Assembly: GCA_030765405.1 (NCBI GenBank)
Contig: JAVCCP010000067.1
Coordinates: 97,051 to 161,050 of the forward strand
DNA: 64,000 nt
Direction of reading: 5' to 3'
Source of the DNA: Candidatus Ancaeobacter aquaticus
GTDB lineage: Bacteria; Auribacterota; Ancaeobacteria; Ancaeobacterales; Ancaeobacteraceae
Part shown: positions 1-64,000 of the stretch, in pieces
Layout of the letters: the number at the start of each line of letters is the position of its first letter
Position numbering within the stretch: the first letter of the stretch is position 1
Made by a program: the position numbers and the translations under genes
Notes under the pieces: model-generated
The model's database searches: none
What the model saw: the letters and a program-made list of their open reading frames with translations, nothing else
Told to the model about the DNA's origin: nothing

Positions 1-1
1 G

Positions 2-955
2 GGTGTTCTTCTTGCGGCTTTTGTTTGTAATAGTGATTTTTTTATAAGTGAAATACGGGCAGATGTAAGACCATACATATGGAGTGGCACGTTAAAAATG
101 ATAGCTGAGCATCCTTTCGGGGGGTATGGGCTCGGAACATTCTTTATCCATTTCCCATTTTTCAGGCCTGTTGAATATTTTTTGTGCCCAAAATATGCCC
201 AGGTATCAACACATGCACTTAATGAATTTCTTAATATATGGATCCAGAGCGGTATATTTGGACTCTTCTTTTTTATAACTTATTTTGTATGGATGAGTTG
301 TAAAATGTATGGGTATATTAAACGTAAGGGATATATTGATCTTACAGGAGGTATTTTTCTTGGCGTAATAGGGCTTTTTATCCTGTCTTTCATAGATATG
401 CATTTAATGGTCCCATCGATAGCAATTTATTTTTGGATGTTAACGGGAATTATAATGGGAAAAGTTATCCCTGTACCAAGTACTACGAAATGGGGTATGT
501 CTCTTAGAGTGGTATTGTGCACGTTTATAGCAGTCCTTTTAGGTGTGTATGTTTTTTATGGGGTATATAAACCATTACGCGCGGAAGTGTATTTTGGTCA
601 AGGAATGAAAGCTCGAAGAGTGGAGAATTGGCCGCTTGTAGTACAAAACTATGAAAAAGGTCTTCAATATATGCCTTTTAGACTGGATATTACTTACAAA
701 TGTGCGTATGCACTTAGTCAAACAGGTAATAATGATGCAGCTATACACTACTATGAATACATTAAGAGTTTTGCTCCGTACTATGCTCGCGTAGATTATA
801 ATCTTGCTATCTTGTACAATGCAAAAGGAATGGGGCTAGAAGCTAAGGGCTCATTGCTGCAATGGCTGGCTCTAAATCCTTACGATAGGGACGCAAAATC
901 GTTATTGAATGAGATGAAAGAAAAATGGAGTGATGTCGCTGCGACACAAAAATAA
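2..955 (+). CDS. O-antigen ligase (Wzy_C/WaaL)-family polytopic membrane protein with a C-terminal TPR-like region. The 5' end is truncated by the window edge.
   Basis: The reading frame is open from nt 2 with no stop before the window start. The motif ...EIRADVRPYIWSGTLKMIAEHPFGGYGLGTF is typical of the Wzy_C domain and is followed by several hydrophobic helices. The C-terminal 120 aa look TPR-like. Confidence 0.55.
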   Translation, partial: GVLLAAFVCNSDFFISEIRADVRPYIWSGTLKMIAEHPFGGYGLGTFFIHFPFFRPVEYFLCPKYAQVSTHALNEFLNIWIQSGIFGLFFFITYFVWMSCKMYGYIKRKGYIDLTGGIFLGVIGLFILSFIDMHLMVPSIAIYFWMLTGIIMGKVIPVPSTTKWGMSLRVVLCTFIAVLLGVYVFYGVYKPLRAEVYFGQGMKARRVENWPLVVQNYEKGLQYMPFRLDITYKCAYALSQTGNNDAAIHYYEYIKSFAPYYARVDYNLAILYNAKGMGLEAKGSLLQWLALNPYDRDAKSLLNEMKEKWSDVAATQK

Positions 956-1049
956 AGGGCATATTACTCTTTTGCGGCCACTTCAGATATTAAAGCATCG
1001 GTTTTACTTGACTTTCGGATGTTTTTTTGTTAGTTTCCTTTAGTTTTTT

Positions 1050-1124
1050 GGCGGCATAGCCAAGCGGTAAGGCAGAGGTTTGCAAAACCTTTATTCTCCA
1101 GTTCGATTCTGGATGCCGCCTCCA
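1050..1124 (+). tRNA. tRNA-Cys (anticodon GCA), CCA encoded
   Basis: Hand-folded cloverleaf. Acceptor GGCGGCA pairs with TGCCGCC. D-stem is 3 bp. Anticodon stem is GAGGT/ACCTT with loop TTGCAAA. T-arm is TCCAG-TTCGATT-CTGGA. Discriminator is U73 (the Cys identity element), followed by CCA. Confidence 0.8.
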
Positions 1125-1212
1125 TATATATTGTGTTTAAATTGGTTTGCAAGAGTTTCTTATAAAAAGGAATTCTTCTGAGATATTGTATCGCGGTATA
1201 GTGTGTTTTTTC

Positions 1213-1297
1213 GCCGGGATGGCGGAATTGGTAGACGCAAGGGACTTAAAATCCCTCGAAGTTTAACTTTGTGCCGGTTCGATTCCGGCTCCCGGCA
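1213..1297 (+). tRNA. tRNA-Leu (anticodon TAA), class II with a long variable arm
   Basis: Acceptor GCCGGGA pairs with TCCCGGC. Anticodon stem AGGGA/TCCCT with loop CTTAAAA. Long variable arm. T-arm GCCGG-TTCGATT-CCGGC. Discriminator A. CCA is not encoded. Confidence 0.8.
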
Positions 1298-1339
1298 GTT
1301 AGTTAATAGTGTAAAGTGTATAAGAAACAGGAGGAATGC

Positions 1340-1543
1340 GTGGGATATTCAGCTAAATATTATTGTGAAAAATGTGATGCACATTCATGGATGAAGGTCA
1401 GTGGTGACCCATCTGCAGAGAAAGTGAAAATTACCTGTGCAGAATGCAAAACAACATATGCAAATGTTGACTTTGAAAAACCTGTTGAGGATGATAAAAA
1501 TGTGAACGACGTCTCTGAAGATAATGTAGTTAATGAAAGTTAA
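1340..1543 (+). CDS. Small zinc-ribbon protein (CxxC...CxxC), function unknown
   Basis: GTG start 5 nt after AGGAGG (1330-1335). Two CxxC pairs (CEKC...CAEC) and an acidic C-terminus. The ORF-track start at 1316 lacks an RBS. Confidence 0.45.
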   Translation: MGYSAKYYCEKCDAHSWMKVSGDPSAEKVKITCAECKTTYANVDFEKPVEDDKNVNDVSEDNVVNES

Positions 1544-1565
1544 CAATATACCAAGGAGGTATAGC

Positions 1566-1775
1566 ATGAAAAAGAGTCTCATTAGTTTGTTTGCTGTAAG
1601 CGTTGTATGTATGTTTTTAGTTGGTTGTGCGACTGATGAGGGTGCACAAAAAGAATCTGAAGGATTGAAGAAAGATCAAGAGATCGCAAAAACAATTAAA
1701 AAGCTTGATACTGAAGATCCTCACGGTGTAAGTCAGGAATCAAATTCTGGGAAAGATTACACCCCAGGTAGATAA
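1566..1775 (+). CDS. Small lipoprotein
   Basis: ATG is 7 nt after AGGAGG. MKKSLISLFAVSVVCMFLVGC is a lipoprotein signal peptide with an LVGC lipobox, followed by a low-complexity charged mature part. Confidence 0.5.
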   Translation: MKKSLISLFAVSVVCMFLVGCATDEGAQKESEGLKKDQEIAKTIKKLDTEDPHGVSQESNSGKDYTPGR

Positions 1776-1828
1776 TCGTTATAAAGTGCGTTATATCCGT
1801 AGGATTTGGATATTTATCCACACAAACG

Positions 1829-1888
1829 GCATGCGATAATTACGGCAAATGATTCTTAAAGAGATTATCGCATGCTGTTTATCTGTTT
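1829..1888 (+). terminator. 12-bp perfect inverted repeat (GCATGCGATAAT ... ATTATCGCATGC) with a 23-nt loop, followed by a U-rich tract. Possible intrinsic terminator or regulatory hairpin downstream of the lipoprotein gene.
   Basis: The arms at 1829-1840 and 1864-1875 are exact reverse complements. GTTTATCTGTTT follows directly. Confidence 0.3.
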
Positions 1889-2139
1889 AGGTAGGATTAT
1901 ATATATAACGATGGGTAACATGAGTTCTTTAAGATGTTTATTATGAAGTACTTATGGGTGCAAATCGACTGGAAGTCAGTGGTGGTGCTCTTGTTGATAG
2001 ATAGAATGCATTTATTAGGTGTAGCGCAATAAGTTATAAAAATAGTGTACCGAATATATATTCTATTACACAAGTTATCCACAATTTATTAACAGTTCGT
2101 TTTAGTGGCAATACATGATGTTTGAATTATTTTTTTTGG

Positions 2140-2216
2140 GGGCGTATAGCTCAGCTGGTTAGAGTGCCTGCTCGACACGCAGGAGGTCATTGGTTCGAAC
2201 CCAATTACGCCCACCA
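2140..2216 (+). tRNA. tRNA-Val (anticodon GAC), CCA encoded. Position 33 is C, which is unusual.
   Basis: Acceptor GGGCGTA pairs with TACGCCC. D-arm GCTC-AGCTGGTTA-GAGT. Anticodon stem CCTGC/GCAGG with loop TCGACAC. Variable arm AGGTC. T-arm ATTGG-TTCGAAC-CCAAT. Discriminator A, then CCA. There is no G3:U70, so it is not Ala. Confidence 0.7.
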
Positions 2217-2267
2217 TTTTAATGTATATTGTTTGTTACGTTAGATAAGGTAGTTAGGTAAATTTTT

Positions 2268-3995
2268 ATGAATATGCAAAAAATAGATATTGATGTATAT
2301 CGGCACAGTGCCTCTCATATCATGGCATTTGCCGTAAAAAAGCTTTTTCCAAAGGCTAAGCTTGCTATTGGTCCGTCAATAGAGGACGGATTTTACTATG
2401 ATTTCGAAGTTGATGTGCCGTTTACTCCTGATGACTTAGCCCGTATTGAAGAAGAAATGGATAAGATCGTTAAGGAGAATATATCTTTTGAGAGAAAAGA
2501 ACTATCCAAGGAAGATGCATTAAAACTTTTTCAGGATAGCTCAGAAGAATATAAAGTTGAATTGATTAAAGATTTGCCTGAGGGAACAATATCAATTTAC
2601 AGTAATAATGATTTTATCGATTTATGCAAAGGGCCTCATATTTCTTCGACGGGTGATTTAAAATGCTACAAGTTATTGAGTGTTGCCGGTGCGTATTGGC
2701 GGGGAGATGAACACAATAAGATGCTCCAGCGCATATATGGGACGGCTTTCTTTGATAAAAAGAGTCTGAGGACGTATCTGCATAAATTGGAAGAAGCGCG
2801 TAAAAGAGACCATAGAAAGATTGGTAAAGAATTAGATCTTTATAGTATTCACGAAGAGGGTGGTGCCGGGCTGATCTATTGGCATCCAAAGGGAGGAAGA
2901 CTGCGAAATACTATCGAGACTTTTTGGCGTGATGTCCACTACCGTCATGGGTATGATGTGGTGTATACCCCTCACATAGCTAAACTTGATTTGTGGAAAA
3001 AAAGTGGGCATTGGGACTTTTATAAGGAAAATCTTTATTCGCCAATGGATATTGATGGTAAAGAATATATTGTAAAACCAATGAATTGTCCCGGCCATAT
3101 ACTTATGTATAAAACAAAGTTGAGGAGCTACAGGGATCTTCCGCTCAGATGGGCTGAATTGGGAACCGTGTACCGTTATGAAAAAAGCGGGGTTCTTCAC
3201 GGTTTAATGAGAGTCCGTGGTTTTACTCAGGACGATGCGCATATATTCTGTACACTTGATCAGCTTAAAGATGAGATCATAAGTGTTATATCACTGGCAC
3301 GATATATGATGGAATTGTTTGGTTTTCAATATGAAATAAATTTAAGTACACAACCTGAGAAATTTGTTGGAAGCAGTGAAAATTGGGAAAAATCGACTGC
3401 AGCACTTACCGATGCTTTACAATCATTAGAAATAGAGTATAAAGTAGATCCCGGAGAAGGCGTATTCTACGGTCCTAAGATCGATATAAAAATGATCGAT
3501 GCGTTAGGGCGTGGATGGCAAGGACCTACTATTCAGGTTGATTTTAATATTCCTGAACGTTTCGATGTAAACTATATTGCTGAGGATGGAAAAGCACACC
3601 AGGTTGTTATGGTTCACCGAACGGTGTTAGGGAGCATGGAACGTTTCATAGGTGTATTGATCGAGCATTTTGCGGGCGATTTTCCGGTTTGGCTTGCGCC
3701 AATACAGGTAAAAGTAATGCCGATTTCCGATGATCAAAAAATGTATGCCAAGAAGGTGAGTGACACATTAAGAAATAAGGGAATCTACACTGTTTTAGAT
3801 GACAGAAATGAAAAAATTGGATATAAGATACGGGAAGCTGAGCTGGAAAAAATTCCGTATATGCTTGTCATAGGAGCAAAAGAGGCTGAACAAGAAGCGG
3901 TATCCGTAAGAAGACGCAAGATCGGTGATTTAGGGGTAAAAAAGACAGATGAATTTATTTCTGCCCTTGTAGAAGAAATAGCATTAAAAAAATAG
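2268..3995 (+). CDS. thrS: Threonyl-tRNA synthetase. It starts inside the N2 editing domain, so the N1/TGS domain is absent.
   Basis: Editing-domain HxxxH motif (HSASHIM), class II catalytic core and anticodon-binding domain, all colinear with E. coli ThrS from about residue 62 onward. 575 aa. Confidence 0.9.
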   Translation: MNMQKIDIDVYRHSASHIMAFAVKKLFPKAKLAIGPSIEDGFYYDFEVDVPFTPDDLARIEEEMDKIVKENISFERKELSKEDALKLFQDSSEEYKVELIKDLPEGTISIYSNNDFIDLCKGPHISSTGDLKCYKLLSVAGAYWRGDEHNKMLQRIYGTAFFDKKSLRTYLHKLEEARKRDHRKIGKELDLYSIHEEGGAGLIYWHPKGGRLRNTIETFWRDVHYRHGYDVVYTPHIAKLDLWKKSGHWDFYKENLYSPMDIDGKEYIVKPMNCPGHILMYKTKLRSYRDLPLRWAELGTVYRYEKSGVLHGLMRVRGFTQDDAHIFCTLDQLKDEIISVISLARYMMELFGFQYEINLSTQPEKFVGSSENWEKSTAALTDALQSLEIEYKVDPGEGVFYGPKIDIKMIDALGRGWQGPTIQVDFNIPERFDVNYIAEDGKAHQVVMVHRTVLGSMERFIGVLIEHFAGDFPVWLAPIQVKVMPISDDQKMYAKKVSDTLRNKGIYTVLDDRNEKIGYKIREAELEKIPYMLVIGAKEAEQEAVSVRRRKIGDLGVKKTDEFISALVEEIALKK

Positions 3996-4060
3996 TGTAT
4001 TATTTTTGATATTATTATATGATAATGTAACTTAAAATACGATGAAGGGGGTGTTTACTA

Positions 4061-4579
4061 ATTTCTCAGAATATTCGAATTAACACAGAGATTAGAGCTC
4101 GTCAGTTGAGAACAATTGATAGTGAGGGTAGACAGTTGGGTGTGCTTCCGCTTGAAGAAGCATTAAAAATCGCGGAAGATAGCAATCTTGACCTTGTTGA
4201 AGTGGCTCCTACTGCAAATCCACCAGTGTGCAGAGTGATGGATTTTGGTAAGTATAGGTATGAACAAACCAAGAAGGAGCGTGAGTCGCGTAAGAAGCAG
4301 CATTTCATTAAAGTGAAAGAAATTAAGCTTCGGCCATCGATTGATGATCATGATTATCAGACAAAGATGAAGCACGCTCAGACTTTTTTGGCTAAGGGCG
4401 ATAAGGTTAAGGTCGTACTCGTTTATAGAGGTAGGGAAATGGCTCATACTGAATATGGGAAAAAGCTGTTTGACCGATTTATTCAGGATGTGGAAACGTT
4501 TGGTGCAGTTGAATCGAGACCCAAAATGATGGGCCGTATGATGAATATGGTTATTGCGCCGCTCAAAACCCACTCATAA
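4061..4579 (+). CDS. infC: Translation initiation factor IF-3, with a predicted non-AUG (AUU) start
   Basis: IF-3 homology (INTEIRARQLRTIDSEGRQLGV...) extends upstream of the TTG assigned by the ORF track at 4106. The frame is open back to the stop at 4043-4045. There is no in-frame ATG or GTG. GGGGG at 4047-4051 lies 9 nt before the ATT at 4061 (ATT at 4073 is an alternative). AUU starts are known for infC autoregulation. Confidence 0.8.
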   Translation: MSQNIRINTEIRARQLRTIDSEGRQLGVLPLEEALKIAEDSNLDLVEVAPTANPPVCRVMDFGKYRYEQTKKERESRKKQHFIKVKEIKLRPSIDDHDYQTKMKHAQTFLAKGDKVKVVLVYRGREMAHTEYGKKLFDRFIQDVETFGAVESRPKMMGRMMNMVIAPLKTHS

Positions 4580-4698
4580 GCTGTTTATCTCCACAAATAT
4601 ATGATTTGACCGATAAGCCAATAGATAGAAATACTTGTTTTATGTATGGTGCTTAAAATGGATTATGTTATTATTACTTAGAAAGAGGAGATAGATAT

Positions 4699-4908
4699 AT
4701 GCCAAAGTTAAAAACAAATAGAGCAGCTGCGAAGAGATTTAAGGTGTCGAAAACCGGTAAAGTAAAACGGTCTAAGGCCTACGCCGGACATCTTGCTACA
4801 GGAAAACCAGGCAAGAAAAAGAGACAGTTAAAAACCCCATGTTTAGTTGATAAAACAAATATAAAGCAAGTAAGAAAAATGTTACCTGGAAAGGGTATTA
4901 AAGGGTAG
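4699..4908 (+). CDS. rpmI: 50S ribosomal protein L35
   Basis: MPKLKTNRAAAKRFKVSKTGKVKR... is canonical L35. Confidence 0.9.
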   Translation: MPKLKTNRAAAKRFKVSKTGKVKRSKAYAGHLATGKPGKKKRQLKTPCLVDKTNIKQVRKMLPGKGIKG

Positions 4909-4959
4909 TATTTGTAATTGTGAAAGATAATAAATTGTATTCTATTAACGGGAGGAACA

Positions 4960-5316
4960 ATGTCAAGAGCAACCAATAACCCCGCGTCACGGCGCAGGAG
5001 AAAAAAAGTATTAAAACAAGCCAAGGGCTTTGAAGGTTCAAGAGGAGTTCTCTACAGAACAGCTTCTAACGCTGTTATGAAGAAACTTACCTATCAATAT
5101 CGAGATAGAAAGGTTCGTAAAAGAGAAATGCGCGGTTTATGGATTATTAGAATTAATGCTGCGTGCAGAATTAATGATATTTCATACAGTAAATTTATCA
5201 ATGGATTAAAGAAATCAAGCATTGAAATAGATCGTAAAATATTAGCTGATCTTGCTGTTAAAAATGAAGTTGTATTTGGTAAACTCGTTGAAGAAGTTAA
5301 GGCGAGTGCCGCATAA
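4960..5316 (+). CDS. rplT: 50S ribosomal protein L20
   Basis: [29 protein letters not shown]... is canonical L20. Confidence 0.9.
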
Positions 5317-5590
5317 TACATATATAAAACGTTTGACAGTACTAAAAATGAATATTCTTTGCGCAGTCAATGAAGACGGATGAAATGGTAATTATGAATT
5401 TTTTATATACATATCATGACACTACTCTATTGAAACAGAGGAAAATACTACACTGTTATCATGAGTATCCTGTCTTATTTGGCAAACATTATTCATTGCA
5501 TACTGTGTCTTTTTGCGGGGCGTAGTTAATTGCAGTACTGTTAGGCATTTTTTTTAGACGTTCTTTCGTCTGAAAAGGAATGCGAAATCA

Positions 5591-6616
5591 ATGAATGATA
5601 AAATCAATCAACTTAATGATTTAAAAGATACTGCTTTTACCGAGATAAAAAATGCACAGTCGCTTGTTTCACTTGATAATGTGCGGGTACAATTCTTAGG
5701 TAAAAAAGGAAAACTCACCGAATTTTTGCGCGGTTTAGGCAATGTTGATTCTGTCGAAAGACCTCTTATCGGTAAAGCCGTTAATGATGTAAAAAAAAGT
5801 ATTTCTGATGAAATTGACAGAAGTTTCTCGGTGACAAAGAAACTTGAATCAGAGAAGAAATTTCACACGGAAAAGATTGATTACACATTACCCGGTAAAG
5901 TTCGATCTTTAGGAAAAGCGCACCCTATTGCAATGGTTTTAGATGAAGCGTTGCGTATTTTTTCTTATATGGGGTTTGCGATCAAAGAAGGTCCTGAAAT
6001 TGAGAGCGAACATTATAACTTTGAAGCGCTCAATATTCCAAAATTGCATCCCGCAAGAGATATGCAGGATACTTTTTATGTAGATGAAGATATTCTCTTA
6101 AGAACACATACCTCACCGGTACAGATACATGTTATGGAAAAATGTGATCCCCCACTGCGTATTGTCGCTCCAGGTAAAGTCTATCGGCGTGATTCTGATA
6201 TTACTCATTCTCCTATGTTTCATCAAATAGAAGGTTTCATGATAGATACTGATGTAAGTTTTGCTGATTTAAAAGGTGTCTTGACTACATTTTTGAAGGA
6301 GCTGTTTGGAGAAGATACTGCGTTACGATTTCGACCGAGTTTTTTTCCTTTTACTGAACCGAGCGCTGAAGTAGATATAACGTGCGTGATGTGTAACGGT
6401 AAGGGATGCCGTATATGTAAAGGTACGGGATGGATAGAGATACTTGGCGCAGGTATGATTCATCCAGAGGTATTTAAATCTGTTGGGTATGATTATGAAA
6501 AATATACCGGTTTTGCTTTTGGAATAGGTGTTGAGAGAATTGCAATGTTGAAATACAGGATTGGAGATATCCGGTTATTTTTTGAGAATGATATACGTTT
6601 TCTTTCACAATTTTAA
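5591..6616 (+). CDS. pheS: Phenylalanyl-tRNA synthetase alpha subunit, with a CxxC-x6-CxxC insertion
   Basis: Class II motifs and the FPFTEPS motif are present. It sits within the conserved thrS-infC-rpmI-rplT-pheST cluster. Confidence 0.9.
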   Translation: MNDKINQLNDLKDTAFTEIKNAQSLVSLDNVRVQFLGKKGKLTEFLRGLGNVDSVERPLIGKAVNDVKKSISDEIDRSFSVTKKLESEKKFHTEKIDYTLPGKVRSLGKAHPIAMVLDEALRIFSYMGFAIKEGPEIESEHYNFEALNIPKLHPARDMQDTFYVDEDILLRTHTSPVQIHVMEKCDPPLRIVAPGKVYRRDSDITHSPMFHQIEGFMIDTDVSFADLKGVLTTFLKELFGEDTALRFRPSFFPFTEPSAEVDITCVMCNGKGCRICKGTGWIEILGAGMIHPEVFKSVGYDYEKYTGFAFGIGVERIAMLKYRIGDIRLFFENDIRFLSQF

Positions 6617-6636
6617 TGTAATAAAAAAGGTGTGGA

Positions 6637-9036
6637 ATGTTAGTTTCATATAAATGGTTAAAAGAATTTGTTGATTGCAAAGAGTCGCCTTCTGAGCTAG
6701 CCGATATCTTGACGATGGGTGGTGTTGAGGTCGAATCAGTTGAAGATCTTGGTGAAGGGTTGGAAAACGTCGTTGTCGGTAAGATTATGAAAATTGACGC
6801 GCATCCTAATGCAGATAGATTATCTGTGTGTACCGTTGATGTCAGTGGAGAGACTCTTACGATAGTGTGTGGGGCTAAGAATATGATCGAGGGTGACCAT
6901 GTCCCCGTTGCTAGAATAGGGGCAACCTTATGTGGCGGTATGAAGATTGAAAAAACGGTGCTTCGTGGAGTGACATCCTGCGGCATGATGTGTTCTGCAA
7001 AAGAATTAGGACGTGGTGATGAGCATCATGGCCTTTTGATTTTAGATCGTGATACAAAAATTGGAAGTGATATAAAAACTGTTCTTGGGCTTGATGATTA
7101 TGTGCTGAGTTTGGGTGTGACGCCAAATAGGCCTGATTGTTTAAGTATTATTGGTGTTGCACGAGAGGTAGCGTTACTCACCGGAGCAAAACTTTGTGTT
7201 CCTTCAAGTAAAGACTGTTCTCTTAAAAGTGGGAAAAGTGAAGAGATAACGGTTGCAATCAAAAATAAAGAATTATGTCCCTGTTATACAGGCCAGACGG
7301 TTCGTAATGTGACGGTTAGCTCTTCGCCAAAATGGCTACAGCAAAGACTTGAACATGTCGGTTTGCGGTCAATAAACAATATTGTTGATATAACTAATTA
7401 TGTTTTGTTTGAATGCGGACATCCCATACATGCATTTGATTATGATTTGATAGAGGGTAAAGAAATTATTATAAGGAATGCTGCGCCAAAAGAATCTATT
7501 ACTACGATAGATGAGGTGAGACGCGATTTAGATGCCGAGATGTTAGTTATCGCTGATAAAATAAAACCCGTTGCTTTAGCAGGTGTGATGGGTGGTAACA
7601 ACTCCGAAATTAGTGATACAACAAAGAATATTTTTATAGAAAGCGCATATTTTATCCCCTCAACAGTAAGAAGAACGTCTAAAAAGCTGGGTTTATCCTC
7701 TGATTCTTCTTATAGATTTGAACGCGGGGTTGATCCGTATGGTCTCTATTATGCACTAAGCCGAGCCACTGAGCTTATAGAGCAGGTTGCAGGTGGGAGT
7801 CGCGAGAAAAACTATTCAGAAGATAAGGGAGAGCTTGCATCAAGAACAGAAATATCTGTTCGTGTATCTCGAGTGAATAGAATGCTTGGAACGGAACTCT
7901 CGCAAAAGGAGATAAAAAATATAATTAAAAAACTAGGATGTACCATAAAAGACGAAAAAGATAATACTTTTCACGTAGATGTCCCAACAAACAGAGTTGA
8001 TATAACACAGGAAGCAGATATGATCGAAGAAATTGCGCGTATTTACGGGTATATCAATGTGCCTATGCAGCTTCCTCGTGTTCCAATATCAGTTCCCCAG
8101 GAAACGAGCGATATAGATATAACGAAAACATTGCGTGAAAACTTAATTTCTCAAGGATTGATGGAAACAATAAGTTATAGCTTTATTAATAAGAATACAC
8201 TTAATTGGTTAGTTGAAAGAAGAAAGAGCTCGTCGTTTGCAGTTTTAATCATGAATCCAATAAGTGATGAACAAAATGTGATGAGAACAACACTTATTCC
8301 CAGTATGCTTGATACATTAGCACTTAATTATAAGAGAGGTGCGCAGGGGATGAAGTGTTATGAGTTGGGAAATATCTACACAAATGGCGATAAACAGTAT
8401 AGTGAAAAGAAGAAGGTGTTGATTGGATGTATGGGGGAAGTAGAAGATAAAAAATGGTATAACAACCAGGAGGATTTTGATTTTTTTTATATTAAGGGAA
8501 TCATTGAAACACTTATTGCATCATTTGGTCTCAATCGGTATTCTTTTATTGAAAGTAATGACAATGTTTTTCAGCCGGGGATGAGATCAGACGTGTACTG
8601 TGGAGAAGAAAAGATTGGTGTGTTTGGAAAGGTGCATCCGGAGGTGTGTGAGTACTTTGATATTAAAAAGACAGTGGTTATTGCAGAACTTGATGTTGAG
8701 GGTATCTCTCAAAATAGGGTCTCAAAAGTACGTGTAAGAGATATTCCTAAATATCCGTCTGTAACTCGTGATATTGCGTTAGTTATTGACTGTGATTGTC
8801 CGTCAGAAAAAGTGATTAATATTGTGCAAAAATTTGGTTCTGATTTAGTGAAGGATATAAAATTGTTTGATATATTTAAGGGAGGGAAAATACCGGAAAA
8901 TAAAAAGAGTGCGGCTTATAGAATATGTTATCGATCGAATGATCGTACGTTAACTGATGATGAAGTTAACGAGGTGCATTCAAAAATAGTAAAAAAGTTA
9001 CACAGTGAATTAAATTCTGAAACGAGAGAAATGTAA
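6637..9036 (+). CDS. pheT: Phenylalanyl-tRNA synthetase beta subunit
   Basis: 799 aa. N-terminal tRNA-binding domain (MLVSYKWLKEFVD), B3/4, B5 and FDX anticodon-binding domains. ATG follows AAGGTG. Confidence 0.9.
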   Translation: MLVSYKWLKEFVDCKESPSELADILTMGGVEVESVEDLGEGLENVVVGKIMKIDAHPNADRLSVCTVDVSGETLTIVCGAKNMIEGDHVPVARIGATLCGGMKIEKTVLRGVTSCGMMCSAKELGRGDEHHGLLILDRDTKIGSDIKTVLGLDDYVLSLGVTPNRPDCLSIIGVAREVALLTGAKLCVPSSKDCSLKSGKSEEITVAIKNKELCPCYTGQTVRNVTVSSSPKWLQQRLEHVGLRSINNIVDITNYVLFECGHPIHAFDYDLIEGKEIIIRNAAPKESITTIDEVRRDLDAEMLVIADKIKPVALAGVMGGNNSEISDTTKNIFIESAYFIPSTVRRTSKKLGLSSDSSYRFERGVDPYGLYYALSRATELIEQVAGGSREKNYSEDKGELASRTEISVRVSRVNRMLGTELSQKEIKNIIKKLGCTIKDEKDNTFHVDVPTNRVDITQEADMIEEIARIYGYINVPMQLPRVPISVPQETSDIDITKTLRENLISQGLMETISYSFINKNTLNWLVERRKSSSFAVLIMNPISDEQNVMRTTLIPSMLDTLALNYKRGAQGMKCYELGNIYTNGDKQYSEKKKVLIGCMGEVEDKKWYNNQEDFDFFYIKGIIETLIASFGLNRYSFIESNDNVFQPGMRSDVYCGEEKIGVFGKVHPEVCEYFDIKKTVVIAELDVEGISQNRVSKVRVRDIPKYPSVTRDIALVIDCDCPSEKVINIVQKFGSDLVKDIKLFDIFKGGKIPENKKSAAYRICYRSNDRTLTDDEVNEVHSKIVKKLHSELNSETREM

Positions 9037-9460
9037 CGTATAAGGTGTTTATCAGTGAAAGATATAGTGCTATTTAAAATCTATGAACGAAATACAGTTA
9101 TTCGAGAACTATGTGTATATGTAATATCTGTTAGTGTGAAGTTGTTTGAGTTAGTAAATAATAAAAATGCCGGTATCTTCCGAGATAATAATCTTAGGAA
9201 GGTAACGGTCTGTTCAAAGATTTTAAATGCATTCAATAAAGGGAATTATTACTCTTTAGCCAATAATTATAAAATATGCCCTGCTTTTGCGCGTATACGG
9301 CAATAAATCTTTCACCAACGCCTATATATTAGGAGCTCAATATCTAATCGAATACTGCATTGTCTGGAAACAGAATAGCGGGAAGCGGTTGTGAGAGCAC
9401 CTACCTGGATAACAGGTATAAAGATTTATGCCAGTGACGGCTTAAGCGGGGTTTTTTTTA

Positions 9461-9572
9461 AGTAAAAAGTAAAAAGGGAAAACTAGAAAAGTGAAAAGGA
9501 AAAAGGTAAAAAGAAAAACGAAAAAGTAGAAAATAATGGTTTTTACTTTTGATTTTTTACTTTTACTTTTTG
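9461..9572. repeat. About 75-nt near-pure polypurine A-tract array of AAAAAG-type units, followed by a roughly 35-nt T-rich imperfect inverted copy. Lies immediately upstream of rarA.
   Basis: 9461-9535 is over 90% A/G, e.g. GTAAAAAGTAAAAAGGGAAAACTAGAAAAGTGAAAAGGAAAAAGGTAAAAAG.... 9538-9572 (TTTTTACTTTTGATTTTTTACTTTTACTTTTTG) is close to the reverse complement of GTAAAAAGTAAAAAG. Confidence 0.6.
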
Positions 9573-9582
9573 AGTTATCGAT

Positions 9583-10914
9583 ATGGAACTATTTGAATTA
9601 CATACAAATAATGAAGATTCTCATGATGTAGAGGCATATATGCCGCTTGCTGCGCGTATGCGTCCATATTCCTTAGATGACTTTTGTGGGCAAGAAGACA
9701 TTGTTAGTGAAGGAAAATTATGGTGGCGTTGGATGCAATCAGGGAATATTTCTTCATGCATATTATATGGTCCTCCGGGAACCGGGAAAACAACGTTGGC
9801 TTTTTTAGCTGCTCAAACAACGAAGAGTAGTTTTGTTCAACTTTCTGCTGTTACGTCAAATGTGGATGATTTAAGAAAAGCAATCGCTAGAGCAAAAGAA
9901 ACTTTGCGTTATAGCAATCAGAAAACACTACTGTTTATTGATGAAGTACATAGATTTAATAAGGCGCAACAGGATGTGCTTTTGCCACATATTGAAAACG
10001 GTGTCATTACTTTTATCGGTGCAACAACACATAATCCAAGCTTTGCAATTAATGCACCTCTCGTATCACGCGCATCGCTGTTCCGTTTAAAACCACTTTC
10101 AGTTGAATCAATTATGCGTATATGTACAAAGGCTATAAAAAATGAGATTAAAGGATACGGATCGTTGCAGATACAAATGTATGAAGAGGCATTGCGCCAT
10201 ATCGCAGTTGTTTCTGATGGAGATGCCCGTAAAGCGCTCAATGCGCTTGAGACAGGTATTACCAGCACTCCCCCTGATGAAAAAGGGATTATACATTTTA
10301 CGATGGAGGTTGCCGCTGAATCTATACGCACAAAAGCGGTTGTGTATGATCGTAATGGTGATCAGCACTATGATACTATTTCAGCTTTTATAAAGAGTTT
10401 GAGAGGCTCTGATCCTAATGCGGCAATATATTGGCTTTCAAAAATGCTTGATGCGGGAGAAGATATACGTTTTATTGCTCGCAGGATGATTATATTTGCA
10501 TCTGAAGATATTGGTAATGCTGACTCGGATGCCTTGGTAATAGCTACAAGCTGTATGCAGGCAGTTGAATATGTGGGGCTACCTGAAGCGCGTATAGTGC
10601 TTGCGCATGCGGTGACGTATCTTGCCACAGCACCAAAAAGCAACAGATCATATGTTGCACTGTGTGATGCGACTGCTGATGTTAAAGAAGGAAGAGTTCA
10701 AGAGGTTCCTCTTCATTTGAGAAATGCTGCATCTGCATCGTCAAAAAGAATGGGGTATGGGCAAGGTTATAAGTATCCGCACGATCATGAAGGGCACTAT
10801 GTAGATGAGGCGTATGTCGAGCTTGAAAAAGAGTATTATGTGCCAAGTGATAATGGGTATGAGAAAATAATTAAAGAAAGATTGCTTCAGTGGAAAAAAC
10901 AAAAAAAGATATAA
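9583..10914 (+). CDS. rarA: Replication-associated recombination protein A (MgsA/RarA AAA+ ATPase)
   Basis: Walker A GPPGTGKTT and an AAA+ lid, in the RarA family (about 440 aa). Confidence 0.85.
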   Translation: MELFELHTNNEDSHDVEAYMPLAARMRPYSLDDFCGQEDIVSEGKLWWRWMQSGNISSCILYGPPGTGKTTLAFLAAQTTKSSFVQLSAVTSNVDDLRKAIARAKETLRYSNQKTLLFIDEVHRFNKAQQDVLLPHIENGVITFIGATTHNPSFAINAPLVSRASLFRLKPLSVESIMRICTKAIKNEIKGYGSLQIQMYEEALRHIAVVSDGDARKALNALETGITSTPPDEKGIIHFTMEVAAESIRTKAVVYDRNGDQHYDTISAFIKSLRGSDPNAAIYWLSKMLDAGEDIRFIARRMIIFASEDIGNADSDALVIATSCMQAVEYVGLPEARIVLAHAVTYLATAPKSNRSYVALCDATADVKEGRVQEVPLHLRNAASASSKRMGYGQGYKYPHDHEGHYVDEAYVELEKEYYVPSDNGYEKIIKERLLQWKKQKKI

Positions 10915-11468
10915 GGAATTTAACACGTAGCGTTCGAGATGCGTTAACGAAAGATGAAATGGTTCATAAGAGTAGCCGGATAGAGAACCACCTTATGAAT
11001 GTTCCAGAATTTGTGAATGCTCGTTCAGTAATGATGTATGTATCAAAAGAAAGTGAGGTATGCACTCACACGATTCTACAATGGTTGGTGTGTAATAAAA
11101 AGCATGTGATTGTTCCGTATTGTAAAAAAGGAGATAACAAAATAATAGCGGCTCATATTAAAGAGTATGATGATTTGGAAATCGGTGCGTACGGTATTAT
11201 GCAGCCACGTGAAGATATTATCCATGTCGTTAACCCAGAAACTATAGAGGTGTGTATTGTTCCCGGAATAGCTTTTGACGTCAAGGGACACAGAATAGGA
11301 TATGGTAAAGGCTGTTATGATATTTTTCTTCATGAGAATGCATCGAAAAAGACTAAAATAGGATTGTGTTATCAGTGTCAGGTTGTTAACGAGATAAAAA
11401 CAGATGTGCACGATGTTGCAGTAAATGTTTTGGTTACAGAAAATGGTATTACTAGAATAGAAAGTTAA
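10890..11468 (+). CDS. 5-formyltetrahydrofolate cyclo-ligase (MTHFS)
   Basis: VPGIAFDVKGHRIGYGKGCYD signature. Overlaps the rarA 3' end by 25 nt. Confidence 0.8.
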   Translation: MEKTKKDIRNLTRSVRDALTKDEMVHKSSRIENHLMNVPEFVNARSVMMYVSKESEVCTHTILQWLVCNKKHVIVPYCKKGDNKIIAAHIKEYDDLEIGAYGIMQPREDIIHVVNPETIEVCIVPGIAFDVKGHRIGYGKGCYDIFLHENASKKTKIGLCYQCQVVNEIKTDVHDVAVNVLVTENGITRIES

Positions 11469-11551
11469 AATAATATGAACAATAAAGAAAATGCTTCAAA
11501 CAGTAACTCGGCGACGAGTGACGAAGGTTTGGAGTTAAACAGGAGGTGTGT

Positions 11552-13123
11552 ATGATAGAGATGACAATGCTACATTGGCTTATGATATTGGGAGTCAGTT
11601 CAGTTATTACTTTTTTTATCGGGTACGTAATAAGAAAAGTTCTTGCAGAAGGTAAATTGGAGAATGCAGAAAAAGTGGCAAAAAAAATAATTGCTGATGC
11701 GCAAAAAGAAACAGGATCAATTAAACGTGAAGCTACAGTGTTTGCAAAAGATGAGCTGCATAAAACTCGTGCTGAGTTTGAACGTGAGTCTAAGGATAGA
11801 AAACAGGAGCTTACTGGTCTTGAAAAACGAATTTTGCAAAAAGAGGAAAATCTTGATAGGAAAGTTGAGCTTATTGAAAAGAAAGATAATGAAATAAATG
11901 CGCGTGATAGAGAACTTAAAAATAAAGAGCAACGTATTAATGACAAGATAGCAGAGTTAGATTCATGTATCCGTAAAGAAATGGATAATTTGATGAAGAT
12001 TACGGGGCTAAACAAAGAAGAAGCTAAGAAAATGCTCTTATCTAGGTTAGAAGATGAGGTAAGACATGAAGCGGCAAGCATGTTGAAACAGATTGAAATA
12101 GAAACAAAAGATTCCGCGGATAAAAAAGCTAAAGAAATTATCAGTTCTGCGATTCAGCGGTGTGCTGCTGATCATACATCTGAAACAACTATTTCAACTG
12201 TTGCGTTGCCAAGCGATGAAATGAAAGGCAGAATTATTGGACGTGAAGGAAGAAATATTCGCGCTCTTGAAGCAGCAACGGGAATAGACATAATTATTGA
12301 TGATACCCCTGAAGCAGTAATTTTATCAGGTTTTGACGCTGTGAGAAAAGAGATTGCAAAAAATGCGCTCGAGAAATTGATTGTTGATGGGAGAATACAT
12401 CCTACACGAATTGAAGAAGTTGTCGCGAAGGCAAAGAAAGAAATCGCTCAAGTCATTAAAGATGCGGGCGAACAGGCCTCATTCGACACTGGTGTTCATG
12501 GCTTGCATCCTGAAGTTATAAAGCTATTAGGGAGACTAAGGTTTAGAACAAGTTATGGTCAAAATGTTCTGAATCATTCACGAGAAGTAAGTTATCTTAT
12601 GGGGGTGATGGCATCGGAGTTGGGTCAGGATGTACAGCTGGCGAAACGAGCAGGGCTTTTACATGACCTGGGTAAAGCTGCAGACCATGATATTGAAGGT
12701 TCACATGCTGTTATTGGCGGTGATTTAGCGAAGAAATATGGCGAAGGTGACCTGGTTATTAATGCTATTAAATCGCACCATAATGATGAAGAACCGCAAT
12801 CTGTCATTGCCACTCTTGTAGCTGCGGCAGATGCGATATCCGGTTCACGTCCCGGGGCGAGATCTGAAACTTTAGAAGCATATATAAAGAGATTGGGTGA
12901 ACTTGAACGTATTGCTAATTCCTTCAAAGGCGTTGATAAAACGTACGCGATTCAAGCAGGTAGGGAAATACGCGTTATTGTTATACCTGATAAGGTTGAT
13001 GACAATGAAGCTGTATTTATTGCTCGAAATATAACCAAGAAAATACAAGATGAGCTTGATTATCCCGGGCAGATAAAAGTAACGGTTATCCGTGAAACAC
13101 GTGCTATCGAGTATGCAAAATAA
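11552..13123 (+). CDS. rny: Ribonuclease Y
   Basis: N-terminal TM helix, coiled coil, KH domain ([15 protein letters not shown]) and HD domain. ATG is 5 nt after AGGAGG. YmdB lies downstream, as in Bacillus. Confidence 0.9.
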
Positions 13124-13128
13124 AAAAA

Positions 13129-13160
13129 GTCTGGGGTCTCTGGTCTGAGGTCTCTAGTCT
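13129..13160. repeat. 4.5 tandem copies of a GTCTNNG heptamer in the rny-ymdB spacer
   Basis: The sequence reads GTCTGGG GTCTCTG GTCTGAG GTCTCTA GTCT. GTCT recurs with exact 7-nt phase. Confidence 0.6.
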
Positions 13161-13172
13161 ATTAAGGTTTTT

Positions 13173-13964
13173 ATGAATATATTGATTATTGGTGATATTG
13201 TTGGGAGACCCGGACGACAGGCGGTCGAAGCATTGTATCCGCGCATTAAAGAAGAATATGGGATAGATTTTTTTATTGCAAATGGTGAGAATGCTGCTGC
13301 TGGGTCCGGTATTACCGCAAAAATAGCCGATGAATTGTTTTCTTTGGGTGTTGATGTTCTTACGATGGGAGATCATGTCTGGGATCAAAAAGAGATCTAT
13401 AACTACATGCAGGGCCATGAGAATTTATTACGACCACTTAATTATCCGCGTAATGTGCCGGGAAAAGGTAGTGTTATAGCTGCCTCTAAAAATGGATATA
13501 AAGTTGGGGTTGTAAATGTTGTTGGGCAAGTATTTATGAAGTCGATAGATTCTCCTTTTAATGTAATAAAAGAAGAAATAGCATGCCTTTCTAAGGAAAC
13601 ACCGATCATTATTGTTGATGTGCATGCTGAAGCAACATCAGAAAAGAATGCTATGGCATGGTATATTGATGGTACTGTGTCAGCACTTGTCGGTACGCAT
13701 ACTCATATACAAACTGCAGACGAACAGATACTTCCTAAAGGGATGGCATTTATTACAGACCTGGGCATGACCGGTCCGTATCGGTCAGTATTAGGTAGAG
13801 ATATTGAATCTGTGTTGAAACGCTTTACTACACAAATGCCGGTAAGATTCGGTGTAGCGTCTGAGGATGTAAAGCTCTGCGGCGTTGTTGTCACTGTTGA
13901 TGAACTGTCAGGGAAAGCCACGAATATTGAGAGAATAGCCATTAGCATGAATAATGATGGTTAG
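13173..13964 (+). CDS. ymdB: YmdB-family metallophosphoesterase (2',3'-cyclic-nucleotide phosphodiesterase)
   Basis: ILIIGDIVGRPGR...GENAAAG...GDHVWD motifs. Conserved position after rny. Confidence 0.8.
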   Translation: MNILIIGDIVGRPGRQAVEALYPRIKEEYGIDFFIANGENAAAGSGITAKIADELFSLGVDVLTMGDHVWDQKEIYNYMQGHENLLRPLNYPRNVPGKGSVIAASKNGYKVGVVNVVGQVFMKSIDSPFNVIKEEIACLSKETPIIIVDVHAEATSEKNAMAWYIDGTVSALVGTHTHIQTADEQILPKGMAFITDLGMTGPYRSVLGRDIESVLKRFTTQMPVRFGVASEDVKLCGVVVTVDELSGKATNIERIAISMNNDG

Positions 13965-13986
13965 TTTTGACAGGTGAAAGTTAGAT

Positions 13987-15210
13987 ATGAATTCAGAAAT
14001 AACTTTGCAGGAAAAGATATTTTCGGTAAGTGAAATAACGACAGGAATTAAATGCGTACTTGAGTCGCATTTTCAAGAGTTTTGGATTGAAGGTGAGATT
14101 ACAAATCTGAGAATACCATCGTCTGGTCATATGTATTTTTCTCTTAAAGACGCGAATGCTCAAATATCAGCAGTTCATTTTAAAGGGTATGGAAGGAACA
14201 CTCTTAAACATGCTCTTGCCGATGGATTAAAAGTGCTTGCATATGCGCGGGTTGATGTTTATGAAAAGCAGGGAAAATGCCAATTACGTATTTTGAAGAT
14301 TGAACCAAAGGGTGTTGGAGCGTTACAACTTGCATTTGAAGCATTAAAAAAGAAATTGCGAGCAGAAGGCCTTTTTGATGAATCTGTAAAAAAATCGATA
14401 CCGCAATTGCCCCAATCAATTGGGATAGTGACTAGTCCGACCGGTGCCGCAATTCGGGACATACTTAATATAATTGAAAGACGATTTTCGAATATTTCAA
14501 TTCTTATTAATCCAGTGCGTGTTCAGGGGGATGGTTCATCAGAAGAGATTGCCGCTGCGATAGATCAATGTAATGAACTGGGAAATATTGATGTCATTAT
14601 TGTTACACGTGGAGGCGGGAGTCTAGAAGATTTATGGGCTTTTAATGAAGAAGCCGTTGCGCGTGCTATATACCGTTCATCTATACCGGTAATATCGGCT
14701 GTTGGTCACGAAATTGACTATACTATAAGCGATTTTACCGCTGATTTGAGGTGTCCGACGCCTTCAGCTGCCGCTGAACTTGTTATAGGGAAAAAAAGTG
14801 AATTCATTGATACAATTAACAACCTTGAAGGCAGGCTTTCGAGCGCTATAGAAAATGCTATACAGGACGGGGATAATCGCATAAAATTGGCATTGGAAAA
14901 TCGCTTTTTCAAAGATCCTAAAACTATTATTCGCCAATATCAGCAGCATGTAGATAATAAAACAAGCAGTCTTGATGCAGAAGTGGAGCATCTTTTGACA
15001 CTTAAAAGGAAAGACTTCATATTGCATAGTCATAAATTGGAAATGTTGAGTCCATTGCAGGTTCTAGAACGAGGCTATAGTGTTACCTTATGCCGTGAAA
15101 AAGTCCTGAAAGATGCTCGGGTAGCTGAAAAAGGTGATATTATGACAACAGTACTTAAAAGAGGAAAAATTTCATCTCAAGTGATACAAATTGAGGATAA
15201 TGAGCTATGA
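13987..15210 (+). CDS. xseA: Exodeoxyribonuclease VII large subunit
   Basis: OB-fold N-terminus plus catalytic region. The ATGA overlap couples it to xseB. Confidence 0.85.
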   Translation: MNSEITLQEKIFSVSEITTGIKCVLESHFQEFWIEGEITNLRIPSSGHMYFSLKDANAQISAVHFKGYGRNTLKHALADGLKVLAYARVDVYEKQGKCQLRILKIEPKGVGALQLAFEALKKKLRAEGLFDESVKKSIPQLPQSIGIVTSPTGAAIRDILNIIERRFSNISILINPVRVQGDGSSEEIAAAIDQCNELGNIDVIIVTRGGGSLEDLWAFNEEAVARAIYRSSIPVISAVGHEIDYTISDFTADLRCPTPSAAAELVIGKKSEFIDTINNLEGRLSSAIENAIQDGDNRIKLALENRFFKDPKTIIRQYQQHVDNKTSSLDAEVEHLLTLKRKDFILHSHKLEMLSPLQVLERGYSVTLCREKVLKDARVAEKGDIMTTVLKRGKISSQVIQIEDNEL

Positions 15211-15500
15211 AAGAAATAAAATTTGAAGATGCATTACAAAACTTAGAAACAATAGTCGGTGATATGGAGGCCGGTGAGTTATCTCTAGATGAGTCATTAA
15301 AAAAATATGAAGAGGGAATTAAATTGTCGCGATTTTGTCTAAAAAAACTTGATGAAGCCGAGAAAAAGATTGAAATGCTTCAAAAAGGATTAGACGGTAA
15401 AGTGAAGAAAAAGAAATTTGTTCCTGAAAAAAACGTTTCTAAAAATGAAGCGTTTATAGATAACGATAACGAGAATCTTTCGGAAGAAGATTTATTTTAA
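15207..15500 (+). CDS. xseB: Exodeoxyribonuclease VII small subunit
   Basis: A 97-aa helical protein with the XseB signature LEELVxxLExGxLxLEESL. Confidence 0.8.
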   Translation: MKEIKFEDALQNLETIVGDMEAGELSLDESLKKYEEGIKLSRFCLKKLDEAEKKIEMLQKGLDGKVKKKKFVPEKNVSKNEAFIDNDNENLSEEDLF

Positions 15501-15508
15501 GGATAGGT

Positions 15509-17458
15509 ATGGCACATTATTTAGATATGATTGAAAATCCGCAGGATTTAAAAAAGCTTCATGCTGACCAGCTTGATTTACTTGCAGATGAGATGAGAAC
15601 AAAAATTATTGATGTGGTGTCAAAAAATGGAGGGCATCTCGCATCAAGTCTTGGCGCCGTTGAGCTTACTATTGCTCTTCATTATGTGTTTGAATCCCCT
15701 GAAGATAAATTTGTTTGGGATGTAGGTCATCAGTGTTATCCTCACAAAATCATTACGGGAAGAAAAAAAGAATTTGAAACTATACGCAAGAAGAATGGTT
15801 TAAGCGGCTTTCCAAAGGTACATGAAAGTCCACACGATGCATTTGGTACCGGACATAGTTCGACGTCTATATCTGCCGCACTGGGATTAGCTAAAGGCCG
15901 TGATCTGAGAGGTGAACACGACAAAAAAGTAGTTGCGATCATTGGTGATGGATCAATGACCGGAGGAATGGCTTATGAAGCGCTTAATAATGCGGGAAGT
16001 ATAGGAAGGAATTTCATAGTTATTTTAAATGATAATAAAATGGCAATATCACGCAGTGTTGGCGCAATGAGTGCCTACCTTAACAGAATACTTACATCAA
16101 ATATTTATAACACTGTAAAGGTTGATATTGAGCATCTTATTGAAAAAATACCGAAGATTGGAAAACCATCTATACGGTTAGCGCAGAAAATTGAGGAATC
16201 TTTAAAAGGTCTTATGGTTCCTGGGATTATATTTGAGGAGATGGGATTTAGGTATATCGGCCCAGTTGACGGACATGATATTAAATCATTGATAAGAATA
16301 TTTCAGAGTATAAAAAAGACTGATAAACCGATATTTTTACATGTCATAACAAAAAAAGGTAAAGGATACATTCATAGCGAGAATGATCCTGAGATTTTTC
16401 ATGGAACGGGTTCTTTTGACCTTGAGTCAGGAGAAGTCCTGAAAAAAGTTAAAAACAAGACTTATACTGAAGAATTTGGTGATATTATCACTGATTGTGC
16501 CAGGTCAGACAGCCGTGTTGTTGCAATTACTGCGGCTATGACGCACGGTACGGGTCTTTTAAAATTTTCTGAGTTATTTCCTAATAGATTCTTTGATGTC
16601 GGTATCGCTGAAGAGCACGCGGTAACATTTGCTGCAGGATTAGCGCTGCAAGGACATCGGCCGGTAGTGGCAATATACTCAACATTTTTGCAGCGTGCAT
16701 ATGACCAGATTGTCCATGATGTATGTTTACAGAATTTGCCCGTTATTTTTGCGATAGACAGAGCCGGGGTAGTCGGGGAAGACGGCCCCACACATCACGG
16801 TGTTTTTGATATTAGTTATCTGAGACACATCCCAAATATGGTCATTATGCAGCCGCGAGATGTTAAGGAAATGCGAAGCATGTTTAATCTTGCGCTTAAT
16901 CATAACGGACCGGTTGCAATTCGTTATCCGCGATGCACGAGTGCAGAGTACGATAAAAATCAATCTCTTGATTCACTTTCTATTGGTGAAGCGGACTACA
17001 TGTGTAGCGGTAAAGATGGTGTAATATATGCTTTAGGTGAAATGGTAAGTGTTGCTCATGGTGCTCGTACTATTCTTTCTTCTTATGGTATTGATATTGG
17101 TGTGGTGAATATGCGCTTTATAAAACCGCTTGATAGAGAACTTATTAAGAAAATAAGTGAAAAAACTAAGACGTTTATTACTATTGAAGAGCATGCACTC
17201 GCCGGTGGTTTTGGGACCGCTCTTTTTGAAATATGCGAAGAAGAACAAATTAAAGATATATCGATTTTACGAATTGGTATAGGTGATACCTTTGTCGAAC
17301 ACGGTAGTCGAAATGAGCTTTTAGATGCATTATCGCTCACACCTGAAGCTGTAGCTCGTTGCATAGCTATGAAAATATTTGGTCACAATTCTACCCTCAT
17401 GCATTCTCTCAATGAGGGGGAAGTGCCCCATGCTAAGATTATAAATTTCAAGGGTTAG
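15509..17458 (+). CDS. dxs: 1-deoxy-D-xylulose-5-phosphate synthase
   Basis: TPP-binding GDG motif, transketolase-like pyrimidine and C-terminal domains. 649 aa. Confidence 0.9.
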   Translation: MAHYLDMIENPQDLKKLHADQLDLLADEMRTKIIDVVSKNGGHLASSLGAVELTIALHYVFESPEDKFVWDVGHQCYPHKIITGRKKEFETIRKKNGLSGFPKVHESPHDAFGTGHSSTSISAALGLAKGRDLRGEHDKKVVAIIGDGSMTGGMAYEALNNAGSIGRNFIVILNDNKMAISRSVGAMSAYLNRILTSNIYNTVKVDIEHLIEKIPKIGKPSIRLAQKIEESLKGLMVPGIIFEEMGFRYIGPVDGHDIKSLIRIFQSIKKTDKPIFLHVITKKGKGYIHSENDPEIFHGTGSFDLESGEVLKKVKNKTYTEEFGDIITDCARSDSRVVAITAAMTHGTGLLKFSELFPNRFFDVGIAEEHAVTFAAGLALQGHRPVVAIYSTFLQRAYDQIVHDVCLQNLPVIFAIDRAGVVGEDGPTHHGVFDISYLRHIPNMVIMQPRDVKEMRSMFNLALNHNGPVAIRYPRCTSAEYDKNQSLDSLSIGEADYMCSGKDGVIYALGEMVSVAHGARTILSSYGIDIGVVNMRFIKPLDRELIKKISEKTKTFITIEEHALAGGFGTALFEICEEEQIKDISILRIGIGDTFVEHGSRNELLDALSLTPEAVARCIAMKIFGHNSTLMHSLNEGEVPHAKIINFKG

Positions 17459-17521
17459 TATTCCTCATGATGGTTTATTTCATAGCGCAAAATCTGTAGT
17501 GTAGATGGTAGGTTAATTCAT

Positions 17522-18253
17522 ATGAAGATAAAAAAGCGTTTAGATCAAGCATTACATGAAAGAGGGCTTGTTGAAAGCAGAGAAAAGGCAAAACGGTTGG
17601 TTATTGCAGGAAAGGTCAAAGTAAACGATTGTGTAGTTGATAAGCCATCATATATTATTAGTGAAGATGATGTTTTTGCCGTAAAAGAAAGCGAACCATT
17701 TGTCAGTAGAGGAGGGTTTAAACTACAAAAGGCTGTAGAAAAATTCTCTTTATCGGTACACGATAAGATAGCGCTTGATGTGGGGGCCTCTACGGGAGGG
17801 TTTACCGATTGCCTTCTAAAGAATGGGGCTCTTAAAGTATATTCAGTAGATGTAGGGAGAGGCCAGCTTGCATGGGTGCTCCGTAATGATGAACGTGTAA
17901 TAGTGCGTGAAAATATAAATGCAAGATATTTGAGTGAAAAAGATGTTCCTGATAAAGTTGATATAGCAACTATTGATGTATCTTTTATTTCATTAAAAAA
18001 AATATTACCTTCTGTAAAAAAATTTCTTAAAACGAATGCTATTGTGATTGCACTTATTAAGCCGCAGTTTGAAGCTGATAGAGCTGATGCTAAAAAAGGT
18101 GTTGTGAAGGATCCAGCTGTGCACAAGAAAGTAAATGACTCAATAATTGCATTTGCACAGGATATTGGTTTTGATTTTCAAGGACTAACCGTTTCGCCAA
18201 TCACAGGGCCTGCGGGAAATATTGAGTTTTTATTATATCTTGGCTTAAAATAG
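17522..18253 (+). CDS. tlyA: TlyA-family rRNA 2'-O-methyltransferase (S4 domain + FtsJ fold)
   Basis: N-terminal S4 domain (RLDQALHERGLVESREKAKRLVIAGKV) and a SAM-MTase domain. Follows dxs, as in Bacillus. Confidence 0.8.
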   Translation: MKIKKRLDQALHERGLVESREKAKRLVIAGKVKVNDCVVDKPSYIISEDDVFAVKESEPFVSRGGFKLQKAVEKFSLSVHDKIALDVGASTGGFTDCLLKNGALKVYSVDVGRGQLAWVLRNDERVIVRENINARYLSEKDVPDKVDIATIDVSFISLKKILPSVKKFLKTNAIVIALIKPQFEADRADAKKGVVKDPAVHKKVNDSIIAFAQDIGFDFQGLTVSPITGPAGNIEFLLYLGLK

Positions 18254-18306
18254 TGTGTAGGAAACGTAATGATACTTTATAATTAAATGATATAAAAAGG
18301 TACTTT

Positions 18307-19185
18307 ATGAAACAATTTGGTCTTATTGCCCACAAAACAAAAAAACATTCAATTGATGTTGCCGAAGACATAATGTGTTTTTGTGATCAGCATGGCGTAA
18401 AATTGAAAGCTGAGTCATGGATTGCACAAAAATTAAAAAGGCCGGAAATTGGAACATCGTTTGATGCTATTATTAAAAAGACGGATATAGTTCTTGTTCT
18501 TGGAGGAGATGGTACAATTCTTTCAACTGCAAAGAAAATGAAGGGTATAAAAACACCGCTTCTCGGGATAAATTTAGGAGGCCTCGGTTTTTTAACGGCA
18601 ATCCGATATCAAGATGTGAAAGAATCTTTATTGGGCATACTTCAAGGAAAAATTAATATAGAAAAAAGAGTTATGCTCAAGGCCAGTGTTATAAGAAAAG
18701 GGCAACCAGTTGAAGTATTTCACGCGGCAAATGATGTTGTCGTAACGAACAGTGCGCTTGCACGAATGATCAATCTTGAAGTATCAATTGATAGTGAATA
18801 TTTAACAAATTACACGTCTGACGGTCTCATTGTTGCTACACCGACAGGATCAACGGCACATTCTTTGTCTGCTGGAGGCTCAATAGTGTGTCCTGATATT
18901 CCGTCAATTCTTGTGACACCAATATGTCCACATTCATTAAGAACTAGACCTCTTATTATCTCAGAGAACAAAATAATATATATTGATATCTGTTCACAAT
19001 ATGATAGCATTTTTTTAACCATAGACGGGCAGGTTGGTGCACAGTTGGAGTACCACGATAATGTAATGATAGAGCGTTCGAAGCAGTGCTTGCATCTTGC
19101 GTATTTTACGGATAATACCTATTTTGATATTTTACGTGAGAAACTTAAATGGGGTGGATACTCTAAGTGTAAGAGTACCATTTAA
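18307..19185 (+). CDS. nadK: NAD+ kinase
   Basis: GGDGT motif and NAD-kinase C-terminal domain. Confidence 0.85.
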   Translation: MKQFGLIAHKTKKHSIDVAEDIMCFCDQHGVKLKAESWIAQKLKRPEIGTSFDAIIKKTDIVLVLGGDGTILSTAKKMKGIKTPLLGINLGGLGFLTAIRYQDVKESLLGILQGKINIEKRVMLKASVIRKGQPVEVFHAANDVVVTNSALARMINLEVSIDSEYLTNYTSDGLIVATPTGSTAHSLSAGGSIVCPDIPSILVTPICPHSLRTRPLIISENKIIYIDICSQYDSIFLTIDGQVGAQLEYHDNVMIERSKQCLHLAYFTDNTYFDILREKLKWGGYSKCKSTI

Positions 19186-19194
19186 AGGATATAG

Positions 19195-19425
19195 ATGAAC
19201 AAAAAATCAGTAAAATTGGTGATAGATGTTGAACGATGCAAAGGATGCGGCCTGTGCATTATCGCATGCAATAGAAAAATATTGTCGTTATCGAAAAAAA
19301 TGAATAAAAAAGGGATACATTATGTCGTATGCAATGATCTTGATAAATGCACGAGTTGTACGATGTGTGCAATAATGTGTCCTGATACCGCGATTGAAGT
19401 ATTTAAGGAAGAGAAGAATACATAG
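19195..19425 (+). CDS. 2-oxoacid:ferredoxin oxidoreductase delta subunit (2x[4Fe-4S] ferredoxin)
   Basis: Two CxxCxxCxxxCP clusters in 76 aa. First gene of the four-subunit cluster. Confidence 0.8.
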   Translation: MNKKSVKLVIDVERCKGCGLCIIACNRKILSLSKKMNKKGIHYVVCNDLDKCTSCTMCAIMCPDTAIEVFKEEKNT

Positions 19426-19449
19426 ATTTTAACGAGTAATAGGTTTTAC

Positions 19450-20535
19450 ATGAATAAAAAAATATCTCAAGAGAAGAAAAAACTTATGTGTGGAAATGAA
19501 GTGTTTGCAGAAGCAGCAGTTCAAGCTGGTTGTAAATACTATTTCGGATACCCGATAACTCCACAGAATGAAATCTCCGCATATTTATCAAAGAGACTTC
19601 CCGAAGTCGGGGGAGTATTTTTGCAGGCTGAAAGTGAACTCGCGTCTATTAGTATGGTACATGGAGCTGCTGCTGTAGGAGAACGTGTTTTAACCTCTTC
19701 ATCGAGTCCTGGAATGAGTCTTATGATGGAGGGTATCTCTTACCTTGCCGGGTCAGAACTTCCCGCAGTTATTGTAAATGTTATGCGTGGCGGACCAGGA
19801 CTAGGAAATATTGGTCCTGCACAATCAGATTATTTTCAGGCAGTTAAGGGCGGAGGGCATGGAGATTATCGATGTATCGTCTTGGCGCCACATACGGTAC
19901 AGGAGGTAGCTCATCTGACGTTTCATGCATTTGATTTAGCGGACATATACCGTATGCCGGTGATTCTTCTTGCCGACGGTGTTTTAGGGCAGATGATGGA
20001 ACCGGTGAGCATAGAAAAAGAAAAGAAGAACACTCTGCCTGATAAGACATGGTCTCTGACAGGATGTAAAAATAGAAACCCCAATGTAGTTAAGTCTCTC
20101 TATCTAGGGGAGAAAGTGTTATATAACCATAATTGTAAATTACAAGACCGATATAAGAAAATAGAAGGCAGTGAAGTGATGTGCCAGACTTATAATGTCA
20201 GCGATGCACACTTGATATTAGTAGCCTATGGTATTTCTGCACGATTATGTAAATCTGCAATGAATGACTTAAGAAAAAAAGGTTTAAAAGTTGGACTTAT
20301 TAGACCCATTACTTTATGGCCATTTCCATACGCATTATGCGAAAAGTATGCAGGAAAAAATAAAGTATTTCTTACCGTTGAAATGAGTTTTGGGCAAATG
20401 ATAGAGGATGTTCGCTTGGGAGTAAACGGTAAGAGTGAAGTATGTTTTTATGGTCGCGGTGGCGGGGATATGTTGACTAAGCAAGAGATAGTAAAGGAAA
20501 TTACACAACTCTATAAAAAGAAATTTCATTCATAA
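19450..20535 (+). CDS. 2-oxoacid:ferredoxin oxidoreductase alpha subunit
   Basis: POR/KOR alpha N-terminal domain (GNEVFAEAAVQAGCKYYFGYPITPQNEI). Substrate specificity (pyruvate, 2-oxoglutarate or branched-chain) is not assignable from sequence. Confidence 0.8.
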   Translation: MNKKISQEKKKLMCGNEVFAEAAVQAGCKYYFGYPITPQNEISAYLSKRLPEVGGVFLQAESELASISMVHGAAAVGERVLTSSSSPGMSLMMEGISYLAGSELPAVIVNVMRGGPGLGNIGPAQSDYFQAVKGGGHGDYRCIVLAPHTVQEVAHLTFHAFDLADIYRMPVILLADGVLGQMMEPVSIEKEKKNTLPDKTWSLTGCKNRNPNVVKSLYLGEKVLYNHNCKLQDRYKKIEGSEVMCQTYNVSDAHLILVAYGISARLCKSAMNDLRKKGLKVGLIRPITLWPFPYALCEKYAGKNKVFLTVEMSFGQMIEDVRLGVNGKSEVCFYGRGGGDMLTKQEIVKEITQLYKKKFHS

Positions 20536-20540
20536 ATAGT

Positions 20541-21299
20541 GTGTTTGGGGAGTATTTCTTGAAAAAGGTATTTGGAAGAACTAAAAGTTTAAAAGATGCT
20601 CACACTCACTATTGTGGCGGTTGTGGTCATGGTATTGCGCATCGAATTCTCTGTGAAGTAATAGATGAACTTAATATCAGAGAAAAAACAATTGGCATTG
20701 CGCCTGTTGGGTGTGCAGTTTTGGGATATGATTACTGGAATTTTGATGTGTGTGAAGCTGCACATGGAAGAACACCGGCTGTTGCAACGGGCATAAAAAG
20801 AGCTCGACCTGATTCTATAGTGTTTAGTTATCAGGGAGATGGAGACCTTGCTGCTATTGGTACTGCAGAAATAGTTCACGCGGCGAATCGTGGAGAGAAT
20901 ATAACGGTTATCTTTGTCAATAATACGGTATATGGGATGACCGGCGGACAGATGGCTCCAACGACACTCGTTAATCAAACGACATTGACCACTCCCCAAG
21001 GAAGATCATACGAAGAATATGGGGCGCCACTTAAAATTTGTGAGCTTTTATCGCAGTTATCCGGAGTTGCTTATGCCATACGTGTTTCTCTTCACGCGCC
21101 AACAGAGATAATAAAAGCAAAAAAAGCAATTCAAAAAGCATTTCAAACACAAATTGATAAGCAGGGTTTTTCAATCGTTGAGATTGTTTCGCAGTGTCCA
21201 ACATATTGGGGTCTTGACCCCATACGATCAATTGATTATGTGAAAGACGTATTGCTTCCATATTTTTCATTAGGTGTATACAAAGACAAAACAAAATAG
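20541..21299 (+). CDS. 2-oxoacid:ferredoxin oxidoreductase beta subunit (TPP-binding)
   Basis: CGGCGHG Cys motif and GDGD TPP motif. The start is ambiguous: GTG at 20541 or TTG at 20559 after GGGGAG. Confidence 0.8.
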   Translation: MFGEYFLKKVFGRTKSLKDAHTHYCGGCGHGIAHRILCEVIDELNIREKTIGIAPVGCAVLGYDYWNFDVCEAAHGRTPAVATGIKRARPDSIVFSYQGDGDLAAIGTAEIVHAANRGENITVIFVNNTVYGMTGGQMAPTTLVNQTTLTTPQGRSYEEYGAPLKICELLSQLSGVAYAIRVSLHAPTEIIKAKKAIQKAFQTQIDKQGFSIVEIVSQCPTYWGLDPIRSIDYVKDVLLPYFSLGVYKDKTK

Positions 21300-21331
21300 A
21301 TGTGCACGATTACGATTCGAGGAAAAGTAAT

Positions 21332-21871
21332 ATGATTCGAAAAATTATCATATCAGGATCTGGTGGGCAGGGTATACTTCTTGCGGGAAAAGTTCTTGCT
21401 GATGCGGCTATAAAAGAAGGCAAGGAAGTAACATATATGCCTTCATACGGAGCGGAAGTAAGAGGTGGTACCGCGAATGTTAATGTTATTATATCCGATG
21501 AGGAAATCGCATCGCCAGTGGTTTTAGTGCCAGATACGGTACTTGTCTTTAATGCTCCATCAAAAGACAAGTTTGAAGGGCTTGTGAAAACGGGCGGTCT
21601 TATGGTAGTGAACGATTCAATTGTTACGAAAAAAGAAAAACGTACAGATATAGATTACCTTTTTATTAGTGCAACTGACATTGCCCAAACTCATGGGTCT
21701 ATAAAATCAGCGAACATGGTCATGTTAGGTGCCTACTCTGGAAAGACAAATGTCATTTCAATTAAATCTCTTATTGCATCGTTTAATGAAATGTTTGGCC
21801 ATAAGAAAGAAGAATTGAGAAAGATTAATGAAATAGCAATTCGTGAAGGATGGACAAGAGGAAATGGGTAA
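21332..21871 (+). CDS. 2-oxoacid:ferredoxin oxidoreductase gamma subunit
   Basis: MIRKIIISGSGGQGILLAGKVLA is canonical. ATG at 21332 follows GAGGAAAAG. The ORF-track start at 21302 is likely too long. Confidence 0.8.
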   Translation: MIRKIIISGSGGQGILLAGKVLADAAIKEGKEVTYMPSYGAEVRGGTANVNVIISDEEIASPVVLVPDTVLVFNAPSKDKFEGLVKTGGLMVVNDSIVTKKEKRTDIDYLFISATDIAQTHGSIKSANMVMLGAYSGKTNVISIKSLIASFNEMFGHKKEELRKINEIAIREGWTRGNG

Positions 21872-23189
21872 TATTAGAACGAGATTTGCACCGAGTCCCA
21901 CCGGATATTTGCATATCGGGGGGGTACGTACCGCGCTATTTAACTGGTTATATGCACGACACAATAACGGTACATACGTTTTAAGGATTGAAGATACGGA
22001 TCGTGCCAGATCAAGTGAAGAGGCAGTAACTACTATTTTAGAAAGTCTTCAGTGGCTAGGACTTGATTGGGATGAAGGTCCTTTTTTTCAGTCTGAACGT
22101 CTTCCTATATACTCTCGGTATGCTGAACAATTATTGAAAGAAGAAAAAGCATATTATTCAGAGACGGATGAGCAAGGTAGACGCGCACTCATATTTAGAA
22201 TACCTCACGAGACAGTTGTCTTAAAAGATCTTATATATGGGAACATAGAATTTGATAATGCGCTTATAAAAGATCTTGTCATTATAAAATCTGATGGCAT
22301 GCCGACCTACAATTTTGCCTGCACGATTGACGATGCTCTCATGAATATAACACATATCATTCGCGGAGATGATCATATTTCCAATACTCCCAAACAAATA
22401 CCTCTTTATGAAGCGCTTGGTTTTGATTTGCCACACTATGCTCATGTCCCAATGATTTTGGGGGAAGATAAAGCGCGCTTATCAAAACGTCATGGAGCGA
22501 CATCTGTTACCTATTATAAAGATGAAGGCTATCTGCGAGAAGCATTGAATAACTATTTGCTGCTTTTAGGGTGGTCACCAGGGGATGATCGCGAGATATT
22601 TTCTGGTGAAGAAATGATAAGAGAGTTTACCTTAGATAAAGTGAGTAAAAAAAGCGCGGTGTTTTCAATTGATAAGCTTTCGTGGATGAATGGCATGTAT
22701 ATTCGCAAAGAGGATAGGCAGATTCTATATGATAGGGTACATACGTATTTAATAGCAAAGGGCGCGATTACCGATAAATACGATAAAAATACATTAAACA
22801 CGATAATAGATTTATTTAAAGATCGTGTGAAAGTTATCAATGATTTTTTTGATATGGGTGATTTCTTCTTTGTGGGTAAAATTGATTATTCAGAAGAACT
22901 CTGCAGTAAATTTATTATGAAAGATGGTATAATTAACGCATTAGAAATTGTACGTGACAGAATTAATGAACTATCAAACTTTGACGAAAATTCGATTGAA
23001 GAATTATGTCGGACAATTAATGAAGAATGCGGATTAAAGACTAAACATTTTTTTCAATCAATTCGAATAGCATTAACAGGTAAAACAGTGAGCCCAGGTT
23101 TATTTGAAACAATGGTGGTATTAGGGAAGGACACGGTTTTACAAAGGTTGGAGAATCTACTTAATGTATGTAATGAATCTTGCAAATAG
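21864..23189 (+). CDS. gltX: Glutamyl-tRNA synthetase
   Basis: HIGH motif (HIGG) and KLSKR motif. ATG at 21864 follows AAGAGGAA. The ATGGGTAA overlap covers the gamma-subunit stop. Confidence 0.9.
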   Translation: MGNIRTRFAPSPTGYLHIGGVRTALFNWLYARHNNGTYVLRIEDTDRARSSEEAVTTILESLQWLGLDWDEGPFFQSERLPIYSRYAEQLLKEEKAYYSETDEQGRRALIFRIPHETVVLKDLIYGNIEFDNALIKDLVIIKSDGMPTYNFACTIDDALMNITHIIRGDDHISNTPKQIPLYEALGFDLPHYAHVPMILGEDKARLSKRHGATSVTYYKDEGYLREALNNYLLLLGWSPGDDREIFSGEEMIREFTLDKVSKKSAVFSIDKLSWMNGMYIRKEDRQILYDRVHTYLIAKGAITDKYDKNTLNTIIDLFKDRVKVINDFFDMGDFFFVGKIDYSEELCSKFIMKDGIINALEIVRDRINELSNFDENSIEELCRTINEECGLKTKHFFQSIRIALTGKTVSPGLFETMVVLGKDTVLQRLENLLNVCNESCK

Positions 23190-23754
23190 AATAACCATTC
23201 TAAGAATTATCTTGATTCCGGTATTCATCGGACTGATACTCAAATTTAGGCAGATGCCGAGTGGTACGGGTGAAGCATATTGGATGCTTGCGGTAAGTGT
23301 ATTTTTTTTGGCTGTTGTTTCTGATGCAGTTGATGGATATATTGCCCGTGCATATAAACAACAAACAAAGTTAGGCACCTATTTAGATCCTATTGCAGAC
23401 AAATTTTTGCTTGTCAGCACAGTTATTGTTTTCAGTATTCCATCAGAGCACTTTGTGACGTTGCCGCTCTGGATTATTACCTCAGTTATTAGTCGTGATA
23501 TAATAATTGTGATGGGATCACTGATTATATATCTAATGACAGGGACTTTGAGGGTAGAGCCGAGTTTTCTTGGTAAAATGACAACTTTTTTTCAAATGAC
23601 TATGATTATATGGATACTCTTTATGTTTCCTCATCCTGAATATATCTGGAGGTTTGCAGGAGGATTTACAATAGTTTCAGGGTTGGGATACATTTATTCG
23701 GGGAGTAAGCAGTTTAATGGAAGTCAATCACACAATAACGAACATGCGAAGTGA
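23173..23754 (+). CDS. pgsA: CDP-diacylglycerol--glycerol-3-phosphate 3-phosphatidyltransferase
   Basis: CDP-alcohol phosphatidyltransferase motif DAVDGYIAR...G...DPIADK. MNLANRITILRIILIP start. Overlaps the gltX 3' end. Confidence 0.8.
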   Translation: MNLANRITILRIILIPVFIGLILKFRQMPSGTGEAYWMLAVSVFFLAVVSDAVDGYIARAYKQQTKLGTYLDPIADKFLLVSTVIVFSIPSEHFVTLPLWIITSVISRDIIIVMGSLIIYLMTGTLRVEPSFLGKMTTFFQMTMIIWILFMFPHPEYIWRFAGGFTIVSGLGYIYSGSKQFNGSQSHNNEHAK

Positions 23755-23784
23755 TAGAGTTTTTTTATATCTGAAAGGTAAACA

Positions 23785-24513
23785 GTGAGACTAAAAGCTC
23801 GAGCGAAAAGTGAAAGCGGAGGAACAGGGAAGCTTCAGAGCAAAAGAGATATTTATAAATTTATCAAGTTTGTAATAGGTATCATACTTATTCCTGCATG
23901 TATTGGCGCTACGATAGCATTTTATAAACTGTTTTTTATCAGGGGAGACCTCGTAAAAAATCAATATTGGTTTATTGTTGGATTTGTTGTGTATGTCATC
24001 ATCTATAGCATATTGCAGAATCCTATCAAAACATATGTATATGGCCATGAATTATCTCATGTATTATGGACGTGGTTATTTAAAGGTAAAGTAAAAGACT
24101 TTTCTGCAACAGTTGATGGCGGCAGTGTAACAGTAACAAAATCAAATTTTTTAATTGCACTTGCACCGTATTTCTTTTCGTTTTATACATTTCTTGCAGT
24201 ATTGGTGTATCTTGTAATTATTTCTTTCTGGCGAATAGGACACCTAGGTAATGATATATTTCACTTTATATTGGGATTTAGCTGGGCATTTCATTTTGTT
24301 CTGACAATATATGTCATTCTTAAGGAGCAGGATGATATAAAAGAGAATGGCGCCCTATTCTCTATTTTCTTTATCTATCTCGCAAACATTGCATTTCTTG
24401 GTTTCTTATTTGTCTATTTATCAGAGGTTGTTACGTTAGAGGAGTTTATAGCGGGAATGACTAAACAGATAAAGAATCAATATTTGTATATCTTTAAGCT
24501 TGGCAGGGTATAA
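23785..24513 (+). CDS. Polytopic membrane protein with an HExxH motif (YGHELSHVLW); DUF3267-like putative zincin peptidase
   Basis: Five to six TM helices. A single HELSH lies after the second helix. The family assignment is from memory; the start codon is uncertain. Confidence 0.5.
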   Translation: MRLKARAKSESGGTGKLQSKRDIYKFIKFVIGIILIPACIGATIAFYKLFFIRGDLVKNQYWFIVGFVVYVIIYSILQNPIKTYVYGHELSHVLWTWLFKGKVKDFSATVDGGSVTVTKSNFLIALAPYFFSFYTFLAVLVYLVIISFWRIGHLGNDIFHFILGFSWAFHFVLTIYVILKEQDDIKENGALFSIFFIYLANIAFLGFLFVYLSEVVTLEEFIAGMTKQIKNQYLYIFKLGRV

Positions 24514-24892
24514 ACACCGTATTATTCCACAAAAAAAGTCCCCGTAAATGCCGTCTCTGGGAAGTCTTGTGAGTCGATCGGTTAACGTGGATCCTTGTCA
24601 AATTATTAAATATCTAATAATCCGAACACCAGTCTCCCATAAAAATTTGTTGGCTCACTAACACTAACCAAAATAACGAACACAACAGGGACATATCTTT
24701 CCTTTCAGCTTACATCTACAGTATAGTGGATGTACTGAAATTTGTCAATAGTAAATAGGAAAAATCTGTAATGGGTCAGTAACGAGGGGGACTAAGAGAG
24801 AAAGAATTAATACCATTTGAAATGTCTCAGTAATTGAAGGTGGATACATATCTCCATGTTTGATATTGTAATAGTTATATAGTTATGAGAAC

Positions 24893-24917
24893 ATAAATAT
24901 GTACTGTACATATTTAT
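24893..24917. promoter_or_regulatory. 25-nt perfect palindrome ATAAATATGTAC-T-GTACATATTTAT ending 4 nt before the yjbQ RBS. Candidate operator.
   Basis: The 12-bp arms are exact reverse complements. It sits between a putative promoter (TTGATA at 24860) and AGGAGG at 24920. Confidence 0.5.
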
Positions 24918-24929
24918 ATAGGAGGTTTT

Positions 24930-25346
24930 ATGAAGACTTATAGGCAAGAATTGTATTTTACTACTAAGAAACGGTATGAATTTCTTAATATTACATCTCA
25001 TGTTGAGGAGGCATTGGCAAAGAGTGACGTAAAAGAAGGGCTCTGCTTGGTTAACGCAATGCACATCACCGCAAGTGTATTTATTAACGATAATGAAAGA
25101 GGTCTCCATAACGATTTTATGTCATGGCTTGAAAAACTTGCTCCCTATGGTGTTGATAAATATCAGCATCATGGTACCGGTGAAGATAATGGCGATGCGC
25201 ATTTAAAACGTACGATAATGGGCAGAGAAGTGGTTGTTGCAATAACGAACGGAAGGCTCGACTTTGGCCCATGGGAACAGATTTTTTATGGTGAGTTTGA
25301 CGGTATGAGAAAAAAAAGAGTTTTAATTAAGATAATAGGAGAGTGA
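24930..25346 (+). CDS. yjbQ: YjbQ/UPF0047-family protein (secondary thiamine-phosphate synthase-like)
   Basis: 138 aa. ...[18 protein letters not shown]...[18 protein letters not shown] is the YjbQ signature. ATG follows AGGAGG. Confidence 0.75.
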
Positions 25347-25350
25347 TTTC

Positions 25351-25456
25351 AGCTATAAGCTGTAAGTTGTAAGCTGTAAGAAAAAACAATAAAACACTAA
25401 AACCAAGAATCTAACACCGTGAAACAGCTTTAAGCTGTAAGCTATATGCTGTAAGA
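25351..25456. repeat. Two tandem copies of a roughly 76-nt unit. Each unit carries 3-4 head-to-tail GCTRTAAG octamers followed by AAAA..AAAACCAAGA. A third copy is at 37199-37250.
   Basis: 25351-25380 is AGCTATAAGCTGTAAGTTGTAAGCTGTAAG. 25427-25456 is GCTTTAAGCTGTAAGCTATATGCTGTAAG. AAAACCAAGA occurs at 25399 and 25463. Confidence 0.65.
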
Positions 25457-25483
25457 AAATATAAAACCAAGAGCGTAAATAAA

Positions 25484-26890
25484 ATGCTATCAAAAGACAT
25501 AGTAAAACAACTTAAGAACATTGTTGGAAAAGACAATCTTTGTGATTCAATGGCTGATCGCATTTGCTATTCATACGATGCATCGAAGCAGAATTTCCTT
25601 CCTGATATCGTTGTTAAGCCCCAATCAACTCGTGAAGTATCAGATATCATGAAGGTTGCATACAGTGAGGAGCTTCCCGTGTATACAAGGGGAGCAGCTT
25701 CGGGTCTTACGGGGGGATCAGTCCCTCTTGAAGGCGGTATTGTACTTGATATGATGCGCATGAACAAGATATTGGAGTTAGATACAGATAATCTTATTGC
25801 GCGTGTTGAACCCGGTGTTGTGGTAAGTGACCTTCAAAATGTTGTAGCACAAGAAGGGTTATTTTATCCCCCTGATCCGGCAAGCAATGAATTTTCAACC
25901 ATTGGAGGAAACGTTGCTGAGTGTGCCGGAGGTCTCAGATGCCTAAAATATGGTGTTACCAGAGATTATGTTTTGGGGATGGAAGTTGTTCTGGCAAACG
26001 GAGACATAGTTAATTTTGGCGTTAAAACACTTAAGGGTGTAACAGGATATGATATAGTACGTTTACTTGTCGGCTCAGAAGGGACTCTCGGAGTATTTAC
26101 ACAAATAATCATTCGACTTATTCCTATCCCCGAAAGCGTAAAAACGTGTGTAGCGTTTTATGATGATATTATGAATGCCGCCCAGTCTGTTACCTCGATT
26201 ATAAAAAATAAAATTGTCCCGAGAACACTTGAATTTATGGATAAAAGAACAATTGAATGTGTTGAGAAATATAAAGAAACGAACATATCTGAAGGAAAAG
26301 CACAGGCATTACTGCTTATAGAAGTTGATGGCGTTACTTCAACTATCGAAAAAGAAATAGGCCAGATTCAAGAAGAATGTAAAAAACATGGTGCCTACAA
26401 AGTTCAGATAGCTCAAGATGATCAGGAGCGTGAATTGCTGTGGTCATTAAGAAAATCTGTCTCTCCGGCACTGTACCAGTTCAGCTCCGGAAAAATTAAT
26501 GAGGATATATGTGTTCCGCGCAGTGCTATCCCCAAAATGCTGGAGTCTATAGAAAAAATATCAAAAGCATATTCTGTAATTATAGTGAGTTTTGGTCATG
26601 CGGGAGATGGTAATATTCATTTGAATGTTATGGTAGATTTTGATGATGAAGACCAATTGAGGAGAGGTGAGGCTGCTGTTGAAGAGATATTTAAACGAAC
26701 TATTGAGCTTGAAGGGACGCTTTCAGGCGAACATGGTATTGGTAATACCAAGGCACAATTTTTACACCTTGAACTAGGACAAGAAGAAATTACTATCATG
26801 ATGAAAATAAAAGAGTTGTTTGATCCTAAAGGTATACTTAATCCGGGCAAGATATTTGACCCCTCAAAACAAAGGGTGTATAGAAAGTAA
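25484..26890 (+). CDS. FAD-linked oxidase (GlcD / D-lactate dehydrogenase family)
   Basis: FAD_binding_4 domain (RGAASGLTGGSVP...) plus FAD-oxidase C-terminal domain. Confidence 0.8.
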   Translation: MLSKDIVKQLKNIVGKDNLCDSMADRICYSYDASKQNFLPDIVVKPQSTREVSDIMKVAYSEELPVYTRGAASGLTGGSVPLEGGIVLDMMRMNKILELDTDNLIARVEPGVVVSDLQNVVAQEGLFYPPDPASNEFSTIGGNVAECAGGLRCLKYGVTRDYVLGMEVVLANGDIVNFGVKTLKGVTGYDIVRLLVGSEGTLGVFTQIIIRLIPIPESVKTCVAFYDDIMNAAQSVTSIIKNKIVPRTLEFMDKRTIECVEKYKETNISEGKAQALLLIEVDGVTSTIEKEIGQIQEECKKHGAYKVQIAQDDQERELLWSLRKSVSPALYQFSSGKINEDICVPRSAIPKMLESIEKISKAYSVIIVSFGHAGDGNIHLNVMVDFDDEDQLRRGEAAVEEIFKRTIELEGTLSGEHGIGNTKAQFLHLELGQEEITIMMKIKELFDPKGILNPGKIFDPSKQRVYRK

Positions 26891-26934
26891 CACATATCGA
26901 GATAATGTATGCATGTGTGTGATAATATGAAGTT

Positions 26935-28203
26935 ATGAGTAAAAAGAAAGATTTAAAAAAACAGTATAAGGCTCTATGGGAAACGGAAGTATCTAAATGC
27001 TCTAAATGCGGTAAATGCCGTTCTTTTTGTCCGGTTTTTATGCAAACACGAGATGAGAAGTTAGGCACTCGTGGTCGAATTAGTCTCGCAGGCGCATTAA
27101 TTTCTAACCAGATTGACCTTTCTCCGGAAGTACTCAAAAGCATGTCCACCTGTATGCGATGTTTGAGATGTTCTAGTGAATGTCCATCAAAAGTTGATTT
27201 TGATAAGCTTATAAGGGGTGTTCGCGGAATGCTTGGCAAAGAAGTCCCTTGCTATAAAGTAAAGAAACATACTATAGGGTTTGTTTTAAAAAACAGGTGG
27301 GTTCTTGATCTGATGATGCGTATAGGGTATTTTCTGCAAAAAGCGAGACCTAATGCTTCTATACAGTGGATAAAAAAAATACCGTTCTTTTATCGTGGTT
27401 TGGCAACTTCTCCTGTTATATCAAAAAGATCAGCTTTGCAATTATATGCCGGAAAGCACACGGTGAAAAATCCGCGATACCGTGTGATGTTATTTGTTGG
27501 GTGTGTCGTAAATTATCTTTATCCTGAGGTAATACGCGCAACGATAGATGTTCTTAATCACTATGGTGTAGATGTTCTTATATCAAAAAATGAATTGTGT
27601 TGTGGCATCCCAGCGATTTCGGATGGCGACGAGGAAACAGCAACGTATCTAGCAAAGAACAATATATCAGCAATCAAGGATGATACTGTTGATTATATTG
27701 TTTCAACATGTGGAACCTGTACAGGTACATTTGTACGAGACTATGAAGAATTAGCAGGTGATAACGCTAAAGAATATGCTCGCCGGTGCGTTGATATTAC
27801 ATATTTCTTGTCAGATATATTGCATGTTGAAGTACCTAAAATTAACTTGAAAACAACGTATCATGATCCTTGTCATTTAAAGTATGGTTTGAATATTAGC
27901 TCTCAACCAAGAGATCTGTTGAAAATGTCATCGGAGTACTGTGAAATGGAAAATGCAGATAAATGCTGTGGAATGGCAGGAACTTTTGGTATAATGAACG
28001 CTGCTGTATCAAAAGATATATTTAAGGAGAAGGCTGATGCAGTGCAAAAATCGAAAGCTGAGGTTGTTGTTACTGCCTGCCCGAGTTGTGTAATGCAATT
28101 GAAAGGGCAGTTAGCTGATTACGGGATTAATTGTGAAGTGATACATATAATACAACTTTTACAAAGGAGCATTGAACAAGATGGAAACAAATCGAATTCC
28201 TAA
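26935..28203 (+). CDS. Fe-S subunit (GlcF/LutA-like) with two 4Fe-4S CxxCxxCxxxCP motifs and two CCG cysteine-rich domains
   Basis: CSKCGKCRSFCP and CMRCLRCSSECP motifs, then two CCG-type Cys clusters. Partner of the preceding FAD oxidase. Confidence 0.75.
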   Translation: MSKKKDLKKQYKALWETEVSKCSKCGKCRSFCPVFMQTRDEKLGTRGRISLAGALISNQIDLSPEVLKSMSTCMRCLRCSSECPSKVDFDKLIRGVRGMLGKEVPCYKVKKHTIGFVLKNRWVLDLMMRIGYFLQKARPNASIQWIKKIPFFYRGLATSPVISKRSALQLYAGKHTVKNPRYRVMLFVGCVVNYLYPEVIRATIDVLNHYGVDVLISKNELCCGIPAISDGDEETATYLAKNNISAIKDDTVDYIVSTCGTCTGTFVRDYEELAGDNAKEYARRCVDITYFLSDILHVEVPKINLKTTYHDPCHLKYGLNISSQPRDLLKMSSEYCEMENADKCCGMAGTFGIMNAAVSKDIFKEKADAVQKSKAEVVVTACPSCVMQLKGQLADYGINCEVIHIIQLLQRSIEQDGNKSNS

Positions 28204-28465
28204 GAATACATGGAGACAAAAAATTAAAAGAACTCTTACCAGTATATTGCCGGTAGACGATAATCGTGTCGGAGAATGTAAAAGATGCGGGTCGTGCTGT
28301 TCTTTACCTAATGAATGCCCGTTTCTTCGTTTTGAAGATGAAAAGAACAGGATAAATTCTTATTGCGCTATTTACCCGATTAGACCGCTTAACTGCAGAA
28401 AATATCCGAGAGTACATAATGAGCAGGTTCTTCAGGTATGTGGATATACGTTTAATAATAATTAG
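28181..28465 (+). CDS. YkgJ-family CxxCxxCC zinc/iron-chelating domain protein
   Basis: CKRCGSCCS...C motif. Overlaps the preceding gene's 3' end. Confidence 0.6.
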   Translation: METNRIPKNTWRQKIKRTLTSILPVDDNRVGECKRCGSCCSLPNECPFLRFEDEKNRINSYCAIYPIRPLNCRKYPRVHNEQVLQVCGYTFNNN

Positions 28466-28511
28466 AGATTAGTCGTATTCTTGTTTCTCAACCCCGTAGC
28501 AGGTGAGATGA

Positions 28512-30158
28512 GTGAAACATCTTTATCGAAACTGTTTATTGATTTTTGCGTTTAGCAGTACACTCGTATATTCTCAATTTCTTCAAGCTGATACCAGTGA
28601 TATACAATCAGAAAAGAAAATAAAAAAAATGAATGTATACGCGCGTTACCATCGTGAGTCAAATCATACATATGAAAATTTGAGAGACGGAAATCCCTTT
28701 CGTCGTGGAACACCGCCAGGAACACAAAAACTCTATGCCGGGGAAAAGCATATTCCCTTAAACATTGATAGCGACCTCGGGAATGTGCGATTTGAGGATA
28801 CAGTCAAAAAACGGCAACCAGTTAGCGAATTTTCTACCAGCGGTATATCGTTCAATGATTTATCGGCACTTCTTTTCTATTCAGATGGACCAACCAAGGT
28901 TTTTCAGTATCAACGCGGTACATTTGTGTTACGTGCAGCACCTTCTGCGGGAGCGCTATATCCACTTGAACTCTATGTAATAGTAAATAATGTAGCAGGT
29001 TTGACCGGAGGGCTGTATCACTATAATGTAAAGGATAATAGTGTTGCACTAATTAAAGAAGCTGACATGAGAAAAGTGTGTGCTGAAATCTGCAATGATC
29101 CCACACTCGAAAATGCTGATATCGTGTGTGTTGTAACGAATGTTTTTTCAAGGGCAACATACAAATATGGGCTGAGAGGATATCGGTACAGTTATTTAGA
29201 TGCGGGGCATGTTGAGGCGAATATGTGTTTGACTGCAGAATCGTTAGGGTTAGGATCAAAGGGTATAGGGGTATTTGATGATAACAAACTTATTGAGCTT
29301 CTTGAGATTGACGGTGATATAGAATCACCAGCCTTTGCATGTGCTATTGGTAACGTGCAAAAATGGGGTAAAGCTCCTACAAAATTGACAAAAAGTATAA
29401 AAAGGGCAAAAAGCGAAGAGGTCGATTCTGAATATAATGAAGGCACAAAGGAACAATTGGGTTGTGCTCTGGACGAATCAATTAGAGACTCTGCACCTGC
29501 TTTTGTGCTAAACCTTTCACAGGACAGTGTTTTAGAAAAGGCAAGACAGAAAGGATTTGAGGTTGTTAAAATTGACTCTCCACAAAGTATGAAGGGAACA
29601 AGGCTTGATGAAATAATTTATTATCGTCGTTCAAATCGTGACTATTGGGACCAGGCAATACCAGCTGATCTTCTATCATATATTCTTACGTATTCAGCAG
29701 GATTTTTAAAAAGAACAGGATATGTATATCCGTCTCTTTCAAATAATTATCCTATAGATATATATGTTGGGATACATAATGTAAAAGGTATTAAACCGGG
29801 AATATATTACTATTCACCGCAGTATAGCCGGCTTGAAGTTATAAGACAGGGTGATTATAGAAAACAATGTGCTGATGCAAGTCTCGGGCAGCGTTTTGTA
29901 GGAGATGCTAATTTTATTGTGATGATGGCTATACACTTTGATCGTGCAGTATCTTTTTATGGTGATAGAGGATACAGAAATGCGTTAATTGATGCGGGTT
30001 GTATTGGAGAGCATGTGTATTTGAGTGCAGAATCAATGGGTTTAGGTGCGTGCGGTGTCGGCGCTTATTTGGATAAGCCGATTAATGATATTGTAAAAAT
30101 TGACGGGGTACATGAGTCGGTTGTGTATTTTGTTACGGTAGGTAGACTTCAAAGATAA
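28512..30158 (+). CDS. Secreted or anchored protein with two tandem SagB-type / nitroreductase-fold domains
   Basis: N-terminal hydrophobic signal (LLIFAFSSTLVYS). Two repeats of the SagB-type dehydrogenase pattern (RxxxGALYPLELYV...YRYxYLDAGHV and RRSNRDY...YGDRGYRNALIDAGC). GTG start. Confidence 0.6.
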   Translation: MKHLYRNCLLIFAFSSTLVYSQFLQADTSDIQSEKKIKKMNVYARYHRESNHTYENLRDGNPFRRGTPPGTQKLYAGEKHIPLNIDSDLGNVRFEDTVKKRQPVSEFSTSGISFNDLSALLFYSDGPTKVFQYQRGTFVLRAAPSAGALYPLELYVIVNNVAGLTGGLYHYNVKDNSVALIKEADMRKVCAEICNDPTLENADIVCVVTNVFSRATYKYGLRGYRYSYLDAGHVEANMCLTAESLGLGSKGIGVFDDNKLIELLEIDGDIESPAFACAIGNVQKWGKAPTKLTKSIKRAKSEEVDSEYNEGTKEQLGCALDESIRDSAPAFVLNLSQDSVLEKARQKGFEVVKIDSPQSMKGTRLDEIIYYRRSNRDYWDQAIPADLLSYILTYSAGFLKRTGYVYPSLSNNYPIDIYVGIHNVKGIKPGIYYYSPQYSRLEVIRQGDYRKQCADASLGQRFVGDANFIVMMAIHFDRAVSFYGDRGYRNALIDAGCIGEHVYLSAESMGLGACGVGAYLDKPINDIVKIDGVHESVVYFVTVGRLQR

Positions 30159-30170
30159 TCTGATAAAATT

Positions 30171-31985
30171 ATGAAGAATATAAAGTATTACATTGGAATA
30201 GAGGGTGGTGGAACAAAAACAAGCGGTATTGTTGTTGATAATGCTTTAAAAAAGATTGTAGTTTGTAGTGCTGGCCCTTCAAACTACCATTCAGTAGGAA
30301 TCGAACAAGCACGTGTTAATATTCAAACGGTACTTACCGGATTAATAAATAAGGCAGGTCTAAAACAATCTCATATTACCCGTATTTCATTGTGTCTTGC
30401 CGGTGTAAGCAGAAAAAAAGATTTCGAAAACATCGTACATATTACAAGAAGTACTGGATATGCTCAAAAAATCGTTGTAACAAGCGATATGGTATCTGGA
30501 TTAATTGGCGGCACGGGCAGCCCTCACGGGATTGTTGTTATCTCAGGGACCGGATCAAATATATTTGGTATTAATAAAAAAGGTGTGCAGTTTAATGTCG
30601 GGGGATGGGGGCATTTGCTTGATGATGAAGGGAGCGGTTACCATATCGGACTGAGTGCGTTAAGAGCGGTTGTAAAAGCAAAAGATTATCGAATGATGTC
30701 TACTGTTCTTACTGAAAGCGTATCAAAGAGTATCGGTCTTACAACATTTGATGAGATTGTTGATTGGGCAAGTAATGCACCCAAAGATGCTATTTCGTCA
30801 CTTGCTCCAAACGTCTTTGATTGTGCCCGTGATGGTGATAGAGTCTCCCAATACATTATTTCTCATGCGGCACATTCCTTAATTGAATCAGTAAAAATTA
30901 CGATTGATAGACTAAAGATGGTAAATGAACGGTTTTCAGTAGTTTTAGCCGGAGGTATATTTAAAAAAGAATTGCAATTTTTTAACCGTGTAAAAAATGG
31001 GATAAAACAGTATGGTAGAAATGTCGAGGTGATACGACCAAAACATGATGGTGTTTATGGCGCTGCACTTATTGCGAAACAATTTTATAAAGATTTTGAC
31101 TTATTACAAAAGAAACAAAAGAACACTACTTCTCCTTCTACTGCGAAAAAAAAGACAAGTGAATTAGTTCAATCGATGATACATGAAGATAAGAAAGTTG
31201 CCGGAGCCGTTGAACAGCAGAAAGAATCGATTGTTCAGGCAATAGATATAATTACCTCTGCATATAAACGCGGGGGAAGATTGTTTTACGTTGGTGCTGG
31301 AACAAGTGGGAGGCTGGGCGTTTTAGATGCATCGGAATGTCCTCCAACGTTTGGCGTTTGTTCTGATAGAGTTGTCGGGATTATTGCTGGTGGCGATACG
31401 GCGCTAAGGTATTCGGTAGAAGGTGCTGAGGATAATGCCGAAGAGGGTGCTCGTGATTTAAAAGATCATGGGGTTTTATCTAAAGACGTTGTGGTGGGCA
31501 TTGCTGCAAGTGGTAATACGCCATATGTATTGGGTGCGCTGCGGTACGCAAAGAAGATGAAAGCGCATACAATAGGGGTTTCGTGTAAGAGTGACGTGCA
31601 GTTTAAAAAAATATGCCCCGTGACTATAGCAGTATCACTTGGAGAAGAACTGGTGCGCGGATCAAGTAGGTTGAAGGCGGGGACAGCGACGAAGATGATT
31701 CTGAATATGTTTTCAACAATAACGATGATTCGTGTTGGTAAAGTATATAATGACTTAATGATCAATGTGCAGCCGACGAATAAAAAACTTGTTTTACGGG
31801 CACAGAATATTGTTTCAGAAGTGACAGGATGCACGCTCCAACAAGCCCAGAGACTATTAAAGAAATCACAAGGCAATGTAGAGCTTGCAATAGTAATGAA
31901 ACATAAAAATGTCGGATATAAAGCCGCAAAAGCGCTTATGGCGACACAAGGTGTAACGATTGACAAAGTACTCTGTTTGGAGTAA
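30171..31985 (+). CDS. murQ: Fusion of a BadF/BadG/BcrA/BcrD-type sugar kinase (MurNAc/GlcNAc kinase MurK-like) with N-acetylmuramic acid 6-phosphate etherase MurQ
   Basis: The first ~300 aa contain the ATPase-fold N-terminal YIGIEGGGTKT. After a Lys/Ser-rich linker comes a SIS-domain MurQ (GRLFYVGAGTSGRLGVLDASECPPTFG). Confidence 0.75.
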   Translation: MKNIKYYIGIEGGGTKTSGIVVDNALKKIVVCSAGPSNYHSVGIEQARVNIQTVLTGLINKAGLKQSHITRISLCLAGVSRKKDFENIVHITRSTGYAQKIVVTSDMVSGLIGGTGSPHGIVVISGTGSNIFGINKKGVQFNVGGWGHLLDDEGSGYHIGLSALRAVVKAKDYRMMSTVLTESVSKSIGLTTFDEIVDWASNAPKDAISSLAPNVFDCARDGDRVSQYIISHAAHSLIESVKITIDRLKMVNERFSVVLAGGIFKKELQFFNRVKNGIKQYGRNVEVIRPKHDGVYGAALIAKQFYKDFDLLQKKQKNTTSPSTAKKKTSELVQSMIHEDKKVAGAVEQQKESIVQAIDIITSAYKRGGRLFYVGAGTSGRLGVLDASECPPTFGVCSDRVVGIIAGGDTALRYSVEGAEDNAEEGARDLKDHGVLSKDVVVGIAASGNTPYVLGALRYAKKMKAHTIGVSCKSDVQFKKICPVTIAVSLGEELVRGSSRLKAGTATKMILNMFSTITMIRVGKVYNDLMINVQPTNKKLVLRAQNIVSEVTGCTLQQAQRLLKKSQGNVELAIVMKHKNVGYKAAKALMATQGVTIDKVLCLE

Positions 31986-32004
31986 TAGGGATTACTAGGT
32001 ATAT

Positions 32005-33615
32005 ATGGATATACGTAAAAAAATTGGTGAGATGTTTATCGTAGGCTTTGATGGTCTTTCAGTAACAAAAAGGCTGGAAAAGCTTATAACTGAACACCAT
32101 ATTGGTGGTGTGATACTTTTTGCAAGGAACATAAAAAATATAGGTCAAGTCACGCGTTTTTGTTATAAGCTTCAGGGGATAAGGAAAACAGTGAGTGATA
32201 CACCTCTTTTTATTGCAATTGATCATGAAGGCGGTGTTGTTCAAAGAATTATTGATGGGGTAACTGTTCTGCCGGGTAATATGGCAATTGGCAGTATCAA
32301 TAGCGGTGACTGTGCGTATGCGGCGGGAAGAATAGCAGCATTAGAACTTATGCTTCTTGGCATTAATGTTAATTTTGCTCCAGTCTTGGATGTGTGCTCT
32401 AATCCTGATAATCCACTTACTGGTGTACGTTCTTTTGGAGACGATGCAGATAAAGTAAGTGTGTTCGGGAAAGAGATGATAATTGCGATGCAAAAATACG
32501 GTGTAGTGTCATGTGCAAAACATTTTCCGGGAATTGGTGATGTCCCTGTTGATTCACATATTGATCTACCGCGTAACAATGTGTCTGGCGATTGGTTGAA
32601 AAAACATGCTTTAAAACCATTTATTGCCGCAATAAAAGCGCACGTGAAAATGATTATGCCGGCACATTGCATGTATCCTGAGCTTACCGAAAATAAGATT
32701 TTACCTGCAACGTTATCTGCAAATATTTTAACAAAGCTTCTCCGAAATGAACTCGGGTACAAAGGACTTATTGTTACCGATGATATGGAGATGGGCGCTA
32801 TTGAAAAATATTATGATCTTGATGAAAGTATCCCTAAAGCAGTTGATGCGGGTAACGATATAATACTTATGTGTCATACCCTTGGTAAGCAAAAAAAGGC
32901 ATTAAAGATACTTATTCAGAATGTTTTGAAAGGAAAGATATCCCATGAGAGGATAGAGAAAAGTTATGAGAGAATTAATACCGCTAAAAAAGATCTTATT
33001 ACCGCGCAACCCAGATTTAATGTTGTGCGAGATGCGATACAGGTGCATCATATGATTGCTGAGCGAATAGGACGAGATTCGATAACTATTGTAAAAAACG
33101 ATATGCATATCCTCCCATTATTTCTTGAACAGCATGAGAAACTTTTGATAATTGCTCCGAAATATGAGGCCTTAACACAAGTAGAAGAATTTAATGGTGA
33201 AGATGATGTTTTAATTGAGATGATAAAAATACGGCATAATGATTCATGTTTACACCGTATTGAATTGTCTCCAACGGTTAATGATAAAAAGATATTTGAT
33301 GATCTTGAAGAGTACCACCGTATAATTATGCTTACCTACAACGCGCATTTGAATGAGGCACAAGCAGATTTTGTCGGTAAATTGTGTGAAAAAAGGAATG
33401 ATACGGTAATTGTCGCGATAAGAAATCCATTTGATCTCGCATGTGTTAAAGGCGCGCAGACGACTGTTGCGACATATGGATTCAGAAGCTGTTCTATCAA
33501 GGGGCTTGTAGAAGTGTTATTTGGTGAGATTGAAGCAAAAGGCATTATGCCTGTCGAGCTCGATATATCTCAGAAGAGAGAGAAGAACAAACAAAATGTA
33601 AAAGGTAAAAAATAA
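32005..33615 (+). CDS. nagZ: Beta-N-acetylhexosaminidase (GH3, NagZ-like)
   Basis: GH3 N-terminal domain (FIAIDHEGGVVQRI...KHFPGIGD...D) plus a C-terminal extension. 536 aa. Confidence 0.8.
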   Translation: MDIRKKIGEMFIVGFDGLSVTKRLEKLITEHHIGGVILFARNIKNIGQVTRFCYKLQGIRKTVSDTPLFIAIDHEGGVVQRIIDGVTVLPGNMAIGSINSGDCAYAAGRIAALELMLLGINVNFAPVLDVCSNPDNPLTGVRSFGDDADKVSVFGKEMIIAMQKYGVVSCAKHFPGIGDVPVDSHIDLPRNNVSGDWLKKHALKPFIAAIKAHVKMIMPAHCMYPELTENKILPATLSANILTKLLRNELGYKGLIVTDDMEMGAIEKYYDLDESIPKAVDAGNDIILMCHTLGKQKKALKILIQNVLKGKISHERIEKSYERINTAKKDLITAQPRFNVVRDAIQVHHMIAERIGRDSITIVKNDMHILPLFLEQHEKLLIIAPKYEALTQVEEFNGEDDVLIEMIKIRHNDSCLHRIELSPTVNDKKIFDDLEEYHRIIMLTYNAHLNEAQADFVGKLCEKRNDTVIVAIRNPFDLACVKGAQTTVATYGFRSCSIKGLVEVLFGEIEAKGIMPVELDISQKREKNKQNVKGKK

Positions 33616-34883
33616 TGTACGGTATAAGAAAACTACTACTTGTGGGATTATGTATTTGCGTGATGATGTGTTACGGTTGCACAAAAAAAGATGACGGTAA
33701 AATACACATTACCTATCAAACTATTGAGACGTTGCCTAAGCAGAGAAAACTTCTTAAAAAGCTTATAGCAGAATTCGAGAGACAGTATCCCGTGATAAAA
33801 GTCCATGTTCAGATATCACCGACAGGATTCAGGAAATTACATACGCAGTTTGCGGCAAACAATGCCCCGGATGTTTTTTATTATGTTTCAGACAGGTTAT
33901 ATGGTTTGGTACACAAAAAGAAGATTCTTTCTCTTAATCAGTTTGCTAAGATTGACAATTCGGTCAATTTCGATACGTATTTTCCTGAAACAGTTGAAGC
34001 ATCTACGATAGATGGATTGCTTTACCTCATGCCATACCATTTCAGTACTGATATATTGTTTTATAATAAAGATATGTTTGATATGCATTCGATCCCTTAC
34101 CCAACAAGCGATTGGTCGTGGGATACATTTATGGATGTTGCCCAAAAACTTACTAAAAAACAAAAAGATGTAACGATTGAATACGGTACATTACAGCCAC
34201 GGCCAACGCTTGTGATTCGATCGTTTGGAGGGAAATTCTTTAATCATGATCTTACAGACTGTATTGTAGATACGGAACAAACAAAAGAGGCCTTAGAGTT
34301 TTTAAAAGAGTTGCGAAATAGTGGTGTTGTCCCATCTCAAGCGCAAATTAGAGATGTTGAGATGATGGATGGGGTATCACTTTTTTCAACAGGCAAAATT
34401 GGGATGCTTGTGGGGAGAACATATATGCTTGTTGAGTTTGGTAGTATAGACACATTTGATTGGGATGTTACCTATGTTCCAAAAGGCAAAGAACGCTTTT
34501 CACGGCTTGCTGTTGGCGGTAACTGCATTAACTCATCATCCCAGCATCCTGAAGAGGCATGGAAGCTTGTTAAATTTTTATCTAGTGATGCCGCAATGCA
34601 ACTTGCCGCAGAGTCAAGAAATTGTGTGCCGGCTATAAAATCTGTTGCATATTCAAAAGAATTCATGCATTATCCACCTAAAGACGTGTCAATTTTTGTT
34701 GATTCAATTAATTCTTCTGAAACAGAAAATCCCGGGTTAGCGAACTGGTTTGAGTATGTAGATAAGGTTATTGGGCCTGACGTTGAAAAAGTGATATATG
34801 ACCAGCTTACGATACAGGAAGCAGTGAGTGATATATCAAAACGAGGAAACGATATCCTGAAAAAGGACGAAACAATACATTAA
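33615..34883 (+). CDS. ABC transporter solute-binding lipoprotein (sugar-binding SBP_bac_1-like); no adjacent permease genes
   Basis: Lipoprotein signal (LLLVGLCICVMMCYGC) and an SBP fold pattern. The stop of the upstream gene abuts its ATG. Confidence 0.7.
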   Translation: MYGIRKLLLVGLCICVMMCYGCTKKDDGKIHITYQTIETLPKQRKLLKKLIAEFERQYPVIKVHVQISPTGFRKLHTQFAANNAPDVFYYVSDRLYGLVHKKKILSLNQFAKIDNSVNFDTYFPETVEASTIDGLLYLMPYHFSTDILFYNKDMFDMHSIPYPTSDWSWDTFMDVAQKLTKKQKDVTIEYGTLQPRPTLVIRSFGGKFFNHDLTDCIVDTEQTKEALEFLKELRNSGVVPSQAQIRDVEMMDGVSLFSTGKIGMLVGRTYMLVEFGSIDTFDWDVTYVPKGKERFSRLAVGGNCINSSSQHPEEAWKLVKFLSSDAAMQLAAESRNCVPAIKSVAYSKEFMHYPPKDVSIFVDSINSSETENPGLANWFEYVDKVIGPDVEKVIYDQLTIQEAVSDISKRGNDILKKDETIH

Positions 34884-34904
34884 TACATAACTAAGGGGGC
34901 AGAA

Positions 34905-35132
34905 ATGAAAGATAAAGTTGAAAAAGCACTTAAAACAATAAGACCCGCATTACAAGCAGATGGCGGAAACATTGAACTTGTTGATGTTGATGAAGCAAGT
35001 GGCGTTGTAAAAGTAAAACTTACCGGTGCATGTTCAGGATGCCCTATGGCACAAATGACATTAAAAGAAGGTGTTGAAAAAGCAGTAAAGAATGAAGTAC
35101 CTGAAGTAACATCTGTTGAGTCTGTATCGTAG
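34905..35132 (+). CDS. NifU-like Fe-S cluster carrier domain protein (Nfu)
   Basis: 75 aa with the ...GACSGCPMAQMTLKEGVE... NifU C-terminal domain signature. Confidence 0.8.
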   Translation: MKDKVEKALKTIRPALQADGGNIELVDVDEASGVVKVKLTGACSGCPMAQMTLKEGVEKAVKNEVPEVTSVESVS

Positions 35133-35252
35133 TGAGACTGTAATAGTCATATGCTGAAAGGCATGTGAATGTTACAAAGTCGAACTATCCCCCATTCTTT
35201 ATGATTTTGGAGGATTTATCCGAGAAAATCTAGGGGGGATCACATATATTGC

Positions 35253-35291
35253 GGGCTATCATTATATGGTAATGGTAGCCCCTTTTTTTTT
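35253..35291 (+). terminator. Strong intrinsic terminator: 13-bp stem (one G.U) with a 5-nt loop, followed by C-T9
   Basis: GGGCTATCATTA-TATGG-TAATGGTAGCCC then CTTTTTTTTT. Confidence 0.7.
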
Positions 35292-35564
35292 ACTTCCTCC
35301 CCGACTACGGTCAAAGGCTTCTTGACCGCTTTACGTTTCTTGGAAACTAACCCGCCATCAAAAAGCGCACAGATAATTGAATTTTTCCAGTATTATCTTC
35401 TCCTCATGAAACACGAACCCCAAAAACTTGATATGAACGCAATTATTGAATCGGCTGAAAAAGCCCGATTATCCCTCTAAGGTCACTTCGCGTCTAATTC
35501 TACAAAATAGAACCATTGAAAATGCTTTACTAAGTCCTTGACCCGTATTAGAATACATAGTCCT

Positions 35565-36191
35565 ATGGGTACAGTTATAGTTGCAGTCTTTTTAAGTTAT
35601 ATTGTTGGATCAATACCGTTTGGATTTCTAATAGCCAAATACGTCAAAGGTGTTGATATACGCACTGTTGGAAGTAAGAATATTGGTGCTACTAACGTGA
35701 TGAGGACTTTAGGGAAAGGGCCGGGGATTACTACTTTGGTTCTCGATATGCTGAAAGGGTTTGTAGTCGTAACCCTTTTACCCTTTTTGTTTTATAGCGA
35801 TTCATTGGGGATGAGTTACACATTGTTTCAGTTACTGTGTGTTATTGGCGTAATATGTGGCCATACGTGGACATTATTCTTAGGTTTTAAAGGGGGCAAA
35901 GGAGTTGCAACAAGTACGGGTGCTTTATTTGGCATAGCTCCACTTGTGGTGCTCTTTTCATCAATTGTCTGGATAGTGTGTGCTAAAATATCACGCTATG
36001 TGTCACTAAGTTCGATGGTTGCAGCAGTTGCTTTTGTTGTCGGGACTTTTGTTTTTGGTGAGCCTGTTGAGCTTAAGATATTTAGTGTTTTTATTGCACT
36101 TATAATAATTATTCGACACAGATCAAATATTCAGAGACTGAGAGTTGGTACGGAAAATAAGATTGGCCAAAAAGGTGGGGTTGAGAAATAA
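35565..36191 (+). CDS. plsY: Glycerol-3-phosphate acyltransferase PlsY
   Basis: MGTVIVAVFLSYIVGSIPFGFLIAK...GSKNIGATNV is canonical PlsY. The ATG at 35565 has no SD; a possible -10 TAGAAT lies 11 nt upstream. The ORF-track TTG at 35538 is unlikely. Confidence 0.8.
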   Translation: MGTVIVAVFLSYIVGSIPFGFLIAKYVKGVDIRTVGSKNIGATNVMRTLGKGPGITTLVLDMLKGFVVVTLLPFLFYSDSLGMSYTLFQLLCVIGVICGHTWTLFLGFKGGKGVATSTGALFGIAPLVVLFSSIVWIVCAKISRYVSLSSMVAAVAFVVGTFVFGEPVELKIFSVFIALIIIIRHRSNIQRLRVGTENKIGQKGGVEK

Positions 36192-36208
36192 ACACGTTAG
36201 GTGATACT

Positions 36209-37198
36209 ATGAAGATAGCGGTTATTGGTGATGGCGGGTGGGGAACTACCCTAGGAGTACATTTAGCGAAAAAAGGTAATGAAGTTACTATTTGGGGGCC
36301 ATTTCCAGAATATATAGCCCTTTTAAATCAAACTCATGTGAACAGTAAATTTTTGCCGGGAATAGATATTCCTGAGACTGTGATTTTTGGTGCTGATCTG
36401 ATACAAATGGTAAGTGATTCGGAAGTGGTCATTGTAGCGGTCCCTTCACATTATGTGAGATCTGTTGTGTCTCAACTCAAGGATATAGATTGCACAAAAC
36501 AGTTATTTATTACTGTTTCGAAGGGTATTGAAAATGATACCTTAAAAAGAATGAGTGAGATAGTATCTGAAGAGGTATCTCCCTTGCGTTTAGCTGCTCT
36601 TTCCGGGCCGAGCCATGCCGAAGAAGTGGCGCGAGGAATACCAACAAGTGTGACCATTGCATCAAAAAATGAGGATGATGCGCGAGGCGCGCAGGAACTC
36701 TTTAATTCAAATACGTTTCGTGTCTATACCAATACAGACATTGTTGGTGTCGAGCTTGGCGGGGCATTAAAAAATGTTGTTGCTATTGCTGCAGGTATCA
36801 GTGACGGCTTGGGTTTTGGAGATAATGCTAAGGCGGCACTCATGACACGCGGTATAGCAGAAATGATGCGTTTAGGTGTTGCGCTAGGCGGTCAGGCAAA
36901 GACTTTTTCCGGTTTGAGCGGTATAGGCGATCTTATTACTACTTGTATGAGCAGGCACAGTCGTAACAGAGCGTTTGGCGAGATGATCGGCAAGGGAATG
37001 AGTGTTGATGAAGCGCTCAATACTACAGAAATGGTTGTTGAAGGATATCGGACAACAAAATCTGTCCAGCAGATATGTACTTCTTCTGGTGTGGAGATGC
37101 CAATTAGTCAACAGGTATACAATGTGTTGTATGAGAAAAAGAAGCCGTTGAAAGCAGTAGAAGAGCTTATGATGAGGAATCTTAAAGCAGAACATTAA
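36209..37198 (+). CDS. gpsA: Glycerol-3-phosphate dehydrogenase [NAD(P)+]
   Basis: N-terminal Rossmann fold (KIAVIGDGGWGTTLG) plus the GpsA C-terminal domain. Confidence 0.9.
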   Translation: MKIAVIGDGGWGTTLGVHLAKKGNEVTIWGPFPEYIALLNQTHVNSKFLPGIDIPETVIFGADLIQMVSDSEVVIVAVPSHYVRSVVSQLKDIDCTKQLFITVSKGIENDTLKRMSEIVSEEVSPLRLAALSGPSHAEEVARGIPTSVTIASKNEDDARGAQELFNSNTFRVYTNTDIVGVELGGALKNVVAIAAGISDGLGFGDNAKAALMTRGIAEMMRLGVALGGQAKTFSGLSGIGDLITTCMSRHSRNRAFGEMIGKGMSVDEALNTTEMVVEGYRTTKSVQQICTSSGVEMPISQQVYNVLYEKKKPLKAVEELMMRNLKAEH

Positions 37199-37250
37199 AA
37201 AAGCTATAAGATTCAAGCTGCAAGCTATAAGCGAAAAACTAAAACACAAA
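37199..37250. repeat. Third copy of the GCTRTAAG / AAAACTAAAACAC repeat element (see 25351-25456)
   Basis: AAGCTATAAGATTCAAGCTGCAAGCTATAAGCGAAAAACTAAAACACAAAA. Confidence 0.55.
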
Positions 37251-37351
37251 ATTAATTATTAATTATATTTTTTGTCGGTATATAATTTTGATGCTAAAAG
37301 TATATTTGCTGTGATACAATCTCTAGTTCGATATTTACTGTAAAGGTTTTT

Positions 37352-37428
37352 CGGAGCGTAGCGCAGCCTGGATAGCGCACACCCTTGGGGTGGGTGAGGT
37401 CGGTGGTTCAAATCCACTCGCTCCGACC
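37352..37428 (+). tRNA. tRNA-Pro (anticodon GGG), CCA encoded
   Basis: Acceptor CGGAGCG pairs with CGCTCCG. D-arm GCGC-AGCCTGGATA-GCGC. Anticodon stem CACCC/GGGTG with loop TTGGGGT. T-arm GGTGG-TTCAAAT-CCACT. Discriminator A, then CCA. Close to E. coli tRNA-Pro. Confidence 0.8.
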
Positions 37429-37515
37429 ATTAGTACGTATCTCGCAACTCGTGATTCGTATGGTATATATTAGGTATAACTGATAGATTATTATTTATAT
37501 TTGGAGAATCGTATT

Positions 37516-38811
37516 ATGAAAGCTATACAAATCGGCATTATAGGTTTTGGAACGATCGGAACGGGAGTAGTGAAGAATCTTAAAAAGAATGCTTCACTAT
37601 TATCTGAGCGTCTTGGTGCTCAGATCAAAATTAAGGGTATCGCGGACATTGATATAAAGAAGAAACGAAGTGTCTCTGTCCCTCAATCGCTTTTAACGAA
37701 AGATGCTCATAAACTTTTAAATGATCCCGATATAGATATTATTGTTGAGCTGGTTGGCGGTTACGAGCCTGCTAAATCATTTATTTTAAAGGCATTAAAA
37801 AATGGTAAGCATATAGTAACGGCAAACAAAGCGCTTTTAGCTGTTCACGGTAAAGAATTAGCTGCAGCAGCTGAAAAGGCCGGAAGATCGATATTCTATG
37901 AAGCGAGTGTTGCCGGTGGTATTCCTATTATTAAGGCATTAAGAGAAGGATTTGTCGGAAATAACATAAGCTCAATATTTGGTATCGTTAATGGTACGGC
38001 AAACTATATTCTTACCAAAATGACTAAAGATGGAAGTGAGTTTTCAGAAACGCTCAAAGAGGCACAAGAAAAAGGATATGCTGAAAGCGATCCAACGTTT
38101 GATGTTGAGGGAGATGATTCTGCGCACAAACTAGCAATTCTCGCACGGCTTGCAAGCGGGTACTGGATAGATTATAAGGATATTTATATTGAAGGTATTA
38201 GTGAAATTACTGAAAAGGATATTGAGTATGCGGGAGAATTAGGTTGTGTTATTAAGCTTCTTGCCATCATGAAAGAAAAAGATAATAAGATAGAGGCACG
38301 CGTACATCCGACCCTTATTGCAAAAGATAATCTCTTGTCCACTATAAACGGGGTGTATAACGCGGTATGCGTTGAAGGTGATGTAGTTGGTAAGACGATG
38401 TTTTATGGTAAAGGTGCTGGTGAGGACCCAACGGCAAGTGCGGTGATTAGTGATATTGTCGATATTGCCCGCAATATACTAAATAATGCGCCTGCAAGAA
38501 TACCATCATTTACGACGGTTAAAAAAATTAAAGGCGTAAAGAAAATCGATGAGTTTGAATCACGTGCATATCTGCGTGTATCAGCGCTGGACAGACCAAG
38601 TGTGTTGGCAAAGATTGCCGGGGTTTTGGGTAAATACGAGATAAGCATATCTTCGGTGATGCAAAAAGAACGTAATGTTAAAGGCGGGACAGTTCCTGTT
38701 TTGATGCTGACACATAAAGCAAAAGAAAGAAACCTGAAAAACGCATTAAAAGAACTTGATCGGCTATCAGTTATTAAGAGCAAAACAATAATGATACGTA
38801 TGGAAGATTAA
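37516..38811 (+). CDS. hom: Homoserine dehydrogenase (NAD-binding, catalytic and ACT domains)
   Basis: [13 protein letters not shown] Rossmann fold plus a C-terminal ACT domain. ATG at 37516 follows GGAGAA. Confidence 0.85.
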
Positions 38812-38828
38812 TATATAAGGGGTTCTCC

Positions 38829-39890
38829 ATGGCAGCAAGCGGAATAATAGATCGATACAGAGAATATTTACCGGTATCAGACAAAACGCCGGTCATTTCA
38901 TTACATGAGGGTGATACACCGCTTATACGCGGCGAGCATTCTGCAGAATATCTCAGTAGTAATATAGAGATATTTTTTAAGTATGAGGGACTTAATCCCA
39001 CGGGTTCTTTTAAGGATAGAGGCATGACAATGGCTATCTCTAAGGCTGTTGAAGAGGGTTCAAAGGCTGTGATGTGCGCATCAACAGGTAATACCTCGGC
39101 ATCAGCCGCAGCTTACAGTGCACGTGCAGGGTTAGAGTGTATTGTTCTTCTTCCAAAAGGTGCTATTGCAATGGGTAAACTTGCTCAAGCACTTGTACAT
39201 GGGGCTAATGTGATAGCAGTTGAAGGAAATTTTGATGATGCCCTGCGCATAGTGAGAGAGATTACTGATAAATATCCTATAACGTTAGTGAATTCACTAA
39301 ATCCATATCGTATTGAAGGACAAAAAAGCGCTGCATTTGAAATATGTGATGAGTTTAACGGGGAAGTGCCTGATTATCATGCTATTCCTGTTGGTAATGC
39401 AGGTAATATTACTGCGTATTGGAAAGGATTTAAGGAGTATCACAAAAATAATAAAATAAAAAAACTGCCAAAGATGATTGGTTTTCAAGCGGCAGGTTCC
39501 GCGCCGATTGTGGAGAATAGAGTTATTGAAGATCCTCAGACAATTGCGACCGCGATTAAGATAGGAAATCCTGCAAGCTGGCAACAAGCCGTGGACGCTA
39601 TGAACGAGTCAAGCGGTCTTATTGACAAGGTGACAGATGATGAGATACTTGAAGCGTACAAAATACTTGCTTCACGTGAAGGAATCTTTGTTGAACCCGC
39701 ATCAGCTGCATCACTTGCCGGAGTCATAAAAAAGGATAAAAGCGGTTATTTTGGAGATAAAAAAGTAAGGATAACGTGCACGGTAACAGGACATGGTCTC
39801 AAAGATCCAGATACTGCGCTTAAGTCTGTTTCCGATCCGGTTGTTGTAAAAGCTGATAGTAGTGAAGTTTTGAAAGTTATTGGTTTATAA
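38829..39890 (+). CDS. thrC: Threonine synthase
   Basis: PLP-lysine motif GSFKDRG. 353 aa, short-form ThrC. Confidence 0.85.
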
Positions 39891-39913
39891 ACGTTGAGAA
39901 TAAGGAATCTATT

Positions 39914-41116
39914 ATGAAATACGTTGTAATTGTTGGCGATGGAATGGCAGATTTTCCGATTTCCGAACTGAACAATAAAACCCCGCTTGAAATTGCACGT
40001 ACTCCGCATTTTGACACTATTGCCAAAATAGGTTGTGGCGGCTTAGCGAGAAATGTACCCAAAGGTATGGATCCTGCTAGCGATGTGGCAAATCTTTCAA
40101 TACTTGGGTATGACCCGAAAGAATGTTATTCAGGTCGCGGACCGTTAGAGGCTATTGATATGGGGATAGAGCTTCAGCCTAATCAGGTCGCGTTTCGATG
40201 TAATTTTGTTACGATATCAGATGGAATGATGGCTGATTATAGTGCTGGACATATATCTAATGAAGAAGGTACGGTATTAATAGATCTCCTTAATAAAGAG
40301 CTTGGGGCCGATAGTGTTCAGTTCTATCAAGGGATGAATTATCGAAACATTGTAGTTATAGATGAAGCCAAACTTGAAGATGGGTCGGGGACACTTCACT
40401 GTGTGCCGCCTCATGACATAACGGGTAAACCCATTAATGCAAATATCCCGAGAGGAAAAGGGTCCGAGTTTTTGATCGGTTTAATGGAAAAGGCGGCTAA
40501 TATTCTCGGAACATGCGAAATAAACAAAGTAAGAATTGATCATGGTGAAAATCCAGCGAATATGATTTGGTTGTGGGGATACGGAAAAACACCTCAAATG
40601 GTGAGTTTCCAAGAACGTTTTGGTGTGCGGGGTGCAGTCATATCCGCGGTGAAGTTATTGAAGGGTATTGGCAAAGCGCTGAAAATGGATGTTATTGATG
40701 TCCCCGGGGCAACGGGATACTACGATACAAATTATAAAGGTAAAGCAGAACACTGTTTGAAGGCACTTTCTGAGGGCTGTGACTATGTGTTTGTGCATAT
40801 TGAAGCACCCGATGAAGCGGGACACAATGGTGATCTCACACAAAAAGTACTTGCTATAGAAAATATTGATGAACACGTAGTTAAAGTAATTATGGAAGGT
40901 ATTGCGAAATATGACCAGTATCGAGTGCTTCTTCTTCCTGATCATTACACACCGCTATCGGTAAAAACGCACATTCCTGATCCGGTACCGTTTGTAATGT
41001 GTGGCAGTGACATTAATGCGGATGATATGCAAATTATGAGTGAGAACGAAGCCCAGAAGGGTTCGTGCGGAGTTGTTGAGGGACATGCATTAATGGATAT
41101 GTTGATTCAAAAGTAA
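39914..41116 (+). CDS. Archaeal-type cofactor-independent phosphoglycerate mutase family protein (ApgM-like). Candidate non-orthologous homoserine kinase.
   Basis: VIVGDGMADFPISELNNKTPLEIARTPHFDTIAKIGCGGLARNVP...SDVANLSILGYDP...GRGPLEA...VAFRCNFVT matches the ApgM/TIGR00306 N-terminal signature. It sits between thrC and lysC with 23-nt gaps. Confidence 0.7.
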   Translation: MKYVVIVGDGMADFPISELNNKTPLEIARTPHFDTIAKIGCGGLARNVPKGMDPASDVANLSILGYDPKECYSGRGPLEAIDMGIELQPNQVAFRCNFVTISDGMMADYSAGHISNEEGTVLIDLLNKELGADSVQFYQGMNYRNIVVIDEAKLEDGSGTLHCVPPHDITGKPINANIPRGKGSEFLIGLMEKAANILGTCEINKVRIDHGENPANMIWLWGYGKTPQMVSFQERFGVRGAVISAVKLLKGIGKALKMDVIDVPGATGYYDTNYKGKAEHCLKALSEGCDYVFVHIEAPDEAGHNGDLTQKVLAIENIDEHVVKVIMEGIAKYDQYRVLLLPDHYTPLSVKTHIPDPVPFVMCGSDINADDMQIMSENEAQKGSCGVVEGHALMDMLIQK

Positions 41117-41139
41117 ACAGCTTTGAGGAGGAAATGATC

Positions 41140-42393
41140 ATGTTAGTTGTGCAAAAATATGGCGGGACATCAGTTGGAAGCACGGATAAAATTATGAATG
41201 TTGCTCGCCGGATAATCAAATCAAAGAAAAGTGGAAATGATGTTATTGTTGTTGTGTCTGCAATGAGTGGACAAACGGATAAACTTATAAACATGGCTCA
41301 TGATATTACTGATGATCCCCGTGAACGTGAGATGGATATGCTTGTGTCAACGGGTGAACAGGTCTCAATGTCCCTTTTAGCTATGTGTGTACATGAGCTG
41401 GGTGACGAGGCGATTTCATTTACCGGTTCACAAGTCGGTATTGTTACAGACAGTACGCATACAAAAGCAAAGATACGTAGAGTTATCGGCATGGATAAAG
41501 TGAAAGCAGAGCTTAAGAAAGGGAAAATTGTTATTGTTGCCGGTTTTCAAGGTGTTGATTACAAAAAAAATATTACGACACTTGGGCGTGGTGGATCTGA
41601 TACAACAGCCGTTGCGCTTGCCGCAGTACTAAAGGCAGATCAATGTGAAATATATACTGATGTAGACGGAGTGTATACCACTGACCCGCGTTTGGTGAAA
41701 GATGCTCGTAAGCTCGGCGTGATTTCTTATGACGAGATGTTGGAGCTTGCAAGCCTTGGTGCGAAAGTGATGCATTCACGATCAATTGAAATGGCAAAAA
41801 AATATGGTGTGGTGATACATGTTAGATCAAGTTTTAATGATAATTTGGGGACGTTAATTAAAGAGGAGGATGCTCTTATGGAAAATATAATGGTAAGAGG
41901 TGTTGCACTCAATAGAAATGAAGCAAAGCTAACCATTTTGCATGTGCCGGATAAACCGGGTATTGCGGCAAGAATATTCAAAATAATTTCAGAAAACAAT
42001 ATTAATATTGATATGATCATTCAGAATGTCAGTGAACGAGGGTTTACCGATATATCGTTTACTGTATTGAAGACTGATTTACGTAAAACATATAAAGTTC
42101 TGGAAGTACTCGTGAAAAAAATTGGTGCACGAGGATTGAGTCATGATGAGGACATGGTTAAACTATCAGTTGTGGGCGTTGGAATGAGAAGTCATGCCGG
42201 TATCGCGGCGGCTATGTTTGAAGCTCTCGCATCAAAAAAAGTTAATATTGATATGATCAGCACCTCAGAGATTAAAATATCATGTGTTATACACCGCAAA
42301 GACGCGGAAAAAGCGGTAAAGGCGATTCATGATAAGTTCGGGTTAGCGAAGAAAAAAATGCTAAAAGAAAAAATGGTTGCTGCAAAAAAATAG
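41140..42393 (+). CDS. lysC: Aspartate kinase (monofunctional, two C-terminal ACT domains)
   Basis: VQKYGGTSVGS kinase N-terminus plus tandem ACT domains. The ATG at 41140 is 9 nt after GGAGG. Confidence 0.85.
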   Translation: MLVVQKYGGTSVGSTDKIMNVARRIIKSKKSGNDVIVVVSAMSGQTDKLINMAHDITDDPREREMDMLVSTGEQVSMSLLAMCVHELGDEAISFTGSQVGIVTDSTHTKAKIRRVIGMDKVKAELKKGKIVIVAGFQGVDYKKNITTLGRGGSDTTAVALAAVLKADQCEIYTDVDGVYTTDPRLVKDARKLGVISYDEMLELASLGAKVMHSRSIEMAKKYGVVIHVRSSFNDNLGTLIKEEDALMENIMVRGVALNRNEAKLTILHVPDKPGIAARIFKIISENNINIDMIIQNVSERGFTDISFTVLKTDLRKTYKVLEVLVKKIGARGLSHDEDMVKLSVVGVGMRSHAGIAAAMFEALASKKVNIDMISTSEIKISCVIHRKDAEKAVKAIHDKFGLAKKKMLKEKMVAAKK

Positions 42394-42417
42394 GACAGTA
42401 AATAAAAGGATAATATT

Positions 42418-43983
42418 ATGAAAAAGACATTTATATACGATACAACCTTGCGAGATGGCACTCAGGCTGAAGGTGTATCATTTTCTGTTGCAGATAAAGT
42501 GAGAATAGCTGAACGGCTTGATGGTTTTGGCATAGATTATGTTGAGGGCGGCTGGCCGGGGTCAAATCCGAAAGATATAGAGTTTTTTGATCTCATGAAA
42601 AAAATAAAACTCAAACATGCAAAAATGTCTGCTTTCGGGAGTACACGCAGAGCAAATACACCGGTTGAAAAAGAGACTAATATCCTGAAGCTTCTAGAAG
42701 CTGAGACACCGGTTGTAGCAATATTTGGTAAAAGCTGGATATTGCATGTTACGGATGTTTTAAAAGTATCAAAAGCTGAGAATCTTCGCATGATACAAGA
42801 TTCTGTCGGGTACTTGCATTCAAAAGGAAAAGAAGTTATTTTTGACGCTGAACATTTCTTTGATGGATACAAAGATGATCCTGAATATGCGCTTGAGACA
42901 TTAAAGGTCGCTTCAGAGCACGGTGCGTCAACCTTGGCATTGTGTGACACAAATGGCGGGACCATGCCTAATGAGATAACTGATATTGTAAAAAAGGTAC
43001 ATGCAAATTTTGATACACCGATTGGCATACATGTTCATAATGATGGGGGTATGGCAAACGCAAATAGTATTCTTGCAGTTCTTTCGGGCGCGGTACATGT
43101 GCAGGGAACAATAAACGGCTATGGCGAACGATGCGGCAATGCAAACCTGTGTACTATTGTCCCAAGTTTAGTATTAAAACTGGGATATAAATGTGTTTCA
43201 GAAAAGAAGCTGAAGGAGTTGGTAGAGGTATCACGATTTGTTGATGAGCTCGCGAATTTAAGGCCAAACGATAAACACCCGTATGTTGGGTTAAGCGCAT
43301 TTGCTCATAAAGGCGGAATGCATGTTAATGCAGTAGAAAAAAATCCAAAGACTTTTGAGCATATTGTTCCTGAACTTGTCGGTAATAAGAGAAGAATCTT
43401 GATCTCAGAATTATCAGGTAAAAGTAATGTCTTATTAAAAACAAGTGAACTGGGACTTAGCTTTGCAAAAGATTTCCATGTAACTAAAGACATTATTGAA
43501 AATCTTAAGAAACTTGAGCATGAAGGATATGAGTTTGAAGCTGCAAGTGGATCATTTGAGCTTCTTGTGAAAAAAGCCTTAAAACATCACAAGACATTCT
43601 TTAAGCTTGAAGGGTTCAGAGTAATAGTTGAAAAACGTGAAGATGACAAACTTATATCTGAGGCGACAATAAAGGTGAAGGTTGGTAAAGAAACGGTACA
43701 TACGGCGGCTGAAGGAGAGGGTCCGGTAAACGCACTTGATAATGCTCTCAGAAAAGCACTGTGTCAATTCTACCCTGAAATATCAAAAGTAAAACTTGCC
43801 GATTTCAAGGTGCGTGTACTTGACGCTAAAGCCGGTACTGCTGCAAAAGTACGTGTTCTTATCGAATCAAGCGATGATAAAGAGATCTGGGGGACGGTAG
43901 GTGTGTCAGAGAACATTATTGAAGCAAGCTGGCAAGCACTTGTCGATAGCGTTGAATATAAATTACTAAAAACAAAAAAATAA
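42418..43983 (+). CDS. cimA: (R)-citramalate synthase / 2-isopropylmalate synthase family protein (CimA-type, about 520 aa)
   Basis: [27 protein letters not shown]...HxH...; the length and C-terminal LeuA-dimer-like domain fit CimA better than LeuA. Confidence 0.7.
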
Positions 43984-44001
43984 AGTAGATATAGCGAAGC
44001 T

Positions 44002-46656
44002 ATGGTTGAATTACCAAAACAGTATAATCCTAAAGAAGTTGAGCAAGAAATTAAAGATTTCTGGTTAAATGGTAAATTTGCGCATGCAGATAGTGATAAA
44101 GGAGGCACTCCTTATACTATCGTTATTCCACCGCCTAATATTACCGGTATACTTCACATGGGACATGCTTTGAATAACACTATTCAGGATGTGCTGACAC
44201 GTTGGAAGAGGATGGAAGGGTTTAACGCTCTTTGGCTTCCGGGAACAGATCATGCGGGCATTGCGACACAGAACGTTGTTGAGAAAAAACTGATGCACGA
44301 AAAGAAAACCCGTAAAGATGTAGGACGAGACGCATTTATTGAAAAAGTATGGAAATGGCGTGAAGAATATGGTGGAACGATCATAAAACAGTTAAAGATG
44401 CTTGGCTGTTCATGTGACTGGGATCGTGAACGGTTCACAATGGATGAAGGACTCAGTGATGCGGTGAGCGAAGTATTTATTAAGTTGTATGACAAGGGGC
44501 TGATTTATAGAGGGAACTATATTATTAATTGGTGTCCGCGCTGTGAAACTGCATTATCAGATGAAGAGGCAGAGCACCGTGAAATTGACGGCTCGCTCTA
44601 TTATATCAAATACCATGTAGAAGACTCTAAAGAAACCATTACAGTGGCAACGACGAGACCTGAGACGATGCTTGGTGATGTTGCTGTTGCGATAAATCCT
44701 AAGGATGCACGGTACACTCATCTCATCGATAAAACAATTATACTTCCATTGGTAAACAGAAAAATGAAAGTCATAACTGACGATTTTGTTGATCCGGAGT
44801 TTGGTACCGGTGTTGTAAAAGTAACGCCGGCACATGATCCGAACGATTTTGAAATGGGTCTCAGGCACAAGCTTACGCCCATTAATGTTATGCATGAAAA
44901 CGGTGTTATGAATGAAAATGCCGGTGAAGCATATGAAGGTATGGATAGATTTGAAGCAAGAGAAGCGATCTTACTTGATCTTAAAGAACTCAAACTCCTT
45001 GAAAAGGTAGACCATCATTCACATGCAGTAGGGCATTGTTACCGGTGTCATTCTGTTGTAGAGCCACGTCTTTCACGGCAATGGTTTGTGAAAATGAAAC
45101 CTCTTGCTGAACCAGCGTTAAAAGCACATCGTGACGGAAAAATAAAATTTCATCCTGCCAGATGGAATAAAGTATATACAGAATGGTTAGAAAATATTCG
45201 TGACTGGTGTATATCGCGTCAAATATGGTGGGGACACCGCATACCGGTATGGTATTGTAATGATTGTGATAAAGAAATTGCATCAAAAGATTGTCCTAAA
45301 GAATGTCCGCAGTGCAAGAAACACAGTTTTACCCAAGATGAAGATGTTCTTGATACATGGTTTTCGTCGTGGTTGTGGCCGTTTTCAACATTGGGCTGGC
45401 CGGAAAAAACAAAGGATTTAGACTTCTATTACCCCACAAATTGTCTTGTTACCGCGCAGGAAATAATCTTTTTCTGGGTTGCACGTATGATCATGTCTGG
45501 TATCGAGTTTATGGGGGAGGTGCCCTTTAGTGATGTCTATATTCACGGAACCGTAAGAGATGATAGCGGTACAAAGATGAGTAAATCGCTCGGTAATATT
45601 ATTGATCCACTTGATATAATAGAGAAATATGGCGCAGACGCTTTACGTTTCAGCATTATCATGATAACAAGTCAGGGCCAGGACGTTTATTTATCAGAAG
45701 ATAAGTTTGAAATAGGGAGAAACTTTGCCAATAAGATTTGGAACGCTTCACGATTTCTTATGATGAATTTTGAAGATGTATCAGAACAAAAATTAGATAA
45801 CTATAAAGATATGCTTACTGTCGAAGACAGATATATTTTATCGCGCATGAATTTGACAATAAAAAATGTAAATAAAGCGCTCGGTGAATACCGTTTTAAT
45901 GAAGCATGTCATCTGATATATGATTTTTTCTGGCATTATTATTGTGATCGATACATTGAGTCAGCAAAACTCGATCTTTATAGTGAAAACGACAAAGATA
46001 AGATTAAAACAAAGGTAGTTTTAAAGACTGTTCTTGAAACTTCGATGAAACTCTTACATCCTTTTATGCCGTACATCACAGAAGAAATATGGCGAAAACT
46101 TAATGGTGAAAGTAGTGACACTAAAAAAACTATAATGCACGCTCAGTGGCCACAGGTAAATAAGGTATTTATTGATGAAAAGATAATCTCTAAAGTAGAA
46201 AAAAAGTATGAGATGATACGGTGTGGGAGAAACTTAAGGACAGAATATAAAATACCGCCTAAAAACGAAGTTGAATTCATTTTTAAAGCGGTAAGTGAAG
46301 AGGGTAAAAAATTCTTTGAGTCTGAAAAACCGAATATTATGAAACAGCTTAAAGCATCACAGTTTGATATAGTCGATGAGTTTACTCCCGATAGACCAAT
46401 GGTATCAAATGTATGTGAAACAGGTACGGTCTATCTTTCTTTGGAGGGTAATCTTGATCTCGATGCGGAAAAAGATCGATTGCAAAAATCGATAGAGAAG
46501 CTCGGAACACAGATTGAACAGATCAATAAAAAATTATTGAATAGAAACTTTGTTGAACGAGCACCAAAAGAAGTTGTTGAAAAAGAAGAAAATAATAAAA
46601 AAGAACTCGAAGAAAAGATAAAGAAAATCGAAACAAATATTTCACACCTGCAATAG
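44002..46656 (+). CDS. valS: Valyl-tRNA synthetase
   Basis: HIGH motif (PPPNITGILHMGH), KMSKS motif, editing domain and C-terminal coiled coil. 884 aa. Confidence 0.9.
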   Translation: MVELPKQYNPKEVEQEIKDFWLNGKFAHADSDKGGTPYTIVIPPPNITGILHMGHALNNTIQDVLTRWKRMEGFNALWLPGTDHAGIATQNVVEKKLMHEKKTRKDVGRDAFIEKVWKWREEYGGTIIKQLKMLGCSCDWDRERFTMDEGLSDAVSEVFIKLYDKGLIYRGNYIINWCPRCETALSDEEAEHREIDGSLYYIKYHVEDSKETITVATTRPETMLGDVAVAINPKDARYTHLIDKTIILPLVNRKMKVITDDFVDPEFGTGVVKVTPAHDPNDFEMGLRHKLTPINVMHENGVMNENAGEAYEGMDRFEAREAILLDLKELKLLEKVDHHSHAVGHCYRCHSVVEPRLSRQWFVKMKPLAEPALKAHRDGKIKFHPARWNKVYTEWLENIRDWCISRQIWWGHRIPVWYCNDCDKEIASKDCPKECPQCKKHSFTQDEDVLDTWFSSWLWPFSTLGWPEKTKDLDFYYPTNCLVTAQEIIFFWVARMIMSGIEFMGEVPFSDVYIHGTVRDDSGTKMSKSLGNIIDPLDIIEKYGADALRFSIIMITSQGQDVYLSEDKFEIGRNFANKIWNASRFLMMNFEDVSEQKLDNYKDMLTVEDRYILSRMNLTIKNVNKALGEYRFNEACHLIYDFFWHYYCDRYIESAKLDLYSENDKDKIKTKVVLKTVLETSMKLLHPFMPYITEEIWRKLNGESSDTKKTIMHAQWPQVNKVFIDEKIISKVEKKYEMIRCGRNLRTEYKIPPKNEVEFIFKAVSEEGKKFFESEKPNIMKQLKASQFDIVDEFTPDRPMVSNVCETGTVYLSLEGNLDLDAEKDRLQKSIEKLGTQIEQINKKLLNRNFVERAPKEVVEKEENNKKELEEKIKKIETNISHLQ

Positions 46657-46679
46657 TTTCAATATCTCTAATAATTATC

Positions 46680-46931
46680 ATGAGTAAATTAAAATTAGAT
46701 CTCCACGACATATTTAATAAAGGCAAGAAGATTGAGGATGCTCTTGCATCTATCATGAACGATGCGGTAAAAAAGAAGATAAAAACCGTTGAAATCATTC
46801 CAGGAAAAGGTTCGGGTCAGCTCAAAAAGAAAGTAATAAAGTTTCTTGAAAAAAATAAGGGGATGTATCACCGCATAGAGAAAGATTCGCATAATTGGGG
46901 TAGACTTTTTGTCCATTTCAAACATAACTAG
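46680..46931 (+). CDS. Stand-alone Smr-domain protein
   Basis: LDLHD...EIIPGKGSGQLKKKVIKFL matches the Smr pattern (LDLHG...IIHGKG.G.L). A small hairpin CTAGC-TTT-GCTAG followed by TTTT overlaps the stop. Confidence 0.6.
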   Translation: MSKLKLDLHDIFNKGKKIEDALASIMNDAVKKKIKTVEIIPGKGSGQLKKKVIKFLEKNKGMYHRIEKDSHNWGRLFVHFKHN

Positions 46932-47002
46932 CTTTGCTAGTTTTAACGCAAGGTTATTGTTCTCTGAAAAGGATTCTTTAAAATAAAAGAACACGCAGTG
47001 TT

Positions 47003-47656
47003 TTACCAGTATCCCCATTTCCCTGTCATAAGGACATAGATTCCGAGGCATAGGTTTGTTGTTGCGTGCGCAACGATACAATCAAAAATATTTTTTCGGT
47101 GATAAAGGATGATGTTGTATATAATTGCGGTAACACATGCTGCAATCCATTCCCATGACTGATGCCCAAAAGTAAAAAGCAAAATACTTCCAATGCATGA
47201 AAACCAGGTAAATGCGCCAATAGGCACTTTAGTAAAATCATTTGAGTTAATAAGGTAGCGAATAACGAGTGAACGAATAAACAATTCTTCAAAGAGGGGG
47301 ACTATAAGAACAGCTCCTCCAAGACGAAAACTTACAAGGAATGTGGTTATGTAGATGTTTCCTGAAAGTGGGTTGTAGCCCTCTGCTGGTGGGTGTAGCT
47401 TATCAAAGGGCATATATTCAGTCAGTCCTATCCATAAAAAGAATACGAGGACGCCAAGAATAATAGACAGAAATGAAAAAGAAAAACGTATTTCCTTATA
47501 TTTTTTCCACCAATATACTAAAAGACCCGCCGTAACCAGCGTTTGAATAGGATATATTAAGATAGCGAAGCTACCAAAATATGAAGAAAAAGAGCCAATT
47601 AAGATAAAAGCAATGTACGGAACGATATAAGGTGCTATAATCAAAAATGTTTTCAT
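47003..47656 (-). CDS. CPBP-family (CAAX protease / Abi) intramembrane metalloprotease
   Basis: EELFIRS, FGHQSWEW and HATTN motifs in a multi-TM protein. The true start is the internal ATG (MKTFLIIAPYIV...) at 47656. The ORF-track extension to 47929 overlaps the tex start and is rejected. Confidence 0.7.
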   Translation of the reverse strand: MKTFLIIAPYIVPYIAFILIGSFSSYFGSFAILIYPIQTLVTAGLLVYWWKKYKEIRFSFSFLSIILGVLVFFLWIGLTEYMPFDKLHPPAEGYNPLSGNIYITTFLVSFRLGGAVLIVPLFEELFIRSLVIRYLINSNDFTKVPIGAFTWFSCIGSILLFTFGHQSWEWIAACVTAIIYNIILYHRKNIFDCIVAHATTNLCLGIYVLMTGKWGYW

Positions 47657-47750
47657 ACTGTATTTTTTAGCAGATATTTTATAAAAAAGAAATATAATTA
47701 TAATAATCTTAAAATATGAAATGATATAAATAATAAGAATTGGAGATTCT

Positions 47751-50003
47751 ATGAACGAAGTGCATTTTAATTTAATCGCAAAAGAAATGAAACTCGATCC
47801 AAAACGTGTTCTTGCCGCAGTGTTGCTTCTTGACGGTGGTGCTACGGTACCCTTTATTGCACGATATAGAAAAGAATTAACAGATACTCTTGATGAGGTA
47901 CAAATTACTGATATACGCGATAGGATCAATCAGCTGCGTGATCTCGATAAACGACGTGATGCGATTATTAAGTCTCTTGAAGAAAGAAAACTGCTTACTG
48001 AAACACTCAAGAAGAAGGTAATGGCTGCAGAATCTCTTACCGTACTAGAAGATATATACCTGCCGTATCGACCAAAAAAACGTACCAAAGCAACAGTGGC
48101 AAAAGAAAAGGGTCTGGAACCACTGGCAAAATTGATTTTTGAACAAACAGATGTTGATCTTATCGCGGCTACAAAAAAATATGTTAATAAGAAAAAAGGC
48201 GTGGAAGGCAGTGAAGATGCACTTGCAGGTGCTCGTGATATTGTTGCCGAATGGATGAATGAAGATCAGGGTATACGTGCAAAGATGAGAGAGCTGTTTG
48301 CGGCTGAAGGATTGATTAGGTCAAAAGTCTGTAAAGGTAAAGAAAAAGACGGCATTAAGTATAAAGACTATTATGAATGGGAAGAAAAAATAGCTACCGC
48401 GCCTTCACACCGTATTCTTGCTATTCGAAGAGGTGAAAGTGAAGGGTTTTTAATGGCACGCATCACTCCGCTTGAAGAAGATGCTGTTTCATTGATGGAT
48501 CAATATTTTGTTAAAAATAGTACTGAGTCAGCTCAGCAGGTAAAACTTGCAGCACATGACGGTTACAAGAGATTATTATCTGTAGGTATGGAAACAGAAG
48601 TGCGGCTATCATCAAAGAAACGTGCTGATGAAGAGGCTATAACCGTATTTGTTGAAAATTTAAGACAGCTTCTTTTAGCATCTCCTCTTGGAGAGAAAAA
48701 TGTACTTGCTATTGATCCCGGTTTTAGAACAGGGTGTAAAGTTGTGGCTATTAATAAACAAGGGAAATTTCTTTTTACTGAAGTGATATATCCTCATGGA
48801 TCAGAATTTAGTGCCTCAGAAGCAACTGAAGCAGTAGTGAGTATGTGTAAAAAATATGAAATAGAAGCAATTGCGGTAGGTAACGGTACTGCGGGTAGAG
48901 AGACAGAAGCATTTGTTAGAGATATTAAGGCGCTAAACAAAATACCTGTGATACTAGTCAATGAAAGCGGAGCATCTATTTATTCTGCGTCTGCAGTTGC
49001 CCGTGAAGAATTTCCTGATCAGGATCTTACGGTACGTGGGGCTGTGTCTATTGGCAGGCGGCTCATGGATCCTTTATCAGAACTTGTTAAGATCGATGCA
49101 AAATCGATTGGTGTCGGTCAATACCAGCACGATGTAGACCAGAATGCGTTAAAAAATAGTCTTGATGATGTTGTTGTTAGCTGTGTAAATGCGGTAGGTG
49201 TTGAAGTAAATACATCAAGCAAACAGCTTCTGACCTATGTATCCGGTGTTGGACCAAAGTTAGCGCAATTAATTATAGAATATCGAAATGAAAATGGTCC
49301 TTTTACAACAAGAAAAGAACTGCTCAAAGTGTCGACACTTGGACCAAAAGTATTTGAACAGGCAGCAGGTTTTTTGCGTATACGTGGCGCAAAGAATAAA
49401 CTTGATTGTAGTGCGGTACACCCTGAAAGCTATCATGTAGTTGAGGCTATGGCTAAAGATCTGGGTAGTACAGTAACTGATATTATATCTGACAGCTCAC
49501 TTCAAAATAAGATAGATCTGAAGAAATATGTTACTGATACAGTGGGGTTACCGACTTTGCAGGACATTGTAAAAGAATTAGCGAAGCCGGGAAGAGATCC
49601 CCGCAAAGAATTTGAAGAGATAAAATTCCAGGATGGTGTAACAACAATGGATGATCTTAAAGTGGGGATGAAACTCACCGGAGTAATAACCAATATTACT
49701 GCATTTGGAGCATTTGTTGATATAGGCGTCCATCAGGACGGATTAGTCCATATCAGCCAAATGTCAGACGGTTTTGTGAAGAGTCCCGCTGATGTAGTAA
49801 AAGTCCAACAAAAGGTTACCGTAACCGTAATGGAAATTGATAAAGACCGAAAACGCATCGCTCTATCTATGAAGACCAAACTCGAGAAAGATTTTTCTCT
49901 CAAAAAAGACCATCCTAAAAAGGCGAGCCCATCGCAAAAGAGTGATTCATCTATGAGTGACTTTGGAAAAAAACTGATGGAAGCAGCTTTAAAGTCACAA
50001 TAA
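47751..50003 (+). CDS. tex: Transcription accessory protein Tex (HTH, YqgF, HhH and S1 domains)
   Basis: 750 aa, colinear with Tex. YqgF-like (LAIDPGFRTGCKV), HhH, and C-terminal S1 (GMKLTGVITNITAFGAFVDIG). Confidence 0.9.
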   Translation: MNEVHFNLIAKEMKLDPKRVLAAVLLLDGGATVPFIARYRKELTDTLDEVQITDIRDRINQLRDLDKRRDAIIKSLEERKLLTETLKKKVMAAESLTVLEDIYLPYRPKKRTKATVAKEKGLEPLAKLIFEQTDVDLIAATKKYVNKKKGVEGSEDALAGARDIVAEWMNEDQGIRAKMRELFAAEGLIRSKVCKGKEKDGIKYKDYYEWEEKIATAPSHRILAIRRGESEGFLMARITPLEEDAVSLMDQYFVKNSTESAQQVKLAAHDGYKRLLSVGMETEVRLSSKKRADEEAITVFVENLRQLLLASPLGEKNVLAIDPGFRTGCKVVAINKQGKFLFTEVIYPHGSEFSASEATEAVVSMCKKYEIEAIAVGNGTAGRETEAFVRDIKALNKIPVILVNESGASIYSASAVAREEFPDQDLTVRGAVSIGRRLMDPLSELVKIDAKSIGVGQYQHDVDQNALKNSLDDVVVSCVNAVGVEVNTSSKQLLTYVSGVGPKLAQLIIEYRNENGPFTTRKELLKVSTLGPKVFEQAAGFLRIRGAKNKLDCSAVHPESYHVVEAMAKDLGSTVTDIISDSSLQNKIDLKKYVTDTVGLPTLQDIVKELAKPGRDPRKEFEEIKFQDGVTTMDDLKVGMKLTGVITNITAFGAFVDIGVHQDGLVHISQMSDGFVKSPADVVKVQQKVTVTVMEIDKDRKRIALSMKTKLEKDFSLKKDHPKKASPSQKSDSSMSDFGKKLMEAALKSQ

Positions 50004-50081
50004 TTGTTATTACTCATATTTATAAGGTGCGCCTTTTTTTTGTTTGCAACACATATGAATTAAGTTATAATTTAGGATGTT

Positions 50082-50970
50082 ATGAAGAAAAAAAGACATA
50101 AAAGCACTAAGTCAAGCGAGTTTCTGAGCGAGGAAATGGAATGGCTTTATCTTACACCTGCCCAGAGAATGCATGAGACAACAAAGTTATGGCAATTATT
50201 TATTGCTATGCGAGGGAACCTTGATCCTGAACCCGATCCTCAAAGTCCTTTCTATTTTCAAAAAAAATAAAGTCAAAGGCCTTTTAATTGGCGGCCAGGC
50301 ATGCATTATTTACGGTGCAGCTGAATTTAGCCGTGATTCTGATTTTGTTGTACTTTGTAAAGAAGATAATTTACAGAGAATACGCATTGCATTAAAGGAA
50401 TTGAAAGCTAAGATTATTTATGTCCCCCCATTAGAAATTGAATATTTAGAGCGTGGTCATGCCTGCCATTTTAGGTGCGTTGCCAGAGATGTACAGGGTT
50501 TACGGGTGGACGTAATTTCTAAACTCAGAGGTTGTGAACCGTTTGATGAATTATGGAAGCGAAGGAAGAGGATAATTTTGACAAGAACCAATTCTGTAGA
50601 TGTAATTGGACTTAAAGATCTTGTCCAGTGTAAAAAAACTCAGCGGGATAAAGATTGGTTAATGCTTAAACGGCTGGTTGAAAATGACATTATTATAAAC
50701 AAAGATAAGTGTCCATCCGATGATAAAATAAGATGGTGGCTTTTTGAATCCCGAATACCCGAAACCCTTATTAAGTTGACAGAGAAGTATCCTAAAATTG
50801 TAAAAAATTGCATATCTGATAGACCGTCTTTAATCTCAGCCATAAAAAAAGATTTACAAAAACTTAACGTGCAACTTCAAGAAGAAGAACGTGTAGAACG
50901 AGAGAAAGATATAGAGTATTGGACTCCCTTGAAAAAGGAACTGGAATTATTACGCAGGAAATTAAGATAG
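50082..50970 (+). pseudogene. Minimal nucleotidyltransferase-fold protein (GG...DSD motif) split by a +1 frameshift at an A8 homopolymer (50260-50267)
   Basis: ORF1 (50082-50270) ends at TAA directly after A8. The +1 frame continues FKKNKVKGLLIGGQACIIYGAAEFSRDSDFVV..., an NTase motif. The two pieces are colinear. Confidence 0.6.
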
Positions 50971-51142
50971 TTTATAGATTATATTAATAATTGGAATGCA
51001 CGAAGTATAGTGAAAAGCATCCCAAGCCGGTTTAAGGGGTATTATTTTTATGAGAGACCTCTTTCCCTTGGACTTACAGTGGTCCTGAAAGCGGAATAGA
51101 GGGAAAAGGCAATAAAGGGAGTTGAGCCCTTATTCACTCTAA

Positions 51143-51217
51143 AACCTTATTAAGTTGACAGAGAAGTATCCTGAAATATGAGAAAAAACTGCATATCTGA
51201 TAGATCGCTCTTTATTT
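51143..51217. repeat. Roughly 85%-identical copy of a 75-bp internal segment of the nucleotidyltransferase gene (original at 50762-50834), lying in the downstream intergenic region
   Basis: Original: AAACCCTTATTAAGTTGACAGAGAAGTATCCTAAAATTGTAAAAAATTGCATATCTGATAGACCGTCTTTAATC. Copy: AACCTTATTAAGTTGACAGAGAAGTATCCTGAAATATGAGAAAAAACTGCATATCTGATAGATCGCTCTTTATTT. Confidence 0.7.
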
Positions 51218-51308
51218 ATACAAAAATCAACAGTGTTGCACTGTAATTATTACGATTTGTAAGTGCTTTATATATAGTGATATATAATTATTTACCCCCC
51301 CCCAGCCC

Positions 51309-51337
51309 TTGACAAACCTTTTATTATCAGGTATAGT
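51309..51337 (+). promoter_or_regulatory. Near-consensus sigma70 promoter (TTGACA-17-TATAGT), immediately preceded by a C9 homopolymer at 51295-51303
   Basis: -35 TTGACA at 51309-51314, 17-nt spacer, -10 TATAGT at 51332-51337. The predicted TSS is about 51344. Confidence 0.55.
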
Positions 51338-51343
51338 TCATTT

Positions 51344-51409
51344 ATGAAACGAAAAAAGAAGAGGTCTGTACATAAACGGTATCTGAATAACAGAAAGAGT
51401 GAATTATGA
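51344..51409 (+). CDS. 21-codon highly basic upstream ORF (MKRKKKRSVHKRYLNNRKSEL). Apparently leaderless. Its TGA overlaps the ATG of the giant gene (ATGA).
   Basis: ATG at 51344 is 7 nt after the -10. It is in frame through TGA at 51407-51409. The giant gene ATG is at 51406. Confidence 0.4.
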   Translation: MKRKKKRSVHKRYLNNRKSEL

Positions 51410-54400
51410 AAGCATATTCTATCTCAATGTATCGGATGACACCCTTGATGAAGGTTATTAGTCTTGTTGTAGCATTTATTTTTATTTTTACTTCTACTAC
51501 ATTTGCTATTCCTCGCACAATGTTGGATGTAACCCAGTCCAAAGGGGTGCAATCTGTTTCAAAAGAAGCGGAGCTAACCTATCACATTAATCCGGCAAAA
51601 TTTCTTGTGCCTGAAAATTTCGGTATGGTTACCGAACGGTTCATATCATCAGGAACAAAAAATGCAAAGAAACTCATTATCCAGATACAGGATTCTCATT
51701 GCAATTATGAAGCGCAAAAGAATATATCGAAAATGATTCAGATAATGGCTACGGATAAATCAACAGCCGGGGCACTGAAAATGATTTCAGTAGAAGGATC
51801 GCAAGGTGTCGCAAATTTTGATTATGAGCGTTCTTTCCCTAACAGGGAAATCAGAAGCCAAACAAGCGATTATTTTATGAAAATAGGCTGGCTTACCGGA
51901 CCGGAATTGTATGAGATAGATTCAAAAGATAAGCCGCTACTTTTTTTTGGAGCGGAAGATAAAGATCTATACGAGAAAAATCTAGATTATTTCTTGAAGA
52001 GCAAAAAGGATATAGCGCGTGAACATGCATTTATAGATAAGGTATTGAGTGTAATAGCTGTTTTGAAAAGAAAAATATTTTCTAAGGCAATGCTTAATCT
52101 CGCACAGAAACGTCAAGAATGGGATGGTGGTATTCTACAGTTTACGGATTATTGCGGCTATATAGATAATCTAGCCTTAAAACACGGATTCGGGGAAAAA
52201 GGCGCAAAATATTTTAGTGATAAGAAAAAATATCCAAATTTCACTGCTGTTATGGAAAGTATTGATATTGAAAACAAAATAAATCCTAAAAAAATACAAT
52301 CTGAAAGAGAGGCGATTGTTAGTCATCTTCAAAAAAAGATGGTCAAGGAAGAACTTTCAGAGCTTGTCAAACAATCATTACACTTGCGTATAGGTAAAAT
52401 CACTTCAGATATGTTTTATAATTATTTAAATGAGGTGGTAATAAATAAAAAAATTGATATGAAAAAATATCCTAATTTAAAAGGATATATGCAAATAGTA
52501 AAACTGAACAGCGTATTAGATGCAGGAAAACTGTTTGGCGAAGTTGACAGGATAGAAAATGCAATAAAGAACAAAATGTTCAAGAATAGGGAAGAGAAAG
52601 AACTAGACCTGATGATAAAACAGGTAAATATAATGAAGAATCTTCTTAACTTGAGAATGTCGCGACGTGATCTTTCTTTCTATGACAATAATAAGAAAGA
52701 TATGACAGCTGATAAATTGATAAGAAAAGTAGGCAAACTGGCTAAAAAAACCGGTATAAGCAGTGATCTTTCCGGCTCGATTGCATGGCTAAAGGCAAAC
52801 AAAAATATAGATGTATCGGTATGTGAAGAATTTTATAAAGCGGCTTTAGCAAGAGATAAAGTGCTTGTTGAAAATACGATTAAAGAGATGGGTAGGACGA
52901 AAGCAAATGCGGTAGCAGTAGTGAGCGGAGGTTTTCATACGCAGGGTATGAAAGAACTATTTAAGGGTAAAGGGTATTCATATGTGGTGGTTACTCCCAG
53001 AATGACTAAAGCGTATAATGATAAAATATATCTTAGCCGAATGCTGAATAAGCAGACTGAATTTGACAAAATATTTGGTGCAACAGGCACGAGGCTTTCC
53101 GCATGGACAATGAGAGATAAGTTGATATTTAAGAAATCATGGGCTACCGAATTAGCGCTTATGGCAGAAAAGTTAGGTGATTTTATCGCATTCAGGCAGT
53201 GGATTTTTATGAATAAAACAGATCTCGGCATTGATATCGTTGAAGATAAAGATGGTTTAAAGATTGTTGATCAAAGTAACGCAAAACAGGTATTGGTGAG
53301 AGAGGGTAAAGATGGTGCTCCAGAAATAACAGAAGTGAGTACGATGTCTGCCAAAATTTCTGAAGAATCAGGAGTAGACAAAGGAGCAGGACATCGAGAC
53401 ATCACGGTGGCAGAAGCCGAGAGACTTTCTGATCGCATGAAAAGCCAATTGGGTTATTTTGTTGATAAGCTTCTGGAAGAATTAGCATCAACTGAATTTG
53501 ATAATATGAAAAGAGATGCTCTGAGTATTAAAGCTCTCATTGCAGAGAATGGGAATCTTGAGGATATTAAAAAAGCGGTGAGTAAATTGCGATTATCAGA
53601 GAGCGAAGTTTATAAGCAATTGCAGGAAGAGGGCAAAGATATAGAAGAAGAGGCGTGGGTTTTTGATTGGATGGATTTCACGAAATATGTCGTTAAGAAT
53701 AATTTAGAGGCTGAAGAGGAAGAAATTGTTGTAGTAGCTGCAGCAGCTGAAGCACGTGAAGTGATAAACCAGACAGACGGTGATGATGAACTTGTCAAAG
53801 GTTCCATGCTCGCCAAAGCGCCTGAGGTTAAGGTACACGATCACTGGGAAGAGATGAATTTTATTACGGCAGGTAATAAGAAGTCTGATGTGACAGAGCG
53901 TGTAAGAGCAATCAGTGCGCTTGGCGAAATGAAAACACCTTTGACTATTAAATCGGAAGTCATAGTAAAAAAGTTACAGGATCTGGCAGTGGATAAGGGA
54001 GAGCCAAATGAGGTGCAGCAGGCTGCAATACATGCGTTGATGGCGCAAGACGAGTCAAAAGCTATCGCTTTTATGGGGGAACACTCGCTTATTCTTGTTA
54101 TGGATCAGACAGACGGTGATGATGAACTTGTCAAAGGTCCCATGCTCGCCAAAGCGCCTGTTAGAATACCTGCAGAGGCAATGGATCAGACTGACGGTGA
54201 TGATGAGAAGAAGGTGGAGCCGCGATCGCACGATCACTGGGAAGCGATGAATATTCTTACGGCCGGCGACAAGAAGTCTGATGTGACAAAGCGTGTGGAA
54301 GCGATCAGGACGCTTGGCATGATGAAAGCTCCGTCGACTTTTAAGGTGGAAGACATAGTGAAACAACTGCAGGATATGGCGATGGACAAGGGAGAGCCAG

Positions 54401-56307
54401 TCGAGATACAGCAGGCGGCGCTCGCCGCGTTTATGGAGCTGAAAGGAGAACTTCCCGCGATGATTGAGGGGACGCCGTCGATGTTTGCCAAAGTGGCTGA
54501 GAAAACAGCACGTATAAAAGATATAGAAACGATTACTAATGAGATTCATGGCATTCCGGGTATGATAGATGAGTTCGATTTGAAGGGAAGAGAAGGGATG
54601 CCGACTGGCTTCGACCTGATTAAAAGATCGCAAGACGCTGATGAGCTGATATCGGCGAGGAGTGAACAAGAATATAAAGAAAGTCGCAAAAAGATAACCG
54701 ATTGGTTGGATGAGATTAACAAGAAGATAGGGGTTGAAGCAAAAAATGTCATGCAAGAGAAAAAGGGAAAAGTGTTGGATGTTGTGTTGAAGGAATATGC
54801 CGGAAAGAGTTTTAAAAGAAATATAACTGGGGGTATCCCTCAAGGGATGACAGCGCTGGTGCAGGAGATTCAGCGGCGCGGAGAATTTCGTCTATTAACG
54901 GAACAGGATATTCAGGAAGTGTTGGAAAAGAATGTAATCGCTAATGTTCTTGCTAATCCGGCTGAGGGTAATTTCACAGTTAAGGTAATGATGAAAGAAG
55001 CCAAAGCGTCTGAAGTTACAAGACCAGGAGTTGGATCTACTGAAGGTTATGTGAACGAAGCGATATTGAATGCATATAATAGTTATGCAGAAAATCCTGA
55101 TGGCGCAGTAGAACTAATATTAAATGCATTGAGTAATATGGAGGAAGATGAGTATCTTGTGAATCTGGTAACAGCGATTGATATATTGAGTGGCGTTAAT
55201 CGCCCTAATTTCAATTCTTTAATCGATTATTTATTAGCTAAAAAAGACAGTACCGATCATAGTGGTTTAAAAGATGAGATTAAGCCGATAGTAGATGAAA
55301 TACTTGCTGCTGAGGAGGAGTTGTTGTATGATAAACTTGCGGGGAAGCTTAATGGACTGAAATTAACAGAAGGTTCAGATGCAGAAAAGGCGCGTGATAT
55401 TTTAGTAAGTGTCATAAAGACAGGTGATTTGGCTGTTATCAGGGCAACAATCTCTCGTGCTGTACTCGATATTCCCCGTGATGTGTTTCTTAATGATGTC
55501 AAGACAAACGTAGAAGATATGTTGAGTCCGGGGTTTGTTTCAAGCAGTTTAGGTGTTATGTATTATTCATTGATAGGTTTAAATGAGGCAATGCCGTCAG
55601 AGGAGTATTTTGGGGCTGAATGGAAAGTGATAAGCGAAACTGTTAAAGCCAACATTAATACCACGGCAGTTGCAGATAGCGCTCTACTAAATAAGGAAAA
55701 CATTGATAAAAAAGAGATGTTGTTCCATCATGTTGAAAAAGCTACTGATCAGGTACAGCTTAAGATGCAGTTAAAAGAACACGTTGCGGCAGCGGTACAG
55801 GCAGTATTGCAAGGGCTTGATAAACGTGTTGTTGTTGCTGTAGATTATGCTGATTGGGATCAGGGAGTGTTCGATCAGGTCAAAGAAGAGGTCTTTAAAG
55901 AAAAGAAACTTATATCTGAGGAACAGAAGAAAAAGTTTAAAGAAATTATGGAGGATCACATAGTTATAGGAAAAGAAACGGATACTACGGATACTGTTGT
56001 GAGTGAAGCAAGAGATAAATTAGATGAGCTAAAAGCTTACACGCTTGTATCAATAGATATCCCTGCAGCACTATTTGGGAAATATGAAGATATGATTACA
56101 TTGGAAAATCTCGCTATATTCCTCTTAACATCTAATGGCAAGATAAATGTCGTTGATCTTGATCTTGTTAAAGCGAAGGCTATGGGTCTTAAAGATGTGG
56201 TAGCTGCAATAGAAAGTGACAGTTTGTTGCCAATATTGGATGATGGTGCGACGATACGGACAAATGCTGTTATAAACGCGTATCAGGCACTTGGATTCCA
56301 GGCATAA
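51406..56307 (+). CDS. Giant (1633 aa) signal-anchored protein: N-terminal TM segment, Tiki/TraB/GumN/ChaN-superfamily-like domain, acidic linker, HEAT (PBS-lyase-type) repeats, long alpha-helical C-terminal region. Function unknown.
   Basis: N-terminal hydrophobic segment (LMKVISLVVAFIFIFTSTTFA). ...KKLIIQIQDSHCNYEAQ... and ...AVAVVSGGFHTQGMKELFKGKGYSYVVV... resemble the two GxxH-type motifs of the ChaN/TraB/GumN family (C-terminal consensus vAvGaaHl.Ge.Gl..lL...GY.V). Repeats HDHWEEMNFITAGNKKSDVTERVRAISALGEMK / HDHWEAMNILTAGDKKSDVTKRVEAIRTLGMMK look like HEAT repeats. AAAGAG SD lies 7 nt upstream. Family assignments are from memory. Confidence 0.8.
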   Translation: MKAYSISMYRMTPLMKVISLVVAFIFIFTSTTFAIPRTMLDVTQSKGVQSVSKEAELTYHINPAKFLVPENFGMVTERFISSGTKNAKKLIIQIQDSHCNYEAQKNISKMIQIMATDKSTAGALKMISVEGSQGVANFDYERSFPNREIRSQTSDYFMKIGWLTGPELYEIDSKDKPLLFFGAEDKDLYEKNLDYFLKSKKDIAREHAFIDKVLSVIAVLKRKIFSKAMLNLAQKRQEWDGGILQFTDYCGYIDNLALKHGFGEKGAKYFSDKKKYPNFTAVMESIDIENKINPKKIQSEREAIVSHLQKKMVKEELSELVKQSLHLRIGKITSDMFYNYLNEVVINKKIDMKKYPNLKGYMQIVKLNSVLDAGKLFGEVDRIENAIKNKMFKNREEKELDLMIKQVNIMKNLLNLRMSRRDLSFYDNNKKDMTADKLIRKVGKLAKKTGISSDLSGSIAWLKANKNIDVSVCEEFYKAALARDKVLVENTIKEMGRTKANAVAVVSGGFHTQGMKELFKGKGYSYVVVTPRMTKAYNDKIYLSRMLNKQTEFDKIFGATGTRLSAWTMRDKLIFKKSWATELALMAEKLGDFIAFRQWIFMNKTDLGIDIVEDKDGLKIVDQSNAKQVLVREGKDGAPEITEVSTMSAKISEESGVDKGAGHRDITVAEAERLSDRMKSQLGYFVDKLLEELASTEFDNMKRDALSIKALIAENGNLEDIKKAVSKLRLSESEVYKQLQEEGKDIEEEAWVFDWMDFTKYVVKNNLEAEEEEIVVVAAAAEAREVINQTDGDDELVKGSMLAKAPEVKVHDHWEEMNFITAGNKKSDVTERVRAISALGEMKTPLTIKSEVIVKKLQDLAVDKGEPNEVQQAAIHALMAQDESKAIAFMGEHSLILVMDQTDGDDELVKGPMLAKAPVRIPAEAMDQTDGDDEKKVEPRSHDHWEAMNILTAGDKKSDVTKRVEAIRTLGMMKAPSTFKVEDIVKQLQDMAMDKGEPVEIQQAALAAFMELKGELPAMIEGTPSMFAKVAEKTARIKDIETITNEIHGIPGMIDEFDLKGREGMPTGFDLIKRSQDADELISARSEQEYKESRKKITDWLDEINKKIGVEAKNVMQEKKGKVLDVVLKEYAGKSFKRNITGGIPQGMTALVQEIQRRGEFRLLTEQDIQEVLEKNVIANVLANPAEGNFTVKVMMKEAKASEVTRPGVGSTEGYVNEAILNAYNSYAENPDGAVELILNALSNMEEDEYLVNLVTAIDILSGVNRPNFNSLIDYLLAKKDSTDHSGLKDEIKPIVDEILAAEEELLYDKLAGKLNGLKLTEGSDAEKARDILVSVIKTGDLAVIRATISRAVLDIPRDVFLNDVKTNVEDMLSPGFVSSSLGVMYYSLIGLNEAMPSEEYFGAEWKVISETVKANINTTAVADSALLNKENIDKKEMLFHHVEKATDQVQLKMQLKEHVAAAVQAVLQGLDKRVVVAVDYADWDQGVFDQVKEEVFKEKKLISEEQKKKFKEIMEDHIVIGKETDTTDTVVSEARDKLDELKAYTLVSIDIPAALFGKYEDMITLENLAIFLLTSNGKINVVDLDLVKAKAMGLKDVVAAIESDSLLPILDDGATIRTNAVINAYQALGFQA

Positions 56308-56324
56308 AAATCGTAACTCGTAAT

Positions 56325-56368
56325 AGCAAAGGGCATGTCACAGGTGATGTGCCCTTTGCTTTATTATT
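56325..56368 (+). terminator. Intrinsic terminator for the giant gene: 17-bp stem (two G.U) followed by TTATTATT. It lies between convergent genes.
   Basis: AGCAAAGGGCATGTCAC-AG-GTGATGTGCCCTTTGCT then TTATTATTCTG. Confidence 0.6.
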
Positions 56369-56465
56369 CTGCATCGTTGTGTAGAAATAATAACGCAGGT
56401 TAAAGCCCTGCGGCTAACGTACTAGAGTAGGATAGGTGTCCTGCCTGTCAAAAAGAAAAAGTTGG

Positions 56466-57650
56466 TTAAAAACTGATCATGGTTTCAAAATCTTCAAAAG
56501 TGATGAATCTTATCGTGCATTGATTTTCAATAACAGTTTCTTTAAGGTTATTATTGATAACGTAGGCAGTTTTTGTGTTTTTGTATCTGAGAAGGAATCT
56601 TCTTAGCCCTTTTGGTATTTTTAAATTTGTGATGTTGCTTTTAACTTCAATAGGTATGGGTTTTCTATCGATTGACAAAATGAAATCTACTTCATCTCCA
56701 TCCTTTGTTCTCCAAAATTTAAGTTCCATGTTTGGAGCTAGCATAGAATGTAATTTTAAAAATACAAAACTTTCATAGAGGACCCCTTTGTCAGTACGTT
56801 CTGATACTGATGAGAAATCTTTTAATAATGCATTTCTTATTCCCAGATCGTATAGAAAAGTTTTGCATGATTTTCTTAATTCATTGCCTAGATTATTTGA
56901 ATAGCTATATAAGCGAAAATTAACATATGTTTCTTCGAGGATATCAAGATATCGATTTATGGCTTTTGAACTGAGTCTGACCTGATTTGATAGCGAATGT
57001 ATTGAAATAGTAGATCCTTGATTTTCGGCAAGTAGATATAGAAGGTGATTAAATGCTCTGATATTTTCTTCTTTGATAAGAGATTTAATGTCTTTTAATA
57101 TATAACTACTGAGAAGCTCTGATAACATTTGTTGTTTTCTATCTTCAAAATCTGTATGAGTTAATCCTGGCATGCCTCCGTAACGCATATAATAATCCAA
57201 AGGATAATTTTTATAATGTGTTTTTAATTCTGAATACTGTAGAGGGTAAATTCTGTATAAAAACCTTCTTCCTGCGAGACTTTCTTTTAAATGTTTATGG
57301 ATTTCTAAAGAGGACGATCCAGAACAAAAGATCTTTGTTTTAATATTGGAATCAAAAATAGCTTTGAATATTTTTGAAGCATTTTGAATATATTGAAATT
57401 CATCAATAAATACCATTTCTCCAGAATTACATATCATAGTAATAATATCTTTATTAGATTTATTGAATTCAGCGAGGACTTGTGGTTGTTCAAGATCGAA
57501 AAATGATGTTTTGTAACCGGACTTTTGAGCGTGTTTTTGAAGCTGTTTAAGTATGGTTGTTTTGCCAACCTGTCTTGGTCCCAAGAGAATATCAATCTCA
57601 GGTTGTGTTATTTCATTATGTAAAGTGTTAAGTATTAAACGTTTAATCAT
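56466..57650 (-). CDS. AAA+ ATPase of the AAA_14 + DUF4143 family
   Basis: Walker A LLGPRQVGKTT, Walker B VFIDEFQY, and a C-terminal DUF4143-like region. Common stand-alone family of unknown role. Confidence 0.7.
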   Translation of the reverse strand: MIKRLILNTLHNEITQPEIDILLGPRQVGKTTILKQLQKHAQKSGYKTSFFDLEQPQVLAEFNKSNKDIITMICNSGEMVFIDEFQYIQNASKIFKAIFDSNIKTKIFCSGSSSLEIHKHLKESLAGRRFLYRIYPLQYSELKTHYKNYPLDYYMRYGGMPGLTHTDFEDRKQQMLSELLSSYILKDIKSLIKEENIRAFNHLLYLLAENQGSTISIHSLSNQVRLSSKAINRYLDILEETYVNFRLYSYSNNLGNELRKSCKTFLYDLGIRNALLKDFSSVSERTDKGVLYESFVFLKLHSMLAPNMELKFWRTKDGDEVDFILSIDRKPIPIEVKSNITNLKIPKGLRRFLLRYKNTKTAYVINNNLKETVIENQCTIRFITFEDFETMISF

Positions 57651-57885
57651 AACGATTACTAATGTAACCTATTAGGTTAAAATAGTCAATACATATTTTG
57701 CATACACTTCTGTATTTTGTGGACTAAAACGATTTTAATGATAAAATAAGCAACTTATCTAATGAGTGAGTGACGGTGGGGTAGGGTTGGATTTGCAGGG
57801 CTTTATAACGCTTCGCTCGCTATGACAGTAAGTACGTTTGTTGATTTACCATTACATAACTCACTAACAATTAATTATATATCGT

Positions 57886-59895
57886 ATGAATAAACTCACA
57901 TTAGTATCAGATTTTAAGCCGTTAGGAGACCAGCCTGAGGCAATTGAAGCGCTGACTAAAGGTATTATCGACAATAAACGTTTTCAAACTCTTCTTGGGG
58001 TGACCGGTTCGGGAAAGACATTCACTGTAGCAAATGTTATTGAACGCGTACAAAAACCGACTCTGGTGCTTTCTCATAATAAGACGCTTGCGGCACAGCT
58101 CTATTCAGAGCTAAAACAGTTCTTTCCTCATAACGCAGTAGAATATTTTGTTAGTTACTACGATTATTATCAACCGGAAGCATATATTCCTCAAACCGAT
58201 ACCTATATTGAAAAAGATGCGTCAATAAACGATGAATTGGAACGATTACGCCTTGCCGCGACCAGTTCACTCATGACACGCCGAGATACAATAGTTGTTG
58301 CTAGTGTATCCTGTATATATGGTTTGGGTTCAAAAGAAGATTTTGAAGAGCTCCTTATCATGGTAGAGAAAGGTCAGCATTTCACTCGAGAAGAACTGTT
58401 AAAAAAACTTGTTGATATTCAGTATGAGCGTAACGATATTGATTTTTATCAGGGTAAATTTCGTGTGCGAGGAGATAGGATAGAAGTGTTTCCCGCATAT
58501 GCTGAAGACGCTATACGTATAGAAATATTTGATGATGTTGTCGATAGGATAACTCATATTGATCCTTTAACCGCAAAGATAAAAGAAGAAGTGGATATAG
58601 CGACTATTTATCCAGCGAAACATTTTGTTACCCCATATAGAAAGATTGAGCCTGCAACAGAAGCAATTTTAAAAGAACTTGATGAACGACTCAAATATTT
58701 CAGGGATCATAATAAGCTCCTTGAAGCGCAACGGATAGAAACAAAAACACGCTATGATATGGAGATGCTTCATGAAATAGGGTATTGCCAGGGAATTGAA
58801 AACTATTCGCGTCATTTGAGTGGTAGAGCTCCCGGTGAACGTCCGTCAACATTGATAGATTTTTTCCCTGATGATTTTCTTATGGTGATTGATGAGTCTC
58901 ATGTCTCTGTGCCGCAGGTACGGGGCATGTTTAACGGTGACCGGTCACGTAAAAACACTCTTGTCGAACATGGGTTTCGCTTACCTTCCGCGCTTGATAA
59001 CAGGCCGCTTAACTTTCATGAGTTTGAGCCTTTAATGAAAAATACCATATTTGTTTCAGCGACACCCGGTCCCTACGAATTTGAACGATGTCCAAAACCG
59101 ATAGAGCAAGTCGTTCGCCCAACCGGTCTTGTTGAACCGAAGATAACCGTGAAGCCGCTTGCCGGTGAAATAGATGATCTTATCGGACAGTGTCGTAAAC
59201 GGGTAAAGAAACATCAGCGTGTACTGGTAACAACACTAACAAAACGTGCGGCAGAAGATTTAACAACGTATTTAAGTAATGTCGGGATAAGAGTGAAATA
59301 TCTTCATTCTGGAATCGATGTTTTGACGAGAGTTGATGTGCTTAAGGGGTTACGCAAAAAAGAATTTGATGTTTTAATTGGAGTTAATCTATTGCGTGAA
59401 GGGTTAGACCTACCAGAGGTAGCGCTTGTTGCTATATTAGATGCCGATAAAGAAGGGTTTTTGAGATCTGAAACAGCGCTTATTCAAACTTCTGGACGTG
59501 CCGCAAGACATATTGACGGTGAAGTTATTATGTATGCAGATAAGGTGACGAATTCTATGCAAAGAGCGATTTCTGCAATGGATTATAGACGTGAGAAACA
59601 GCTCGCATATAATAAAGAACACGGCATTACCCCTCGGAGCGTGCAAAAAGCTATCCGCGATGAAATGTCGGGGAAAAGTAACGCTGAAAATATTGTTGAA
59701 GATATCATTACTATTGCGGGTGAAGATTTTGAATTACACGAAGTGCTTTTTGAGCTTAATCGTGAAATGCAGGAAGCGGCTGAGAATCTTGATTTTGAAC
59801 GTGCGGCTCAATTAAGAGATAAAATAAAAGAGATTAAAATGTCTCGATTATTTAAGAAAAAAGGGAAGTTTAAAAAAGTTCGTGCAAAAAAATAG
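57886..59895 (+). CDS. uvrB: Excinuclease ABC subunit B
   Basis: Helicase motifs (GVTGSGKT), beta-hairpin region, C-terminal UvrC-interaction helix. 669 aa. Confidence 0.9.
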
Positions 59896-59909
59896 ATGGG
59901 GGAAAATCC

Positions 59910-60764
59910 ATGAGTGATCTTGATTATTTAGAAATAAAAACGATAGTAGAAAATGCGTTGGAAGAGGATGTTGTTGGCGGTGATATTACAACAAATACAC
60001 TCATACCGTTTGATTTGGAGTGTCGTGCAGAGGTGCTGGTAAAAGAAGACTGTGTGCTCGCCGGGATACCTGTCGCAATTGCTGTTTTTAAGTCGTTTGA
60101 TTCTACCTTGATAATAGATGTCCTAGAAAAAGATAGTGCGAGCGTTAAAGCAGGGACAATAGTCCTAACTGTTGAGGGGAAAGCACGGTCAATACTAACC
60201 TGTGAACGTACTGTTTTAAATTTCTTGCAGCGTCTCTCGGGTATTGCAACAGTAACGAGATCATACGTTGATGCATGTGCTACTGATCGAGTTAAGATTT
60301 TGGATACGAGAAAAACGACACCGCTTTTGCGGTACTTAGAGAAATATGCTGTTCGAATGGGTGGCGGAGAGAATCATCGATATGGTCTTTTTGATCAGTT
60401 TCTTATCAAAGATAATCATCTTAAGTTACTAAAAGAAACAGGTAAAAATCCTATTAGTTTTAGTGTTATAACAGCAAAGAAATATTCACCCTCAATACCA
60501 GTTGAAATAGAAGTTGAACAAGTGGAAGATATTGAAGAGGCAGTTGAAGCTGGATGCGATATTATTCTACTTGATAATATGTCACCGGAAACAATCCAAA
60601 CGGCTGTTGATATAGTTAAAGGAAGAGTTCTTACAGAAGCCTCCGGTGGTATTACATTAGAAAATGTTGCTGAGTACGCACAAACCGGTGTAGACAGAAT
60701 ATCTATCGGTGCATTGACTCATTCTGCCCGGTCTGTAGATATTAGTTTAGATATTGTTGAATAA
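59910..60764 (+). CDS. nadC: Nicotinate-nucleotide pyrophosphorylase [carboxylating] (quinolinate phosphoribosyltransferase)
   Basis: QPRTase N- and C-terminal domains (...LLDNM...). 284 aa. Confidence 0.85.
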   Translation: MSDLDYLEIKTIVENALEEDVVGGDITTNTLIPFDLECRAEVLVKEDCVLAGIPVAIAVFKSFDSTLIIDVLEKDSASVKAGTIVLTVEGKARSILTCERTVLNFLQRLSGIATVTRSYVDACATDRVKILDTRKTTPLLRYLEKYAVRMGGGENHRYGLFDQFLIKDNHLKLLKETGKNPISFSVITAKKYSPSIPVEIEVEQVEDIEEAVEAGCDIILLDNMSPETIQTAVDIVKGRVLTEASGGITLENVAEYAQTGVDRISIGALTHSARSVDISLDIVE

Positions 60765-60782
60765 GCGGGATATACATTTAAT

Positions 60783-61775
60783 ATGCAAAAGAATAATACA
60801 GTAAAAATTGATGAAGCACTAATAGAAGTATTACATAAACGTAAAAGTGAATATGTCTCTGGTGAAGAGCTTGCGCAGAAGCTGAATGTGTCTCGTACAG
60901 CTATATGGAATCATATTACTCATTTGCGTCAGTGTGGGTATGTTATTGATGCTGTATCGAATACAGGGTACCGATTAGTGAATATTCCGGATAAAATGTT
61001 GCCGGACGAGATTATGAGGCTTCTCTGTACAAAAATAATAGGACGAAACGTAGTTTCTTTTGAAGAAACTGCATCTACAAGCAGTGTTGCGTTGCGTATG
61101 GCTGAAGATGGTGAACCAGAAGGAACTATTGTAATAGCCGAATCGCAAAATAAGGGCAGAGGAAGACACGGAAGATGCTGGTCATCACCTAAAGGTAAAG
61201 GGCTATGGTTTTCGTTGATATTACGCCCCGATATTTCTCCTCAAGATATATCTCAGATAACCTGTGCAGGTGCAATTGCGTGTGCGCGAGCCATTACTGA
61301 TATATCAGGATGTGAAACAGAAATAAAATGGCCAAACGATATTATAGTAGGCGGTAAGAAAATAAGCGGTATATTAACGGAAATAAACTCTGACCTTGAA
61401 GGTATTCGTTATGTTGTGCTTGGTGTTGGGATTAACGTGAATGTTGATAAAACCGATTTCCCGAAAGAGATAAGAAATATTGCGACGTCAATGAAGATAG
61501 AACTTTCAAAAAACGTTTCACGGCTTTCAGTGCTCGGTTCATTTCTTCAATGGTTTGAAGAATATTATTTAGAGCTGCAAAGTGGAAAATTTGATAGGAT
61601 CAGAACTGATTGGATAAGTCTTTCCAACACCATAGGTAAATATGTTACTGTTGAAACACAGGGTAAAAAGATTGAGGGGTATGCAACAGGGGTTGATCCG
61701 AAAGGAAACCTTGTTGTGCGGCTTCCAAACGGGCTAAATGAATATGTAATGAGCGGAGATGTAACAGTACAATGA
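60783..61775 (+). CDS. birA: Bifunctional biotin--[acetyl-CoA-carboxylase] ligase / biotin operon repressor
   Basis: N-terminal winged HTH (SGEELAQKLNVSRTAIWNHITHLRQCGY), BPL catalytic motif GRGRHGRCWSSP, C-terminal SH3-like domain. ATGA overlap with coaX. Confidence 0.85.
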   Translation: MQKNNTVKIDEALIEVLHKRKSEYVSGEELAQKLNVSRTAIWNHITHLRQCGYVIDAVSNTGYRLVNIPDKMLPDEIMRLLCTKIIGRNVVSFEETASTSSVALRMAEDGEPEGTIVIAESQNKGRGRHGRCWSSPKGKGLWFSLILRPDISPQDISQITCAGAIACARAITDISGCETEIKWPNDIIVGGKKISGILTEINSDLEGIRYVVLGVGINVNVDKTDFPKEIRNIATSMKIELSKNVSRLSVLGSFLQWFEEYYLELQSGKFDRIRTDWISLSNTIGKYVTVETQGKKIEGYATGVDPKGNLVVRLPNGLNEYVMSGDVTVQ

Positions 61776-62539
61776 ATAAGAATACATTGCTTACCTGCGA
61801 TATAGGGAATTCTGAAATACATTTTGGCGTTTTTGTTGGTGATACATTGAAAAAGTCATTTCGTATTTCTTCAAAGCTTCCGTATGAAAAGATGAGAAGT
61901 GAAGCGGCCAAAAGAATGCCTAAAGAGTGCGATTCCGTTATTCTCGGGAGTGTTGTTCCGCACGTAACAAAAAAGCTCGGTCGAATAATAAAAAACACCT
62001 TAAAGGTTGATCCTCATATTGTTTCTTCATCAACTAAATGGGGAATAGACCTGAAGTATAAAAACCCTCAAACGCTTGGTGTTGATAGGCTTGCTAATAG
62101 TATTGGCGGATTTGCACTCTATGGCGGCCCGCTTATTATTGTTGATTTTGGTACTGCGATTACGTTTGATGTTGTCGACGGAAAAGGTAATTTTATTGGG
62201 GGTGCTCTTATCCCTGGATATGCACTTCAGTGTGATAGTCTTGGTGACAATACCGCGCAGTTACCGAAAGTTACCAAAGGCGCAGGATCTTCCAGTAAAA
62301 TAGGTGATGATACACATTCATGTATTAAACTTGGTGTTACGGTTGGGGTATGTGGCGCTGTTAAAGAAGTGTTGGCACACCTCAAGAATATTAAGGGAAT
62401 ACAAAAAAAGGAATTAAAAATTCTTGCAACAGGCGGGCACAGCTACTATTTTGCGACGCGTGCAAAAATATTTGATGTTGTATGCCCTGATTTGACATTG
62501 ATTGGGCTAAAAGAAATGTATAAAAGGATTGTTCAATGA
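61772..62539 (+). CDS. coaX: Type III pantothenate kinase
   Basis: LTCDIGNSEIHFGVF...DRLAN...GTA.T is the Baf/CoaX family. Classic birA-coaX linkage. Confidence 0.85.
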   Translation: MNKNTLLTCDIGNSEIHFGVFVGDTLKKSFRISSKLPYEKMRSEAAKRMPKECDSVILGSVVPHVTKKLGRIIKNTLKVDPHIVSSSTKWGIDLKYKNPQTLGVDRLANSIGGFALYGGPLIIVDFGTAITFDVVDGKGNFIGGALIPGYALQCDSLGDNTAQLPKVTKGAGSSSKIGDDTHSCIKLGVTVGVCGAVKEVLAHLKNIKGIQKKELKILATGGHSYYFATRAKIFDVVCPDLTLIGLKEMYKRIVQ

Positions 62540-63936
62540 ACTATGCATTAGTTTTTCGTACTACACACCAGACAATGATGGCGGAAGAAGTATTATCATT
62601 AAACAGTTATTATTTTGATACGTTACCATTGCCAAAAGAAATAAAAACCGGTTGTACGATAGCGTTATCAATTCAAAAAGATGATTGTCCGTTAATTATC
62701 GCTCTCTTGAAAAATGAGAATATTGTTGTTGAGGGTGTGTATGAGGTTGGTGATGCAGGGTGGAAGAAAATTGATTATGCGCACAAGGTTGATAGAAGGG
62801 TTTATCTCGACAATAATGCTTCAACACCGGTAGCGCATGAGGTGGTGCATGTACTCTTACCGTATCTTGAAGAACACTATGGAAATCCCTCATCAATTCA
62901 TTTAATTGGTCGTGAAGCGCGGATTGCGATCGATGAGGCCAGAGATGAAGTTGCCACTCTTATGGGTGCTGAATCAGAAGAAATTATTTTTACCGGTAAT
63001 GGTACGGAGGCAAATAATTTTGCGATAAAAGGTATAGCTGAGCTCCATGCTGTAAATAAAGGGCATATCATTACTACGGTTATTGAGCATCCGAGTGTTC
63101 TGGAGTCGTGTCGGTACTTAGAAAAATATGGTTATGAGGTAACGTATCTTCCTGTTGATGCATTTGGTTTGGTTTCGGCTGATCAAGTAAAAAACGCGAT
63201 AAAAAAGAATACGATACTCATTACCGTGCAGTGGGCAAATAATGAGATTGGTACTTTGCAGCCGGTAACAGAGATCGGGACGCTTGCGCTCGAACAGGGG
63301 ATAGTTTTTCATACTGATGCGATACAAGTAATCGGTAAAATACCTTATGACGTACATTCTTTACCAATTGATATGTTAACTTTTTCTGCGCACAAGTTTT
63401 ATGGGCCAAAAGGATGTGGGGGGCTATATATTCGCCGAAACATACAGGTGTTACCGATCATTCATGGTGGTAAACAGGAACGTGGTATGCGTGCAGGTAC
63501 AGAAAACAGTATTGGCATAGTTGGTGCGGGAGCGGCTGCGATGCTTCTTAAAGAATCACAAGTTGAAGATAGTACAGAAATAAAAAGATTAAGAGATCTT
63601 CTCTATGAAGGGATTGCATCCTCTATAGAAGGTATTAAGGTGAATGGTGATCCTGAAAAACTTCTGCCGAATACATTAAATATTAGTTTTAAGGGTGTTG
63701 ATGGCGAGTCTTTACTTATCAATCTTGATCTTGAAGGGATCAATGTCTCAACAGGATCAGCGTGTGCAAGCGGGTCAACTGAACCATCATATGTCCTGAA
63801 AGCGTGTGGTGTTTCAGATGAATATATAAACGGAGGTATCCGTTTTTCATTAGGAAGAGAGAATACTGAGGACGATATCCTTTATACCATCGAGAAGACT
63901 AAAGAGATCGTTAATCGGTTACGTAAGAAACAATAA
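62536..63936 (+). CDS. Cysteine desulfurase (NifS/IscS/YrvO-like, PLP-dependent) with an N-terminal roughly 85-aa DUF3343-like (putative S/Se carrier) domain fused in frame
   Basis: N-terminus MNYALVFRTTHQTMMAEEVL...LPLPKEIKTGCTIAL fits the DUF3343 pattern (F.sTH...P.P.eis.gCg.al). From RRVYLDNNAST onward it is class V aminotransferase, with the active-site Cys in GSACASGS. No internal start codon separates the two parts. The gene is ATGA-coupled to coaX and followed by mnmA. Confidence 0.75.
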   Translation: MNYALVFRTTHQTMMAEEVLSLNSYYFDTLPLPKEIKTGCTIALSIQKDDCPLIIALLKNENIVVEGVYEVGDAGWKKIDYAHKVDRRVYLDNNASTPVAHEVVHVLLPYLEEHYGNPSSIHLIGREARIAIDEARDEVATLMGAESEEIIFTGNGTEANNFAIKGIAELHAVNKGHIITTVIEHPSVLESCRYLEKYGYEVTYLPVDAFGLVSADQVKNAIKKNTILITVQWANNEIGTLQPVTEIGTLALEQGIVFHTDAIQVIGKIPYDVHSLPIDMLTFSAHKFYGPKGCGGLYIRRNIQVLPIIHGGKQERGMRAGTENSIGIVGAGAAAMLLKESQVEDSTEIKRLRDLLYEGIASSIEGIKVNGDPEKLLPNTLNISFKGVDGESLLINLDLEGINVSTGSACASGSTEPSYVLKACGVSDEYINGGIRFSLGRENTEDDILYTIEKTKEIVNRLRKKQ

Positions 63937-63950
63937 GCGAGCAGATGTAA

Positions 63951-64000
63951 TGTCTAAACAAGATAAAAAGCGAGTTGCTGTACTTTTAAGCGGTGGTGTT
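63951..64000 (+). CDS. mnmA: tRNA-specific 2-thiouridylase MnmA (5' end only; continues beyond the window)
   Basis: MSKQDKKRVAVLLSGGV is the N-terminal PP-loop (SGGxDS) start typical of MnmA. Confidence 0.6.

Follow-up and report, generated by a model that had tools for sequence, protein, structure and literature searches.

The gene and its surroundings

The window analyzed here, a 64-kb stretch of DNA, contains one ORF that exceeds all others by a wide margin. It encodes 1633 aa, as opposed to 884 aa for the second-largest ORF, in line with the prominence given to this 4.9-kb frame in an earlier note on the same DNA. Its product is identical to NCBI entry MDP8263465.1, a “hypothetical protein” of Candidatus Ancaeobacter aquaticus (Auribacterota), an uncultured bacterium from an Antarctic lake. 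Since the identical protein is present on four contigs of up to 163 kb, the ORF is no artefact of assembly or reading. Its neighbors in the window are Tex, an NTase-like ORF, an AAA_14/DUF4143 ATPase and UvrB. The gene and its flanks comprise the following features, with the product divided into an N-terminal head, a body and a C-terminal tail:

51295–51303, + strand: poly-C run of nine C, just 5′ of the −35 hexamer, read directly from the DNA
51309–51337, + strand: sigma-70-type promoter-like site, TTGACA-17-TATAGT, matching at 11 of 12 positions
51344–51409, + strand: basic upstream ORF (uORF) MKRKKKRSVHKRYLNNRKSEL, 21 codons, with a TGA stop overlapping the main ATG (ATGA)
51406–56307, + strand: complete ORF of 1633 aa, one ATG-to-stop frame, stop codon included
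51406–51507, + strand: Sec-type signal peptide, possibly a signal anchor (residues 1–34)
51601–52014, + strand: head, N-terminal half of the alpha/beta core (residues 66–203), carrying D96-x-H98, E130-G131, G182-x-E184, Y189 and N192
52015–52806, + strand: helical insert of ~265 aa in the core (residues 204–467), a “lid” by position
52807–53049, + strand: head, C-terminal half of the core (residues 468–548), carrying F476-Y477, R483-D484, G508-G509-F510-H511 and P531
53050–53754, + strand: acidic linker, mostly unmodelled (residues 549–783)
53755–54444, + strand: two copies of a ~95-aa unit (residues 784–879 and 923–1010), each with a HEAT_2 match
55108–56304, + strand: C-terminal domain (residues 1235–1633), common to the C-terminus of the relative P0014 and in part to P0012
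56224–56304, + strand: extreme C-terminal tail LLPILDDGATIRTNAVINAYQALGFQA, from a jackhmmer search with the last 60 aa
56325–56360, + strand: intrinsic-terminator-like hairpin, a 16-bp stem followed by TTATTATT, 18 nt past the stop codon

With a promoter-like site and a terminator-like hairpin of its own, the gene would form a single transcription unit. The hexamer pair is the top promoter-like match across positions 50900–56500, a region in which the total of such matches does not rise above that of shuffled sequences. The basic uORF starts ~7 nt past the −10 hexamer. Both the poly-C tract and the uORF pointed out in the earlier note are present, and neither is kept in the relatives compared: the uORF is absent 5′ of three relatives (L081–L083), and two of these (L082 and L083) carry merely CCC(C)TTGACAAA at the position of the long C run. 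The three relatives without them rule out both elements as conserved regulatory features. The arrangement of TTGACAAA ahead of a −10 hexamer is also found 5′ of the genes for the relatives P0003 and P0014.

Export signal, fold and residues of the head

The N-terminal segment consists of a basic n-region, the h-region VISLVVAFIFIF and the c-region TSTTFA, which resembles A-x-A. It would be cleaved as a signal peptide, likely after A34. In 135 family members, the h-region is preceded by a net charge of +3.0 and followed by one of −0.33, and K/R16, F26 and A34 are conserved in the family alignment. The segment is the only hydrophobic one in the protein, as the top 19-residue Kyte–Doolittle windows all begin at residues 8–22 and none later, which confirms the N-terminal hydrophobic stretch noticed earlier. 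Surface exposure is plausible because a signal peptide points outward.

The AlphaFold model of the head has a pLDDT of 79 and is confident across residues 60–545. In this model D96-x-H98 follows strand 90–96 and E130 follows strand 124–129, while R483 lies within helix 471–498, H511 comes after strand 502–508, and the next strand spans residues 525–531. The two motifs picked out in the earlier note, IIQIQDSHCNYEAQ (residues 91–104, nt 51676–51717) and AVAVVSGGFHTQGMKELFKGKGY (residues 502–524, nt 52909–52977), are the two histidine-bearing, putatively catalytic motifs that contain H98 and H511, respectively. H98, E130, R483 and H511 are each kept in 153 of 153 relatives at 22–52% identity, and G508, G509 and P531 are likewise invariant in this set; D96 is kept in 144 of them and replaced by N in seven and by E in two. 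The insert is modelled as thirteen helices with a pLDDT of mostly 79–95. It has no match in Pfam, and its residues Y249, E289 and E300 are nearly invariant among the 153 relatives.

In a structure search across 48,164 chains, eight Tiki-superfamily structures appeared at ranks 1–6, 9, and 32, and the effector domains RRSP, PMT and HopBA1 were among the matches. ChaN, another member, binds haem, and some members of the superfamily are not enzymes. Solved structures assigned to the superfamily are those of HopBA1, a Bcr135-type Ere protein, ChaN, PMT and RRSP; the 2His/2Glu motif of RRSP comprises E3900-x-H3902, E3930 and H4030, together with R4001, at the ends of core strands, while PMT C1 belongs to the superfamily without the catalytic motif (PMC6254334). 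At the level of fold, the head is predicted to possess a central parallel beta-sheet with flanking helices that superposes on the solved members. By strand order it also contains the two histidines, two acids and arginine at strand ends, the first acid being Asp rather than Glu. D96, H98, E130, H511 and R483 would mirror the 2His/2acid+Arg arrangement experimentally defined in RRSP.

No significant similarity to any Tiki-superfamily family was detected in sequence or profile comparisons with Pfam, PDB profiles and hhalign, and the full-length protein matches HEAT_2 only among Pfam, NCBIfam and PDB sequences, with neither PF04187 (ChaN) nor PF01963 (TraB) found in Pfam. When relatives and constructs with the insert deleted were searched, PF04187 scored E 0.001–0.16 and 12.4–19.6 bits, below its cut-off of 27.7 bits, the best value (E 0.001, 19.6 bits) coming from an insert-deleted relative. 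The match recurs below threshold in six of 10 insert-deleted constructs and covers the C-terminal third of the profile only, with RD…GGFH always aligned to profile positions ~140–204. PF01963 reached E 0.017 in one of 10 relatives, also below its gathering threshold. The head profile found no relevant match among PDB sequences, whether the insert was kept or removed, and Foldseek returned nothing from the PDB at E ≤ 0.001, with EreC and HopBA1 at E 0.6–1.1. An hhalign comparison of the family with 90 orthologues of E. coli YbaP (TraB family), a profile of low diversity that holds enterobacterial sequences only, gave a probability of 3.5% (P 0.012) with the first half out of register, and a second comparison with YbaP gave 0.3%.

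Due to these uniformly sub-threshold results, the superfamily assignment is based on fold and motif and not on an HMM match. The Tiki/ChaN/TraB-like domain proposed in the earlier note therefore stands as far as fold and histidine motifs are concerned and falls short in every HMM and profile score; the missing HMM hit is what that note itself had named as grounds for giving up the assignment.

The head also differs from each of the established families. From ChaN it is set apart by its large helical insert, by the body of more than 1000 aa behind it, and by the lack of a lipobox. Compared with TraB, PrgY, GumN and the metazoan Tiki proteases, its first motif reads Q-D-x-H-x-N instead of G-x-x-H. 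Sequence similarity to the erythromycin esterase family (EreC, 6XCQ; Bcr135/Bcr136-type proteins, 2RAD and 2QGM) is not detectable, and unlike those enzymes the head has a far larger insert, is exported, is fused to a long body and has no link to macrolides.

Body, tail and the family of head-bearing proteins

From residue 549 on, the AlphaFold pLDDT drops below 50. The linker contains 20% D+E as opposed to 14% K+R, in agreement with its earlier description as acidic, and carries EEEEIVVVAAAAEAREV at residues 770–786; the identical protein is its only homologue. The two ~95-aa units behind it align with each other at a local score of 275, and the region contains the motif QTDGDDE three times. 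HDHWEEMN (residues 811–818) and RVRAISALGEM (832–842), from which HEAT repeats had been proposed, lie inside the duplicated unit, and Pfam HEAT_2 (PF13646) supports the proposal: it scores 30.0 bits, above the gathering cut-off of 27.7 (E 6.5e-7), and matches two stretches, most strongly residues 826–890.

The C-terminal 620 aa match nothing in Pfam or NCBIfam. Residues 1010–1633 are modelled as mostly helical at low confidence (pLDDT 54.5), so that the earlier picture of a helical stretch without a recognizable signature still holds. No match, not even the identical protein, came back when the C-terminal 624 aa were used in a word-index homologue search. Local phmmer searches with the C-terminal domain found residues 2503–2882 of the Auribacterota protein P0014 (E 1e-44) and residues 2350–2458 of P0012 (E 1.5e-15). 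The last 60 aa recruited six proteins of the Auribacterota clade by jackhmmer (P0014, P0006, P0002, P0015, P0003, and P0004; E 1e-29 to 6e-16), which share the tail and differ in their middle regions. An iterated HMM of the Omnitrophota tail does not recruit the tail of the 1633-aa protein; hhalign aligns the two tails in register with P 0.016, compared to 0.28 for a reversed control, which tentatively suggests a likeness between them.

The protein had been taken for a domain combination without a described match, and is instead one member of a large unannotated family. The head profile finds 9,890 cluster representatives at E ≤ 1e-3 and 6,793 at E ≤ 1e-30. No model for the head exists in Pfam or NCBIfam. 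Against the family HMM the 1633-aa protein reaches 609 bits, and it is 22–52% identical to its relatives across residues 5–570; it shows the signal segment followed by a ~490-aa head with H98, E130, R483, G508-G509-x-H511 and P531 that defines the family. Among the best 150 of the 9,890 representatives, which range from 519 to 7853 aa, the head is N-terminal in all and begins within the first ~57 residues, save in one N-terminally truncated fragment. Across the family the head is constant and the remainder of the protein varies.

The GTDB species genomes hold 323 relatives, and the 80 loci listed are mostly from Omnitrophota. Here the same N-terminal head occurs in ORFs of 1,000 to more than 3,900 aa at the GTDB loci and in representatives of up to 7,853 aa. 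Giant proteins of Omnitrophota have been described with signal peptides, HEAT_2 and mixed enzyme domains (West-Roberts et al., 2023; 2026 complete-genome preprint), and their N-terminal regions were said to “generally lack identifiable domains” (West-Roberts et al., 2023). The head-bearing proteins resemble these giants in their signal peptides, HEAT_2 scaffolds and mix of enzyme domains. The 1633-aa protein falls far below the published ones in length, belongs to Auribacterota and lacks any additional TM segment. Neither preprint mentions Tiki or TraB, and a literature search found no paper that connects Omnitrophota with the Tiki/TraB/Ere fold or describes the head. Some relatives combine the head with cytoplasm-type domains, namely GGDEF, HD/GNAT and a DOT1-like SAM methyltransferase. 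These domains sit oddly with an extracytoplasmic location.

A second copy of the head is not found in the 64-kb window. A conserved gene neighborhood was rejected for the family, as even the most frequent partner family is present at no more than eight of the 80 loci listed, and the closest relatives are located in unrelated gene contexts. Several heads stand alone, with their own stop codon and a following gene that has its own start and signal peptide. At five such loci (L036, L037, L038, L054, and L065) a frameshift artefact was rejected since the next gene is self-started and carries a signal peptide. In 15 of the 28 short-head cases listed, a long ORF on the same strand or a conserved 600-aa ORF comes next; a signal peptide is present at five of the seven junctions read and in the 600-aa ORF read. 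Several of these downstream ORFs have a tail-like C-terminus.

Possible roles of head and tail

The best explanation of the protein, held with slightly more confidence than doubt, is a Sec-exported, hydrolase-like Tiki-type head joined to a variable body and a conserved tail. The protein would be extracytoplasmic and built in the order head–body–tail, with the head (residues ~60–548) as a strongly diverged representative of the Tiki/TraB/ChaN/erythromycin-esterase superfamily. Its parallel-sheet alpha/beta core would retain the superfamily catalytic set in D96-x-H98, E130, R483 and H511, and the ~265-aa helical subdomain would be inserted where Ere enzymes have their lid. Located in the periplasm or on the cell surface, such a head may be an active water-activating hydrolase of the peptidase or esterase type. 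The body, which comprises the acidic linker, both HEAT-like units and the helical C-terminal domain, might serve as a lineage-specific scaffold or cargo, and the conserved tail as a recognition or sorting element. Since the head is either fused to tail-bearing proteins or encoded just upstream of them, it may act on proteins of this long class, in cis or in trans, or share an external target with them.

An unlikely alternative is that the head serves as a trafficking, anchoring or chaperone module for the export of very long polypeptides, its enzyme-like residues being structural, comparable to N-terminal modules conserved among other secreted giants. Its invariably N-terminal place in the best 150 representatives, right behind an unusually conserved signal segment, would suit such a role, as would the mutually unrelated bodies and the conserved tails. 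However, stand-alone heads end with their own stop, and the long proteins encoded downstream carry their own signal peptides, so that a fused head appears dispensable for export of the body. Moreover, polar positions that are invariant and located at the ends of strands typically indicate catalysis.

The protein could also act on other cells, delivered to them as a multi-domain effector or toxin comparable to MARTX or polymorphic toxins, with the head as an RRSP-like endopeptidase or autoprocessing domain. The structural matches to RRSP, PMT and HopBA1 point in this direction, and as with RRSP, PMT C1 and HopBA1 the domain sits in a very large secreted multidomain protein. The GGDEF, HD/GNAT and DOT1-like partners of the head in relatives and the published interpretation of Omnitrophota giant proteins as predation-related are consistent with it too. 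This possibility is nevertheless given a low probability: Pfam shows no RTX-type repeat, cysteine protease domain (CPD) or other toxin-trafficking domain (searched to E 10), the N-terminus is of the Sec type in contrast to MARTX/RTX toxins, and no immunity-like or secretion-system gene adjoins the ORF. Furthermore, Ca. Ancaeobacter is described as a free-living fermenter, and its description paper mentions neither predation nor giant proteins.

The resemblance to Tiki proteins might be convergent or reflect a generic alpha/beta sandwich, in which case the head would be a new fold family of unrelated function. This seems rather improbable given the high ranks of eight superfamily structures, the agreement of acid-x-His, Glu, Arg and Gly-x-x-His with the superfamily in both order and secondary-structure context, and the convergence of the weak Pfam matches on a single family, PF04187, in register. 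The least probable reading, a non-catalytic ChaN-type module that binds haem or another cofactor within an envelope receptor or scavenger, fits poorly: all PF04187 matches stay below the cut-off and cover the shared RD…GxxH segment only, genes for iron or haem uptake are absent from the vicinity, and the His/acid/Arg/His invariance across 153 distant relatives fits the signature of active TIKI members (PMC6254334).

The preferred reading, an exported hydrolase-like head with a variable body and a conserved tail, invites a further and quite speculative step that we regard as a long shot. Head and tail could be two halves of an unrecognised system by which Omnitrophota and Auribacterota mature or sort proteins: the exported head, fused or encoded just upstream, would recognise the tail of long secreted proteins and then cleave, anchor or join the proteins, much as sortase-type systems handle C-terminal signals. 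If true, this would account for the handling of exceptionally long extracellular proteins in both phyla.

Very long proteins are a known trait of Omnitrophota and their relatives, and the head offers a first functional handle on them: a ~490-aa constant domain with an intact hydrolase-type residue set, in ~10,000 sequence clusters and outside Pfam and NCBIfam. It provides an expressible construct, five mutable residues and, in the tail, a candidate partner motif. Within the Tiki/TraB/Ere superfamily, the head would constitute an additional large branch, set apart in structure and bearing a big helical insert, and its presence here extends this class of proteins to Auribacterota, a phylum described as free-living fermenters.

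The long gene and its surroundings

The window carries an uninterrupted ORF of 1633 aa, read from the window sequence; the next largest ORF, an 884-aa valyl-tRNA synthetase, is only slightly more than half as long. Its product is identical in sequence to the "hypothetical protein" MDP8263465.1, found on four contigs of up to 163 kb. Candidatus Ancaeobacter aquaticus is known from a MAG of Ace Lake (Antarctica) and has been described as fermentative; its phylum is Candidatus Auribacterota, of the PVC group. The long gene lies between Tex and UvrB and is flanked by two non-housekeeping genes, a nucleotidyltransferase-like ORF and, on the opposite strand, an ATPase gene.

50082-50270, 62-aa ORF, listed together with the 265-aa ORF
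50173-50970, 265-aa nucleotidyltransferase-like ORF, upstream of the long gene
51309-51337, promoter-like site TTGACA-17-TATAGT, the top-scoring match in a region where the total count of such sites is no higher than in shuffles
51344-51409, very basic uORF of 21 codons (MKRKKKRSVHKRYLNNRKSEL), starting about 7 nt past the -10 hexamer
51406-56307, plus strand, long gene, 1633 aa
56224-56304, window tail, ...LLPILDDGATIRTNAVINAYQALGFQA
56325-56360, terminator-like hairpin of 16 bp
56466-57650, minus strand, AAA_14 and DUF4143 ATPase, the only large minus-strand gene in that part of the window

With its own promoter-like site and terminator-like hairpin, the long gene looks like a single transcription unit. 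The uORF ends in an ATGA that overlaps the main start codon, an arrangement typical of translational coupling, and could be leaderless, provided that the promoter is real. A run of nine C lies immediately 5' of the -35 hexamer. The earlier note had raised the idea that orthologs always carry both features; the uORF is absent in all three relatives examined, and only CCC(C)TTGACAAA is kept at the place of the poly-C run. Both are treated as local features.

The long gene and its two flanking genes form a three-gene non-housekeeping patch with lower G+C (0.33-0.36) at its edges. The 265-aa ORF has no Pfam match. The region around its nucleotidyltransferase motif, GG...D.D, is shared (30% identity over 57 aa, pairwise E 5e-5) with an NTP_transf_5/AbiEii-like gene found next after the paralogue P0014 at its locus, L083; in both genomes the long gene may adjoin a toxin-antitoxin-type module. 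Every 2-kb bin of the window has a positive GC skew (0.12-0.31) and the large ORFs are almost all on the plus strand, consistent with a leading-strand segment.

Signal segment, body and tail

Homologues retrieved with the whole protein resemble it only over residues about 5-570 and differ in the parts that follow, with identities of 50-52% for four to five proteins (Auribacterota among them) and 22-28% for the others. This shared region comprises a signal segment and an N-terminal domain (residues about 60-548), here called the head; the extreme C-terminus is called the tail and the part in between the body.

The protein begins with MKAYSISMYRMTPLMK-VISLVVAFIFIF-TSTTFA/IP, the slash marking the putative cleavage site. 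Across 135 family members, the part before the hydrophobic core carries a net charge of +3.0 and the 20 residues after it one of -0.33, a bias from which the head is predicted to face out of the cytoplasm. The c-region obeys the small-x-small rule (A/V/T at -3, A at -1), and we infer signal-peptide cleavage. For a signal peptide in a family at about 25-30% identity, the segment (51406-51507) is unusually conserved, with K/R16 in 137, F26 in 132 and A34 in 103 of 153 sequences, which could point to a recognition step specific to this segment, or to an anchor that is kept; that the head itself has a trafficking or anchoring role is unlikely. The window protein has no second hydrophobic segment along its length, and extra ones (1 to 29) occur in about a third of relatives, the longest especially.

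The body starts with an acidic stretch (residues 549-783, 20% D+E) that has no homologue, followed within residues 784-1013 by two copies of a roughly 95-aa unit that matches HEAT_2. Three copies of the motif (N/D)QTDGDDE(LVKG.MLAKAP), at residues 788, 900 and 927 (53767-54213), bracket this duplicated unit. The single hydrophobic segment, the acidic stretch and the HEAT repeats are thus all where the earlier note had put them, and the C-terminal part indeed lacks a database signature. Residues 1235-1633 match the C-terminus of P0014, a 2,882-aa Auribacterota protein (E 1e-44), and part of the homologue P0012; for residues 1010-1633, the quality of the AlphaFold model is too low for use. Relatives include cytoplasm-type domains (GGDEF, HD/GNAT, DOT1-like methyltransferase), which a purely periplasmic role does not explain and which keep open the reading of the window protein as a delivered effector, improbable as we consider it.

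Complete family members appear to share a C-terminal tail of about 30 aa, with the pattern ..LP..P.D....helix..[SA][LVA] running up to the stop, for example ...IIRILPRIKPVD..EA.EAYKAA.QALRSL or, in Omnitrophota, ...LLLKMPIKPFD...QLEQRRKVMWSV. The last 60 residues of the window protein retrieve six Auribacterota-clade proteins with otherwise different bodies (P0014, P0006, P0002, P0015, P0003 and P0004; E 1e-29 to 6e-16), so that a variable body is joined to a clade-conserved tail. Tail-bearing loci include L002, L005, L016-L018, L022, L023 and L040. An iterated HMM of the Omnitrophota tail matched 88 of 561 C-termini; in the loci, matched proteins have a median length of 1,643 aa as against 427 aa for unmatched ones. 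Some matched proteins lack a head, and head-less long proteins of the same gene arrays can carry the tail too. Aligned in register, the window-type and Omnitrophota-type tails reach only P 0.016 (0.28 for the reversed control), tentatively suggesting a common origin.

Fold, conserved residues and predicted activity of the head

The AlphaFold model of the head, built on a ten-sequence alignment, is confident over residues 60 to 545 (mean pLDDT 79, pTM 0.70). It places core strands at 73-79, 90-96, 124-129, 179-183, 502-508 and 525-531, a short strand at 133-135, and an all-helical insert between about 204 and 467.

Structural matches of the head (rank, protein, score)
1, HopBA1 (5t09), 8.3
2, Ere-type protein 2rad, 8.1
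3, ChaN (2g5g), 8.0
4, Ere-type protein 2qgm, 7.8
5, TraB-family protein (8bqs_DQ), 7.5
6, EreC (6xcq), 7.4
9, RRSP (5w6l), 6.5
32, PMT (2ebf), 5.7

The catalytic signature described for the superfamily consists of 2His/2Glu (E3900-x-H3902, E3930, H4030) plus R4001, located at core-strand ends (PMC6254334). In the model, elements of the head match this signature in order and structural context: D96-x-H98 directly follows strand 90-96, E130 follows strand 124-129, R483 lies in the helix preceding strand 502-508, and H511 follows that strand. In a local alignment of 153 relatives, H98, E130, R483, G508, G509, H511 and P531 are invariant, position 96 holds Asp 144 times, Asn seven times and Glu twice, and Q95, N100, Q104, E184, Y189, N192, F476, Y477 and D484 are nearly invariant. 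The two histidine motifs noticed earlier (residues 91-104 and 502-524) are present at these places. As modelled, the head shows a TIKI-superfamily fold with a helical subdomain inserted in its core and the complete invariant set of residues used for catalysis by RRSP and Ere enzymes.

Sequence-level tests of superfamily membership all fall short. The native protein matches neither PF04187 (ChaN) nor PF01963 (TraB) in Pfam, the lack of a significant HMM match being an outcome that the earlier note had named as refuting its reading; among ten relatives, each profile gives one sub-threshold hit (E 0.012 and 0.017, respectively). With the insert removed in silico, PF04187 recurs in six of ten constructs (E 0.001-0.16, all below the 27.7-bit cut-off), the R-D...G-G-F-H segment always falling on profile positions about 140-204. 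Head profiles retrieved nothing relevant among PDB sequences, and Foldseek found no significant match for the whole head model. In hhalign against an alignment of orthologues of E. coli YbaP, of the TraB family, R-D/R-N and GGFH/GALH are in register at a probability of only 3.5%. The head is therefore placed by fold and motif, in no existing Pfam family; on this basis it very probably belongs to the superfamily, as the earlier note had proposed, and a merely convergent fold is a poor explanation of the likeness to Tiki proteins.

The head would then be an active hydrolase in the periplasm or at the surface, whose His-Glu pair would activate water, as proposed for the TIKI superfamily (PMC6254334). 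Catalysis is fairly probable, a peptide substrate is somewhat less likely than not, and it is improbable that the head acts on tails or bodies within its own class of proteins. A ChaN-like binding module is very improbable.

A widespread N-terminal domain of long proteins

The earlier note considered the domain combination unlike any described, which proved wrong: scored against 1.84 billion cluster representatives, the head profile matches 9,890 at E<=1e-3 and 6,793 at E<=1e-30. Among the best 150 of the 9,890, the head starts within the first 57 residues or so, the N-terminally truncated fragment P0006 aside. The proteins listed range from 519 to 7,853 aa (median 2,091), with no more than 8 of 153 falling below 700 aa. 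A single peptide pattern, with one genome per GTDB species, yielded 323 relatives; in the 80 loci listed, most labelled Candidatus Omnitrophota and some being differently labelled MAGs, the head either opens ORFs of 1,000 to >3,900 aa or makes up a stand-alone protein of about 515-600 aa, and several loci hold two copies.

In five loci (L036, L037, L038, L054 and L065), stand-alone heads are closed by a genuine stop codon, and the gene that follows has its own start codon and signal peptide. In eight other loci (L045:3475-5346 and seven similar), a conserved ORF of about 600 aa follows the stand-alone head; the one example read, from L045, combines a signal peptide with an end that resembles the tail (...EFEMLPPEFILSDEMRFKVEVVKAILEQA), and three of three scanned have no Pfam match. 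A downstream same-strand gene of either kind accompanies 15 of 28 listed short-head rows (heads <700 aa, in 27 loci of which one holds two copies; some are contig-end fragments). Five of seven downstream junctions read show a separate signal peptide, and a C-terminus resembling the tail is frequent among the downstream genes. The association of the head with such proteins thus holds whether fused or not, and no other conserved neighbour gene was found around the 80 listed loci. Closest relatives lie in unrelated gene contexts, often in tandem with other long genes. Their arrays comprise 592 + 1962 + 2409 aa (L081, the locus of P0004) and 5328 + 2246 aa (L082, that of P0003), adjoining glnE, glnA, a P-II protein gene and glnD. 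The Auribacterota genome GCA_042584625.1 encodes at least three head paralogues (P0004, P0013 and P0014).

Neither Pfam (2025) nor NCBIfam (2026) holds a model for the head, and the precomputed Pfam column is blank over it in every homologue. According to a 2023 preprint on giant genes of Omnitrophota, the N-terminal regions they encode "generally lack identifiable domains"; the words Tiki and TraB are absent from it and from a 2026 complete-genome preprint, and a literature search found no paper tying Omnitrophota to Tiki, TraB or Ere. The head, very probably a new branch of a known superfamily, very large and with a distinctive structure, serves as the constant N-terminal part of long proteins in Omnitrophota and Auribacterota.

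Follow-up and report, generated by a model that had tools for sequence, protein, structure and literature searches.

Layered in-frame duplications and a probable lineage-derived GC patch in the variable middle of a giant, predicted exported protein of Candidatus Ancaeobacter aquaticus

The window, by which we mean the whole 64,000-nucleotide stretch of DNA analyzed here, carries on its forward strand a giant gene for a hypothetical protein of Candidatus Ancaeobacter aquaticus. The gene and the features that frame it are as follows.

51309..51337, forward strand: promoter-like site of the giant gene (TTGACA-17-TATAGT, 11 of 12 matches; a consensus match only)
51406..56307, forward strand: giant gene, 1633 aa, product identical to NCBI MDP8263465.1
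51406..51510, forward strand: putative signal-peptide-like N-terminal segment, read from the sequences rather than called by a predictor
51550..53151, forward strand: conserved N-terminal domain, aa 49-582, with a likely TIKI/TraB/EreA/ChaN-like alpha/beta core and a large helical insertion
54055..54843, reverse strand: antisense ORF of 262 aa, judged spurious
54979..55293, forward strand: module, aa 1192-1296, in common with P0012, an unrelated 2688-aa multidomain protein (E 1.6e-17)
56325..56360, forward strand: terminator-like hairpin with a 16-bp stem, beginning 18 nt past the stop codon of the giant gene

The N-terminal segment runs from basic residues through a hydrophobic stretch to a TSTxx[AGS]|[IV]P motif, the last of which is kept in homologs. 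Conservation in homologs of the giant protein is confined to the N-terminal ∼570 aa, and the C terminus shows weak similarity by eye. From these sequence features, the giant protein is predicted to be exported, with a variable helical middle that holds the region from 53770 to 54900. This middle is fast-changing and tolerates length change. PADLOC returned no match for the giant protein. The antisense ORF was rejected as a gene: its translation is skewed toward Leu, Phe, His, and Arg and has no Pfam match, and the frame stays open because the GC-rich sense strand is without the relevant codons.

The predicted fold of the N-terminal domain matches the TIKI superfamily, with an alpha/beta core and a parallel sheet resembling those of solved members. 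Five of its residues (H98, E130, E167, E184, and H511) are invariant among 10 sequences; the catalytic set of the TIKI/TraB/PrgY/EreA/ChaN/HopBA1 superfamily is a conserved 2His/2Glu (PMC6254334). Searches of the domain against Pfam, NCBIfam, and PDB sequences gave no match to TraB, Erythro_esteras, or Cofac_haem_bdg. The modeled structure suggests that the conserved head is likely a TIKI/TraB/EreA-like hydrolase fold, an assignment that applies to the head shared by an Auribacterota family of giant hypothetical proteins. The likeness is limited to the N-terminal domain; unlike in the superfamily, the core of the giant protein is broken by a helical insertion of ∼280 aa, and >1000 aa of variable sequence are joined to the domain.

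Downstream of this head, the repeat region is built of short acidic linkers and HEAT pairs.

53770..53824, forward strand: A1, first 55-nt linker repeat (QTDGDDELVKGSMLAKAP)
53836..54046, forward strand: B1, first HEAT pair (Pfam HEAT_2 at aa 826-890; GC3 0.44)
54100..54180, forward strand: extra linker element of 81 nt (27 codons), containing A2 (54106-54160)
54181..54228, forward strand: A3, old diverged counterpart of A1 (26-nt conserved head encoding QTDGDDE, 24-nt indel, diverged tail)
54229..54439, forward strand: B2, second HEAT pair (77% DNA and 67% protein identity to B1; GC3 0.66)
54487..54505, forward strand: linker-tail-like in-frame motif FAKVAEK, which could be chance
55000..55018, forward strand: linker-tail-like motif AKASEV (17 of 19 nt as in the A1 tail), which could be chance

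The preliminary description had reported two near-identical 55-nt repeats with a partial third copy, and both observations hold. A1 and A2 agree at 54 of 55 nt, the lone difference being T/C at 53803/54139, and positions 54181-54206 match the head of the second copy at 25 of 26 nt. The number of matches expected for such a repeat in shuffled sequence is 0, and no further copy of the 55-mer was found within the 64-kb window. The 81-nt element that contains A2 is composite: it opens with 26 nt that correspond to the A3 head, continues with a body agreeing with A1 at 54 of 55 nt, and closes with 20 unique nt.

The same description had taken the repeats as the mark of a recent duplication of a ∼112-aa HEAT-containing unit. 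Such a unit, consisting of an acidic linker and two HEAT repeats, is indeed duplicated, but the duplication is not recent, as B1 and B2 share only 77% DNA identity with a dS of about 0.7; what is recent is the linker core alone. The comparison of B1 with B2 gave a dS of 0.72, a dN of 0.20, and a dN/dS of about 0.27, indicating that both copies are under purifying selection; the substitutions may have fallen in either copy. The whole protein scores 30.0 bits against HEAT_2 (PF13646; gathering score, 27.7), through B1 at aa 826-890, while B1 and B2 alone score 24.9 bits and a subthreshold 13.8 bits, respectively. A profile built from B1 and B2 retrieves multi-HEAT and HEAT_2 proteins. A single-sequence AF2 model, with a mean pLDDT of only 42.9, placed four helices in each B unit and left the linkers nonhelical. 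The giant protein is thus like HEAT_2/PBS-lyase-type HEAT proteins in exceeding the Pfam gathering score and differs from them in having just two repeat pairs, split by acidic linkers. No internal DNA repeats were found in the homologous giant genes of relatives, suggesting that the duplications are specific to the Ca. Ancaeobacter aquaticus lineage, and the middle regions of homologs P0002 to P0012, searched for a donor, gave no significant match.

The linkers tell of a later event. None of the 12.3 synonymous sites differs between A1 and A2, against ∼5.7 differences expected at the synonymous difference rate of B (pS 0.46; P about 5e-4). By permutation, a 55-nt tract with ≤1 difference has a p of 0.0016; the adjacent 211 nt are 77% identical. 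These sequence comparisons suggest that the A1/A2 identity arose later, probably by conversion of a short tract or by a second copying event; no ortholog with these repeat units was present in any collection searched, and the identity may reflect recent copying or constraint. The 55-mer might instead have been kept identical by a function at the nucleotide level, whether in the RNA, as a DNA site bound by a protein, or as a site of recombination. The missing synonymous change would agree with this, as would the occurrence of the motif head three times in frame, the two further tail-like motifs, and the somewhat better folding of unit 1 RNA than of shuffles (z -2.8). Against this, neither strand of the 64-mers gives a folding signal (z between -0.6 and +0.6), Rfam yields no match, the 55-mer occurs nowhere else in the window, and with two copies and zero orthologs constraint and recency look the same. 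We regard such a function as very improbable. A structured RNA at 53000-55500 was also rejected, with no Rfam match at an E of ≤1 and only unit 1 mildly structured.

Two near-identical short repeats within a large, predicted exported protein also bring to mind programmed diversification, by the template and variable repeats of a diversity-generating retroelement or by a shufflon. Here the sole mismatch is T/C and not adenine specific, the repeats are direct, and the Pfam-annotated genes about 10 kb on each side include no reverse transcriptase or recombinase family. Both systems were rejected on the T/C mismatch, the direct orientation, and the lack of a neighboring reverse transcriptase, leaving programmed diversification a negligible chance.

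B2 also stands out in composition. Segmentation of third-position GC defined two nested intervals, with a log-likelihood ratio of 21 against at most 8.1 in permutations.

53803..54879, forward strand: raised-GC3 shoulder (GC3 0.50 versus 0.31 outside)
54205..54490, forward strand: GC3 island core (GC3 0.68 versus a background of 0.30)

Sliding-window GC is not uniform: the 300-nt maximum of 0.54, at 54181, is the top of the 64-kb window, whose mean is 0.381 (standard deviation, 0.039) and whose second-highest peak is 0.49. The GC-rich segment had been described as extending from about 54200 to 54900; the peak is real, but its right edge was set too far, with 54440-54900 at just 0.42 to 0.44 GC. 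The rise is driven by third codon positions, with GC3 reaching 0.657 in 70-codon windows. All other ORFs have a GC3 of 0.304 ± 0.059 (maximum, 0.50), placing the island about 6 standard deviations higher. The island corresponds to B2, the second HEAT pair. Where the third positions of B1 and B2 differ in this respect, B2 has G or C at 18 sites and A or T at 3 (binomial p of about 0.0015). Codon usage of the core fits the gene of a 52%-GC relative better than that of the host, by +18.5 nats, and every other segment is negative on this scale. All known relatives that bear a homolog have 49 to 56% GC, and their homologous genes have a GC3 of 0.55 to 0.67.

Since the synonymous sites of B2 carry the composition of the higher-GC sister lineages, we infer that the patch most likely entered by recombination from a higher-GC sister lineage. 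The earlier proposal of recombination with a higher-GC homolog is to this extent plausible, given a GC3-driven island with relative-like codon usage, but it is not demonstrated, as no donor was found. No closer donor lineage for the island emerged from protein, metagenome, plasmid, or phage searches: a 379-aa segment compared with 5.8 billion proteins recovered nothing beyond fragments of the giant gene, the B1+B2 profile against 1.84 billion cluster representatives returned only generic HEAT proteins, none of 87 pattern matches in JGI metagenome contigs was confirmed, and plasmids and phages yielded no match. Among GTDB species genomes, one distant locus was recovered, and the source genome was not among the matches. 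The metagenome and genome collections returned not even the giant gene itself, pointing to poor coverage of Ace Lake. An unameliorated import should nevertheless have a near-identical source somewhere, which counts against a foreign origin.

The island could instead have arisen in place, by local GC-biased gene conversion at a recombination hot spot or by selection on synonymous sites. Such selection might act, for example, through translation or the properties of the mRNA, or might preserve the divergence of B2 from B1 as a guard against deletion. This would account for the missing donor and for the mild GC3 shoulder over the whole repeat region, and a region with three duplication layers is recombination prone. 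Yet the presumably converted tract, A1/A2, has a GC3 of just 0.44, whereas the unconverted B2 has 0.66. Unit 2 RNA folds no better than shuffles (z +1.0) and has no Rfam match, and differing from B1 needs no one-way shift from A/T to G/C. An origin in place appears unlikely, and import from a higher-GC lineage is the reading that we carry forward.

A third duplication came to light when the assembly was examined for a collapsed repeat.

54433..55314, forward strand: 882-nt codon-exact segment, aa 1010-1303

Assembly error does not explain the 55-nt repeats or the GC island, both of which recur unchanged in at least eight other contigs from ENA and JGI. The search for a collapsed repeat had an unexpected outcome: the overlapping segment 54433-55314 is perfectly tandem-duplicated in other assemblies (JGI 3300025642, JGI 3300025669, and NCBI GCA_900162855.1). 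It is present in a single copy in the window and in contigs L001, L008, L009, L013, and L014; ENA contigs from five analyses, and at least five ENA assemblies, have this single-copy form. Contig L007 reads at 100% identity through window positions 48768-55314 and then again from 54433 to 64000, and its junction (E1303|M1010) falls exactly between codons. The 55314|54433 junction also occurs in L011 and L002, and L010 breaks about 120 nt before 55314. The two-copy form of the protein has 1927 aa versus 1633 aa for the single-copy form, and the longest contigs of the two forms (164,168 versus 163,286 nt) differ by exactly 882 nt. There is no microhomology at the junction that would point to a particular mechanism of duplication.

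Because the copy-number comparison rests on assemblies, with the duplication in JGI and NCBI and the single copy in ENA MEGAHIT, the difference between one and two copies could partly reflect assembler behavior. The single copy in the window is probably one of two alleles, though possibly a collapsed repeat. In its strong form, an assembly artefact would mean either a chimeric or misjoined contig or a collapsed perfect repeat, with two or more copies in every cell. An 882-nt perfect tandem repeat exceeds short-read length and is easily collapsed; the duplicated form comes from JGI and NCBI and the single-copy form from ENA MEGAHIT (k141) assemblies, and L010 and L011 break within the segment. 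A chimera is at odds with the identity of the 55-mers and GC island in at least eight contigs, which derive from different samples and from three assembly pipelines, and the 55-nt repeat is shorter than a k of 141. A Logan contig, presumably assembled at k=31, ends at 53799, where a k=31 graph is expected to branch at the 55-nt repeat; on that assumption it stops exactly at 53769-53799, the final k-mer that belongs to the left flank alone. As for collapse, five MEGAHIT contigs run through 54433-55314 unbroken; from the way such assemblers work, a de Bruijn assembler is expected to break at a loop whose junction k-mers have full coverage. We consider an artefact unlikely.

Taken together, the locus is probably best described by layered in-frame duplications, together with a lineage-derived GC patch, in the variable middle of a predicted exported giant protein. 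The repeat anatomy, the relative ages of the copies, the structural variant, and the break in codon usage are direct observations, whereas the mechanisms, namely slippage or unequal recombination, conversion, and a foreign source of the patch, are inferred. The middle has probably expanded through three or more in-frame internal duplications that differ in age. In the old layer, the acidic linker (QTDGDDE...) and two-HEAT unit was duplicated in tandem. In a recent and fixed layer, a 55- to 58-nt stretch of linker may have been copied or converted into the extra 81-nt element, yielding the near-identical 55-mers. The newest, variable layer would be the perfect 882-nt (294-aa) duplication of 54433-55314, seen in some Ace Lake assemblies only. 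On this reading, the locus offers a dated series of duplications, from old through recent to ongoing, within a giant gene from an uncultivated phylum, and one of the events seems still to segregate in the natural population of Ace Lake in Antarctica; the deposited 1633-aa model may then represent just one of two alleles. In-frame duplication of this kind is a known way for modular exported proteins to evolve, and current understanding is therefore not overturned.

A bolder idea, which we consider quite unlikely, is that the linker elements (head QTDGDDE, tail LAKAPEV-like) serve as recombination joints for the duplication, exchange, and import of cassettes, making the middle a population-level contingency region in Ace Lake. 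If so, the HEAT cassette of foreign appearance and the 294-aa copy-number variant would capture moments of an ongoing process, and a C9 tract at 51295-51303, beside the promoter, might contribute on/off switching.

Three known systems bear comparison. The pbp and penA blocks of Streptococcus and Neisseria are mosaic genes formed by interspecies recombination. Unlike them, the GC3 island is without a donor in the searched databases, and its block is paralogous to the neighboring unit; like them, it is a sharply bounded block of atypical composition and codon usage in an otherwise native gene, and related lineages with matching composition exist. In enterobacteria, tufA and tufB exemplify short-tract gene conversion and concerted evolution of paralogs. 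A1 and A2 similarly form a near-identical tract, free of synonymous differences, amid duplicates that are otherwise 23% diverged. Unlike the tuf tracts, theirs is intragenic, very short (55 to 58 nt), and in a linker; the A2 element is moreover a hybrid with the head of the third repeat, so that secondary duplication is equally possible as conversion.

Finally, the streptococcal alpha C protein and Bap/Esp-type adhesins are large surface or exported bacterial proteins with in-frame tandem repeats that vary in copy number. Compared with these, the gene of the giant protein has one or two copies in place of a long array, and its unit is a heterogeneous 294-aa stretch with no defined domain. As in these proteins, the 882-nt units are identical in DNA and in frame, one versus two copies appear to occur in a single Ace Lake population, as judged from assemblies, and the protein is very large and predicted to be exported.

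The giant gene holds two 55-nt tracts, 53770-53824 and 54106-54160, that agree at 54 of 55 positions (the sole difference is T/C at 53803/54139), and the first 26 nt recur as a partial third copy at 54181-54206, bearing out the repeats of the preliminary description. No further 55-mer copies were found within the 64-kb window, with 0 matches expected in shuffled sequence. The repeat region of the gene comprises linkers A1 to A3 and two HEAT pairs, B1 (53836-54046) and B2 (54229-54439), and is listed here with neighboring features.

51309-51337, promoter-like site of the giant gene
51406-56307 (+), giant gene, 1633 aa (NCBI MDP8263465.1)
Linker A1, first in the order of the repeat region, protein sequence QTDGDDELVKGSMLAKAP
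B1 (HDHWE...QQAA...), after A1, Pfam HEAT_2 at aa 826-890
Extra 27-codon linker element, after B1, with A2 inside
A3 (QTDGDDE-KKVEPRS), between the 27-codon element and B2
B2, last in the order, after A3
56325-56360, hairpin terminator of the giant gene
57886-59895, UvrB, 100% identical to Candidatus Ancaeobacter aquaticus UvrB

In DNA alignments, A3 is an old diverged partner of A1 (shared head, 24-nt indel, diverged tail), and A2 is a hybrid whose first bases (ATGGAT) are A3-type, whose body is A1-type, and whose last 20 nt are unique. A low-confidence AF2 model gives each B unit four helices and leaves the linkers nonhelical. A profile of the two repeat units, each a linker plus its B part, retrieved only generic multi-HEAT proteins among 1.84 billion representatives.

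Identity between B1 and B2 is 77% at the DNA level and 67% at the protein level; a dS of 0.72 and a dN of 0.20 mark the duplication as old and place both copies under purifying selection. A1 and A2 have 0 synonymous differences over 12.3 synonymous sites versus ∼5.7 expected at the B rate (P about 5e-4), and a 55-nt tract with ≤1 difference has p = 0.0016 in a permutation test. The initial proposal of a recent duplication of a 112-aa unit is thus correct in its recency for the linker core only. Since B1 and B2 have diverged while A1 and A2 lack synonymous change, we conclude that two events took place: the whole unit was duplicated long ago, and the linker core was later converted over a short tract or copied a second time.

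The rise in GC is genuine, and third codon positions drive it. The 300-nt GC maximum, 0.54 at 54181, exceeds every other peak in the 64 kb (mean, 0.381; SD, 0.039; next peak, 0.49), and GC3 reaches 0.657 in 70-codon windows versus 0.304 ± 0.059 in the other 41 ORFs (their maximum, 0.50). Maximum-likelihood segmentation of third positions yields a core, 54205-54490 (GC3, 0.68), nested in a shoulder, 53803-54879 (GC3, 0.50 versus 0.31), with a log-likelihood ratio of about 21 and permutations reaching ≤8.1. The segment first described as near 50% GC at 54200-54900 is therefore genuine at its peak but too generous on the right, since the core stops at 54490. This core coincides with the A3 tail and B2, and its borders adjoin repeat motifs, on the left just past the conserved linker head and on the right at a linker-tail-like motif (54487-54505).

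Where B1 and B2 differ at third positions, B2 has G/C at 18 and A/T at 3 (binomial p about 0.0015). Codon usage of the core fits the homologous gene of a high-GC relative over the host's by +18.5 nats in 86 codons, and the same comparison is negative for every other segment of the giant gene. All known homolog-bearing genomes have higher GC (L003, 56%; L004, 52%; L005, 54%; L006, 49%), the nearest relative by UvrB (L026, 79% identity) has 56%, and GC3 of the homologous genes in higher-GC relatives is 0.55 to 0.67. Because of the G/C bias of B2, the codon fit confined to the core, and the higher GC of all relatives, we favor a patch probably recombined in from a higher-GC lineage. The suggestion of recombination with a higher-GC homolog thus agrees with the break in GC3 and codon usage and with the GC of relatives, but the donor search found no homolog of the repeat unit in 5.8 billion proteins, JGI contigs, middle regions of the homologs, plasmids, or phages, and the missing donor counts against an imported patch. 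Origin in place by GC-biased conversion fits poorly, because A1/A2, the demonstrably converted tract, has a GC3 of just 0.44. Nor is there support for selection on RNA structure: unit 2 folds with a z of +1.0, and Rfam gave no match. Separately, the RNA of repeat unit 1 (53764-54099) folds better than shuffles (z, −2.8; 1/100 as good), partly through an imperfect inverted repeat pairing 53785-53802 with 53937-53954; no comparable folding was seen in unit 2. The source genome has 38% GC, a strongly positive GC skew, and almost every gene on the + strand. The sampled relatives with the gene family (L003 to L006 and L026) all have 49 to 56% GC, so that base composition has shifted widely within the phylum.

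Candidatus Ancaeobacter aquaticus is a species of the Auribacterota whose description rests on metagenome-assembled genomes of Ace Lake, Antarctica (PMC9324843). Contigs of other assemblies with UvrB, the upstream ORF, or the giant gene were retrieved and aligned to the window. At least eight of them carry the two 55-mers and the GC island unchanged; these features are no assembly artifact. Logan graphs use k=31, and one Logan contig stops at 53799, where the final k-mer found only in the left flank (53769-53799) ends, as expected of such a graph at a genuine repeat.

An 882-nt segment, 54433-55314 (aa 1010-1303), differs in copy number among assemblies and adds a third layer of duplication. 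L007, a 159-kb contig (JGI 3300025642), follows window 48768-55314 directly with 54433-64000 at 100% identity throughout, a perfect, codon-exact tandem duplication with junction E1303|M1010 and a 1927-aa protein. L011 (JGI 3300025669) shares this junction, as does L002, an NCBI contig of 1110 nt whose order initially suggested a circular permutation; L010 breaks ∼120 nt before 55314. Five ENA MEGAHIT assemblies read straight through a single copy, and the longest contigs of the two forms, 164,168 and 163,286 nt, differ by exactly 882 nt. These single-copy assemblies are possibly collapsed repeats, but a de Bruijn assembler is expected to break at a full-coverage loop, and the MEGAHIT contigs pass through; the assembly consensus sequences therefore point to a real one-copy versus two-copy polymorphism.

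A search of 5.8 billion proteins gave just 12 homologs, with giant proteins of Ca. Auribacterota as the nearest. The homologs have in common only the N-terminal ∼570 aa (about 52% identity), and their middles are unrelated. The C-terminal ...LGFQA tail resembles the homologs by eye, with no significant similarity by phmmer, and no internal DNA repeats were found in the relatives' homologous genes. Judged from sequence, the N terminus resembles a signal peptide and carries a conserved TSTxx[AGS]|[IV]P motif. Structural comparison of the N-terminal domain gave the following values.

Structural comparison of the N-terminal domain
HopBA1, 9.4
2rad (Ere-like), 8.8
2qgm (Ere-like), 8.4
ChaN, 8.2
TraB-family protein, 8.1
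EreC, 7.8
RRSP, 7.5

H98, H511, E130, E167, and E184 are invariant, apparently consistent with the 2His/2Glu motif of the TIKI/TraB/EreA-like superfamily (PMC6254334); no sequence-profile match to the TIKI/TraB/EreA/ChaN superfamily was found. A module of ∼105 aa (54979-55293, aa 1192-1296; YVNEAIL..AY...EYLVN..TAIDIL) is 40% identical to one in the C-terminal part of P0012, an unrelated 2688-aa HD/GNAT multidomain protein, which suggests module sharing between giant proteins.

The 11-kb block between ValRS and UvrB (∼46660-57880) comprises Smr, an Rce1-like gene, Tex, two small ORFs, the giant gene, and an AAA_14/DUF4143 ATPase; in L026 (7236-11986; UvrB, 79% identical; GC, 56%), UvrB directly follows ValRS, and the giant-gene homologs adjoin a second giant gene and glnE/glnA. 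The ATPase (56466-57650, −), just downstream of the giant gene, lies in the lowest-GC stretch of the neighborhood (about 0.29 to 0.31) and matches the PADLOC candidate defense family PDC-S01 (E, 1.6e-91). Upstream, a ∼70-nt piece from the 3′ part of ORF 50173-50970 (50757-50826) is repeated at 84 to 92% identity in the intergenic stretch 51136-51207, about 100 nt before the promoter-like site. A C9 homopolymer, 51295-51303, the sole C run of ≥7 in the window, lies 5 nt upstream of the −35 hexamer of that site; it is present in all 15 covering assemblies, with no length variation at the consensus level. One ENA contig (ERZ27315831 k141_236496) lacks one A at 56007, and the frameshift shortens the product to 1538 aa, removing the final 95 residues and with them the ...LGFQA tail; this could reflect genuine variation or an error in assembly.

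The middle of this predicted exported protein would be a modular, length-tolerant region that grows by in-frame duplication, through slippage or unequal/illegitimate recombination, with linker copies occasionally converting one another over short tracts; one HEAT cassette has a nonresident composition. Three features stand out: a 294-aa duplication that appears to be segregating, a codon-usage island with sharp borders, and the fold assigned to the conserved head of the family. In-frame duplication of modular middles is known in large exported and surface proteins, and the behavior of the giant gene is thus one more case of how such proteins evolve.
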